NCBI GenBank assembly: GCA_951406725.2
Contig: OX597817.1
Coordinates: 133,424,001-133,488,000 of the forward strand
Length of the DNA: 64,000 nucleotides
Direction: 5' to 3'
DNA from: Octopus vulgaris
Taxonomy: Eukaryota
In this document: piece after piece, positions 1 through 64,000 of the stretch
How the letters are laid out: each line of letters opens with the position of its first letter
How positions within the stretch are numbered: position 1 is the first letter of the stretch
The notes under the pieces: model-generated
Seen by the model: only the letters and a program-made list of their open reading frames with translations
Databases searched by the model: none
What the model was told of the DNA's origin: nothing
Program-made: the position numbers and the translations under genes

Positions 1-898
1 TTCATTGATTTTCTTTTTTTAATGTTTCGAAATTGATATTTTGTTATTAAATATGCCAATAATTGAAAAAATAGTCTTCAAGATTAATGATAATTTTATC
101 TTCAGAATCTGAAACCAAATTTATATATTGACATTTTGCGATGATGTTTTTTTTAATGATTAAAAAAGTGAAATATGCTTTTTATAGCTGAACCAATAAC
201 TGCAAAACAAAACAAAAACAAAAGTTTTACTAATGAGTATTCGTATTTTAAGCTGAAGAATTAATTAAAGAATATATTTTTATTGAGCTCTAGCAAATCG
301 CAAAGAAGCTGACAACCAAATGACTGGATCCCCATCTTCATAAATATCTTTATTATTTTATCCCAATTTTCATTAAGTATAAAAACTTTTAGAGTTTAAT
401 TACTCTCTACTGATTTAAAATAATTTAACGTATATAATTTAATACGATATATTTGGACATGACTAGAAATAAATGAAAACTGACTGACATTAAAAGAGTT
501 GCACAACATTCATTTTGTTGGAATAATTCTGTTGAAATAATATTCTGCTCTTATTTTTAATTAATTTTGAAAATAATGGAGAGTGTAGTAAAGTAACTTT
601 ATCATTATCAATCTGGTGATTGGAATATAGATTTAACATGCAAGTTTGTTGGGAGATTTCTATGCAAATCTTATTACAACAATAAAATCCTTGGAAACAG
701 ATTTTGAACCAGACATGGTCATGGCCATGTGGTAATTATTTTTTTAATAATTATTCTTAAATGACATTATGGTGATTGAGATAAACGGTAATGATTGTGA
801 ATATTTCTTCTCCAGAGAGACTGTCATCTTTGACTGTTTCTTCTTCCTATACAAAATTCCTTTATTGGTTTGAAACAACAGTGAAAAAGACAAATTAC

Positions 899-925
899 CA
901 GGAAACAATGGTTTCCTGAGTTCAC
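899..925 (-). CDS. Candidate Shal micro-exon (9 aa)
   Basis: ccattttccctccag|VNSGNHCFL|gtaatt. 27 nt, phase 0-0; the donor is only moderate. Confidence 0.22.
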
Positions 926-1631
926 CTGGAGGGAAAATGGCAAGGAATTGCTGAGGGCAACAAATGTAAAAGATTTTCAAGTTTTGGGGAAAAGAAATGT
1001 TTGAGAATGGTAATTGCCGTTGTCTGCAAGATAGAAGTACTAAAAGATGAAGGTAAAAAGCACCCAATTCCTTGAGGTAGCTGTTCCAAAACTTAGCCTT
1101 GCTTCTTATTCCTCATCACCACCATTAGACAAAAAGTGAAGCTCAAAGCATTTTCCATTTATTTTCTTTTATCTTTCAAGCTCTAAATACTTTTTAGTTC
1201 ATTGGGACCTAAAAACGAAGAAATGTCAATATATTTACTGGGAAATATTGCAAAATTGAATAAGTAAATTTAGGTTGGCGGCAAATATCGGGGCCTGTAC
1301 TTAATCCTGCAGCTTGCGAAAATAGCAGTCAAATCTTCCTCAATTCATACCCCAGTGTCTTAAGAAGAACCGAAAGGAGACATCAGATAATGCAGCTCTT
1401 TATAGGAATGTGTGTGTGTGTTCTTTTTCAGGGATTAGAAAAATTGAAGGACTGCTGCAATAATTGTATGTACGTAAAATCATAATCAACTGATCCTCTT
1501 GTATTTTCTGTCCCCCCAAACCAGGAACTTTTCAGCATCCTCTCACATATATGGACACACACACACAAAAATTGATGTCTATCTATCGATTTCTCCATTT
1601 TCTTTTTGTATACATAAATGATAATAGCGGC

Positions 1632-1825
1632 GGTAAAGAATAGGACACCAGCCGTTTTCGGCGCAACAAAAACCCTAATCCTAACCCCAAACCCTAACCC
1701 TAATCCGAACCCTAATCCTCACCCGAATCCTAACCCTAAACCTAACACTAATCCTAACCCTAATCCTAATCCTAGCCCTAAACCCTAACCGCAACCCTAA
1801 ATACCAGGTGTACGTATTCTTTACC
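1632..1825. mobile_element. MITE-like element with internal degenerate (TAACCC)n repeats
   Basis: Terminal inverted repeats ggtaaagaatag.acacc / ggtgtacgtattctttacc flank a telomere-like array. A second copy is at 5890-5997. Confidence 0.75.
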
Positions 1826-2358
1826 CATTTGCGTCGATGAGAAGCTAACATCTTTTTAGTATTTCACTGGGAAAAAAAACGGGGTAACCCTCGCAATATA
1901 TTTGGGCAGACATCAGCGATAGGTGGCCCAAGCAAGTGGGAGTTTCTCCGTTTTGACGGGGATTTTTCAGATTTAGTTTTTTTTTTCGCTGTGTCCTTGG
2001 GGATGATCTGGAGCAGCATTTTAGGAAAATGGAAATTTTCGAAAAATCCCCCCCCCCTGCCTACCACCTCTCAAAAATTATAGGAGAAGCCTTTTCGGTA
2101 AAAAATAAAGAGAGTTTTGGCTGTTATTTCTAGCATATCACTATTTTCTTCTCATTAATAGAATAAACTTATATTATTTTAAAAAAATATTCTTGAAAAT
2201 TTATGGTTTTTACCAATCCTAAACCTACATGTGTCTTATGATAAGAGTATATGAGACAAGGAAGTGATAAACCATTTCTGATTTCCATGTGTTTATATTA
2301 TTAAATGTCTTGAAAATAAAAACATGTCTTTCCTTGCGTTATTATTACCTCCGCCTTA

Positions 2359-2758
2359 AGGCGGTGAGCTGGCAGAACCGTTAGCATGTCGGGCGAAATG
2401 CTTAGCGGTATTTCGTCTGCCGCTACGTTCTGAGTTCAAATTCGCTGAGGTTGACTTTGCCTTTCATTCTTTCAGGGTCGATTAAATTAAGTACTAGTTA
2501 CGCACTGGGGTCGATATAATCGACTTAATCCGTTTGTCTGTCCTTGTTTGTCCCCTCTGTGTTTAGCCCCTTGTGGGTAGTAAAGAAATAGGTATTTCGT
2601 CTGCCGCTACGTTCTGAGTTCAAATTCTGCCGAAGTCGACTTTGCCTTTCATCCGTTCGGGGTCGATAAATTAAGTACCAGTTGCGTACTAGGTTCGATC
2701 TAGTCGACTGGCCCTTCCCTTCCCAAAACTTCAGGCTTTGTGCCTAAAGTAGAAAAGA
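2359..2758 (+). mobile_element. tRNA-derived SINE with Nin/Deu-like domain (partially duplicated)
   Basis: Head gagctggcagaa...gagttcaaatt (A/B-box-like), followed by gactttgcctttcatcc.ttcggggtcgataaattaagtaccag. Related copies near 6300-6480 (-), 12335-12710, 14583-14760, 42045-42250 (-) and 49341-49555. Confidence 0.75.
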
Positions 2759-2769
2759 TTATGACGTCC

Positions 2770-3138
2770 TACTAAACGAAGGTGGAGGTATTGTTTTCAG
2801 TCGTGTTTGTTTGTCCGTGGATGAGATATCTCAAGGACCGCTGGATGGATTCGGATGAAACTTTCAGGGATGCTTGGCCTCGTGACTGCCAAGAACTGAT
2901 TAGATTTTGGGATCGATCCGATTCTGGACAACAATTCTGGATTATTTTTTCGATTTTTTTCTAATTTGTTTTTTAAACTTAATTTTTGATAGCGACCAGG
3001 TTCATTTTTAGTATTCTCGTTTATGAGAGCAGTCGAGTTTATTTCAGATATTCTCATTTCAAAAACCATCTCCAGCTAATCGTTGAGAGGACGTTGGTGT
3101 TGCCATGGCGGAGGCTTGCACTCTCTGGGTGCTCTTGT
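2770..3138 (+). mobile_element. Helentron/HINE-like non-autonomous element
   Basis: Ends ggcggaggcttgcactctctgggtgctcttgtt. Its 5' tacctccgcc arm is at about 2346, separated by the SINE. Closely similar to 12716-13096. Confidence 0.55.
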
Positions 3139-3974
3139 TATTATTATTTGCTGGCTTTCATTCGCCCTATATGATATCATTTGGACGAATAATTGTAGCT
3201 TTCTTTTCTTCTTGACTATTACTATATATAGTAATTATTAATTACCGAGATAATTTAATTAACGGTAACCCTCCCACTTAAACCTGTTTGGTTGAAATAT
3301 TTGCTTTCTTGGTTTCATTATAGAAATTCGAGCAGACGACATTGTTGTTTAGCCCAAGGTCAAGCTTAATAGGATCAAAGACATTTCAACAATGACTAGC
3401 AGCTCTTTTTCTTTCTTTTTTTATTTTTTATTAGGCATAGTATACTTTGGCTACATTATTTAAAATGCAATTTTTTTAAAGATTGTAAAGCATGTTTTGA
3501 ATGGATGTTTGGCTGCTACTTCTTGCAAATTGAGCGCTCACAAAGAAGAGCACGTCTGCTGTTGGCTGACAGTTATTAGCAGCCACAGCTCTTAATATTG
3601 ACCAATTTTGACAACTATTCTGTTTTTAATAAAAAGAAAAAGAACATTTCAAAAATATTTAGAAAAACTGTAATTCTTTCTGTTCATATATTTCTATTTT
3701 TAATGTGGAATTCAATATTGTTTGTAAATTTGTAGTTTGAAATAACATTGATGAAAAATATGGAAAAACAAATTAATTGCAAAAAAAAATAAACCTGAAA
3801 TTTTCATCTCTTAAATTTTAGTAATTCCAGTATTTTTATTACATGATTCAATCATATATTTTGCTATGTTACTATAAACCCACAAGTATTTATGTAAGAG
3901 TGGCAAATATGACAAGAATGTGTCGAACGTCTGAGAAATAGATTTTCAGGTTTTACACAGCCCTGTCTACTCAC

Positions 3975-4013
3975 TCCCGAAGGTAGAACAGAAGAATAAG
4001 TAATTCGACTAAG
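3975..4013 (-). CDS. Candidate Shal micro-exon (13 aa)
   Basis: ttttgtaattttctattctag|LSRITYSSVLPSG|gtgagt. 39 nt, phase 0-0, strong pyrimidine tract and donor. Confidence 0.42.
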
Positions 4014-4189
4014 CTAGAATAGAAAATTACAAAATACATAAGATATATATATATACATCAATATTAGCGGTTGGGAGGCAGTTGCCGGCAACCGTGGAGA
4101 ATGGCGACGTACAGTAAAAGAGGGAATACAAAAGAGTGACAGAGAGAGAGAGGAGAAATGGAAAGAAAGGAAGAGACGTAAACAAGAGA

Positions 4190-4380
4190 CTATGGCACTA
4201 CAACCAGCCAGGAACAGTCTTCGCTACATTTGCGGTACCTGCCAGAGGGAGTGTTTGTCCAGGATAGGACTACACAGCCACAGCAGGAAATGTATCAGGA
4301 CATGAAATATAAAAGCCGGACTAGACTACAAAAAAAACATGCGCAACTCCATTGTCTCCCGAGACAGAAAGGATGCCAAT
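4190..4380 (+). mobile_element. RTE-type LINE 3' end relic
   Basis: Translates YICGTCQRECLSRIGLHSHSRKC, matching the CxxC..SRIGLxSHxR motif at the C-terminus of RTE ORFs. Followed by a short UTR and a (TA)n tail. Confidence 0.65.
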
Positions 4381-5889
4381 ATATATATGTTAAGGGCATT
4401 TCTACATATTATAAGGGACTCTTAAAGTGAAAACTACCTTGATAAATATACAGTTTACCAACAGCGAGGGATTTACGTGTAGTAATGCCCTTAATATAAT
4501 AAATGTATTTAAAAGGGAATAAATTAATTACATATTTTGTATAAATTTTCCCCTTAACAGGCGCGAGCGACCTTGACATTACATACATGCATCTGTACGT
4601 GCATGCATGCACACAAACAGACACACAAACACACACACACAAAGACACGTACATACATTTGAGACTCAACTTTGCCTTTCATCCTTTTGAACTCGGTGAA
4701 TGAAATGCCAATTCAGAAAAGTGAATTGGCGGAACTGTAAAAAACGTTGGACCGGGTGCCTTGAGCTAATTGCTCCGGCTCCCTCTGATCCGAGTTCAAA
4801 TCCGGGTAGGGTTTACTTGAGGGCTAGACTTAATCTGTCACTCGGTTTAACACCACCATCTAGCAATTTGGATCCTTTAAGCGAAGTTCACTCTATTGCA
4901 GGTAATCGAGCCTGGCACCCAAATTTGAAGATACCTTCTTCCATTCTACCTGTCAGAGTCAAAGGAGCTGTAAAGTGACATGAGCACGGCCTGTTCACCT
5001 AAGAGAAAACCTGTTATTTCAGCTACCACTGGATTTAACATTCCTTTACACCCAGGAAAGTTATTGTCAGTGATAAGAATAAATCACGCTGCTAATGTAT
5101 TTGATATTTACTTAGTTCTTTTAACGTAAGTGCCTAAATAACGTAATTCCATAATTTCTAACTCCAGATAGAAAAAAAGGGTTGTATTTGAATTGTTTAA
5201 ACGCGTTATGTGGTGAAATGATTAATTCCGAATTTGGTTTATTATATTTTAAGTCTTCAGAACTCAAAACAGTTTTAAATTTGTGTAAAGATAAAGTACT
5301 AATCCGATCAACTGCCAGAAATAAACAAATGACTGCTTCATAAATATTCTTGATACTTTTAAATTGCAGAGAGTTGTCTCCCTTACATTCAAAGTGTTGG
5401 TTCTATATTTGACTCTGTGTTACTGTGAATGATTAATCAGGTTACAATAATTAAAATCTAGTAGATCAGGTCTTTTCCACCGCTGTTTCGTGTTTGCTGC
5501 ATGGACTGGGGCGAGTCAGAAAATACCACGATATTTAGAAAGCTTCAGTGTTAATGCACCACTCCCACACCGGTGCATATGTGCATTTCTTATCAACGTA
5601 ATACAGTGCACACTTCTCGGTAGACAGCTGACTAGGGAACTTCCTCGTTCATGTTAAATATGGTTTTATTCACACGTTAATGTCTCTATCTGCTCTCTGT
5701 TACTGTTCTATTGACTTTGTTTTGTTTTAAGTGTGGTGCAAGTTCTTTGGTAGCGTGTGTTATAGGGGCATATCGGATGGGTGTGTGTGTAATCATTAAA
5801 AAAAATTGAAAAAGGCCATTGGTGTGTATTAATACAAATACATTTAGCGTGACATTCATTGTGTTGGGAATCGAAAAGAACTGGACGGA

Positions 5890-5997
5890 GGTAAAAAATA
5901 CGTACCACCCATTTTCGGCGTAACAAAAACCCTAACCCTAACCCTATACCATGACCCCTAACCGTAACCCTAAACACCGGGTGTACATATTCTTTAC
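5890..5997. mobile_element. Second, shorter copy of the (TAACCC)n-containing MITE
   Basis: Same TIRs and the same ttttcggcg.aacaaaaacccta junction as 1632-1825. Confidence 0.75.
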
Positions 5998-8192
5998 TTT
6001 CGTCAAGAATCGATAATCGCTTGACTAAGCGGGGAATTAAACTATCAAATGCCTATTTAGAAAAAAATTTGTTATATAAACTTTTTCAAATTGTTCGATA
6101 CTTCGGTAATAAATAAAATGAATTTGCAAAATTTTAATTTGTGAGACAAGTGATTTATTGTAATAAATAAATAAATAAAGCGTGTAATTTATTCGAGAGA
6201 TTTAGTTGGCATTGTACACAGATCTTTCTGATGGGTTACTGGGTAGATTTGAATCTATTAGACTAAATGTTTTAATATTAGTTACAAATTTTGGCACAAA
6301 GCTAGCTATTTCGAGGGAGAGATAAGTCGATCATATCTATCCCAGTTATCAACTGGTACTTAATTTCTCGACCCGGAAACGATGAAAGACAAAGCCGATC
6401 TGGGTAGAATTTGAGCTGAGAACGTGAAGACGAACGAAATGCCGCTATGCTCGGCGCCGTAACGATTCTGCCAGCTCGCCACGTCAACATATATTCTAAT
6501 ATTAATGTATAATCATATATTCTAATTGAAGTCCACAAAACATTATTCTGATTCTACCAGTGGTAACATAATATGGAAGAATGAGCATCGCTTTCCTCAT
6601 GACTGAGCGTCGTGCGGGGGAGGGGGCTCAAGCACAACAACTACCCGACACCAAACAATTCACTCTCGTATTCTGAATGAACAGATCTCGAATTAGCCAG
6701 CCCTTATTACAGCTATGTTATTAATGATAGAGTGCTTTTTCGTTGGTATATCTAGCAGGTAGTTCCACAACAGAAAAGCCACTCCCGGATATGTCAAATT
6801 GTGGCCATTAAATTGCACGTCATTTTTGTTTAAAAATGAGGTTTGTTTCTCACTTAAAAATCACTTAAATTTCCAATTGAGATTTGTTTATCCAGTGAAA
6901 TTTAAATTTAAATTTTTTTATATTACAGAGCGAATGTAACTCAAATTACAGTGCAACATATTTATTTTATTTATTCATTTATGCATTTTTTGTAATTATG
7001 GTTGATAAAGGCAATGAACTACATATTTCAAGTTTCAAACTGTAGAATGTCTAAATTTTTGTAAAAATCGTTTAAAATAGGCTTCAATATAAAGGGACGT
7101 CAATATTAAAGACTTTTTCTAAGAGTAGTGTCCCTTGTTTGTTGAACGTAGTAATCGTCAATTTAACTAAACCTAAGGTAAAAGCGAAATTTATTTTGTG
7201 ATGCTCATGTTTTCACCGAACTGAGTTATGGTGCAGGGGGAATGGACTGGTTTCTATTGAAATTGAAACAGATTTCAAATTTCATCTTCGATGCTATTAG
7301 TAGAAGAGGCATGCTCAAAGTGCCATGCACGTGGTTGTGAGGAAAGCTTATTTCAGCTATAATCAATAAGACTCTATACGTCTAACATGCGTACAACACT
7401 ACAGGATATAGTAAATTGGATATACTGCTGGTACCTTTGATATTGATCTCAATTTTGAAGCAGATGTGAGAAAATGTTGTAAGGTAATCCAGCATACAAT
7501 AGCATATTGGCATCTATTGTATAACTGGTTTTATTTTATTCCTCTCATGGGATGACAGGTACAGCTGACGACAAACTTGCTCTTGAAAGTAGATGCTTAT
7601 GGGACCTGCATTATACAGTAGTTAATTTTCCTGAATAAAACAACTTTCGATTGTGGTCGTTGCCAGTGCAAGTAGCAGGTGAAAAACACCGTTTGAGCAT
7701 GGTCATTGCCAGAACCGCCTGACTGGCCCTCATGCTGGTAGCACGTAAAAGCACCCACTACGCTCTCGGAGTGGTTGGCGTTAGGAAGGGCATCTAGCTG
7801 TAGAAACTTTGCCTGATCAGATTGAGTCTGGTGCAGCCTTCTGGCTCACCAGTCCTCAGTCAAACCGTCCAACCCATGCCAGCATGGAAAGCGGATGATA
7901 ATGAATTAATTTTTAAAATATGCTAGAATTGTTTGCAAATTAACATGAACCTTGTACAAGATGTTAAGTAAAAGTAACGATCGTTGAAAATATCCTTATT
8001 TAATGAATACATGAGTAGCAGCTTATTGATAGATGTTGTTGATATTCATAAGGAATATAGCATGAGAAATATTGTAAATATCTTTGTTGGGATTTGGAAT
8101 ATGTTGAAATATAGCATAGATGTCTATGTTAGTATAGTGAGAAATATACAGTGCATATTTAGGCCACCAAGTCGGGAAATAGGGTCAGTTAA

Positions 8193-8398
8193 CCATTTTG
8201 ATACCAACTACCTGAGACCAGTTCTCTGAGAAAACTTCCATGTTTTAAAGTGGTCAAAATTAAAATCTTCCATCAAAATTTTATGATTTAAGCCTAATAA
8301 TGACAAAGTTTTGTTTTTTTTTACTAAAATCTTCATTATTTTCAAAACTAATTGAAGTGAGGGTAGTATATTTCTTTAAAAATATGGTTACAAAAGGG
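8193..8398. mobile_element. piggyBac-type MITE
   Basis: TTAA|ccattttgatacc ... ggttacaaaaggg|TTAA. A related copy in the opposite orientation is at about 58021-58237. Confidence 0.7.
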
Positions 8399-8984
8399 TT
8401 AAATCAACTTCAAGGCATTAAAGGATTTATTTTATAATCTCCTCAATGAATGATAGGTGAACTGAACTCTACTAAGCTGTGAAATGAAAACTTAATAGAT
8501 CTAAATATCACCCATCATGAAATCTGGTATCCTATTCTGTATGCCAGTTCATCAGGCTTCTGTTATAATATATTAAAGTATTGTAGATATATGATGTGTG
8601 TGTGTGTGTGTGTGTATTGAGTTTTGTTTATATTGAGCAATATATTCGTTTAAAAGCACAATATGAGAGAAAGTGGGTGGAAGGAAAGATTTTGCAAAGA
8701 GACATAATGAATATATATATACTTGTCTGAAACAGAATAACATTAGCGGAAACAACAACAATTTAGAGTTTTCAAAAATACTCAAACAGGAAGTGGATAA
8801 GGGAAATGCTGGAGTCATGTAATTTCTAGAAGCGAAGTGCTACAAGAACTTGGAATTAGTAATACTCTAAATATAGGATTGGTAAGCCAGGAACATTGAA
8901 GGAAAATTGACTGTTTCAACAGCATAAATTTGAATGAAGTGTCAGTGCCAAGGCTCTTACTGCAATCGTGTATGCTTTTCTCAC

Positions 8985-9104
8985 CGGTTTGTGTTCAGCA
9001 GGCTCTTCACTTGTATAGTTGTAATAGTTCCATGTTAAGACACGTTCTATTGACTGCATTTCTTGTTCCATACTTGATGGTAAGCGTGTAGTAGAATTCA
9101 ACCC
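8985..9104 (-). CDS. Candidate Shal alternative cassette exon B (40 aa), paralog of exon A
   Basis: attctttag|GLNSTTRLPSSMEQEMQSIERVLTWNYYNYTSEEPAEHKP|gtgaga. 120 nt, open in phase 0-0. Confidence 0.72.
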
Positions 9105-12100
9105 CTAAAGAATATAGCACACTAAGTAGACACATTGAAATCTTAAACTTATATTTAAAAAATATAGGATTAAGTGGGTGAAACTAATAGCAGATTGATA
9201 TCTTATAACCCTAGAGGGTACCTCAGTAATGTATAAAGGGGATAAATGTTTAGTAATCATTTATTTTTGGTAGTTCAAATTCAGCCATGTAATGATGGAA
9301 ATAATTCTCTCACTGTATATATTGAAATTTCATTGAAATGCAAAGGATTATGTGTTTAAATTGAAAACAACCCTAATTTCAGTTTGATGCAGTTGTTTCA
9401 AATATACTAGTTCTGAGTAAAAATGTTTGTGATGTAAAATGAATATGTTAAATATTTATATAACTAATTATGGAAAATGGAGAAGACTACAGTGGGGTGA
9501 GGGGTAATGAAAACAGAAAGTTGTAGTAAATATGAGAATAAAAACAATAGAATTAAAATTGAGATTGAATTTTTGGTTAGTTCAGAATATAAAAAAATCA
9601 TGGACATTATGATTTAAAAATGGTGTTTGGCAACAGTTTTTAAATATATAGGTTGAAAGAGTACTTCCATTTTAATGTACATAATGGTTATTTCCCTTGT
9701 GAGATAATGATAAGCAATGATGTCTCCTTTGATACCATTTCATTATTTTCTTTTAAACTCTCAGAGTGTGTGAATATAAATGTATGAATTTATTACTGTG
9801 TATACAGAGATACAAATGCATACACATGCATTTAAATGTAATTTTAGTTTTTGCTCTTCTGGCATGTGTATATGGGTCAGAATAGTTTATGTATGGCTCA
9901 TCTCCAGCTCTAATCTATTGGCATGAAACTTTCCAGCCCATTGTGGGTTTTACTTTCAAGTAAAGGATTTTTATGTTTGTGGTAAATACTATTGCTTACT
10001 TTAAGTATTTAATTTCTTTTTTTTTTCCCCCTACTCTGCCTCTTACAGTTATATAGCCAAATACCCTGACTAATGCCAACAATACACCAATTATAGATTG
10101 GAGAGTATAACTTCCGATTACTCAGTAATACACATTTTTGTGTTTTTATGTGTGTGCTTGTGTGTGTATGTATATATATCTATATGTATGTGTGTATGTT
10201 TATTCACAAAGCTAAGTCGTGTTTACCAGTATTGGCTATATGAAATCTTTACAGATGCATGAGCATAAGAATACGCATGCATATATCCCAATTAGTGACT
10301 TGTTTTCGATTGTTAAACATTTTTCTGTATATAATGTCTATAATTCCATTTCCTTTGATTTTAATGTAAAATAAATATTTCTCCTCAGGAAAAATTTCAT
10401 CTCATAGGGCAAAGAGAAATGAGATGATATTTACAGAACTGAAGTATCTAAAAGTTAATTTATTTTTGCTATTTTGCATTGTTGTTATTTTAGCAAGTAT
10501 AATATTAAAAAGAAATACATATTGTTTTTCTCATTTTATCCATTACTCGCATAATTTTGTTTGGTGTTCACAATCCGAATTTCTTAACTTGGAGTCTTTC
10601 AACATTTTGTAAGTTATTTATTCGTCTATTTACTTTCATTTGTACAAATTTTTCTGTTGGTATCTTCTGATAGTTTTTTTATACAGGTAATTCTGCCATA
10701 TTTCATAGTTATGTTGATAACCATAATCACCTATGATATGCATTTAACCAATTAAATAATGCATTCATTCAAAAATTATATGGTTCAAAATGTAATATAT
10801 GACCCCATTTTTAAAACCCCATTTGAAAGAAATTTCAAGGTTTTGTGGTTAGTTGACAAGTAAGAATGTGAGGTTCAATCATGAGATTAGTGAAAATGTG
10901 CTCAGGTAATACTGAAAATTATTTAACGTATGACTGAGTTAAAGTGAAAGAAGGAAGGTTTAACAAAGCTTTGCTCAAATTAAATTCAGTTTAACGATGT
11001 TGAGAAATGTATGTGCATTAAAGCAGAATATGAACAGTTGAAACTACACTACAGTGCAAATTCATATCAAACCAGCATGGAAATACACTAAACTAATGGT
11101 GACAGTATTGAAAAATTTTGCCTGTGTACAATGCCAAATTTTTTGAGGGAAATCTATTTGGGCATCAGTGAGAATAACACTGAAAGTATAGTGACAAATC
11201 AAATAATGTTAGGCATTTGGTCACGTGATCTTTAATTTCTGCTAACACACTATTATTGATATCAGTGACATTGATAATGTCAATCTTCAGTCTCTTTATA
11301 TAAATCCAAACATAAATTAAAATTAAAATGTTTTCAGCACTATTATTTGATATCCTAAAATGTCACCTCAGAAACAAACTACACGTTGGTAAACTGAAAT
11401 ATTCCTAAAGAAAAGAATACTGAATTTTTAATGTAAAAATTTCATTTTAGAAAATATTTTCTATTGTTCATTTGATATGTAATGTAGAGGAGCACTTTAT
11501 GGCTTTACTTTTTGCCTAGAATGTACTGTAAAAGACAGATGAACAAACTCTAATAGATGACATTCACCAGGTTGAGGATAAAGAAAATTGTTGGGGCACT
11601 GCAGTTTGACCTGTGTTGGACAACAGATTACTGTTGATATCTACATCCTCTGCAGGAGCCCATGGGTGGATGTGAAATTTGCTCTGCAAGCCAATAAAAT
11701 GCATCTCGGTTATAACACTGAGCTCAGTCTCACATAATATTGATTTACAGCTAAGAGAAACAAGCCAGAAATAGTTGAATGTTTCTTATCAAGAATATGG
11801 TTTAGTACTAGTGACAGGATAGGAGCCATCGATCTTTCAGATCCTAATGACTCAGCAGCCAGTTGTAACTCTAAGACTACTTGACATCTTTAGTGAAGAA
11901 TTTAAAGCAGAATATAATCCTTGACTTGAAATAAAATATAAATCTAATAATTATAATGATTTACTGACAACCTGTCAGTGTTGATTTTGGATTTTATATT
12001 TCTATGTTTAAATTCTAGTAAGTTTAACTCGGCTTTTAATCCATCCAGAGTTGATGAAATAAATACTTGTGATTTACTGGACGCAAGTGAACTAGCACTT

Positions 12101-12715
12101 GTTTTATTGTATTATAGAATAGTGAATGGATTCTGCATTGGTTTTTGACAGTTATTCCAATTGTTTGATCAACAGAATTACATATTCAATGAATTACAGT
12201 GTCTGCAGACTAATATTTCACAGGCTTATATACCCTTAATGTATTCTTAAGGCAGAATCATCATGCAGTGTGACAAAGATGTCTCATGTATGTAAATCAC
12301 TACCTTATTATTATTATTATTATTATTATTATGGTCGTGAGCTGGCAGAATTGTTAGCATGCCCAGCAAAATGCTTTGAGTCATTATGTTCTGAATTCAA
12401 ATTCAGCTGAGATTGACATTATAGATCAGCTTCCTCCTCGAAATTTCAAGCCTTGTACCTTGAGTGAGAAAGATTATTATTGCTGTTGTTATCGTTTTTA
12501 AGGTGGTAAACTAGCAAAATTATTAACATATCGGATAAAATGTTTAGCAGCATTTCTTCCACCTATTTACTTTCTGAGTTCATATCCCACTGAGGTCAAA
12601 TTTGCCTTTCATCCTTTTACAATTGATAAAATACTAGTCAAGTACTGGGGTTGATGTAAATAACTTATACCATCCACCTAAAATTGCTGGCCTTGTGCCA
12701 AAATTTGAAACCATT

Positions 12716-13096
12716 ATTACCTTCGCCTTAGCGAAGGCGGATGTATTGTTTTCAGTCATGTTTGTTTGTTTGTCCATGAATATGATATCTCAAGAACCGC
12801 TGGATGGATTTGGATGAAACTTTCGAGGATGTTTGGCCTCGTGACTGGCACAAACTGATTAGATTTTGGGATTGATCTGGTACCAGACAAGGATTCTGGA
12901 TTATTTTTATTTTTCTGGTTTTTTTTTTTTTTACTTAAATTTTGACAGCAATCAGGTTCACTTTTAGTATTTATGTTTGTGAGAGCAGTCAAGTTTATTT
13001 CAGATATTCTCATTTTAAAAATCATCTCTGGCTAATTGTTGAGAGGATGTTGGTGTTGCCCCTGGCGGAGGTTTGCGCTCTCTGAATGCTCTTGTT
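12716..13096 (+). mobile_element. Helentron/HINE-like non-autonomous element
   Basis: 5' hairpin ccttcgccttagcgaagg, 3' subterminal ggcggaggt plus short stem-loop, inserted in a TT/ATT context. Second copy at 2770-3138. Confidence 0.55.
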
Positions 13097-13534
13097 ATTA
13101 TTATTATTGGAAGAGTCATTATAGTTTTGGACAAATGTTTTCACTCTATTACTAATAGCATGTTAAACATGTGCTGGTGCATGGTCTTATGGTTAAGTTA
13201 TTGGGCTTTCAATCATAATGTTTTGGGTGGCATGTTTTGACCATGAGCAAGGCACTTCATTTCACATTCTTCCAATCTATTCAACTGAACATGAGCACCA
13301 GACAAGTGCTGGTGTAGATTTCTCTCCCCTTCTAGCTGTCACATCCAGAATGTGCCACTGGATGAAAGGGTATGAGAAGAGGGTGTCTGTGTTTGCTTGT
13401 GACTACATAGGTATCTGAAATAATCAACAAAGCGAACCTGTCATGGGGTCCTGTTTTCGATCATGTTTGGATGGTGATAATGATTGTACATGTAGCCAAG
13501 CATACTTATTTGTTGGTGATGGCCGGCTCTTTAA

Positions 13535-13945
13535 TATATTTCACTTGTTTCAGTCATTAGACTGCGGCCATGCTGGGGCACTATCTTGATGAATTTTAGT
13601 CAAATGAATCAACCCCTATATTTTTTTTATCCTTTTAAAATCTGGTACTTCTTCAATTGATTTTTTTTGCCTTACAGCTAAGTTTTGGAAATGTAAACAC
13701 ACCAGCACCAATTGTTAAGTGATGGCAGAGGGCAAACACAAACAGAAAGACACATACACACACACACGTGTATATATATATGTAGATGACAGGCTTCTTT
13801 CAGTTTCCGTCTAACAAATCCACTCATCAGTCTTTGGTTGGCCCAAGGTTATAGTAGAAGACACTTGCCCAATGTGCCATGCAGTAGGATTGAAGCCAGA
13901 ACCATGTGGTTGTGAAGCAAACTTCTTACCACACTGCCCCACTCC
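13535..13945 (-). mobile_element. tRNA-derived SINE, same family as 29331-29785
   Basis: Reverse-complement similarity along its length to 29331-29785. Confidence 0.7.
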
Positions 13946-15694
13946 TGTTAGTAGTATTTATCATACTTCATGGTGTTTAATGTCCACTTTTGATTTGAAG
14001 AAATGATTTCTTGCAAAATACAAATGTCAAAGATATTAGAAATAATGGTCTAAAATTTTATAGCAACTCTTAAAAGGATTGATGTCACCACAAAGTAAGA
14101 AAATTATCTTGTATCCATGTATAGTGCATAGGGCAGTTTATAAAACCAATTATTAATATCAAAAAGTCTGCATTATATGTCATCAAATACAGTAATTATA
14201 TTTCAGGGTTGTCTCACTTTCATTTGTAAAATAAAATTCTCATCATTAAATGTGTAATTCTAATTGAAATTTCTTGGCTTACTGCATCAAGTAAGTTAGT
14301 AACCTTCTTATAATTTGTCTTTCATGCAGCCAGCATCCCAAGATATTTCCCCCCAATCATTCTTTTAAGATACAATGCCAATCTGTGATGATTAACAATA
14401 AAAAAAAAATAATAATTTCAAATTCTCTTGTAATCTAAGATCTGCAGTAATTAGGCAATGTCTTGCTGGGGAATTCTCATAAGACTGAAACACAACTAGA
14501 GTTATCATTGTCTGTTGAAGACCAGACTCACTCTCCACTGCATTCCATATCTAATTAATGTTAATATTAATTTCAGGGTTAAGGTGGCGAGCTGGCTGAA
14601 TAGTTAGCACTCTGGACCAAGTGCTTTGTGGCATCTCATCTGTTTTACATTCTGAGTTCAAATTTCATAGGGTCAACTTGCTTTTTTCATCCTTCTGGAG
14701 GTCAATAAAATAGGTACCAGTTATACATTGGGTTTGATGTAATCAACTTAGTCTCTTCTTCAAACCAGCTGACATCATCAACATCATCATCGTTTAACGT
14801 CTGTTTTCCATGCTGGCAGTTTGACTGGGGACTGGCAAGCCAGACGGCTGCACCAGGCCCCACTCTGATCTGGCAATGTTTGTACAGCTTCGTAATGCCA
14901 ACTACTCTGAGAGTGTATTGGGTGCTTTTTATGTGCCACTGGCATGTGAACCAGTCTGGCAGCACTGGCATTGGCCATGTTCAGATGGTGCTTTTTACAT
15001 GCTACTGGCAAGGGGAGCCAGTCAGGTGGCACTGGCAACGACCCACACATGAATGGTACTTATTGCATGCCACCAGCATGGGAGCCAGTCAAGCAGCACT
15101 GGCATCTGCCACAATTACAATTTCCATCTGATTGTGATTTCATTTGATTTGATTCAAATCAAAATCAAATGGACCTTGTGCCAAAATTTGAAACCGATAT
15201 TAATTTCACAGTTGTCTTCTCTTTTTGACTAAATTAAGTAATTTATTTAGGTAATAATTGCTCTCTTGATTAAGGTATAATTTTAATTAAAATATCTTGG
15301 TTTACTACATGAAACATTCTAGTGCTCTCTTTACTTCTGAGTCTCCATCCAGCAGGCATGCCTTGGTAGTTTTTAAAAGTCTTTCTAGTTACTCTAAAAA
15401 CTTTCAACCATTCATTCTCTCTATCTATCACTTACACCACTATTACTAATCATAATTTAGTTATGTCAGTGAAAATATTCTATTGATAAATTTATTGATC
15501 CTAAGTTTTTTCATTAGTTTATTCATAAAAAATTAAGGTGTGTACTTATACATCTTTATGACATATGATTTTTAAATGGTTAAAATTTACAAATAACAAA
15601 ATTTGAAAAGAACTTTAGTAAATAGTCAATTATTATAAACTGACACAATGGCAATGAAGATGTTAGTGATAATCATCACACACATGCACACGTA

Positions 15695-15748
<54 letters not shown>

Positions 15749-15751
<3 letters not shown>

Positions 15752-16519
15752 GGTGTTCTGAGTGTTTATGAGTAAACTTTAGTAGGCTGTAAATGAAAGA
15801 CGACTTAGCATAATTTTTGTTTTGTGTTATGTAGCAAATTTTTATTTTTTCATTTAATTTTTTGCATTGATACACCTGGGTGTATCAATAGCATCAGTAT
15901 GCCAAATTCCAGTCTTATATAGTTGAAAAAGTTATATTGTGTTTGTGACTTTAGTTGGGGATTGCCACCTTCTTGAACATAGCTGGATTCTTTGAGTTAA
16001 TGGTCAGGAAAAAGCTTGAGGCCTCATGCCATCTGTGACCAAGAGAAAGAAACCTATTCAGTGGTCAGATGTCAAGATGGTTGAGTTTATCCAGCATGTG
16101 CAGAACATCATCAACAACTATACCAGCATATCAATGCAAACTATTGCAAAGCAGATATGTGGTGTGTGAGGATGTCTTACATGACGACAAGTGGGCAGTT
16201 CATGTCCAGCAAAACTCTGGAGATCTGTGTGATAAGTTATCTCTTAGCACTCATGATTTGACTACTGGACTGTTATATCTGTGGTATTATTGAGTAAGGG
16301 AACCAGCCAGGAGTGGCATGGGGAGAGGTGAGCTATCCTGGCATAGTCATTTCAATCACTGCATCAAAGCTGTCATAAGGACTGAGGTTGGTTTTGTTGA
16401 TTGGTCACTTTCTTTGTGTATCTAGTTGAAAATGTATGCTGTTTTTCTAGGAGAATGTTGGTTTGTTTTTGTTTCTCCTTTTGTTTTGTTTAGTTTCCAG
16501 TTACCTAGCACACCCTGTA
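15749..16519. mobile_element. Degenerate Tc1/mariner-like element
   Basis: Ends ctgggtgttc... and ...gcacaccctgTA, with decayed coding-like interior. Confidence 0.4.
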
Positions 16520-16814
16520 TATATAAAGAGAGAGAGCATGTGTGTGTGTGAGTGAGTACATACAAATGCTAGTATTTCGTCTGTAATTATCTTGAGGTAA
16601 AATTGCTTTCTCTGTATTCGTACTTGAAAAGCATTATATGCCAGTTGGGATGGATTGTTTAAGTATTAAATATTCATTGCATTATTGATATAGTGCTGTA
16701 GTCATGTTTAAATAGAGGGTTTTTTTTTCTCCTTTCTATCATATATTTTCTATTTTCATTTCATTTATTTGTTTATTGGTTTTCAACTGTAGCTATTTGC
16801 ATAAGATAACTCAC

Positions 16815-16880
16815 CTGGAATATAGCCATTTGGAAATGATTAGAAATGGTAAAATCATCTGAACCCCTGGTGGAGAAACC
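16815..16880 (-). CDS. Candidate Shal cassette exon (22 aa)
   Basis: tcaattcag|GFSTRGSDDFTISNHFQMAIFQ|gtgagt. 66 nt, phase 0-0, consensus CAG|GTGAGT donor. Confidence 0.5.
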
Positions 16881-17878
16881 CTGAATTGATAGACAAGTAC
16901 ATCAAGGAACACAGTGAAGAGAGATAAGGGCTTACAACTGCTTGTCAACTCTAAATTTTCAAACTGAATTAAATCCAAATATAATCTAAAGCTTTTAGAA
17001 ACAGAAAGTAAATAATCTCATAATCTTTGAGGATTAAAAAAAAACAATTAATTTTAATTATTTGGCTGATTGCATTTTTTGCTTTTTATTCTATTATTTT
17101 ATTTTCATTCTATAGATTTGAAATGAAATATAGTTACATTCTTTTAAACGGAAGTTTCTTAAATACGTAATTTAACCTTTCTCATTGATTAAACATTGAT
17201 GTAGTCCCATTTGTAAGTGTGTACTCAAGTGCTTGTATGTGTTTGTGTGTGGGAGAGAGAGAGAGAGAGGAAAGAGATATAGAGAGAGGCAGGGGATTTT
17301 TGTTTGTGCAATTACATTAAATTCTTGAAGATTAAACTTGGTTTGAATGGAGAATATCTGTATATGATCAGTGTGCATTCAAATACAAAGGATATGAGAG
17401 ATAATTAAGAGTACTGAGTACTCTCTTTTAATTCTCTTTCATATATTCTTTGTATTTGTGTTCTAACTGATTTTATAAAGTAGTCTTTGGTTACACTAGC
17501 TGCTCCACTTCAGTAATAGACACACACACACACGTGTGTGTTAATATTTGCACATACGTGTTTCTGTATTCATATGTATTCAAGGGAACTGGTATAGCAA
17601 TGCCTTATTAAATACGAAGGTTGGGGGTTAATGTAATTGTGGTGAAATAGTATCATTGACCGGCAAAGACTATAATGAGAGGCAGCATATATTGTTTGGT
17701 GTGGAGTGCAAGTATCGAAGAAGCGAGGAGGCTGATGTGTGTAGTGAACAGAATGTGGAGAGACAAATTTAAAGAGCAGAGCTTGTTACATTAAAAAAAT
17801 CAGAAGTAATACAGTTTGAAAGGAAGGCAGGGATAGAATATTCTCAGTAATAGATAATCTTCTGAATTCAGTTCTAGA

Positions 17879-18315
17879 TACATTATTTACTTTTGATGGA
17901 TATTTGTCCTCATCTTGTTTGTTGTTAACACATTTTGACTGATATACCCCACAGCCTTCATCAGGTGTCTTGGGGAAATTTTGAACCTGGGTTCTCATTC
18001 CTAAGGTATTTTTCAATTTTATTATTATTATTCAGGTCACTGCTTGGAATCGAACTTGGAATCTTGGGGTTAGTAGCCCGGGCATATGGCTTAGTGGCTA
18101 AGAGCGCAGGCTACTAACCCCAAGATTCCGAGTTCGATTCCAAGCAGTGACCTGAATAATAATAATAATAACATCGAAAAAATACCTTAGGAATGAGAAT
18201 CCAGGTTCAAAATTTCTCCAAGACACCTGATGAAGGCCGGAGGGTATATCAGCCGAAATGTTGTGTTAACAACAAACAAGATGAGGACAAATATCCATCA
18301 AATGTAAATAATGTA
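17879..18315. repeat. About 200-bp-arm inverted repeat of a tRNA-headed element carrying a hammerhead-like motif
   Basis: 17879-18080 is the reverse complement of about 18109-18315. The right copy has A box tggcttagtgg, B box gagttcgattcc and CTGATGA..GAAA. Confidence 0.85.
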
Positions 18316-18706
18316 CATAATTCCTCATCTCTTAAATATAAAACTCTATTATCAGTCCTAGATGTCTGAAGTTAAAAGAGATGATCATTCACATCTATGA
18401 TAAGAGCATTTCATATTGAAGTATATTTGAGCTATGTTGTGAGCTGACACAGTTACTTGAAGCAAGAACATTTTCTCATATTCTGATGAGAAAGCTATGA
18501 CTCCTGAATGTAATTTTTTCTGAAAATTAGTATTTCAAAAGATGGCGATGGTCGTTCTAGCACAGTTGGGATAGAGTTGTTGTATGTCAAACAGAATATA
18601 TGTTAACTTATGTGACATAAACAGAGATTTTACACTTGCATCATGGTTTTGATTAGTCAGCCCATTCATTGGTTAATGGTTGTATGTCTGTAGGCTGATA
18701 AGGAAT

Positions 18707-18730
18707 TGTGTGTGTGTGTGTGTGTAAATG

Positions 18731-18819
<89 letters not shown>

Positions 18820-19000
18820 CTCTACTAACTTCCAACATAATGTTGTATTGAGTTCTTTTATGTTTTTGTACCACAAAATAAAATATATGTGTATGCATAT
18901 ATATTATATTTACATATACACACATATTTATATGTACATATATGTATGTACATACATGCACATGTATATACATATACACACAGACACACACACCTGCACA
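18707..19000. repeat. (TG)n/(TA)n/(CA)n microsatellite cluster, representative of many in the window
   Basis: Visible directly; source of the YIYI/HTHT ORFs. Others at 15680-15750, 23364-23402, 29492-29580 and 51562-51720. Confidence 0.95.
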
Positions 19001-20574
19001 CCCACATAAAGTGCATGTGTTTGTGTTGTACAAGATGTGGGGACTGATGCATATCTTATTAAAAAAGACAGTTTTGCACTATTTTTAGACATTTTATATT
19101 TAGTTTCCTATATTCTGTTGTGAGTTCTTAAACTTATTGCTTTGTGTTTTCTATTAGTATATTTCTAAGTTTATATTGATGTTTTGAGGCATTGTGAATT
19201 TATTATCAATGTATATACATATAAGAACATGGCATATGTACTTATCTGTCACAACCATCCACCAGTATATTTATAAATGGTCAGGAGCTCATTGTACATT
19301 GAATTATGTATATATTTTTTTAAACATATTTGTTGTTTTTATAGATTGAATAAGAGATAACTAGAGCATGCAGCATGAACTTTACAATAAATATTTCTTT
19401 CATTGATCTCTTATTCAAATACATGCATATACGCTACACATGCACACACATACACAACATACACACACATGCACACACACATGCACACAATCATACACAC
19501 ACTCTTGTGTATATAAATGAAGTTTATGTTTTACATTTATTTGTTTGTTAAGCTTTTATATATTCTTTTGTAGACGTTTATCTTCCATATCAGAGTGTCA
19601 GGCTCCAAGATTTATCTCTTCACATCAATACTCTTCTTCTCCGTGTGGTTAATGTCCTAGACATTAGGGTCATATTTCAATACGGCTTTGTAACGAAGTG
19701 TATGCATTGTCTCAGCGAGCATGATGCAAATAATAGCTTAACATAAAGTATGGCCTATAGCTGATGTCCACTTCATATGTAGCACACCTGTCCAGTTGAT
19801 GGCCAATGACAAATAAAGATGTGCCTAAGCAACACCTTCATTTTGAGGGTTTCCATAGTTAGAATTTATTCACTCATGGCCAGGCCAAGAACTGATTGCA
19901 GCTAGTCATCTCTTGTACTTGCGGAAATTATTAAAAATAACATTAGTCATTCAGCTATTGTCCTTTTTCCTCCTCACTGCATAATTAGAATGTATGTTAG
20001 CAACAGAGGATGGTCAAAGTGCAAGCTTGGCTTCATAGTTCAGAAGTTCACTTCCCAATTATGTGGTTTCAGATTCTATCACACTGGGAAACACATTGTG
20101 CAAGTGTTTGCTTCTAAAGAACCCAGCTGCCTTAGGCTTTGTGAAAGGATATGGAAAGTGGAAACTTAAAGAAGCCTATCGTACATCTGTGTGTGAGGAT
20201 ATGTTTGTGCTTCCTGGTCCTGACATTACACGATACTTGTAAACAAGTGTCACCATCATACAAAGACATCAAAACAGTCCTTCATTAGCAATCTTCTTTG
20301 AAGCATATCCAATCTTGAGGAAGTATTATGTTGCTTGAAAACTGATAAAGGTTCGCAACAAAAAGGATATCTGACTGTAGAAAATCTACAACAAATTCCA
20401 TGTGACCCATGCATTGGAAAATGGATCTTTTGGATCTTCAATATATATCTGTCTATTTGTCTGTCTGTTCGTCTATCTGTCTGTCCATCCATATGTATGC
20501 ATATATATATCTATAGGTATATATTATGAAGTTGGAGCGTTAAGCAGTGACATGCATAAATGCAATGTTATTAC

Positions 20575-21156
20575 CAGTTCAAATATGCTTGTGGCATGTT
20601 TGGACTGATAAACAAGCCATTCATTAAGATTTGTTATGGAGAAAATGTCTTGCTGTTGACAATGGTGTAAATACATGTAGATCAGTTTGCAGCATCCCCT
20701 TTCCAGACTGTGAGATGCAGTATTTCAGAGTAGTTATCTCCTCTTCAGTCGCAGACACTGGGCAGATGGTGTGGCACACTAATGAGAGTGATTCTCTTAT
20801 ACTATTTCATTCATTGTACATTGACTGATAACACTACACAGCAGCTCACCATAAGTAAATTACAAAGTAGCAGCAATAAGCAGTAATATGTAGTGCTGTC
20901 AGTCATCGTACAATGACTGAAATAGTATCAGAGAATAACTCTCTTTCATCAGTTCGCATCACCCTTTGTGCAGTGTCTGTGACTGAAGAGGAGATAACTA
21001 CTCCAAAATGTTGCATCTAACAGTCTGGAAAGTGGCTACTGCAAACTGATCTACGTGTATTTACACCATTGTCAACAGCGAGAAAGTTTCTCCATGACAA
21101 AACACAGTGACTGGCTTGTTTATCAGTCCAGACATTCCACAAGCATATTTCAACTG
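20575..21156. repeat. About 265-bp-arm inverted repeat (fold-back), each arm carrying a hammerhead motif
   Basis: cagttcaaatatgcttgtggcatgtttggactgataaacaagcca pairs with tggcttgtttatcagtccagacattccacaagcatatttcaactg. Pairing continues inward to a loop of about 50 nt. Confidence 0.9.
20708..20754 (-). ncRNA. Minimal type I hammerhead ribozyme motif (Penelope/retrozyme type)
   Basis: CUGCGA-CUGAAGA-GGAG(auaacua)CUCU-GAAA-U(acugc)A-UC-UCACAG: core boxes, helix II, 1-bp helix III and helix I with one mismatch. Confidence 0.65.
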
Positions 21157-21157
21157 A

Positions 21158-21201
<44 letters not shown>

Positions 21202-21928
21202 TGTAAGTGTAAGTATGGTTGAATAGCTAAACAAGTTTACTTCAGAACCACATGCATGGCACCTTGAGCAAGCATCTTCTACCATAGCTTCAGGCTAACC
21301 AATACTTTGTAAGTTAAATTTGATAAATAGAAAATGAATGAAAGTGTATTGTATTTATGTGTGTGTTTGTGTCAGAGAGAGAGAGAGAGAGAGAGTTTCT
21401 AGGTGTCTATACATTGTCATTGACATTTTTATGTCTCATAGCTCAATAGTTTTCATTGTTGTTGAAGACCAGTACAAGAAAAAATATCTGCCTTGAAAAA
21501 CAAAGGAAAGATAGTATCAAACCTCAGTATCTCTCTTCCAAACCGTGCCAGTATGGAAAAAGGAGACATAGAAATGATGAGGATAACATAGTTCATGTGT
21601 GTGTATGCGTGAATGTAAATCTATGATGTATGTATGCATGCATATTTATGTGTGTATATACATACACACATACACACACAAGTAATATATATATATGTGT
21701 GTATATACATATATACAAATATATATATAATTCGTATGCATAGCAAAGGGCTGTATGTATGATTTCATGTTTCTTTTCCATGTGGCTTTTTTCCAATGAT
21801 CATTTATGCTCTCAGACAAAGCAAGTTTCTATAGGTTGATGTAATTAAAACTTCATTGTGCAGTAGTTTGTGTCTCTATGTTGGATAACTAAAACTGGAG
21901 ATTATCTAGGGTGCCACTTTACTCTCAC

Positions 21929-22045
21929 CGTTTTTTCTTCCTCAACCGAGCTTTCTGCAGGATAAGAGTACACCTGCCAGTCCAATACAGCTTCTGGACC
22001 TAATATTTGTTTTCCAAACTCTTCTGGCAGCACCATATTTAAACC
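21929..22045 (-). CDS. Candidate Shal alternative cassette exon A (39 aa)
   Basis: tgctgtag|GLNMVLPEEFGKQILGPEAVLDWQVYSYPAESSVEEEKT|gtgaga. 117 nt, open in phase 0-0, with sequence similarity to the exon at 8985-9104. Confidence 0.72.
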
Positions 22046-23182
22046 CTACAGCATGATACAACAATAATATATGCACATTTAAAAGACAAAATGAAAATGA
22101 TTTTGCATTAAACATTAAAGACACATCAAAGGATATATGATTATAAAATTTGTGTATCCCCCATGGGTTCATATATCTATTCAGTACAGGTATAAGTTTA
22201 TACATGTAGACTCTGTCACCTAGTCCATATTTATATTTTGTGGCATAGTAACCATATGGCTAAGCAATTAAAGGTAAAATCTACATTTGCTCACTCTGAT
22301 TTTTAGACTCAATAAAAGAGAATTAAAATTTGAAAAAAAACTGAAGGAAGTATTCTGCATGATGAATAGAAGTGGTAGCAAGAAAATTTACACTTATATT
22401 TAGCTTTTCTCTGAAATTGTGAATTAAAATCACAACTTCAAGATATTCTCACCTGTTTGTAAACACTGTCATAAATTAGTGTTTCTATCATATTCTTGGG
22501 AGATGTCTTTTAACTGAACTGAACTATAGGCTCGTGGGTAAGAGTTTAAAATCTACCACAGGTATCAATGTAATTTGTAGATATGAAGCCTATGATTTCT
22601 AAAGTGATGGAAAATGACCATGCATCTGATTATGAAAGCATAGTTACAGAATTGCATTACTAAGGATCATTTTCTTCTTTAAAGTACATGCCTATAATTT
22701 TACTGGAAGTGTCCATCTACTCTTGAATAGACCATGTGATATTTTTTGATCTTCTGTTTTCTCTTCCCTTAATGTTTACAGAAGGAAATGTACTTTATCA
22801 TGGTACTTATATATAGTTAATTAGATTTGACTTCTGAAATTTAAGCGTCTTTACTGGGAATCATAATGCACCAGCCACCACTCAGCCAGTAGGTTAACAC
22901 CATTACATCTTAAACATCTGTTGCTTTTTTTCATTTTATATTTGTTTATTTGGAATTATGATTACATTTAACCACGTTTAAGCATTAACATCTTCAGACA
23001 TTTTATCTAATTAAATATATAGTGGTGAAAGAGAAAACAAATAAGTGAGATACTGATGTATGAAATAACATAGTACAAATAGTTCAACATGTTCTTGAAT
23101 TCTTACCAGAACAATAAATGTGTACCAGCTGTCACTTTTGAAAATAACAAAATATAGAATTTGCACTAGACAAGATTCTCAC

Positions 23183-23230
23183 CCAAATTGTGAATCCTTC
23201 TATTTGAAGTGTTGACATACTACCTGTGTG
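23183..23230 (-). CDS. Candidate Shal micro-exon (16 aa)
   Basis: Branch-point-like tactaat, then attccttaatag|HTGSMSTLQIEGFTIW|gtgaga. 48 nt, phase 0-0. Confidence 0.3.
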
Positions 23231-23361
23231 CTATTAAGGAATATTCATTAGTAAAACATTGAAAAAAAAAAAAATTCAAATGATTCTGTAAGACAATTGG
23301 TATGCTTTGGAAATGATATGATATCATAGGAGACCATTAAAAAATGTACTTGTTAAAATAT

Positions 23362-23404
<43 letters not shown>

Positions 23405-23709
23405 TTGTTGCATGGTAGAGGCAGAATTGATTATCTTTTATGAATTAAAATATTTCCTTATTTTTGCTTCTACAGCTTTGCTTCTGTACTGCAAATATTC
23501 ATTTAAGTTTTGCAGTAATTCAGGGCTATTTTACCCCTTTTACATAGTCTCTATCAAGCTTCACTAGTTACCTTCTATTATGAAACTGCTCATCATAAAT
23601 TTTCAAACTGTATAATCAATCATGTCCTACAATGTATGTGTGTGTGTGTTTGTGTGTGAATAAATATGAAATTAAATGGCACAATATTTAAATACATGAT
23701 GGTACTTAC

Positions 23710-23892
23710 AGTAGTTTTTTCTAGACAGGTTAAGAGATGATGATGCTGTAACTCGAATATGTCTTCTTTGTAGTCATCTACTTCAAGACCACTTTCTCTA
23801 GCAAGTACGACCTCCTCAGTTCGTTTCTTGCTAGTGATAAAGGCTGCGCCGCTCGCGTTTTTAGCCATGCGGATACGAGCCAATCGTGCTTT
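23710..23892 (-). CDS. Shal: Shal/Kv4 exon: proximal C-terminus with di-leucine targeting motif
   Basis: aatttcag|KARLARIRMAKNASGAAFITSKKRTEEVVLARESGLEVDDYKEDIFELQHHHLLTCLEKTT|gtaagt. 183 nt, phase 0-0, in frame with the 41510 exon. Confidence 0.97.
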
Positions 23893-26800
23893 CTGAAATT
23901 AAAAATAAAAACAAGACATATGAATAATGAATATTTTGGTGAAAAGGTAAGAAACTCTAAGTAGTGATGATCTAAATATTCAGATTCAAACAAATAATGT
24001 CTTCTGCATGTATTAAAAACTCTTTCACAATTTTGTGCAGCCAGGAGCTACAGAACAGCTTAGCTATAGTTATAGCTTGAAGCCTGTTACATATTTTATG
24101 GACCCTTATTTCATTAATATTCTTATCTGACCATCTGTCAGACCTGTTGTCTTTGTGATTGAAGTAGTATTTGGACAGTTTACACTGAAAAGACTCACGC
24201 TAAGTTGTCCTGCAGTTCTTGAGTTTATTTTTGTCATCAAAGCAAGTCATTCTGGAGCACTGCCTTCAATGTTTTGTTCTCTCCCTCACTCATCCACATA
24301 TACCATACTACTACTACTACTACTACTACTACTAAGCAGTTTTGACACAAAGGACATAAAGGATCTCATACAATGCTTACATACCACAACATTGACACAA
24401 AGATCCTCACACTTACATGTACACACACAGTAGCCCTGACATAAAAAAGCCTGACTTACACACTTTCCAAGTGGGTATTTAAAAGTCCTAACATCAACTA
24501 AAAAGTGATGGTCATTTAACTATTCAGTAACTAACAGAGAGCTGTGCAGAATCAGCAAGGAAACTTGTGTTCAAGGAAATTACTGCCAATAATTAATGCA
24601 TAATCTTGTTACGTAAGGGGATAATTATATGTTTCACCTGACAGATTCTAGTATAACACTGTGATTAGTAACCATTTTCAGAATTGATTGTTAATAGAGC
24701 TAGCTCTGAAGTTTCAATAAGAATCAAACATCAGTTTGTATGCCTTTCTGCCATGGAGATCAATCAAAAACCTGTAATGGGGCATTCATGAAATAGCATT
24801 ATCTATTAATCAACTTTGAGAAAAGAATAGGGACAGAAAATTAATATTGATTGTTAATTGGGTGAAAAGAAAGTAGATTCCATATTTTTAAATAGGAATA
24901 AAATGTACCCCTTGAATTTTACTTTATAGTTTTCTTTTCAAGTCTTTTAAAATTTTATTATTACTTCATTTAATGAATTTTGCTTATTTATAGAACCATT
25001 TGTTACTGAATGGTGAAATTGAAAACAACATTGATATTCTGTTCTTCCTCTACTTTATGGTAAAGATATCACCCTTTTTTCCATATTCAAACTAGCTAAG
25101 AATAGATAGATTTCCCACTTATACAAACTGAGTTTTAAGAATAGACTGATATTAAATTTGTATGCCTACAAATATTTGAAATGTCTGGAATTGCAGAATT
25201 TTCCATCTTTTGCACTACAGTAGCTGGTGTATGCATTTAACATGACTAAATTAATGGTTTCTGTCTTAGATACAAGAACTTATATGATCTTGGTTTGAGA
25301 ATTTATTGATTTGAAGTAGCTGTATGTTCATTCTCTTTACTTTAGCATTATTCTGAATGGTCATTACTTAAATTACCAATATCTTCATTTTTCTCACTCA
25401 CACAGCATTGTTTACTTCTTGTTTCTTAATTTCTGTGATTTACTTCTATTTGGCAATAAGGGTCTTATGTCCCTTTTTAATGATGTTTATTCTTATATAG
25501 ATGACTATGTAAAACTAAAAATTGTTATTTTTGTGTAACATGATGGTTCCCTAATTTTTCTCAACAACTTCAGTTCTTGATAAGCGGATTTTTAATCTAT
25601 AGCATATTCTATTGTGTCTAGGGAGAGTCATTCTCTTTTAGTTTTGACTTCAAAACTATTGAAACGGTTGCAAGATGCAATGAAAATTTTAGAAAAATGA
25701 AAAAGAAATAAGTGCATATTTTACTGGTGAGTGTGTTAAATTATAAGGCACTAAAAGAGAATGGCACTCCCCAGACACAGCAGAATATGCTTCAACACAT
25801 GAACTTACATAAAGAATCTTGCAAACCAAATCCAAAAATGAAATCTATAGCATGTTTAAGTGCTAGAAGAAGCTCTCAGAATCTTTTACTTATAGGAGTG
25901 GTGATCAACTCAGTTACAAAAAAGTAGTGCTATTTGTATATCTGTATGACTGGAATACCTTCATTCACCAACATGCTACAGCTACAAGTCCACTAAAGCT
26001 CTGCATTCTCCTGTTTTTTATTGTTACTATGATGGTTCCTGCTCTTCTAGGCCACAATTGTATGGCGTCTTTGAACTAGTAAGCTGTGCACTATCTGATT
26101 CACCCACTGCTCCTCCTTTCATTACCTCTACACTGTTTCAGTCTACAAACTCCTCATTAAATGCCTAGCTCAATCCTTCCCCAAAATAAAATTCACTGTA
26201 ATTCTTTCTTTGCCTACATTTTCCTTCCAGACATCCAGCTTCAACCACCTTCTTCAGTCTAGGTGGGTCTGCAAAAGTTATGTGCATTACCCTCTTCATG
26301 CTAAATAATTCATTTTAAAATAATTATTGCAGATTTAGTGTGTGTATCTTACATATAATTATAATTCATTGTATGCCTTTATGCTGTGATGATATATCCA
26401 TACACCAAAGTATGAGCACACAGACAAACCTATTCAAACAACAACATATTCAAATTGTATACATACAGTCACGCTAACATACGTAACATATACACAAAAT
26501 ATCAAACACACAGATAAATGGTGAATAAGTGTAGAAAATTATGGCCTATTTTAAAGTACAAATCATTAAGTAATTTACAATGTTTTGTTCAGTGACCACT
26601 GCAGAATAATAAGCATCTTGGTTTTGAATTGTTTTCTTTTTTTTGAGACTAAAAGTCTTGACAATGTTTGTAGCAATTATTTTTGGCTTCCCCATCCAAT
26701 TATTGTTGATATAATTTATTAATTAAATAATTTTCATCAATATCGTTTATTCCCTCACATTCACTCTCACATCACCACATACCCACTTAAAGATTACTTT

Positions 26801-27126
26801 CACTCTGCCTACTTAAAGATTACACACACTCACCAACACCCTCTACCCACAATAACCATTGTCACTATACTGTCACACTTGCACACCTTGATACACATGC
26901 AACACTACAGTGATGTATGCCCGCCCACACATACACACCCTAAAACCTACTTATACCTACTTCCAGCCACAGATACTCATTCTTGCAACTATGCTTCTGC
27001 TTTTAACTCCTCCTTTTTTAAATCACCCCCTCTCCTGAGAACAGTATTTTCATTCCCATTTTGCCTGATTTTACTTCTTTTTTTTTTCACTGACTCTCTC
27101 TCCTCACTCCCTCTGTTTCTTTCTTT

Positions 27127-27160
27127 CTTCTGATGAAGGGCTTATGTCTGAAAGGTTAAG
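27127..27160 (+). ncRNA. Minimal hammerhead-like motif (Penelope pLTR type)
   Basis: CUU-CUGAUGA-A-GGGC(uuau)GUCU-GAAA-GGUU-AAG. Confidence 0.45.
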
Positions 27161-27267
27161 TCACTTCATCTTGCTGTTATACATCTTCTACCTTATTTGT
27201 CAATTTTCGTTTCTCCTGTGTTGTCCCTTTTTTCATTATTCATTGCTTTATAGTGTGTGTACCATCA

Positions 27268-27305
<38 letters not shown>

Positions 27306-27565
27306 ATACCTCATCAACATCATTATTTTAATTAACATTTTTCTATGCTTGCATGGTTTAGATAGAATTAATTGAGGCCAATTTTTTATGGTTGGATGCC
27401 CTTCCTGTTACCAATCCTTACTTATTTCCATATAAGTTAATATTTCTTCATAACCAAACAGGCTTTCATGGAAGATCAGAAATGAATGATGGTGTGGGTG
27501 TCTCCCTTCTATGTCATCATCATCATCATTTAACTTTTATTTTACATATATATATATATATCTTC

Positions 27566-29005
27566 ATTGTCGTTGCTTGGCATCCATTTTCCATGCAGGC
27601 ATGGGTTGGACAGTTTGACTGGGGACTGGCAAGCCAGAAGGCTGCACCAGGCTCTTGTCTGATCTTGCAGGATTTCTGCAGCTGAATGCCCTTCCTGGCA
27701 CCAGCCACTCCAAGAGTGTGGTGGGTGCTTTTTACATGCCACTGGCATGAGGGCCAGTCGGGTAGTACTGGCATCACCCACTTTCGAATGATACTTTTTA
27801 CATGCCACTGGCACGAGAGCCAGTTGGGCGGTACTGGCATTGGCCATGTTTGAATGGTGCGTTTTACATGCCACAGGCACGGGTGCCAGTCAAGCAGTAG
27901 TGGCATCAGCCATGACAATGATTTCACATGACTCAACAGGTCTTCTCAAGCATAGTCTATTGCCCAATGATTGAGGCATACTCTTAAATGGGCCAGTTAT
28001 GCAACACTGGCATAAGCCCCAGTTACGGTCTCACTTGGCTTGCTGAGCCTTCTCAAGCACAGCATATCTCCAAAGGTCTCAGTCACTTGTCATTACCTCC
28101 ATGATGCCCAGTGTTCGAAAGTTATGCTTCACCACCTCATCCCAAGTCTTCCTGGGTCTACCTCTTCTACAGGTTCCCTCCACTGTTAGGGTGTGATACT
28201 TTTTCATACAGCTGTCCTCATCCATACTCAATACATGACCATACCAGTGCAGTTGTCTCTCTTGCACACCACATCTGATGCTTCTTATGTCCAACTTTTC
28301 TCTCAGGGCAGTTACACCCATATCGTGTATATGCGCTGACATTACACATTCCTCAGAACATACTAGCCTCATTTCTTGCATCCTCAACAGTCACAGCCCA
28401 TATTCACTGTTGTGTAGCATGGCTGTTCACACATGTGTCATACAGTCTACCTTTCATTCTGAGCAAGAGGTCCTTTGTTACCAGCAGAGGTAGGAGCTCT
28501 CTGAACTTTGCTCAGGCTATTTATTCTAGAAGCTACATTCTCAGAGCATCTACCCCCGCTACTGACTTGGTCACCTAGGAAACAGAAGCTATCATTTGCT
28601 TTTAGTTTTTTTCCCCTGGCATGTGATGGAAGCTGTTTTCTGCACATTTTCAGTGTTTATTGCCCCTGTGCATTTGCCACACACAAAAACTATCTTCCCA
28701 GTTAGCCTTCCTTTGATATTACTGCCCCTCTTATGGGTCTAAAGCTTATGGAGTTTCTACCTACACCTTTTGTACAGATCAAGCAGGGCCATCTACCTGA
28801 AGGAATTTGTGATTTGTCTGCCTTCCTACTTACTAAAACTTTGGTTTTAGCTAGATTTACTCTAAGGCCCTTTGATTCTAGACCTTGCTTCTATAACTGA
28901 AACTTCTCTAGTTCTGATAGTGACTCAGCTATTAGAGCAAGGTCATCAGCATAGAGGAGCTCCTAGGGGAATCCTGCCTTGAGTTCCTCTGATACTACCT
29001 GGAGG
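27566..29005 (-). mobile_element. 5'-truncated RTE-clade LINE: RT C-terminal region plus repeat-rich 3' UTR
   Basis: Decayed frames read LLYADDLALIAES..GLRVNLAKTKVL, WYGHVLSMDEDS and RGRPRKTWDEVVKH. The UTR is made of roughly 57-bp subrepeats, and other copies of it end in (ATG)n. Confidence 0.9.
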
Positions 29006-29330
29006 TCTACCCAAAATCACATGATCAGGAAGCGAACTTCTTAACCACACAGCCAATACCTCTGTGCATGCACTGCGTGCATGTGTGTGTGTTTATAGAT
29101 AGCAACAAGAGAAATGAATAACAATGCCAATCCTTAAAGCCTGGGATTTTACAATTCATCATCCACCAAACAGTAAAATTTTAATCAAAGAGATAAGAAC
29201 ATTGATGTCATAAGCTCCAAGATTACTAAATTTGTGTGATTAAGCTTTATTTTTTAAGAATTGCTATCAAATTCTCCATTTCCAGGAAGCGTAATATCTC
29301 TCTGGATATTTTCTATAATGTAAACTAACA

Positions 29331-29489
29331 GGCGCAGGAGTGGCTGTATGGTAAGTAGCTTTTTTACCAACCACATGGTTCTGGATTCAGTCCCACCGCG
29401 TGGCACCATGAGCAAATATCTTCTACTATAGCCTTGAGCCAACCAAAACCTTGTGAGTGGATTTGGTAGATGGAAACTGAAAGAAGCCT

Positions 29490-29564
<75 letters not shown>

Positions 29565-29785
29565 ATGTATATGTTTGTGTGTCTGTGTTTGTTCCCCCAA
29601 CATCGCTTGACAACCGATGCTGGTGTTTTTATGTCCCCATAACTTAGCAGTTCGGCAAAAGGGACTGATAGAATAAATACTAGGCTTACAAAGAATAAGT
29701 ACTGGGTTTGATTTGTTTGACTAAAAGGCAGTACTCCAGCATGGCCGCAGTCAAATGACTGAAACGGATAAAAGAATAAAAGAAT
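29331..29785 (+). mobile_element. Full-length tRNA-derived SINE with internal (TA)n(TG)n
   Basis: tRNA-like head ggagtggctgtatggtaag...ggattcagtccc and an A-rich tail. Many partial copies occur across the window. Confidence 0.75.
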
Positions 29786-30006
29786 GCATATATATATATC
29801 TCAGTTCACCTGTAAATTGGCAAGTAGTTTTCCCACATTACAATACTGTCATGCAGCTTTGGCCCTGTTTCCCTTCTACTCACTTTCTGAGACTCATGAT
29901 AAGTGTACAGCAGCAAGTAAAAAAGAAAGTGAGGAAGTGTACTCTGTAGCTTTGTTGAGAATATAATGTAGGATAGTTATTTAAACATCTCTGAGATATG
30001 TTATTT

Positions 30007-30085
30007 TTCTCATAAAATTAAGTTTTTACATTTTCTCATAAAGTTAAGTTTTTACAGTTTCTCATAAAGTTAAGATTTACATTTT
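30007..30085. repeat. Tandem repeat, about 26 bp x 3
   Basis: ttttctcataaa(a/g)ttaagtttttaca repeated three times. Confidence 0.85.
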
Positions 30086-32289
30086 CAACTAAATAAAACT
30101 AAAGTAAGCCCCAGGAACATTTATAATTTTGCATTTATAATGAAGATGAAGGATTTGAATTTCATGTTCAACTTCATTTTCTTTTTAAAATAGGTTGGAC
30201 TCTGTATAAGACCAAATGAATAGAATTAGTGAAAACAGTAATAATTTGGTAGTTTTTGCAATTGATATCAAAGTAGAGTCTGATAAAATGGTTTGTGAAA
30301 ATACAAATAGTCCATTAGAGGGAAGCCTGTCTAATATTGCAGGCAGGATCCTTTATTGGAGATTTAATGAGTAAATATCACGTGTTGGCAACTTGTATCC
30401 TTATCACCACTGTTATATTTTGTTCATAGCCAGAATATTTTGCTTTTAACCAATCAATTTCACTCCATCTAAAAAGTTACACTGACTGGTGTAATCCACT
30501 GTTATATGCTATGGTAGTCCTGGACAGCAGCATATTTCATTGTCATACTCTAAATTATTGAATTCATGTAAATTCCTCCTACAGGAAAAGCTATTGATGG
30601 GATATTGTCATTTTACCAGTGCAATACAATTTGTCTTCAGTCTGTTATTGCACTACAAAATCTAGATTTGTGGAGCACTGACCATATGGAGGCCTTGAGA
30701 GTTGCAATGGGTTTAACATTTTAGCTATGTATATTCTTTTCACTCTAAAACTAACTAGCAGACATCCTGTCTCTAAATAACCAAATTATATTGATCTTTT
30801 CATCCATCCTGTTACTACATGTATGGTTGATATTACATTTAAAAATGGTGATGGTTTGGCTGGGTTGGACAAAAAGTATACCAGTATTTATTTTAACTTC
30901 CTTATTTTTAACTTTTAATCTTGGCAAGGTTGTCTTTGTTTTTCATTCTTTTGGTGTTGATAAAATAAAACTCCAGTCAAGTACTGATGGTGAGGGGCTG
31001 AAATATACTTGATAGTTCCCTTTCTACAAAATCTCTAGTGTTGTGCCTATGTAAGAAATCAATATTAATTATTCTAAAGATCTTTTATTTAATTTCCACT
31101 GCCACTAGTTGTTGGTGAAGTCTACTTATCTCAACTTTACAACAGGTATGAATATACGAGTGGTATATATATAATTTCAGCCATCCTCATTTTTTTGTTT
31201 ATTTATGTTTTCTTTTCTAAATATTTCTGGTGATTAATTTTCCTAAACATTTACATTTCCAGCTATCTATTTATTTTTCTGCATCTCTCTCTCTCTCTCC
31301 CTCTCCCTCTCCCCTCTATCCTTCACCTTTCTCTCTTCCTCCTCTCTCTCTCCCTTCTATCCCTCCCCTTTCTCTCTTCTCCCCTCTCTCCTCCCTATCA
31401 TGTGTATGTGTCTGAACTTGTTTTCGTCACATATTTCCATACACACATTGATACATGCTCTATTTACTTATTAATTGACTTTTTAATTATATCTTTATTC
31501 ATATAGCAATTCATTTATAATTTGTTAGTTTCTTTCTTTACATTTATAATTCTTTTTATTCTATTCATCTCTTCATTAATGTGCATAACTTAATCAATTG
31601 ATTTATTATGTTTAGTTTCTTTTATTCTTCTACTTGTTTTAATTAATGAACAAATGAGTTTATACATTTAGTAAAGCTCCAGTAATGTAAAACCTATTCG
31701 TTATGGGAGTGAACTTTCTTTGCACCACACCTCTTCTTTCATTCCCACGATTATAGATGCTTTCACTACAAGCTATAACTTGTAGTGAAAATATTATCAT
31801 TTTTACTACAAGTTATACACAGTTAAAATAATAATAATAATATTAATCAGATAAGAATGATTTGGAATAGAAGCTTTCTTAATGAAACCAAAATTCAGAA
31901 AATCAGAAAAAGCCTCAGTAGTGATGATAACCTCAAGGAGGATGATATAGGTGAAGATCAGTGAATAAATGTAGTAGATGATGTAGTAGAGGAGAGAGAG
32001 TTTTGGGGAGGAATGGGAAAGAATCAATATAATGTGGAGGACCCTGATATGACTGAAGAACTGAGAGACCTACTGATAAAACTTGAGAAAATAATTATTA
32101 CAAGAGCAGAGACCAAGCCAGTAATTTGAGATACTTCAATTGTGACAGTGTGAAATGCGTGACCCAAAAGGTTGATGGAATCTTGAAGTACATTCCAACA
32201 AAAGATCTATCAGAAACAAGAGACTTGATTAGATCCACTTCAATTTTATCCCCAAACCCTCACTCACTACTATGGATATGAAGTAACAG

Positions 32290-32700
32290 GTGCTAGGTAC
32301 CAATATACACTACAAAAAGTAATGGATGAAAATGGGAAGGCAAAAATCCTTCCTGACAGACATGGTGTTAGAGTACCGAAGGCTGGATATAGTGCCTAAT
32401 AATCAATGTGGCAGTGCTAGGAGATCAACATATTATCATGAAAGAAAAAAGAAAAGGTTAACAAATATGGAAACCTGAGAATTGAGATTACCAAGATGTG
32501 ACAGCTGTGAGAGTCAAACATAAATGCTGTTTCTGTTGTCACTGGAACATCGGGTTCAATACCACCTAACCTGAAAAAACATTTGGATGCTTTAGAGTCT
32601 TGATGTATTGCAAAAATCAGTTTCACTTGGAACTGCATGCATACTGTGTAAACTACTATCTGTCTGAGGTCTTTGTGACTTGACTGGTAGTACAAACCCC
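32290..32700 (+). mobile_element. Older degenerate Dong/R4-like restriction-like endonuclease (REL) domain relic
   Basis: Remnants WYQYTLQKVMDENGKAKIL, RRLDIV and KYGNLRIEITKM parallel the copy at 32940-33850. Confidence 0.6.
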
Positions 32701-32939
32701 TGATACACACAATATCTTCAATCTACAACATCACAATATTGGATACTGTGTGACTAATTTTCTTATGGTTTCTTAAACATTCTCTAGAACAGCACTATGT
32801 ACAAAACCAAATATATGGCTCCCTAGGTATAACACCAACATGCACTTCTAACTTGTTGTCTGTTGAGGTCTCTGGGTGAGACTTGGAGCCAGCTTGTATA
32901 AATGCAAAGTAAAAGTCAAACATAAAATAATACTAATTT

Positions 32940-33800
32940 TGGCAAGAAAAGCCCCTACATGGCAAATACTGGGTTAAACTAAACAGAAAAGAAATAGACA
33001 AAGCAAAATCTCAACAGTGGCTGAGAAACTCAGGACTCAAAGCAGAAACTGAAGGATTTTTAATTGCAGCACAAGATGGAAACCTTCCCACTAGAAATCA
33101 CCAAAAACACATAATGAAAAGAAATATGTAGAATATGTGGTGATGGAGAAGAAACAATAAATTATATTGTCTCTGGCTACCCATTCCTGGCTAAGAAAGA
33201 ATATGTTTACAGACATGACAGAGTTGGGACTTATATACACTGGAAGATATGTCAGCACTATGGAATAACAACAGCAAAAGATGGTATAGGCACTCACCAG
33301 AAAAGGTCACAGAAAATGAGAAAGCAACCATACTCTGGGATATGCCAAAACACACAGATGGAGAAATCAAGGCTAATAGGCTGGATATAGTTGTCAGATA
33401 CCACTAAGAGAAAAAAATGCTTTCTAATTGATGTATCAGTACCAACAGATGACAATGTTTCTCTAAAAGAAACGGAGAAACTTTCATAAGCGAAAGAACT
33501 GGAAATAGGAGTAACTCAAATGAGGAGCCTAAAAACAGAAACAACTGCTGTTATAGTAGGTGCATTAGGTATGATAAAAAAAAAAAACATCAAACGAATA
33601 CTTAACAAAAGCACCAGGGCTAACAAGTATATATAAGGTACAGAAAATAGCACTACTAGGCACCGCACACATCCTGTGTAAAACACTTTCAATACAGTAA
33701 AAATAATAGCATCAGATCAAACCACAGCACACAGAGCTGCACCCGGTAGTGCAGTGAAAGCATGAGATAAAAATAAGACTACTGAATAATAATGATGATG

Positions 33801-33839
<39 letters not shown>

Positions 33840-33850
33840 GTAATAATAAT
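32940..33850 (+). mobile_element. Dong/R4-clade non-LTR retrotransposon 3' fragment ending in (AAT)n
   Basis: Reads WLRNSGLKAETEGFLIAAQD, CRICGDGEETINYIVSG, RHDRVGTYIHWKIC, ILWD..KANRLDIVV..CFLIDVSVP and VIVGALG (zinc knuckle plus PD-D/ExK endonuclease), with stops and frameshifts. Confidence 0.88.
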
Positions 33851-36140
33851 GCAGTACCAAGCATCAGCTCTTATGGGTTTTGATCTTAACTGATTGGAAG
33901 TGTTATGTATATTGTTTTGTCTTGGTATAAAAGATGGGCTACAGCAAATATTCTGCTCAACGCCACAGATTTGCTTGTCAGTTGTTTGGCCTTAACCACT
34001 TGAGCAAGTCCTGTGGTGACTGATGATTTGTGCATCTCTGACCATGAGCAGAAATAGTTGGGGAGCATCATAGCCTTGTGTTGAGAGGAATTCTTTGGGG
34101 TTAGAATAATTTACCTCTGGAAACGTGGGTGTTTCATTTAACATCCTTAAACAAACCTTATTCAGGTACCTTTTGAGTTAAATGGGCTACTTGACTTGAA
34201 GAAAAAATTCTAGCTGGGTCCCACCTGTAAGGTCATGTACCTTTTATCTTGATAGGAGATCACCATGTCATGTACATATGGTTGTGATGCATGTGCCTGG
34301 TATATCCTTAACAGTCATGATGGGTATATTGGGCTTCATATATTTTACTCCAGTGTCACTTTGATGGCAAGTGCTGCTACCTCACTCACTAATAATAATA
34401 ATAATGATGACAATAATAATCATTACCATCATCATCATCTTCATCTTAGAGCCCACTTTTCTGTATTTGTATGGGTCAGGTAGTACTTGTTGAGGTTTTG
34501 CTAACCTTCACCTGTCTCCAAGCAAGGTGATATTTTTCCAAAGCTGAACATATTTGCATGGAAGATTGGAAGTGTTTGACTTCCCTTGTATGACAGTGAT
34601 GCTCATTTACAGCTTTCACATTCTGTGAAGAGCAGGAGGTACATACACACACATAGATAATGGCTTTTTTTTCAAACTATCGAATCCACTGTTGCTCAGT
34701 GTACCATTACAATGGTTTGTAATCATTTATGAGGAATTGTATTGTTCCAAAAGTTCCCTACTGTCTGAATAACAGATCCTGAAGATCTTTAGCTTCAAGA
34801 AACATTGTGCATGTGCATGTGTGTGTGTGTACTTTATGACCAAATGATAAAGAAATTTGCTTCACAACCATGCAGTCCTAGGCTCAATCCCACAGTGTGA
34901 TATCTTAGACAAGTGTCATTTTTATAGCCTTGGGTCAATCTATACTTTCTCAATGAAAGTGGGTTGACAGAAATTATATTGAAGTCTGTTGAATAGATTG
35001 TACTTGTAATTCAAATAGTACGATTTTGTTACTCCCTGTTACATTGCTTTCACCTGAGAATTACATTAATGATACCTGTCACTAGAATACTCAGTTACTT
35101 ATGTTATTTCAAAGACCAAGTAATTCATTTGATCAAACACCCGAATCTTCATTGTCAAATGACAGAGTCATCCATGTGTGTATGGGTGTATGTGCGTGTG
35201 TGAGTATAGGTATGTTTTACATTGTGTGTATGTGTGTGTGTGTAGATATGTTTTGTTCTACATTGCCTGAAATGAATGAATTCATTGTTATTGAATGTAG
35301 TTGCCATTTTCCCAATCATTAGCAGCATTTACACTTCTATAATGTTTTTGTGCTTGCAACACTATTAACGCCTGATCTTATTTTTTTATTTAAATAAGGA
35401 AAATGTATGTGAGTCGGTTATGTCTAATTAAAAATAGAAAAGTAGTTTTTAATTAAAGATGTGAACTAATCTACACCTGCCACTTGCCATATGGCCTTGT
35501 TTGTTCTCATTTTATCTTTTATTAAAGCATGTTAGTCATTTTATTGACATTCATAGGAATTGATAGATAAATTAAATTTAGCAGAATTTGAACTCAGAAT
35601 TATCAAAAATCAATTGTAGTGCTTAGCCTACTCATCTGTACATTGGCAATGAATTTAAAAGGCACTAATTTCAATCAATTCCTCCAGATATAAGATAGAT
35701 TCTCTTTATCATGCCAAAAAACTACATTTCATCAAGTGCACATGCACGTGCACCCACACCCACATACACACCCACAAAGTAGAGGAAATTTTTTATAGTT
35801 ATGTTGCAGAAAACCTCTCCAGTGCCAGTGGCATGACAAAATTCACACAATCCATGTTGCAGAGTGGTTGGTTTTTGGAAAGTGATAAAAACAATGTGAA
35901 AAAAAGAAGCATGACTGATAAAAAGATGCTGTGAAACCCATGCAACCAATGTGGGTATGGGGAAGGAGTTTGGAAATGAGTAAAAATGTGATGATATGGA
36001 CACAGGTATGGCTGTGTAGTTAAAAGTTTAATCAAATTGTGTGTCACCTCAAGTATCTGCTACCATTGCCCCAGGTTGACCAATGCCTTATGGTAACATA
36101 AACTGTTTGGAAGCTTGTCATACATAATTATATGTAGCTG

Positions 36141-37030
36141 TAGAGGGTGTTTGGGCTGATGTTGATGATTCTTATGTCTCCCTTTTTACAGTAACAGCTT
36201 GAGGTATTGCTGAATAGTCAACAGTGTTGGAGAGCATAAAGATAAAATGTTGTTGAGAAATAGTTAGCTGACATGGGGGACTGGAATACTGGAAAAGAGT
36301 TACCTGTATCATGATGATTCAAAGCAGTTATGAAAATGTTGACATCATGATTGCAACTCACTGAACACTATAAATGCTGTAAGACATGACATGGACATCA
36401 GCAACAGAGTCTACAAAGCCATGACCAACGGGAAGTGACACATCAGGCATTCAGACCATGTCTGCATGCATTGATTGATCTCCACATCTTTGAACAGGGT
36501 ATTAAGTTCAGTTCAGATGGCTCTGTAAAGCTGCTGGAGATTGTAGTCAATTCTTGTTTTCAGAGAGTTGCTTTTGGAAGGCCATATGTGTGATAGCAGG
36601 ATTCAGCTCTTTGCCATACCTCTAGAAAGAGTCAGAAGTGGTTGCTGAAGAATTTCTACAGCTTCATCGGCCTCAGTTGCTTACCTGCTAATTCTCTCAA
36701 TTGTAATGGCATGGATTACTATGTGAGGAGTGAAGGTGAGAAAGGCATCAAGTGCTCTGCCTGCAACACCAAGTCCAAGCTGGTGGCTGAGATCAAGTAA
36801 GTATTCAAAGATCTTCCGAGAGACACAGTGAGGAATGCATGCATCAGGTTCTGGAGCCATCTTGTGGCTGCAGTGGTAACTGAGGGAGGCTACATTGAGT
36901 TAACTATTATCTCCTAGCCATGAGCTAGTTGATATTTATTGGTTGTTTAGAATATATTTATTTTTGGATGGGATATTGTGTTTTCTTTTCTTTTTGTGCC
37001 AACTATCAAATTTAGTCTGAACACCATGTA
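36141..37030 (+). mobile_element. Degenerate Tc1/mariner element
   Basis: Ends tagagggtgtttgggct / agtctgaacaccatgta. Interior reads QDSALCHTSRKSQKWL...PANSLNCNGMDYYV, a decayed QQDxAPxH / WPPxSPDLNPxDY. Confidence 0.75.
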
Positions 37031-37489
37031 CAAGTCATCGACTTATGACCTATCTGACTTACAACTGATTGACTTTATGATGATTGACTCACCAGCTCCT
37101 GGCAGCAGTAATAAATAGTCCAGTTGAAATCTAATGGGTTTAATTTCTTAGAAATTAACCCATCTACGGATGATGTCAGCTAACAAACACTTCCCCTAGG
37201 TTTGGTTATCAATCACCACTGTGATTCCCGAGTGTTGAATGAGTATCTTGTCATGGAGACTTCGAGGTGACCTCATATTTGTTTACAAGACAACTGTTTG
37301 AGACTCCAAAATGTTTGACTAACACCAGTATAATAGTATAATACAGAATGTTTTGTGTGACTTTTACCTGAGAATGTTCCTTAAGAATGTAAAAAATTAA
37401 AATATAAAACAAAGCTATGTATGCCTATAGGCTGACTTGCAACCAGTCAGTCAGAACCAATTGTGGTCGTAAGTCCACGACAACCTGTA
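37030..37489. mobile_element. pogo/Tigger-like MITE
   Basis: 5' tacaagtcatcgacttatgacc and 3' ggtcgtaagtccacgacaacctgta inverted ends in TA context. Confidence 0.55.
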
Positions 37490-37670
37490 TATCCTTCATC
37501 AATGTATGTCAGTAAAAAATTTATATATCAGCAAGGTAATTGGTAAACAGGTGCTTTCAGACAAAAATACCTTGTGATACTTGATCTTTCTGCTCAGTTT
37601 GCTATGGCTGCAAAGTATTGATCAGTGCCTTGTGAATGAAATTAGTTGACAGAAACTGTAACAAACTCAT

Positions 37671-37701
<31 letters not shown>

Positions 37702-39599
37702 ATATACGTGTACACACATGCACACACACACATGTATGCACATATATGGTTGAGAAGTTTGATTCTCAAGTATATTGTTTCAGGTTGAGTCTCACTGTTT
37801 AACACTTTCAGTGAGTTTCTTCTACTAGAGTCCTCGGCTGATTAAAGCCTTGTTAATGGATATGGTAAACGAAAACTATAAGAAGTCCATTGTGTGTGTG
37901 TGTCTTGACAACATGCAATAGCTGTGAGTGTCACTGTCATAGAAGCAGTGTTATTCATTTTCAATATTCTGCATAAACATGTTTGACCATTTGGAAATAT
38001 TTCCTTGCTTGGAAATGTGTAAATTGGCAACAATGTGTGAAAGGGCATCTAGCATTAGAAAATCTGCCTTGTTTCACTCCATGGAAAGTGTACATTAAAA
38101 TGTGTGTGTGTGTATGCATACATGTATATTTATTTGTTTCTTTCCCCTGTTTTGACGTATGCATGCTAATTGGTGACTAAGTCACCATTCACAAATGATG
38201 TTATTTGTTTGCACTCTTACATAAAAACATGTCCAGCTACCAGGCTGTTTACTGTTTGAAGGATTAGAGAAAATACTACATTACTTGGAAACAGTGAGGG
38301 TTGGTAACAGGAAGAGCATCTCCCCACAGAAAATCTACATGAACAGACCCATGTAAGCATGGAAGAATGGATGTTAAGAAGATACTGTTGTTTCTGATGA
38401 CATATTGCTTTGCCTTGTAGAATGCATATCTTTTCAAATCTTGACATCCTTTCATAATCTATTGCATATTTTTGTAGTGCAAAAACTTATCTTTAAAAGC
38501 TGTTATTGTTTGGGTCATGGTTATTAAATATTCTGGTAGTATTTAAAAGAAATCGGGGCATAAAATATTTAAAACAAAAAGGTTTAGGCTGAAGGTATTT
38601 TCTTGTAATTTTGTTGTAAATACTCTGTATTGATTACAATGAAGAGAATAACAAACAACTAAAGTAGCTGTACTACATGCACGGGGAAAATAATATCTGT
38701 ATATACAATTTTTCTAGTTCTCACAAAGGATTGAAACAGTCTCATCTGAAACTGAAGATCAATACTTATATCTTTTACATCTAGTTAAGATCTATTGCAA
38801 CTAGGTCTATGTAGTGGTGTTTTGTCATATATAATGTTTTGGAGACTATTATATATATGTGTATATATATATATGTATGTATATATTATCTGGAAGCATT
38901 CAGTTTCTAATGTCAGTATAATAAAGTATTTATTGCCCTTAATCTCCCAACTGGTTTCCGGTAAGTAAGTAGACAATTTCTTTATTCCAATCTATACTAC
39001 TTTTCCAGTAATGAAGTCCAAACGGTATATTTTCTCTCACATCATTTATTCTTTCCCCTCTTTCTTCTCTCTCTCTCTCTTGTTTTCAATATATCATAAA
39101 GATTAGTCTACAATTGAAGTTTTTCATTTTTGTTTTTCCTGTGAAATAATAGTTTTGATATTTGAATATTTTGCAGAAGATATGGCATAATGTCAGAGAT
39201 GGAAGAAATGTTTCAATCAGTAAAGATAAAAAAAAGAAGAAAACAAACCCAATGAAATAGAATAAAAAAAGGAAAAGTCACACATACACAATATACATTT
39301 ACTCATACTTATGCACCGATAAATGTTCTCACATATGAAAATACGTTTGAAGATGCTTATAAATGTTAGAAAACAAACATTCTCTTAGAGAAACAAGGCC
39401 AGTTTCAACTGAGCTTTGGTACAATACAGTTTGGGGTTTATAGAGACACTACCCTGTCATAAGTTCAGATTCTAGTTCTCTCATTGTGTTGAACTTCTGT
39501 ACAAAGTACCTGACACTGTTTATTTCTGTTTGCTTGACTCAGTATTAAAAACAAGCCCTACTTCAAGGCATTCAGCTATAAGATTAACCATACTATACG

Positions 39600-40013
39600 A
39601 GTGAGATCGTTGCCAGAGCAACAAGCTGGCCTCCATGCCAATGGCACGTTAAAAACACCATTCGAGTGTGATCATTACATGCATTGCCTTACTAGCACTT
39701 GTGCTGGTGGCACATGAAAAAAAAAACACTCGAGCAAGGTTGCTGCCAGTGCCGCTGGACTAGCTCCTGTGCAGGTGGCACATAAAAAGCACCATTTGAG
39801 TGTGACCGTTGCCAGTACCACCTGACTGGCCCTCGTACCAGTGGCACGTAAAAGCACCCACTACACTCTTGTAGTGGTTGGCGTTAAGAAGGGCATCCAG
39901 CTGTAGAAACTCTGCCAGATCAGATTGGAGTCTGGTGCAGCCATCTGATTCACCAGACCTCAGTCAAATCATCCAACCCATGGAAAGCAGATGTTAAACG
40001 ATGATGATGATGA
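39600..40013 (+). mobile_element. RTE 3'-UTR-derived short element with (ATG)n tail
   Basis: Same subrepeats and ggttggcgttaagaagggcatccag block as the UTR at 27566-28030. Further copies near 7650-7900, 14775-15120, 40790-41000, 51925-52270, 53930-54175 and 59240-59410. Confidence 0.8.
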
Positions 40014-41509
40014 TTCCACACAGAAAAAAAAAATGAACATAGAACAAAAATGGAAATACTACTTGAAAAAGATTTGTTTTCCATTTATTAACCTAAAATA
40101 TAACTTCCAAAGGTCCACACATTTTGTCTTTCAGTGGATAATGAGAAGGCTAAGTGTGGAAGAATGACTTAAGTGGAATATCTAGATTAGACTTGAATTT
40201 TAGTATAATAGTTGGGAAGCTAACAATATGAATTCAAGACTCTGGACTACTTTGATGCTTTTGGAAGTTATAGGTACATTTTGTAAATGATGATAATGCT
40301 AGAAATTGATTTAGCATTTACAATGATGTTTAGGCATTGAATGTTGAGTATTAGCAACATTTGAAGTTGAAGTTTAGTGTAGTCCTTTGGATGTGCAATT
40401 ATAAAACTATGGGAATGATTGAGCATATAGGAAGTTTCATTGAACTGAGATTGCATGTGTGCATTGTGCACCTCTTTCATGATATCTCTGATAGTAATTT
40501 AAAAGTTATTTGATATCCCTGCTAATAATATAAATAGATTGATAGAGAGAACCTTCCAAATATTTCTGACAGAAATTTGAAGTTATTTAACATTAATAGA
40601 TCAATCAAAAGGGGAACCCTTTATAATATCGTTGTTTATTTTGATTTTAAAAAATAAACAAAGCATAAAAGAAACGCATTATTTATGGGAAGACTCAATA
40701 TATAAATCTGTACCTTTCATCAATTCACTTAAAACATCAGGCTCTCTATCATTTTTTCTGTCAATGTCATGGTTCTTTAGTCTTACTTGTTGCAAGGTAT
40801 CACTACTGATGCCACAAAAATGCACCCAATACACTCTGTAAAGTGGTTGGCATTAGGGAGGGTATACAGCCATAGAAAACCTGCTGAAATTGAGACATTG
40901 GAGCGTGGTGTGGTCATCTGACACATTAGATCTTGTCAAACCATCCAACTAACTTTGAGAGTGGGCCTAAAATAATGTCATTGATGATGATGATGATGAT
41001 CTGTGTGTGTGTGTATGTGCACTCATACATAATACACACGTGCACAAACACGCACACATTGAGTGTTTGTGTGTGGATGAATGAATGAATTATACAAACA
41101 GATATATCCATCCTTGATCGACACGTCTGTAAATTGTACTGTGTTTGATGTCTGTTGAACTGTTATTTGCATGATTACATCATAGCGTGATTTAGGAGCT
41201 ATGCTTTTAATAGCAATCCTGACTCATTTGTTCTGGCATTCAGTAAATAGAAAGGTTAGCTTTATTGTCAGAAGCTGAGTTCTTGCAGTAATTTTTATAA
41301 TTTCAGTAGCCATAAGTGTCAATCAGTTACAAATCAACTACAAAAAGAAAACCTTATAAAGAAAATATCTGTTGGCCTTATCTAACAATTATCTTTCAAT
41401 AATTGGTTAGATTTAGCATCAAATAACTTTGCTTTCAGAAACAGTATCAATAATAAGAAATGATATCTGAAAAAAGAAGAAAAAAAACAATGGCTAAGTA
41501 TGAATTTAC

Positions 41510-41672
41510 CTTTTGTGCCTTGCGTTTGTCTGCTCTTTGGTTCTGATGATAAATACGACTAAAGTTTGAAACAATTACAGGCACTGGTAATGCAATAACC
41601 AATACACCACTCAGGGAACACACACCACCAACTATTTTACCAGTTATTGTGTTTGGTACCATATCACCATAT
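41510..41672 (-). CDS. Shal: Shal/Kv4 potassium channel internal exon: end of selectivity filter, S6, start of C-terminus
   Basis: Translates (G)[54 protein letters not shown], a Kv4-specific sequence. Boundaries are ttttgtag|A TAT GGT (phase 2, splitting the first Gly of GYG) and AAG|gtaaat. Length is 163 nt. Confidence 0.98.
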
Positions 41673-42626
41673 CTACAAAATAAGTATATAATGATAGAGT
41701 AAATCAAGTGAAACTAAAGTTACAAAATGTAACTATGACAAAGTCAACGAAATTATTTAATTATTTCTGAAATATAAGGAAATACAGTTTGTGCTTAACT
41801 CTGGATGTAGCAGTATTTTATGAAAAGGCAATCTTTTTGTAAAGAACAGTTATCTCTTGTACATATATCATTCCCAGAGAATCTTGAGTCTATGTCTCAA
41901 AATTAGTTGAACTGAAACATATGGAATTTTCCTGTCTTGAGACCTAATGAAGTGTTAGTAACACAGAATATAAGCTTATTGTAAACAGTGCTCAGGTGCA
42001 TTAGAATTCATTAAAAAAGGTAAGATAAAAATAATCCTTTCTACTATAGGCACAAGGCTTGAAATTTTGTGGAAGGGGGCTAATAGATTATATCAATCCC
42101 AGTACATAACAGGAACTTATTTCATCAACTCTGAAAGCACGAAAGGCAAAGTTGACATCGGTGGTGGAATTTGAACTCAGAACATTAGGATGAATAAAAT
42201 GCTTAGCAGCATTTTGCCAAGTGTGCTAATGATTCTGCCAGCTCACCATGTTATAATAATAATGATAATGTGCTTATTGTTTACATTGTTCAGGTGCCAT
42301 TACTTGTTGGAAAAAGGGTAAAAGTGGGCACAGGCAGCAATAACTCAAGTACAGCAAGACAGCAATGATAACCAAAAATACAAGCTGTGTACTCAAAATA
42401 AAATGCAAAACGGCAGAAAAGTGAACAATCAAAGAGTTATAAAGAGGAAATGGCACTTAGACACATCAGAAGTAGTGTTGGCAAATTTTGGGAAGCATAG
42501 AATTTTGAATGATGCAAAGTTCTAACAGCTAACAACTGGGTTGTTTTTTCCATGATTTCTGAGCATGAAAAGATGTTATTTTTTTTAGTTTTGTGCTTTC
42601 GTTGTGTGATTTCTCAAATCATTTAA

Positions 42627-45063
42627 CTCTTTAGTGTTTAGACCGGCCAAAACTGGCCAAAAATTATTCTCCTGTATTTGTTTGAACTGGCCAAATCCAG
42701 CCATATCTGATTCCCCTACAAAATCGCTAAAAAATAAACAAATCACATTACTAAATTCTTGTAGCTTTGAGATAATATAAGATAAAGCCTTTCCCACCAT
42801 TATTCAAGTAAAAATATGGTGAAAGTTTTGAGACTTCTTGGTTTTTTTTTTCAATGTTTGAAGAGAAGTATATATCTTAGTTTTTAACAATACACCAATC
42901 TGACCGTACGACAGGCACCCATGCCAACCCCCCCTTGCTTGCAAAGACATGTTGGGGCAAGCGAAATCGAATTGAACCAGCCAGGTTCCCTGGTCTGGTG
43001 GTACGTAAAAAGCACTATCCGACTCATGGCCGATGCCAGCGCCGCCTCCACTGGCTTCCGTGCCGGTGGCACGTAAAATACACCAATCTGACCGTACAAC
43101 AGGCACCCATGCCAACCCCCTTGCTTGCAAAGACATGTTGGGGCAAGCGAAATCGAAATCGAATTGAACCAGCCAGGATCCCTGGTCTGGTGGTACGTAA
43201 AAAGCACCATCCGACTCGTGGCTGATGCCAGCACCGCCTCGTCTGGCTTCCGTGCCGGTGGCACATAAAATACACCAATCCGACCGTGGCCGTTGCCAGC
43301 CTCGCCTGGCACCTGTGCAGGTGGCACGTAAAAAGCACCCACTACACTCACGGAGTGGTTGGCGTTAGGAAGGGCATCCAGCTGTAGAAACACTGCCAGA
43401 TAAGACTGGAGCCTGGTGCAGCCTTCTGGCTTCCCAGATCCCCGGTCGAACCGTCCAACCCATGCTAGCATGGAGAACGGACGTTAAACGATGATGATGA
43501 TGATGATGCCATCAGCAAGTTGCGATTCTGACTTCAATTGTTTTACTTTTGATGATGTACAAAATACAAACACAAGCAACAGTGATTTTGTCTTCAGACA
43601 AATCATATTGACATTTATGAATCTTTGCTGGACAAGGAATATTTTGATAATGAAAGTAATAGAAATGAAAGTGATGAAAATGATATTGAAAACATTACGG
43701 CAACATGGTTGAAGTTTACTACATCAACTGGAATTCCCGATTTCACAGAAAAGACTGGTCCACAATATGATCTACCTCCCGATGTTCAACCATTGGACTA
43801 TTTATTTTTATTCTTACCGAAAAGTTTTTTGAAACTGTCATGGAGGAGACAAATATGCTCAACACATAATTTCTATCTGTGGGAGACCTGATCCACTATG
43901 GCAGCCAACTGATACTGCGTAAATGCAAACTTCTTTTTACTCTAAACATTATGTTTGACCTCAAGCAGCTTCCTCAACTGTGGAGTTGTTGGAATCCTGA
44001 TATAAGGTATGGTGATCTATATATCTCCTGAATTATGTCTAAGTATAGTTAATTCATATATTGTTTATGTAAAAAGCCACACAGTACCTCAGCCACCAAA
44101 GGACCATGACCATTTGAAATTTTGGGCTGACATTGCATCTCAGTTACATAGGGCTTTTCTTCCAGAAAGCACAGAACTAGGAGAAAAGCAAAATTAACTG
44201 AGGTGGATGTCAACAGAGAAAATATTGTCTTCCATGAAGTGGAAAAAATAAATGGAAGAAAAAAGTTTGCAGACTGGTTGCTGCAAAAAAGAAAAACTGT
44301 AGAAGGATATCAGGTCAAGACCTCATATATGTCTTCATTTTACAAAGTGCCCTTGTGTAAAGGGTGCTTTGGACAGTTTCATGATAGAAATATGGCATAA
44401 CTATATTTTGTTGTTTGTTAGTTATACTATCATATATTCCTTTCATTTTATTACAAATATGTGAAAGTGAGAAATACATATTAATTTTCAGTATGTTATA
44501 CACCTGTATTCACAGTTGCATCACCTGCTAATGAGCTCTTTTTATTAGATGCATTCTATTATATAAATGTATTCATTAAATTGTATAAAAGTACATAGTC
44601 AATGGTATATTGTCTAGTAAAAGATTTTTGTACTTTATTTTCAATGAAATATAGAGAAATAATCAAATCTTGTACTGATTATACCTGAATTTTAACTAAT
44701 TCAAATTAATGTACCTCATCTTGAAAATTGGCAAAATTGTTGAGGGTTGACATCTGGGATAATTTTAGTAACAAATCAAACAAGTAAGAAGCATTAAGAA
44801 TGTCAATTTTAGTGTTTATCCATAATGTTATTGCTTTTACACCTGTTAATTAAATTTACCTGCCTGTAAAAGTCAAATTTAATCAGCAAAATCAGCTAAA
44901 ATTACATAACTATAACCCACTGGTATATAAGCACCCACTGACAAAATTCCAAATCTGTATGTAAAAAATTAACAAAGTTACAAGCAAATATTGTGGACAC
45001 CTCTCTTGAACCTGAATAATTCAAAATAATGTGAATAAGCATCACATTTGACAGATTAAAGGG
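42627..45063 (+). mobile_element. Degenerate piggyBac transposon with nested RTE-tail insertion
   Basis: TTAA|ctctttag ... ttaaaggg|cTAA ends. Transposase relics include an acidic N-terminus, FTEKTGPQYDLPPDVQPLDYLFLFLP and C-terminal VPLCKGCFGQFH. Confidence 0.75.
42890..43507 (+). mobile_element. Young RTE 3'-UTR element with internal tandem duplication of about 185 bp
   Basis: CpGs are largely intact. The block aatacaccaatctgaccgtac...ggtggcac occurs twice, and the element ends in (ATG)n. Confidence 0.8.
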
Positions 45064-46445
45064 CTAAACATCAAAAGGAATAGCATAGTGGGCAGAGCAG
45101 CAGATATGAAATCACAGCCCATGTGCTGATATTCTGTTATGCTCTACAGCCAGCTATTTTATATCTTCTGTACCTAAGACAAATGACTTCTTCTGCCCCA
45201 ATCTATTTCTCTGCAACATGAATAACAGAAAACAATTCATTTTTTTCTTTTTTTATTTTTATCTAAAGATTGACTCTGCACTGATTTATAAGAATTCATG
45301 TGTTCACAATGGCATTTAGAATTATTCATATTTGTGAATTTTATGCATTAAATTTTTTTATATGGACTAACATTAATTTCCTTAGACCCTGATTTATTTT
45401 AATACAAATACCAAGCCAATGTCTCAGTAAACTGATAATTAAAGGCTAAAGCATAAGCTCCTTGCTTAAAATTATAATAGATGTTCATCACTATCCATTT
45501 TACATCCACTTTTCATGCTGGCATGGGTTGAATGCAGTTTTGAAAAATTTAGACATAACTAATTAGTCCAGTAATAATATCAACCAGCTAGTTGCAGGTA
45601 AGCTGTGTTATGTGCCTTTCTCAAATACTATTCAAATGATGTTATAATTTCAAACTGACAGCTAATCTTATACTTTACTATACAACCATTTTGGTACAAA
45701 GCACAGTTTATCAATCCTGAACGAGTGAAAGGCAAAGTTAACCCATACTAGATTTAACTTCAGAATATTGAAAGACGTGACTAAATTATCTAAGACATAC
45801 TTTACTATTTTAGCTAATACTGTTGAAATCTGAAGACATTATTTACTCAGTATGAGGTGGCTTCTCTCTGGTACCAATGTAAAGCTGAAGCAAATATTAG
45901 CAGTCATACAATAGTAGTTTAATCTGTGCTATGCTCTTTACATGCTTAGTGTCTTTTAATTGTGTGGAATCTAGTTTATAGAATAGTTTTCCAGTTTACA
46001 TAATTATAATTATCAAATGCTAAACACTATTGATACATAAAGACAATCTTCTGAATCAAGTTGGATTTATCTATCAAAAATATTTTGAATATTGTAAAAT
46101 TGTTGGAAATATATTGAAGACATTATAGAAAACATTATCTACTTATGAAAGTAGATAATGTTGTCCAACCCATGCTAGCATGGAAAACGGACACTAAACG
46201 ATGATGATGATGATGATGAAATACGTAATTTCTTGTGAAATTGTATTTTCCTCAAAATGCTTGATCATTTAGCTGGTGTTGTGACTTCAAAGATAGCAGT
46301 AAAGGTGCAAGTTTTATAAAAGATCTTTGAAAATTATATTCTTTGTTATACCACTTGTCCTCTTTTAACATGAGACATTTTATCTCTTATTTTTATTTGA
46401 CTTCAAAAAAAGATAATGTTAATAATAGAATGAAATTGAAAGCAT

Positions 46446-46485
<40 letters not shown>

Positions 46486-48692
46486 TGCACTGGCAATGCC
46501 TTAACAAGTCTTGATGCACTCTACATCCCATTTCCATATGAGAAGGGTGCTTATAGTTGGACTTGAACAGAAATTCAATAGCTGCCTCAAAACTATGGAT
46601 TCTAAAAACAAATAAATACATCTATAATATAGATTATAATCAGTTTAAAATATGTATAAATCAACTGACTTACAAATAATATAAATAGTGTATCTATAAT
46701 AGATTATCTGCATAGTTTAAGAAGAAATTTCTTTCACAAACTATATCCTATGTATATCATAGATTATGTCTTTGATTTCATTCCATAGTGAAAGCATTAC
46801 ATTCATAGATCACAACAAAATGATATTATTGACAATAATAACCTTTAATTTATGCAAACATATGTTTGCCATATGTTTGTTTCTTATTCACTATTAAGTG
46901 AACTGAACCATAAGATTTAAAATATCTTTACTAGGTTCACAGCAAAATACTAAAGGCGACGGTGATGAAGTATGAAAGATGAATACCTTTATTGGTAAGC
47001 TGACTCCCTGCCAACTTCATTTAGTCATCATCGTTGTCAATATCATTTTTCTTTTTATATCTGGGTCGGACAAGACTTCTTGGGGCAGTGTTCTACATTT
47101 GGATTCCCTTCTTGGCACCAGCCCTTGTTCCCAAGTAAGCTACTTTATTTCGCGGGTGTTTGTTCTTTGAACAACTGAGCTGCAAGTCATTGTTTATGTT
47201 GCACTTAAATATACATTGCTGCTATCCAAGTGATGTCAGTGCCAAAGGACATGCAGATAAACACACACATACACATTATGTAATAGGCTTCTGCATGGTC
47301 TTTATCAACTAAATTTCCCTCGCAAGGTTGTTTTTCAGCTCCAGGCTACAGTAGAAAGTACTTTACCATGGGACTGAATCCCAAACCAAAGCATGTTGCA
47401 GCAAGGTAAACTTCTTAATTACACAGCCACATTTATGTCATTAATAATATTTTCATGTGAGGTCCAAATCTACAAAATTGGCCGGGTGAGGTTTAGTTGA
47501 ATGAATCAGTCCCAATATATACTGAGTAGTTATTTTATCAGGATAAAAAGGAATGTTCATTCCGGCAAGATTTGAACTCAGACTGTGAGAGAATGAATGT
47601 CTCTGCTACTCCACCACATTATCTGAAATAACTTAATTATTTCAGATTATTTCTTCTACAAATCAAAATCAGGACCCAGTTTTAACACGTCTCATTAATT
47701 GCCCTCCCCTCAAAAATGACTACCACAATTCTATTCTTTCATAAAACATCATGTTCAAAATAACCAATCATGTTTACCTCTCTTGTGGGATTTATAAAAG
47801 TAGATAGATGAAAATATCAATAGGTATGCATTAGAAAACTATATAATTTAATTAACTGAATATATTATTAAGTATTGATTTGCTGTTACACTCCTTGCTT
47901 GATTAGTTTTAACTATTAATGGTGCTTCAATTTAAAGAAAAATATTCAATTTTATTTAAAATATTAAACTTGCTTAGTCTCAAATTGTGGTGTGAGGCAG
48001 TGAAAGAATATATAATGAGGGAAAATAAAAGCTTACAGAACCAAACATAAACACAAAACCCCACAAAATATGCACATCTGTCTGTCTCTCTAGGTATGTG
48101 TGTGTGTGTGTGTGTGCGCGCGCTCATATTTGTGTGTAGATGCCAAATACATGTTCTCAGTACTAACAGTCATAAGAATTCATTAATTAACAATGTATGA
48201 ACTCATACATTAGTCTGTTTGTCTATTTGTATGCATACACACTCATACATACACATGCATAAGCACACACAAATTACTACACCTGTGTATAAAGTGTCAT
48301 TCATTAACGTTGTCTATTTATATGTAATCTATCTATATGTGTGTATCTGATCTAGTTTTGGCCTAGAATTTAAGGATAAAGTAGCTAAATAGAGATGTAA
48401 TCTTAATACACAAATTATTGAAAGCAGATTAGAGTGAAAGGAGGGCATGTCATTGGCTGATTGAGCGGCGAAGATTTTGACTGGATTATACAAGCTCTTT
48501 CATGATTCTAACTTCAGCCTGGCAAAAGGATAGAAGAAATGAAGTCACCAGCAGCGATTTACATTGTGTAAGCCAGTAGGAAAACAATATGCATCTGTTT
48601 GTGTTGCTATGCTACCAACAAGAATTGTTCATAGAGAAGACACAAACAAACAAACAAGACTAAAACAAAGGGGGAAAAAATCAGTAAATAAA

Positions 48693-48735
<43 letters not shown>

Positions 48736-50735
48736 ATTAGTAGTATTGAACAAAACAAATGAATTACTAGCAGTAGTAGATGTAGTAGCAGCAGCAGCAT
48801 GCAAAATATAGATGCGCTAGAAGTACTGAATAGCTAACATAATCTACTGACAGTTGAATTAAACAAATGAGAAAGTAAGTGATATGAATGAAATAGAATA
48901 GAAATACTAAATAAGTTATATACTGCTTGTGACAGATTAAATATAGCAGTTTATCAAATAATATACCTAAGTATGAGTGGCATAGCTATATTATCACAAC
49001 ACTTATGTACTGAACTAAACATACACAGTTGCAAGGTGTTGATATTTAAATAGAAATTTCTTCTTGCCAACAATGCACAAGGTCGATGTTTTGTTGGAGA
49101 GAGAGAGAGAGAGAGATGGGGTTATATTCAATTATATCAACCTCTCTTTAATACTGCCACTTACATATTCTCAATAGAAGATTGAAAGCCTATGTCAATT
49201 GCTGCAGGATTCGAACCTGGGAGAAAGAGGGAAAAGTAAACTAGCTAAGATTTAGAATTGAGTAAAGCTTTTATTGATTCAGCCACCTCCACGAATCATA
49301 CTTCACTAAGCATATCTATTGTTAATATTGATAGGTGTGAAGGCGGCAAGCTGGCAGAAACATTAGCATGCCGGGCGAAATACCTAGCAGTATTTCGTCT
49401 GTCTTTAAGTTCTGAGTTCAAATTCTACTGAGGTCGACTTTGCCTTTCATCCTTTCGGGGTTGATAAATTAAGTACCAGTTGCGTATTGGGGTCGATCTA
49501 ATCAACTGGCCCCCTCCCCGCAAAATTTTGGGCCTTGTGCCTGGAGTAGAAAAGAATATTGATAGGTGTGGGCATGGCTGTGTGGTTGGTAAGTTCATTC
49601 CTCAAGCATGTGGTCTTGAGTTCAGTACTTCTGCATGGCACCCTGGGCATGTGCCTTCTAATACAGTCTTGAGACAACTAAAGCCTTGTGAGTAAATTTG
49701 ATCAAGAAACTAAAAGAAAACAGTTATATATGTGCATGTATATATGTGTGTGCTTGCATCTCCTTTTTGTGACATAGTGTGACTGGTACAAATAGATATC
49801 ACCATCATGCAAGTGGTGTCCTTATGGAAACCAATTCAGCCGTGGGGAAATATGACCTTACTTGGAAACAGATGAGGGTTGGCAACAGGAAGGGAATTCA
49901 GCCATATGAAACCTGCCTTGTCAAATTCCATCTGACACATGCAATATTGGAAAAGTGAATGTTTGAATGGGGATGTTGGTTTTGTTTAACCTCAGCTCAA
50001 CCTTAATCAAGCAGAACTGTGGACTAAAACTTTTGAAGTCACACTGTGTCTACCATGACATTATTTAATTTGTTTTTTTCTTTTTTAGGATGGTAGGGTG
50101 TAATTTGAAGGATATTTACTGATATTTCTGGCATGTTAAATGGCTGTGTAGAAGCACCCTCAAGTAATAGAAGACAATATTTATCACTTCACTGACTAGC
50201 ATAAGAAAAACCTAACCACAGATAAGAAATTGAAATAAAATATAATTCCTTATAATGGGGTTGTAAAACTGTGATTCTAAACTAAAATCCCCCAAAGAGG
50301 GTCTAAATTGGGATGCTGAAGTAAATACTATGATCATGAAATCAGACCACTGTCTATTATGCCAGTAGTAAACATTATATATATAAATATTTACTACTCT
50401 CGTCTCTTCGTGAGATTTTACAATTAGCTATTTTGCTTGTTGCAAATCTGTGACAGATGGTCACTTTGTTTACAATATATTAAAAGCATTAGTAGACTCT
50501 GGCTTTCACTCTGGCATACAGGTGCTCATGACTGAGGATGAGCCAAATAGCTTGAAACTGAGTCAGTCTCACAATCCGGATACCTGCTAGAGGGTGGTAA
50601 GCATTTGCTCCCCTTGCTAACAGTATATTGTATATAAAGGGTGCAGTGTCGTACCAATTACCCACGGGCAGAGAATCTGCCTGGGGTTAAACTGGTAGTA
50701 ATATTTAACAGCCACTTTGATGTAGCAACTGGCTT

Positions 50736-50769
<34 letters not shown>

Positions 50770-50792
50770 CGAGAGAGAGAGAGAGAGAAATA

Positions 50793-51034
50793 AAAGATTA
50801 TTTTCCAACATAATGTTGCAGTCCTATTTCGGACGAATGTTACTGTTATTTAGCCCCAAGACACATCATTTCCAGTTGGCTATTGACACACTACCTGCTT
50901 TCTTATATTTTCAAACAAGGGAGTTTAGTGTCCTCACTCAGCTTTAGCCAGCTGGAGACGATGTTTCCTGGGGCTATGTAACAGTAACATTCATCTGAAC
51001 CAGGACTGCTATATTATGTTGGCAAATAATCTTT
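50793..51034. mobile_element. Fold-back MITE with about 90-bp imperfect arms
   Basis: aaagattattttccaacataatgttgcagtcct...gttactgtt pairs with aacagtaac...aggactgctatattatgttggcaaataatcttt. Confidence 0.8.
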
Positions 51035-51669
51035 ACTCTAGAGTACTGTTACTAAATGTTTCTCACTCAGAAATTTAGAAATAATTATTTATATATATAT
51101 ATTCAGCAGTATCAGCACCAAGCAGTGTTTAGACATAAGCAAACTTTTAGTTAGTTAAAATATGTTTGTGACATATTTCAATATATTCTTTGATATATAT
51201 ATATATAAACATGTTGAGGAAATAAAGTGTATGCTTGTTGTAGCAAAACTAAACATATATATATCTAATCTCCACCAACTAGTATTACTAAGTATACACT
51301 CGAACTAAATGTACACATACTTAGAGTGCTTAGATGAAATATGTTGATAAAAAATACATAAAATAGAAGTACTAAATATACACATGAACTTATTATACAC
51401 TCACACACTTGTAGTGTGAAGACTAAATATAGTCAATACACACAAACCAGTTGTGTGAAATATATACCTAAGCTAATTGTAAACTCATACACACTGAGCA
51501 TTAAAAAGTATATCAAGAATAAATATAGCCTCTGACACACCCCAAAATAGTACATTACTTTCTGTGTGTGTGTGTGTGTGTATTTATATATATATATGTG
51601 TATGTGTATATATATATATATATATACACACACTCACTCTCTCTCCTCTTCACATGTGTATGCATATAA

Positions 51670-51722
<53 letters not shown>

Positions 51723-53751
51723 TACACATGCGAAGAGGAGGGTACTTTTGCACTTCCTCTTATAACATTTAGATCAATCAGAAACATTGTTCTATAGTGT
51801 GAACTATGTAGAATTCTCATAAACAATACATGGTGTACATTCTTATCATAAAGCTCTTAAGAAACCTATGTATTATATATGGATGTATACATATGTGTGT
51901 GTGTGTATGTATATAAGTATATGTTTATCATCATCATCATTGTTTAACACCTGTTTTCCATGCTGGCATGAGTTGGACAATTTAACATGGAGCTTACCAG
52001 CAAAAGAGCTGTCCAGACTCCAATTGCCTGTTGTGGCATGGTCTCTATAGTTGGATGCCCTTCCTAATGCCACCCACTTAACTGAGTGTGCTGGGTGCCT
52101 TTTACGGTGCAACCTGCACAGGTGCATTTGTGCAGTACCAGCATGGCTACTTTTTATGTGGTGCCAGTGCCTGAAAGGACAAGCCTGTATGTGTGGAAGA
52201 CAGTGATTTTACTTAGCTTAATGTATCTTATCAAGATCAACAAATTGTTACTTCTGGTCTCTTGTCATTTTCTCAGTGAGGCCCAGTATATATATCACAC
52301 TCACATCCATAATGTGTGTATATGCATATCCAGTATATGCTGTTGAGGCAGTATTAAATTAAAATACACATTTACAAATCATATTCAATGTATCTACACT
52401 GTTGATAGGCCTTTTACATCAGTATTTGTTCTGATATAATATCTCATATTGATGTATTGAGTTCAAGACAGTGCATATACATTATGTGTGATACATGTAT
52501 GATTTTTTACTTGTGTGTGTGTGTGGGGGGGACTTTTGGTAGAGATATACCCAGGAATACTAATTGTGGTAGAGATATACCCAGAAAGACAAGGCGGTGA
52601 AGCGTGATCTTCAAACTATGGGCCTCACAGAGGCAATAACTAGTGACTGAGACCTTTGGTGATATGCTGTGCTTGAGAAAACTTGTCAAGTCAAGTCAAA
52701 TCTTAGTTGTGGCTGATGCTGGTGTCACGTAGCTGGCACCCATACTAGTGGCACATAAAAAAGCACCTTTCAAGCATTGGGCCTCATGGAAGCAATAACC
52801 AAGACCTTTAACATTATGTCGTGCTTGAGAAGAAGACCCATCAAGCCAAGCAAAATCGCACTCGTAACAGATACTGGTGTCACACAAATGGCACTCATGC
52901 CAGTGGCACGTAAAAGGACCTATTACATTCTCAGAGTGACAGAGTTGGTGTGTGAAAGCACGTGGTTGGATGTATAAAATATAAAAAAGAGTGAAAAAAG
53001 AGTAGTTTTTTCACGCTTTTTTATTTTATATATCATCATCATCATCATCATTTAATGTCCACTGACCATGCTGGCATGTGTTGGACAGTTTGACTGGGGT
53101 TGGCAAGCTGGAAGATTGCTGCAGATACCAATCTGATTTGACATAGTTTCTACAGCTGGATGCCCTACCTAACGCTAACCACTCCAAGAATGTAATGGGT
53201 CCTTTTACATGCCACTGGCAAGAGTGCCATGTCTGTGACACCAGTATCTGTTACGAGTGCGATTTTGCTTGGCTTGATGGGTCTTCTTCTCAAGCACGAC
53301 ATAATGCTAAAATAAGTAAGACCTATCACAAAAATGGCTGGTCGTAGCCTTCACATATGTGGGTCTTTCAATCAGACAATAGCAATACTCAAACACGTTT
53401 GCAGCCATAATGTATGTACATGTATGGACAGCAGATGCAAAATGATGGTGATGTGCATGTTTATTGTGGAGACACAAACTGCTCCAACTAATATTACTAA
53501 GTATACACCCAAGATCAAGAAGGGGAAGCAAGCCCCAATGCAGTTATAAAACCCAATGCTAGAAATAGCTGCCAAATCTCCCTCATATTACACTCTATCG
53601 TAAAAAGAAAGTTATTGAACTTGTAATTCTCGAAGCAGTATGTACATCTGAACAAAGACTAAAGCTGAGAAAGTTGCAGCTGGAAAGAGCGATGAAGGCA
53701 AAACAATGACCTAGGGCTAAACAGCAACAGCTAAATATACTTTATCTAAAT

Positions 53752-54312
53752 CATAGGTTCTCAAAGTAGACGCTACTGCCCCCGCCCCGGTAGGGCATTG
53801 AGACGGTCCAGGTGAGCGCTGGTGCCTAAGGGGGCAGTTGAGAAAAAGGTGTTGGGAGGAAGGCTGTGGATTGGGGAACGCTATGAATTTATCATAATAT
53901 TATTATAGTATTGTATACAAATTATATATCATCATCATCATCATCATCGTTTAACGTCTGCTTTCCATGCTAGCATGGGTTGGACGATTTTGACTGAGGG
54001 CTGGCAAACCAGATGGCTGCACCAGGCTCCAATCTTGATTTGGCAGAGTTTCTACAGCTGGATGCCCTTCCTAACTTTTACATGCCACCGGCACGGGGGC
54101 CAGTCAGGCGGTACTGGCAACAACATTGCTCGAATCTTTTTACACATGCCACCAGCACAGGTGCCAGTAAGGCGGTATATTAAATATCAAATGATTCATA
54201 GTATACATAAATTAGTAAAATATTTATTTATACATAAAACGAGTGGGGTGCGCTGAGGGTATTATGTGGCCATGAGGGGTGGGGAGTGGCCCAAAAATTT
54301 TGGGAACCGCTG
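53752..54312. mobile_element. Non-autonomous hAT element with nested RTE-tail insertion
   Basis: Perfect 8-bp TSD atctaaat on both sides, with TIRs cataggttctcaaa / tttgggaaccgctg. Confidence 0.8.
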
Positions 54313-54338
54313 ATCTAAATGTTAAGAACTAAATTTAA

Positions 54339-55418
54339 CCCTTTCGTTACCAAACTGCCCAAAGCCGCCCGAAAAAAATTTTGATTAATGTGACCAAACT
54401 GCCCAAACCCGCCCGTATTTACCTATTAAATGAGAATATCAGAGCAAATCTCTTTAGTACATTCGTGAAAACATGTATTATACTTCGTAAACAGTTCAAC
54501 TACAGTTTTGTACAACAATCGAAGTGTAATTTTATTTCTGTGAATTTTGGGAGATTTTTTTCCGAAATTTGTTTCTATTGTGTTTTCAAAATTTGTAATT
54601 CTGACAAAAAATGGATACGAATTTCATTATATCAAGCAGCGAGTCAGAATTTGAAGGATTTTCTACTGAAGACCTTCATAAATCTAACTCTATGACTGAA
54701 AAAAAAAAAGCATGTGATATTTGATAATGAATCTGATGTTTCATTTTCCGAAAGTGAAAACAGTGAATCCGAGAGCTTCGACAGCGATAAAGAAAATGAA
54801 TTGGCACCTGAATGGAGTGAAAATTTAAAAACTGTTTCTTTCGGTGATTTTTCTGAAGAAACTGGACCAAGCCACAGACTTTCCCAGGAGAGTAAAGCCT
54901 TAGACTATTTCTTTTTACTTTTTTGAATGAGCCTATTTGAAATCATTACGGCAGAAACGAACCATTACGCTAAATGTAAACAAAGCGAAAGAAAGGATAG
55001 TTAGTGGTTTCCCACAACCTTAAATGAAATTAAGACTATTTTGCCATAAATATTATCATGGGTATCAGAAAGTTACCCAGAATAACAAATTCTGTCGTAA
55101 AATTTTGTTGTATACCCAATTGAATATTAGCTAATAACCCATTTTCTATAGCGATGTTTGAACAAAATTTTAATAATTTTATATTTTGTTGAATTTACCT
55201 GTATCTACCTGCAATTAGAGTCACTTTGTGACAAAAATTATAGTATAGAATTGGTTGAGAATATTTCATTAAATTATCTTCCAAAAATCAGATTAATATA
55301 TTGATAAATAAAAAAGTTATAGTTGTTTAATGAAACCAGACTAAATTTATGATTATGTTAGAAATTAATTGAAACACATAAGGGGTGCATTTTGGTCAGA
55401 AATATAGTAACGAAAGGG
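54339..55418 (+). mobile_element. Internally deleted piggyBac transposon
   Basis: TTAA|CCCTTTCGTTAC ... GTAACGAAAGGG|TTAA (perfect 12-bp TIR). N-terminal transposase relic FSEETGP..ALDYFFLLF..IITAETNHYA..WFPTTLNEI..IIMGIRKLP. Confidence 0.92.
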
Positions 55419-58400
55419 TTAAGTAACCTTCTCACATTTTCCCACACATACTATGCGCCAGATATTTATGATATTCATGTGCCACTAACTTATCTGTTTG
55501 ACCATAGCTTGTACATAGGTCTTAAATTTGTATTGTGTGTGTGAATGTTTTGCTAATAAAGATATTTAGTAAAATAGATACAGATATATCTGTGGATATA
55601 ATCTTTGTTAATGTTTTATGTGCTGAAGAAGCAACTACTTAATAAGTGTTAATGTTTAGGTCTTACTTAAGAGTTGCTGATGTAACCCAAACTTGGTTCT
55701 GATCTCATGAACTTATGATCAAAGGTAATCCAGTTGTGATTATTCCATCATTTTTTTTTTATTATTCCAGGTATAATATATCTCAAAATACATTAACTGA
55801 TGTCTCCTTTTTTTTTTTTATATTTTAGTGTCTTAGTTCACGGAGATGTGGCTGTTATTTCTAGCAGATTAATTGAGCAGATATAAACTGTTTTCTTTGC
55901 TCATTATTTTACAATGTTATTACGTTCTGAGTTCAAATTCTGTCAAAGCAAACTTTGCTTTTTCATCCTTTGAGAGTCAATGAAATAAGATGTAATTGGC
56001 TTATTCCTTCCCTCAAAAATCAAGACTTGTGCTTGTAATAGAAAGGATTATTTTACAGTGTTATGTAGATGGGAAACAACCTTTCTTAATACAGGACAAC
56101 AAATTCAGAGTATCCTGAGCAATATACCAAATGAAATGGTACCTCTTCTGGCTGTATATCAGTGCAGTGGGTCATATGGATTTCTTTTTCTTCCAAGAGA
56201 TATAAAACCTCAGTAGCTATATTAAATCTAAGATCTATGAAGCTAGAAGCTTATACATTATTCATTTGTTCATTTTCTTTCTGCCAACCTATGATAAATG
56301 TTTTTCTAACTTAGTTTTCTCAAAGTAGATGATGACCAAATGTTTTTATGATACTTGGACTTGATAAGAGAATCACCTAATTGAAACCCAAAAATAAATA
56401 CAAAAGAAGAGGTTAATAGTGCAGAAAAAAATCTTCTAATGTAATATTCATTGCTCTCATTAGCATCATTGGTTTTGTATCTGATTTGTTTTTTCATTCT
56501 AGAAAAGTTTTTCTGCTTAACAGTTTGTCTTTCTCATGTTTATTTCAATCTGATTATAATGTTATTTTAAATTTACTCTGGCTTACCAGTGTCTCAGTAC
56601 CTTCTTTGATGCCAGTTTGGAGGAATTTTACATGTGTCTTTCATCTGTTTAAATTTCATTTTAATAGCATTGTGGTTGATTTGGCATTATTTTAATATTC
56701 TTTATATTAGTCTGCCTTCTAATCTCTTAAGCATACCACTTGAAGAGAGAAAGAGTGAGTCAGGTTTTTTCTGTGTGTAAATAACTATAAAGACTATATA
56801 TTTCGCTAATGATCTTCTGTCTATTATGTATCTCTGCTACTATGCAACCATCTGTAATGTGTGTGTGGTATAATATCTATTTTTAATAAAAACTGCTCCA
56901 CTAAACACAATTTCATCCTGCTATAAAGCTAAAAATGTAAACTTTTACAAGTTTTACAAATTCAGCAATGATAGTGGTGTCAGGTTTGTGTAGATATTCT
57001 TTTCAGCTATTCTGTTCTTCATTCAGAAGAGGTCCCTTTTGGTTTAGGGTTTCCTCTGGAAATAAGGTTTTCTTTGCAAAAGAGACTTCAGGGAAAATAA
57101 AAGTTGTGATTTTCAGTTCTTTTATATAGGCACATTTAGATGCAAGTGAGGTGAAAAGATGTTTATTGATAAGCATAACATGATAATAGAAATACAAATA
57201 ATTGCTGACCCTCTGCAAAGTTCCACAATGGAGAACTACTTGTATAATTAGTACTCACAGAAATATTCTAGACTATATCCAAAAATTCATTCAACTAATT
57301 GCCTTAATTCACAAACAAACAAATAATTACTACCTCACAAATGTTGTGTTTCTTCTCCTTACTACAATGATCTCTGCTCTCTTGAACTGACTACATATAC
57401 CTCCATCCTTGTGGGTCATCCCATTTCTGGATGAAAAACTTAACCCATTGCCCAGTTTATCATCACTACCCAGCCCTTGGACACCTTTAGTAGAGTCCAT
57501 TCCATTGCAAGAATTTAGGCCAGGTCTCTGGTCTGAGGATAATATTACTTCCCATTAGTCTTGGTAGTGGTGGAAAGATCATGGGCATTTCCTTTTCTCC
57601 AACTGATCCAGAAAATATAACACTTGTTACTCTTCCTTTCATCATTTGAACCAGCACATCAAATCCATCATGACTAGCCCTACTCTGGGAGATAGATCCT
57701 ATTTCAGAACTATTGAGAGAAGTCAATGTGGTTGCTTGATCTACTAGAAATAGCAGCCAAATCTCTCAATCCTTCCTAGATACACAGCATCTGGAAGAGA
57801 AAGATGGAACAGTCAAGACTGAAATGTTTGACTATAAATCTATTTTATCAGAGCTGACATCGTGCTAAACACTATCATCATCATCATCATCACCATTTAG
57901 CATCTGTTTTCCATGATGGCGTGGATTGGACTTTCTACCATAAAACACAATATATTACAACCTATTATAAATAGCATTATAACACACTGCTCATATGCAT
58001 CATGCTTATTGATTGTATACCCCCTTTGTTACCATATTTCTGTTGAGATGCTCTGTGTTTCTTTCAATCAATTTTAAATATAGCAAAGAATTTAGTAGAA
58101 TAACTTAGTTATCATTAAGCAAGTGTTAGGAACATAAATTGTGACTAAAGTTTGGAGGGAAATTTTAATTCAGAACTTATGAAAACAAGACATTTGTACT
58201 ACAGAGGCAGTTTCAGCCAAGTTGGTATCAAAAGGGATATACAATGAAACTGAAGTATATCAAAGTTCATTGTGGTATATTGCTTTAACGTACAGCCTTG
58301 TACATACATGTCTAACCAACCACAAATGTTTGGGTATATCAGCAATGCTCTAGAAGGCCACTGTAAACTAAATATGTTAATGCTAACCTTTATAAACACT

Positions 58401-61400
58401 GAAATTTGAAAGTAGTTTTTTTATAGAAATTTCTTAATAAGTTGGGGAGTGTATATTGGTTGACTTCCACACATTTCCTCTCATGAGGTTTTATTGTGTC
58501 ATGGGTTTGAACCTAAAACTATTTAGTTGCAATGCAATGTTCTTACACAGTCATGTCTAATTCAAAGTTATATGCAAGCAACTATTTTCTTATTCTTTTT
58601 CTAACATTATCATTGTATGTGTTTGTGTATGTGTGTGTGCACATGCTTGTGTGTGTGTGCTTGTGTGTGTGTGTGTAAGTACACATGTAGTAAGACATAT
58701 GTAAAAAGAGAAAGAAAACTAGTGAGAAGACTAAGTGAAATTTGAACCTACAGTCTTCAACTAAGACGTCTGCTCTCTCTATTAAGTTACTATGCCACCT
58801 AGGAATTTTCTGTCTCTTTTATGACCTGTACATGTGTTGTTGGAAATATACAATAATCATTGATGGTAAATATTTGTGACAATAAATAAATGGTTTTATC
58901 ATTTACAATATTTAAATTATCTCAGAAACTGGATATGATTATTGTGAAGCGGAATAGGTATGTGACCTGCTTTTCAGTGAACCTTTGTTTCATGAATTTG
59001 ATAGAATAAGACATTCTGAGCAGGTATGTTAAGGATGTTTATGAGTATATATACACACACACACATATATATATATATATAGAGAGAGACTTATAATGGT
59101 TATAACACTGTTAAGGAAACAGTTAAATGACTTAGTCAAGAAAATGTATACACCATCTATGTGTGTAAATTTCATATCTAAATCTTTTAACACTCATTCT
59201 TATATGCTTTCATTCAATTTGAACTGAAAACATGTACGGTGTCATGTAAAAAGCACCCATTACACTGTGTAAAGTAACTGGTGTTAGGAAGGGTGTCCTG
59301 CTGTGGAGGCCAAGCCAAGGTAGACTATAAAACCTGGTGTGGGCCCTGACTTTGCTGCTTCTGTCAAGCCATCCAACCCATGCCAGCATGGAAAACTGAT
59401 GTTAAATGATGAGGTCTTAGACACAGAGAGTTGAAGAGGGAATGATGTGTATGTAAACACTTTTTTGTACTTATTCTGTTTCAAAATCAGTATAAATACC
59501 TTTATAATATATACATATTATTTGAATGTAAATCAGTGATTCTGAAATGATTATAGTTATTTCAATTTCATAATTAGATGTTCATATTTCCATGCATTTA
59601 TAAGTTGGATGGTTTTTTCCAACACATCTCGTTACTTGTTGCAGCCCTTTATGATCTCTTTCATGAGATTTAGCATGCAGGAAGTTGGCGTCAGAAACTG
59701 CCAAAAATGGAATGTCCAAACAAAGCATAGTCCTCTTTGTTGCTTACAGATGTGTAATAGCTCCCTGAACTTTTCTAACACTGTTCTTGCTCTCGTTTTT
59801 TCAAAACACTCTCATCCACTACAAATTAGATCACCTAGGTACTAGAAACTGTTAGGGAGCCCTCTGAGTATATTTGTATTTTATTGGGTCTTGCTGCTAT
59901 GCACTCCTGTGTATCTGTTGCAGACAAAATCCTCATTCTCTATCAGAGCCTGTGATCCTACTGCTTCTCTTGTGTACACATTTTACTTTGGTACATCATA
60001 TAGAATTCTTACCCACTTCTTTTCTCTATTTCAAGTATGACCACATTCAAGATGTCAGTAGATTCCTGTTTCTTCCCTGCTAAAAATGTTTGCGTTTGTT
60101 CAATTTATACTAAAATCTCTCCATTCTAATTTTTGCTTCTATGTTTGAAATTTCAACGAGAATTAAGTTATTACTATACAAAAGTTCCAATAGACCACTC
60201 ATCTTGCTACATTTGTTACTGACTTACTTAGCTGACAACACCTCTGTACAAGACTTGCATGGCTCTTAGAAGCCATTCATCAACACCTACTTTTCTTATT
60301 AATCAAAAGACCACAAAATGTGATATTCTGTGATATGCCATCTCCAAAGTAATGAAAACCTTAGCTATGTCTCTTTTACTTGTCTCACTAGAAGAGGGAA
60401 TCACTGGTACCCCGGCCTTGCACAAACCCAAAATAACTTTAGTGAAATGAAATTGTGTCAACTGATAACATATCTATCTACCCCACTGTTAAATCTATAT
60501 ATCTTTAAACCATTATTCTTTGAATAAACTATTATTCTTTGAATAAATGTAAATTGGACATTTTAGTAGTGAGTGTAAAGTTGGAGAATTAATCATGCTT
60601 TACTAACATAAAAAACTTTTAATGAAATTGAATAGTGATTCCATACCATAAAAGAAACCTGAGCTGAAAATGAAGTAAAGAAGGAACCTCTATATAGTCA
60701 ACCTACCAGAAAGTATTGCCAAATCTTACTCAAATTACACCCTACTAAATTAAATAAAAAAAGGACACACTGCTCTAATGATTCTGTTGCTTGATTGTAA
60801 CAATAGTTTGTTTTCAAATATTTTTATGAATGAAGTTATCTCTAGCGAGAAAAAATGAAATAAAGTGAAATATGGGAATCAAGGTTTAATGTCATCTATT
60901 ATCATTGCTGCCATTCAGCTGACCCGATCAGTTTTGTTCAAAAAAGGCCTGCAGTTATATACATGGCTACTCTAAATTTTCCTGATTCTATGAATGGCTA
61001 TCTTGCAAGCTGAGCTATATTTTGTCTCTCAGTTATGAATCTCATTTGTCATGAATTTAGTATTGTAAGACTGTCTACTTTGAATAATCATGAAGTTGCA
61101 TACTTTGAGCAATGGAAAATACTTGTACTATGCTAGCAGAAAGGAGAACATTATGTGTTTTAATGCTATAGAGACCTCAAATTTCTTAGCATGTCATATA
61201 CTGGGATTGACATATACTGTTATCATTTACTGACATTAAGAAACAGAGGTGAGTTTTTAAAGCAATGTTCTATTTGAAATTAATTGTTTGAGATTGTACT
61301 TCTTTAGGTGTTCTTCTGATAGACATCCTTTCATCATTACTCCTTACTTGATAACAGCATAAGTTTGTAGTTTTTCGCTTCTTCATTTGTTATAAGTCAT

Positions 61401-63693
61401 TTTTTTTTATTACCTCAACGCTGTTGATATCATTCTCAGTCTTTTCTATATTGTTCAATGGTACTCAATTTGTATCTTGATACATTTGTAAGCATATGGA
61501 GATATATTCCCATTAAAGACGGAGAAGTTTGAAATCATTTTTAAAGTTTTCTAAAATCTTCATATCTCAGCGTTTGTCTTAGTATGACACTAATTTTATT
61601 TTCTATATTGAACATAACATTAACTACAAAACTCATTAACTATTTTGCTTCTATGTTTATAGCAATGCTGGGACTTCTATGTTTATAGAAAATAGAAAAT
61701 CAAGACAACTTATAATTTTGACTCATGCTAAATCCTTTCAGTATATAAATTGTTGGTCAATACTTCATTGGTAAATGAGGCCAAAGACTAATTTCTTGAA
61801 AGGGGTCTTTATAAATCAATATTCTTGTCTTTTTGTATGTTTTGTTAATGAATTCTAAAGGCTTTTATGATTGCATTGATAGACATGAACTGCAGATATC
61901 AATTATTTTTTTTTTATTTATTGCTGTATTTGTAGCCACAAAATTATAAAAAATTATTCATCTTTAATAATTATCTTTCTTCCTTTATACTTAAACATCC
62001 CCTGTGTAAATATTAAAGACTTTCAAATTTAACCTTCCCATTATATTAAATGCAATCCTAAGAACTTGAAAGTAATGGTGACCTGCACCAACAAGGGTTA
62101 CTTCATTATAAAATTTTACTTCTAACTTAATAACTTGATGCATAAACAGCTATGCAATTAAATTATATTGTAAGTTATGGTCTGCTTTCATTCTAACAGC
62201 ATGTTCTTGCATGCCTTAAGAGACATTTCAAAAGATTAACAATTGGAAGGGCATATTACCATAAAAAAAGAAATGCTTCAGAGAAACATCTAATCCATGC
62301 CTACAACGAAAAGTAGAAAACACTGATGATGATGTTGAGTTTGCAATGTACAGTATCTAAACAGTGCTTACAAGAGTTCATTAGATGTTATTTGATTTGC
62401 CAAATGATTGATAAGAGTAATGATTCCAGCAAATTCGTTGGACTTAGTCAATAAAATCTGAAAGCAGTTGCTTTGTTTGCTTGTTGTATGTTAACATATA
62501 AGTGAATTTTGCTAGTTGTCTTTGCAATTGCAACTAGAAGAAATCTTGAAAAGTAGGGAATGTTATCTTGTTATTGAAATCTAATGCCTGTAGTTTCACA
62601 GATTACCACTCATACTTTTTTAAACCCTAGACATATCAAAAGATTCATTAAAGCATTTGAGCTGTGAATATTTTCTTTTATTCAAAACAACGATGCATTT
62701 TGTGGTGATGGATAGTTTCTTGTAAGTTTGAAAACATTTGTATCAATGATATCCTTCTATAATCAATAAATGTATGCTATCACTATTGTCATGATATCAA
62801 GCAAGATTCATAAAATTGTTCTTAACTGTATCGCGTTGATATTTCACTTGCTGGTAAATTGATGTGAAATATTTTTCTTCTACTTTTTCTTTTTAATTAT
62901 ATGCAACTCAATGCAAAATATTCACTCTTGTAGCACTTATTACGTTCTTTTTGTTTTGCTGATCATGAAAGATTTCAAAAGCTATATTGTTGAGTCGCAA
63001 ACAAGAAAACTTAATTTTTATATATCTACTTCGCCAGATTGATTTCCACCAACTTCCATTGTTCTTCATATTCCTTTACACATTTTTCAAGCATCTACAC
63101 GTGATCAGATGCCAATTCAAGTGCTTGTGGAGTTTTGAGTAACTTAATTTATTAGCTCTGACGGCCATAGATTGTTTTGTCTGTTTTCTAAATAAATTGA
63201 TCAACTACTGAAAATTCTGTACTACACTTGTCAAAGTCACAATAAGTGTCTAAAGCTCTTAATCTTGTCAAAAAGATATTTGATAATTCATTGGGTTTTG
63301 AGGCATACCAGAGAGCTATTTTTCAAATGTAAGGTACTTTTTGCGATACTTGCTGTCACCTCTAACAACACCCACTCCTACACAGAAAATAGCAGCCTTC
63401 GTTCTTCTCTCACCTTCCACAGCCAAGTGTAATCCACATGCAACCTACACACTTCATAACAAATCTGTACTGACTTCAGAAACAAAGATCTTAAAAATAT
63501 CCTGCAGTGGAGCTGTGCCAATCTTTTTCCATCAACAGGAAAAAAAGAAAAATCTGTCACTTCACATATCAAGAAAGCATTATCACACCTCATTCTCCTT
63601 AAACACAAGCAACACACTACTAGCACCCTTATTTCAGTTGTATAGCTTCAAGTTGAATTAAACAGCTTCAGTTAAATTCAAATAATTAGCTTC

Positions 63694-63979
63694 TGTTGTG
63701 GTGAGAGTCACAACACCCCCTGAGAGAATGGACTTAACCAAACGACTATAAATAGTAGTGGTCTGAGTGACAGAGAGAAAGAGAGAGTAGGTGTTAATCG
63801 CAGGAAGTCATAAGGTGTCGTTTTGGTAGTTTGTGGAATATCGCTTGTTGGTTTGTGTATAGTTCATGGAGAGTTTGTTGGATTGTTATGTTGTTGTTAC
63901 CTTGCTTTGTTCTATATTTTATTGTTACTACACAGTTATAGTGTAAACAAATATTGTCATAAATAGTGGCGATACTACA
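63694..63979 (+). mobile_element. Putative 5' LTR of a Gypsy-type retrotransposon
   Basis: TGTTGT...ACTACA ends and an internal TATAAATA. Followed by tggcaatgag at 63985, readable as a CpG-decayed TGGCGACGAG primer-binding site. The element runs off the window. Confidence 0.55.
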
Positions 63980-64000
63980 ATGATTGGCAATGAGTAACTA

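Follow-up and report, generated by a model that had tools for sequence, protein, structure and literature searches.

Candidate in-frame cassette exons, two of them duplicates, at the KChIP-binding junction of an octopus Kv4 gene

The window analysed here is a stretch of 64,000 nucleotides from Octopus vulgaris (contig OX597817.1, positions 133,424,001 to 133,488,000). The gene is read on the minus strand and is a Kv4/Shal channel, with an S6 segment and a HHHLLxCLEKTT C-terminal segment that is homologous to Kv4. Octopus Shal/KCND and the exons of the gene are 100% identical. The best PDB match is Kv4.2 (E=1e-45), while Kv2 reaches only 6e-15, and PF11879 and PF00520 are both present in P0001, the NCBI Octopus sinensis Kv4 gene model. 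Kv4 channels determine the A-type current and the firing rate, and in vertebrates their diversity comes from three genes and one optional exon.

Two constitutive exons lie in the window. The upstream S6 exon (41510..41672, minus strand) is identical at 54/54 residues to P0001 residues 36-89. The CLEKTT exon (23710..23892, minus strand) is 100% identical to Kv4 of O. sinensis and O. bimaculoides and ends with HHHLLTCLEKTT in phase 0. It encodes the dendritic targeting motif and part of the KChIP-binding segment, namely its first half, and its alignment ends at T489 of Kv4.2 and T487 of Kv4.3. A distal DREF-type exon is not found within the window; the sequence-only reading had already observed this for the 23 kb downstream of the CLEKTT exon.

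That reading proposed that the intron following the CLEKTT exon holds exons A and B and four extra segments of 48, 66, 39 and 27 nt. The extra segments came without coordinates and were located by length; the end of the 27-nt segment coincides with position 899, where the proposed array starts. All six AG..GT-bounded segments are present at these lengths and are open in frame 0. However, that all are phase 0-0 is a property built in by the selection made, together with the phase of the flanking exons.

Exon A (21929..22045, minus strand; 117 nt, 39 aa) is bounded by TAG|G and ACG|GTGAGA, and exon B (8985..9104, minus strand; 120 nt, 40 aa) by TAG|G and CCG|GTGAGA. Between them lies the 66-nt segment, here called exon C (16815..16880, minus strand; 22 aa), bounded by CAG|G and CAG|GTGAGT. 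Its donor fits the consensus at 7/7 positions and has the best U1 pairing among the 1,197 GT sites of the intron. The 48-nt candidate (23183..23230, minus strand) has a fairly strong donor (top 0.5% by U1 pairing) and a C at acceptor +1; use of a CAG|G 7 nt downstream would shorten it to 41 nt and put it out of frame. The 39-nt candidate (3975..4013, minus strand) has an acceptor rich in pyrimidines and a donor in the top 1% by U1 pairing, with an A at donor -1 and a C at acceptor +1. The 27-nt candidate (899..925, minus strand) has a weak donor, GTAATT, at the 8.9th percentile by U1 pairing, and this GTAAT is the exception to the GTGAG donors that five of the six segments indeed have. An exonised transposon or repeat was rejected as a source, with 0 bases of the six segments overlapping self-BLAST repeats (those present twice in the 64 kb).

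Only A, B and C are found in a protein record. The order in P0001 is CLEKTT, A, C, B and DREF, matching letter for letter, and A+C+B correspond exactly to residues 151-251. Thus, of the four extra segments the 66-nt one is found in a gene model, while a 6-mer scan with the 48-, 39- and 27-nt segments matched 0/120 proteins. The model goes beyond direct splicing or inclusion of A and B only, as C sits in it alongside both, and a multi-exon cassette cluster therefore probably exists. With three supported exons the number of combinations is at most 8, not 64.

It is very improbable that all six segments are freely combinable cassette exons, forming a splice hotspot with up to 64 C-termini. The frames and AG/GT borders of all six, the donor pairing of the 48- and 39-nt candidates, and the recovery of C as one of the four extras are what such an array would give. 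However, the count of candidates falls to the null level once A, B and C are set aside. With a moderate filter (GTGAG donor, YAG acceptor, pyrimidines >=9 of 17), the focal intron has 8 donors against 13 in five null regions of 103.6 kb (2.98 expected, P=0.011), and without A, B and C 5 are left against about 3 expected (P=0.18). The claim of an array above chance density can thus be kept for A, B and C but not for the 48-, 39- and 27-nt segments. The opposite strand, which had been suggested as a null, is no poorer in candidates: the focal strand has 14 and the opposite 12 with GTGAG, GTAAG or GTAAT donors, and with seven donor types the numbers are 22 and 23. Further phase-0 candidates of equal quality are also present (60 nt, 22354-22295; 78 nt, 3619-3542; 36 nt, 16216-16181). 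By U1 pairing on its own, the 48- and 39-nt candidates cannot be told apart from A and B. A full-consensus filter (YAG|G, G|GTRAG), chosen after the exon content of P0001 was known, returns exactly A, C and B in 23.7 kb and 1 match in the 103.6 kb of null regions; the 48-, 39- and 27-nt segments fail it. These three are probably AG..GT stretches that arose by chance.

Exons A and B are paralogues. They share 14 identical columns of 41, a score reached by 0/5,000 shuffles, and at the DNA level the similarity reaches into both splice sites. Shuffle tests show no similarity of C to A or B, of A and B to the DREF exon, or of A, B and C to an insert in Owenia Shal. An HMM search detected no third copy of A/B in the window. 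No Pfam domain scored above the cut-off in A, B or C; a BRCA-2_helical match fell below it and was rejected.

Three of six HMMER matches, all protein-level fragments, bear on the conservation of A and B, while the other three (P0127-P0129) are unrelated repeat matches and were discarded. Exon A is identical at 36/36 residues in P0124, with 0/36 differences in the exon against 2/8 in the read-through (p=0.03). In P0126 it is identical at 24/36 residues and free of indels, and the residues VS stand at the same codon, compatible with a donor; the differences are 12/36 in exon A and 6/8 past the donor position. For exon B, P0125 has 0/25 differences in the exon against 7/22 in the read-through into the intron (Fisher p=0.003). 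Coding conservation of A and B thus appears confined to the exon, with the splice sites kept. That it ends at the donor, and that the frame is kept at 33% divergence, argues for selection on the coding sequence. The conservation of C is limited to 22/22 identity in O. sinensis, with no other carrier among proteins of 218-695 aa, and this identity is uninformative because the divergence from O. sinensis is so low that even a spurious first exon of P0001 is identical at 31/33 residues.

This difference between C and the other two raises the question of whether only A and B are real. They would then be a duplicated pair used singly, either mutually exclusive or rarely together, and C and the A+C+B chain would be products of gene prediction. 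Mutually exclusive exons usually originate by tandem duplication, and independent conservation exists for A and B alone. P0001 is also in part an ab initio prediction: the 33 residues at its start are intronic sequence (43606-43508), it is without the N-terminal ~370 residues, and its inner exons may therefore be without read support. However, the same model, prediction though it is, joins all three exons, and the donor of C is the best in the intron. With introns as long as 5.0 and 7.7 kb there is no steric exclusion, the frame is preserved when A and B are both included, and a weak test, covering the 25 longest of 435 inverted repeats, gave no exon-linked selector/docking pairing. We consider this alternative unlikely. 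A and B are very probably included in mRNA, and C probably is as well.

Inclusion is nevertheless not the common state on record. CLEKTT is joined directly to DREF in 9/10 cephalopod-level matches, namely P0002 (O. bimaculoides X2), P0003 (Sepia pharaonis, listed as Acanthosepion) and P0004-P0010. The last are seven short contigs with the Sepia type of sequence, full-length and evidently spliced, and A, C and B are skipped in 7/7, so the term hotspot was an overstatement. Only two states are seen, all three exons in (one gene model) or all out, which also speaks against six freely combined exons. P0001 residues 151-251 as query found no carrier beyond P0001 itself among proteins of 218-695 aa (1/13 candidates), and neither did an A/B profile search of proteins of 71-2000 aa (1/17 candidates). 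Among the proteins retrieved there is no O. bimaculoides isoform with A, C or B. PMC9699675 reports that splicing in O. vulgaris is not unusually diverse, and its supplements other than data S1 contain no Kv4 terms.

From this pattern of skipping it could be argued that A, C and B are pseudo-exons, spliced in rarely or vestigial, without effect on the channel, and that the skipped protein alone matters. Such exons would hardly be expected to lose amino-acid conservation right at the donor in P0124, P0125 and P0126, or to keep the frame of A in P0126, and we regard this explanation as quite improbable. We instead favour, as reasonably likely, a reading in which three cassette exons, all in frame, follow CLEKTT within one intron (A first, then C, then B), the three remaining segments are chance, and the common isoform skips A, C and B. 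A and B would derive from a tandem exon duplication and C would be unrelated to either.

The position of the junction points to KChIP. It corresponds to T489|N490 of Kv4.2 and splits the KChIP-binding segment. Residues S472-D495 of Kv4 bind KChIP1, and H491A/F493A/V494A abolishes the KChIP1-accelerated recovery (PMC8566240). The D-R-E-F-T residues of the DREF exon are the equivalents of N490-V494. Inclusion would add 22-101 residues and leave the helix and the dendritic targeting motif intact, but would displace D-R-E-F-T, whose place would be taken by the opening residues of whichever included exon comes first. With A first, positions 491/493/494 are L/M/V, hydrophobic like the L/Y/L of the Kv4.3L insert; with B first they are L/S/T and with C first F/T/R. 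The bare channel would be little altered, while KChIP-dependent current size, inactivation and recovery would change. By analogy, splice tuning of KChIP modulation is the most likely function, and we put an actual effect of inclusion on this modulation at a little short of an even chance. No cephalopod KChIP was retrieved among the matches listed.

The closest known system is Kv4.3L/Kv4.3S of KCND3, where a 19-residue cassette exon (residues 488-506, PMC5585193) enters at the same junction, immediately after CLEKTT and before N/D-x-E-F. The two homomers are alike in inactivation and differ with KChIP2b (PMC5296356). The exons of both systems are optional, in-frame and within the KChIP-binding segment. 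However, Kv4.3L has one exon of 19 aa, whereas the octopus has three, with lengths of 39, 22 and 40 aa, and two of these are duplicates. Compared by eye, the inserts start with GL in Kv4.3L (GLSYLV), A (GLNMVL) and B (GLNSTT), with no likeness past the first residues. As the AG|G acceptor consensus by itself predicts a G at the start, the match does not establish common descent with Kv4.3L, and the PKC site T504 of Kv4.3L has no evident octopus counterpart.

It can be speculated that octopods enlarged a Kv4.3L-type splice site through exon duplication into a module of three exons, whose isoforms, up to 8 in number, are used differently across neural tissues. A-first forms would retain hydrophobic KChIP contacts, while B- or C-first forms would mimic H491A/F493A/V494A and lose KChIP-accelerated recovery. 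This extended scenario is doubtful; if true, one Kv4 gene could switch the recovery of the A-current in individual cells, a case of convergence with vertebrates. Should cephalopods have a conserved and duplicated set of exons at the Kv4.3 junction, this would show that the KChIP-binding segment has repeatedly served as a tuning point. The NCBI model already contained A, C and B, and Kv4.3 was known to be spliced at this point, so the surprise is moderate. New here are the A/B paralogy, the conservation of the pair, the connection drawn to the KChIP clamp and the elimination of three candidates as spurious.

Dscam-type tandem arrays of mutually exclusive exons consist of duplicated exons of similar length in one intron. 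A and B are alike in these respects, but there are only two copies, an unrelated exon C lies between them, and P0001, a prediction, holds both. A calcium channel preprint (bioRxiv 2025.09.16.676508) was set aside as irrelevant to the Kv4 exons.

Splice diversity in an invertebrate Kv4 has a precedent in lobster shal. Its alternative exons are reportedly C-terminal, and its alternate splicing is said to have been proposed by Baro and colleagues in 2001 as a basis of A-current diversity. Other protostome Shal isoforms (Haliotis X3, Mytilus X2-X8, Owenia, Trichonephila) make alternative use of the same CLEKTT junction, and the Owenia insert of 23 aa is the one unrelated to A, B and C. Among 120 matches the DREF exon is skipped in 16/120, so it is not strictly constitutive in molluscs, and an insert before DREF is found in 4/120. 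In the other protostomes, variation at this junction consists mostly of skipping, not of an insert as in the octopus gene model.

Two constitutive exons of the Kv4/Shal gene lie within the window, both on the - strand: the S6 exon (41672-41510) and, at 23892-23710, the CLEKTT exon. The latter has a phase-0 end and is 100% identical to Kv4 of Octopus sinensis and O. bimaculoides. The 22 kb upstream of S6 (64000-41673) contain no Kv4 exon. The DREF exon was found in the window neither by a motif search nor by tblastn and is therefore located past its edge; the sequence-only reading had likewise seen no distal exon of this type, and this is upheld. The Kv4 gene is longer than the entire window.

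In the intron following the CLEKTT exon, the same reading had proposed six cassette exons on the - strand: a 48-nt segment (23230-23183), exon A (22045-21929), exon C (66 nt, 16880-16815), exon B (9104-8985) and segments of 39 nt (4013-3975) and 27 nt (925-899). All six exist as described, open in frame 0 and five of them with GTGAG donors; the four besides A and B had been listed without coordinates and were identified through their lengths. None overlaps a repeat occurring twice in the window.

With the CLEKTT exon as query, 298 matches were obtained among 326 candidates, of which the 120 listed ones were examined. In 42 the protein continues straight into a DREF-type exon, in 16 this exon is skipped, in four an insert precedes it, and in 50 a V directly after CLEKTT marks read-through of a GT donor; eight continue otherwise. 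Among the matches listed, ten are 97-100% identical to the CLEKTT exon, and nine of these skip A, C and B, i.e., P0002 (O. bimaculoides X2), P0003 (Acanthosepion pharaonis) and seven 589-aa proteins that share their residues past DREF with P0003. Because the introns are so large compared with the 2.3-2.5 kb contigs encoding them, these seven must, we infer, come from spliced mRNA. Skipping is the main form on record.

The tenth protein, P0001 (NCBI O. sinensis, 397 aa), carries a 101-residue insert that is exactly A+C+B. However, it is without the N-terminal part of the channel, and its first 33 residues correspond to intronic DNA at 43606-43508 (-), 31 of 33 being identical to the window, whose sequence is closely related but not identical to the assembly of P0001. 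It looks like a split gene model with an invented first exon; it is therefore partly ab initio and a weak witness. Two further searches returned no second carrier of the insert (one of 13 and one of 17 candidates, P0001 both times), and no 6-mer of the 48-, 39- and 27-nt peptides occurs in the 120 listed proteins.

Other models also vary at this junction. The DREF skippers (P0015-P0018, P0025-P0032, P0034, P0036, P0037 and P0060, from abalone, mussel and other molluscs) lose the latter half of the segment that binds KChIP, while Mytilus X2/X6 have a different 14-residue segment in place of the DREF exon. Inserts are found in Owenia (P0057, 23 aa, unrelated to A, B or C) and Trichonephila (P0064, 7 aa).

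A and B are supported independently by HMMER searches against 50%-cluster representatives, where three of six matches were kept and three were discarded as unrelated repeats. P0124 is identical to exon A at 36/36 positions, after which two of eight read-through codons differ, and P0125 is identical to exon B at 25/25, after which 7/22 differ (Fisher p=0.003). P0126 aligns to exon A without indels (24/36) and ends in EKP, compare HKP of B; at the codon where the donor of A lies it continues with VS, as a GTRAGY donor would give, and similarity is then lost. Compared at the protein level, this is the pattern expected of selection on coding exons. Exons A and B are identical in 14/41 columns, a score reached by 0 of 5,000 shuffles, and the similarity extends to both splice sites; they are paralogues. 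C is unlike both, and the window contains no third A/B copy.

Exon B has a second in-frame donor at 8961 (-), GCA/GTAAGA, which is weak (12.9th percentile) and would add eight codons; beyond exon B, P0125 has one difference in those codons and retains the next VR, then 6/14 differ. Within exon A, an in-frame acceptor at 21973 (-), CAG/GTG, with a poor pyrimidine tract, would give a 45-nt short form. A strong orphan donor, CAG/GTGAGA, lies at 22452 (-), with only AAG in-frame upstream acceptors.

The chance expectation was estimated with candidates defined by a GTGAG donor, a YAG acceptor and at least 9/17 pyrimidines, and with five regions totalling 103.6 kb as nulls: the opposite strand, plus both strands of the intron 41509-23893 and of the upstream 22 kb. 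Eight donors have a candidate in the focal intron versus 13 in the nulls (expected 2.98, P=0.011); 100 shuffles average 1.65 and never exceed 5. However, the excess is lost when A, B and C are removed (five donors left, P=0.18), and looser donor sets show none over the opposite strand (14 vs 12, 22 vs 23). The full consensus YAG/G ... G/GTRAG finds precisely A, C and B in the focal intron and one match in the nulls, a descriptive result and no blind test, since this filter was chosen with P0001 already known. In U1 pairing, the exon C donor ranks first among 1,197 GT sites, while that of the 27-nt segment is weak (8.9%). The 48-nt (top 0.5%) and 39-nt (1.0%) donors pair comparably to A and B (0.8%), so these segments are unsupported as exons rather than excluded. 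On the evidence at hand, the proposal that more than A and B may be in use is right for C, through P0001, and wrong for the 48-, 39- and 27-nt segments. The supported picture is a putative three-exon cassette cluster including a duplicated pair, with at most eight combinations, independent inclusion being a prediction.

In PDB alignments, the last residue of CLEKTT falls on Kv4.2 T489 and Kv4.3 T487. PMC5585193 gives the Kv4.3L exon as residues 488-506, and the octopus junction is therefore the same. In PMC8566240, KChIP1 is bound by S472-D495, and its acceleration of recovery is abolished by H491A/F493A/V494A. According to PMC5296356, Kv4.3L and Kv4.3S homomers inactivate alike, but with KChIP2b they are set apart by the augmentation of the current, the rate of inactivation and steady-state inactivation, though not by recovery, which is sped up equally. 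The Kv4.3L insert reduces palmitoylation, as stated in bioRxiv 10.64898/2026.07.03.735752, and PMC3973911 mentions invertebrate KChIPs. In octopus, inclusion would leave the targeting helix intact and exchange residues 490-495 from DREFTE to GLNMVL (A), GFSTRG (C) or GLNSTT (B). Exon A would be hydrophobic at 491/493/494, like GLSYLV of Kv4.3L, whereas B and C would not. By this analogy it is quite possible, if not quite probable, that inclusion of A, C or B tunes KChIP modulation.

Optional sequence at the CLEKTT junction is already known from Kv4.3, and gene models of protostomes commonly show it too. Splicing of lobster shal has reportedly been described. Literature searches, covering mainly open-access papers and the 7-20 top-ranked ones listed for each, yielded no paper about Kv4 splicing in cephalopods. 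Octopus splicing peaks in neural tissue, yet is ordinary for invertebrates, according to PMC9699675.

Between exons A and C lie two long fold-back inverted repeats, at 20575-21156 (217-nt arms, 85%) and 17879-18315 (107-nt arms, 84%). In the pre-mRNA these could fold into double-stranded RNA that serves editing or influences A-C splicing. Open frames at 4042-4302 (+), 28082-28390 (-), 33118-33387 (+), 43586-43888 (+) and 54696-54923 (+) have no Pfam match at E<=0.1 and resemble LINE and piggyBac remnants. Degenerate TTAGGG-like tracts occur at 1628-1824 and 5886-5997, within a dispersed repeat.

Follow-up and report, generated by a model that had tools for sequence, protein, structure and literature searches.

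Our analysis indicates that the Kv4/Shal gene of Octopus contains a pair of duplicated, conserved exons (A and B) and an unrelated third (C), all likely cassette exons, in one intron at a known regulatory hinge of the channel; we infer that they are likely similar in action to the human Kv4.3L insert, though not its orthologues. It is fairly probable that A, C and B are skipped by default, are used alone or together, and, as predicted, alter the tuning of the channel by KChIP. Kv4 together with KChIP governs A-current recovery and dendritic excitability, and regulated use of the exons, if it occurs, would let octopus neurons diversify their A-currents by splicing. That optional inserts occur at this site was known before, and A, B and C are already annotated, being present in RefSeq for O. 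sinensis.

The window (the whole stretch of Octopus vulgaris DNA analysed, 64,000 nucleotides) holds the 3' half of the gene on the minus strand, with exons matching the Kv4 proteins of O. sinensis, O. bimaculoides and O. vulgaris at 98-100%. The constitutive exon for the pore end and S6 lies at 41510..41672 (minus strand; Pfam Ion_trans; 100% match to Octopus Kv4 proteins), and the exon at 23710..23892 (minus strand), which scores above the cut-off for PF11879 and aligns to Kv4.2/4.3, ends with the helix HHHLL...CLEKTT at a phase-0 donor; by homology, this would be the dendritic-targeting and KChIP-binding helix. The host intron (26.8 kb, minus strand) occupies 1..23709 of the window and extends past the window start to the next exon (DREF..., 159 nt; G000:C4:133420796-133420954), about 3.05 kb before window base 1, while the last Kv4 exon is located about 71 kb beyond the window start. 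A single match to PF11601, the Shal N-terminus, is found on the same strand of C4 about 345 kb upstream. The Shal N-terminus, S6 and the PF11879 C-terminal helix are thus all part of one gene, identifying it as Kv4/Shal.

Exon A (21929..22045, minus strand; 117 nt, 39 aa) and its paralogue, exon B (8985..9104, minus strand; 120 nt, 40 aa), are both in phase 0-0 and are 12.8 kb apart. On recheck we confirmed the coordinates, translations, phase, AG acceptors and donors (exon-final CG followed by GTGAGA) given for them in an earlier note, as well as its estimate of about 14 identities with a gapless core: 14 were counted, and the ungapped core spans LP through the E that follows the second Y, with gaps of two residues close to the start and one residue close to the end. 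The global alignment score of 49 was reached by 0 of 20,000 shuffles (shuffle maximum 24), a similarity beyond chance that upholds the proposed old exon duplication. The 26.8-kb intron yields 191 open candidates of 90-150 nt in phase 0-0 with AG..GT bounds; of these, B was the best partner of A, and the highest-scoring unrelated candidate scored 8. When all candidates were compared with one another, scores of at least 49 occurred in 20 of 17,332 pairs, the 12 listed among these being microsatellites; after low-complexity filtering (151 of the 191 candidates kept, 10,823 pairs), the sole pairs scoring at least 30 were A/B and one from a dispersed repeat.

Differing codons at conserved residues, offered earlier as a sign of protein-level selection, occur at 6 of the 14 identical A/B residues, the remaining 8 sharing a codon, and nucleotide identity by codon position (16, 23 and 16 of 38) is partly circular since the alignment was based on protein. 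A likeness of the acceptor flanks had also been claimed; it has a p of about 0.007 but is weak after correction, as one of 20 comparisons. The own-genome search returned one match per exon, for A and B alike, which does not prove rarity, and further copies of either were found neither in the window, nor in 120 kb beyond it, nor in the genome. In Pfam neither A nor B falls in a real family, and the ESM Atlas gave no usable match. Homologous, in the same phase and in the same gene, A and B have the attributes of tandem-duplicated exons, and their sequences make it very probable that they arose by exon duplication.

A further exon, C (16815..16880, minus strand; 66 nt, 22 aa, phase 0-0; exon end CAG and intron start GTGAGT at the donor), lies between A and B and had been overlooked in the earlier note. 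We rejected it as a third A/B paralogue (4601 and 4442 of 5000 shuffles scored as well). On a splice-site score of our own, devised ad hoc and applied to the 791 open candidates in phase 0-0 that measure 30-240 nt in the intron, the top three places go to C, A and B in that order. All three have canonical splice sites, open frames and frame-preserving lengths (all multiples of 3), as coding cassettes do, and the introns that they delimit (1664, 5048, 7710 and 12030 nt) are all GT-AG. We consider A, C and B very likely to be real exons, and likely cassette exons.

Comparison with relatives supports the earlier suggestion of protein-level selection on A and B. Two Logan ORFs (P0184 and P0185) start inside the exons and continue through the donors into the intron; P0184 is identical to A at 36/36 residues and P0185 to B at 25/25, that is, 0/36 and 0/25 changes from the window in the exon parts versus 2/8 and 7/22 in the intron read-through. 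The pooled contrast, 0/61 exon versus 9/30 intron changes (Fisher p=1.8e-5), carries a bias toward conserved matches, the relatives' ORFs having been fetched with the exon peptides as queries. Amino-acid constraint on both exons ends at the donor site. Searching 1.84 billion proteins with a profile returned six matches: the two Logan ORFs, P0186, and three unrelated repeat proteins (one microbial and repeat-rich, the other two CRISPR-like read-throughs). P0186, a distant A orthologue whose sole own-genome match is A, is identical to A at 24/36 residues, retains L-P and E-x-V-L-x-W-x-x-Y-x-Y together with an E and a K late in the exon, and reads into Val-Ser at the donor position.

Of 17 candidate proteins (71-2000 aa), the RefSeq O. 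sinensis model XP_036358514.1 (P0001) is the sole one found to carry an A or B peptide. It runs CLEKTT-A-C-B-DREF in tandem, with all three exons at 100% identity and with identical boundaries, and says nothing of their paralogy, splicing pattern or function. The N-terminus of the model looks artefactual: residues 1-35 map to 43502-43606, yet the true N-terminal exon sits at a distance of about 345 kb. As a pipeline prediction, a chained model of this kind could merge A-C and C-B junctions from separate molecules, and we treat it as no more than suggestive of A+C+B co-inclusion.

Skipping is likely the default, since 23 of the 25 cephalopod-type Kv4 proteins with CLEKTT pass over A, C and B straight to DREF (19 by sequence tag, and P0007-P0010 by 97% identity; two Octopus models are included), although 20 of the 23 are near-identical Sepia-like variants that are not independent and possibly come from species without the exons. 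The remaining two are one A+C+B form and one intron read-through. Four of 24 listed runs (X1, X9, X10 and X18) were followed over 8600-18600, where dispersed repeats dominate; among the 15 joints listed (1725 more were recorded) there was no B or C splice joint in these repeat-swamped data, and the stretch ends before A. An X1 contig (RNA by guess) runs unspliced across B (8886-9130) and would be pre-mRNA or DNA, and an X18 contig covers 8601-9477, differing at 20 letters and gapped at 16. Of the 20 sequence holders listed, 0 were recorded as RNA and 14 are RNA by guess only. A, C and B are probably included singly or jointly.

The position of the exons suggests how they might act. The CLEKTT junction aligns between T489 and N490 of Kv4.2 and between T487 and N488 of Kv4.3, and the alignment bears out the earlier note in placing both A/B and the Kv4.3L insert directly after CLEKTT. 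In PMC8566240, the Kv4.2 helix and loop S472-D495 sit in a crevice between KChIP1 and a neighbouring N-terminus, the S473-T489 helix matches the Shal dendritic-targeting motif, and the H491A/F493A/V494A mutant abolishes the speeding of recovery by KChIP1. The Kv4.3L insert (residues 488-506) is described as leaving the lone channel unaltered while lowering current augmentation by KChIP2b up to 8-fold and slowing inactivation by 40% (PMC5296356), and KChIPs are reported from invertebrates (PMC3973911). The octopus junction falls between the equivalent of the Kv4.2 helix (S473-T489) and the loop gripped by KChIP1 (490-495). The octopus DREF exon retains the F493 equivalent; phmmer places Met-Val of A at F493/V494, where B and C are polar.

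Inclusion would shift the octopus DREF loop 22-101 residues from the helix, a new exon start taking its place, and a loop displaced or replaced in this way may alter KChIP-dependent recovery and surface current. Because A offers Met/Val at F493/V494 and B and C lack these residues, isoforms may differ in KChIP dependence, and with it in recovery and surface current. In addition, one or two copies of a short candidate binding motif would come with the acidic V-L-x-W-x-x-Y-x-Y repeat. On balance we lean, by a small degree, toward KChIP tuning as the main role of the exons.

A different emphasis is that the exons chiefly add a trafficking or scaffold-binding motif (the acidic V-L-x-W-x-x-Y-x-Y) beside the dendritic-targeting helix, with 0, 1 or 2 copies setting partner avidity and KChIP effects secondary. 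Since the residues common to A, B and P0186 fall mostly in the downstream W/Y motif rather than at the exon start, their clustering points to a second role, with partner binding as a candidate. The motif has outlasted duplication and speciation, and the adjoining helix is described as the Shal dendritic-targeting motif (PMC8566240). In agreement with the earlier note, the exons match no other known Kv4 insert. Against a primary trafficking role, the LIR, YxxPhi, di-leucine, RVxF, LxVP and W-acidic patterns that we scanned had no match, the scan yielding nothing beyond generic CK2/PKC sites and a TRLP in B, absent from A. The motif is also without relatives outside the Kv4 gene, three of the six profile matches being unrelated. 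The kinesin-light-chain W-acidic pattern, which in the SKIP example has an acidic residue right after L-x-W (PMC6214655), was rejected specifically, W being followed by Q in A, N in B and Q in P0186. We regard this emphasis as unlikely.

The remaining alternatives concern splicing itself. The earlier note took A and B to be mutually exclusive, a reading that suits two homologous exons of near-equal length and the same phase; tandem-duplicated exons mostly become constitutive, and duplicated exclusive ones are enriched in ion channels (PMC8373072). A chained gene model, moreover, need not mirror single molecules. Yet the sole annotated including isoform found carries A+C+B in tandem with the unrelated C between the two, and the commonest form has none of them, so that skipping forms dominate and the exactly-one-included rule of mutually exclusive exons does not hold. 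Of the classical mutual-exclusion devices, a steric, frame/NMD or U2/U12 block was found at none of A, C and B. The search for docking-site RNA pairing (14 flank pairs, 400 nt, 12 shuffles each) returned only (TG)n/(CA)n microsatellite duplexes, all three strong ones in this one species being of that type. Strict exclusivity is accordingly improbable, and A and B are probably not strictly exclusive. That the segments are instead decayed or seldom-used pseudo-exons with no protein role would fit their absence from 23 of 25 cephalopod-type proteins and the missing junctions among the 15 listed joints of repeat-swamped data; a constraint that stops at the donor, a distant orthologue (P0186) that keeps frame, motif and donor, and possession of the top splice sites in the intron make this very improbable.

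Returning to default-skipped cassette exons with predicted effects on KChIP tuning, A, B and C would serve as natural variants for probing the part that the 490-495 loop plays in the KChIP clamp, and a new Kv4 partner might be traced through the conserved W/Y motif. In its fullest form, offered tentatively and as the less probable version, our reading is of a combinatorial switch built by cephalopods into the KChIP clamp of Kv4. Its three stackable exons (at most eight isoforms) would swap the KChIP-binding loop and supply 0-2 copies of an undescribed W-x-x-Y-x-Y binding motif, an expanded and independent reinvention of the Kv4.3L switch at an intron where several lineages gained different exons.

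For lobster shal, Baro et al. (2001, a title cited in PMC3840709) reportedly proposed alternate splicing as a source of A-current diversity, and lobster shal and octopus Kv4 would be alike as invertebrate Kv4 genes in which splicing is such a source. Literature searches turned up no account of the octopus exons; the supplementary exon tables of an octopus-mentioning preprint (bioRxiv 10.64898/2026.09.05.749416) could list them. Like Dscam1-type exclusive exons (PMC8373072), A and B are internal, homologous and alike in length and phase, and their gene encodes an ion channel; unlike that type, zero-inclusion forms and a modelled double-inclusion form are on record, and we found no exclusion mechanism.

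The closest comparison is with Kv4.3L of human KCND3 (19 residues, 488-506; PMC5296356), which shares with the octopus exons the site, the in-frame optional use and the splitting of the KChIP-bound segment. Both the Kv4.3L insert and the octopus insert start with Gly-Leu; past these two residues they are unlike by eye (unscored), and Kv4.3L is one 19-aa insert, whereas octopus has two or three exons of 22-40 aa with an internal duplication and a W/Y motif. We rejected orthology, only Gly-Leu being common and other molluscs and an annelid having unrelated inserts or none; the octopus exons and Kv4.3L likely have separate origins, and we read the former as lineage-specific and convergent with the latter. 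Inserts at the same junction occur in Mytilus (14 aa; P0159/P0161), Pomacea (25 aa; P0170/P0171) and Owenia (23 aa; P0057), with no similarity to A, B or C (every p at least 0.08); two others, P0064 and P0106, look like annotation artefacts. Together with Kv4.3L, these unrelated inserts suggest repeated independent exon gain at one junction. This would be a clear case, at a single structural hinge, of what bioRxiv 10.64898/2026.09.05.749416, whose main text does not mention Kv4, terms 'type I convergence' of neural exons.

Within exon A, one of the likely cassette exons that follow CLEKTT, lies a CAG acceptor at window position 21973 (minus strand); the short form predicted from this acceptor is 45 nt long, in frame, lacks the Trp, and ranked 13th of the 791 open phase 0-0 intron candidates on our ad hoc splice-site score. 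An internal donor in the same exon is predicted to yield a 72-nt form, which ranked 8th of the 791 on that score.

Two copies of a dispersed repeat (window ~14800-14925 and ~2.3 kb before the window start), in very high-copy surroundings, form an open, AG/GT-bounded look-alike of a "paralogous exon" pair (score 55), a trap for observations of this kind. Downstream of the CLEKTT exon, a (TG)n tract (window ~23364-23402) could form duplexes with (CA)n tracts that follow A and B and precede C, but since microsatellites are common here, such pairing is probably due to chance.

Residues 1-35 of the RefSeq O. sinensis model XP_036358514.1 match intronic sequence of the window (43502-43606, minus strand; 91% identity), whereas the real Shal N-terminal exon lies at contig positions G000:C4:133832846-133832926, suggesting that this model is truncated and its start probably false. 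P0121, an O. vulgaris prediction, carries an additional C-terminal extension (G000:C4, ~79.8 kb before the window start) in place of the usual ...KISTL end, possibly an alternative last exon or an artefact. The 589-aa cephalopod Kv4 proteins include many near-identical variants (P0004-P0010, P0123-P0136) with single-residue differences, such as Thr/Ala in the tail, which may reflect RNA recoding or alleles.

The DREF exon, the next Kv4 exon, is itself skipped in some isoforms of the abalone, mussel, oyster-like and Pomacea channels (P0015-P0018, P0025-P0030, P0034, P0036, P0037 and P0060). With it the F493-equivalent KChIP loop would be lost too, and such skipping would constitute a second splice switch at the CLEKTT junction, shared more widely than A, C and B.
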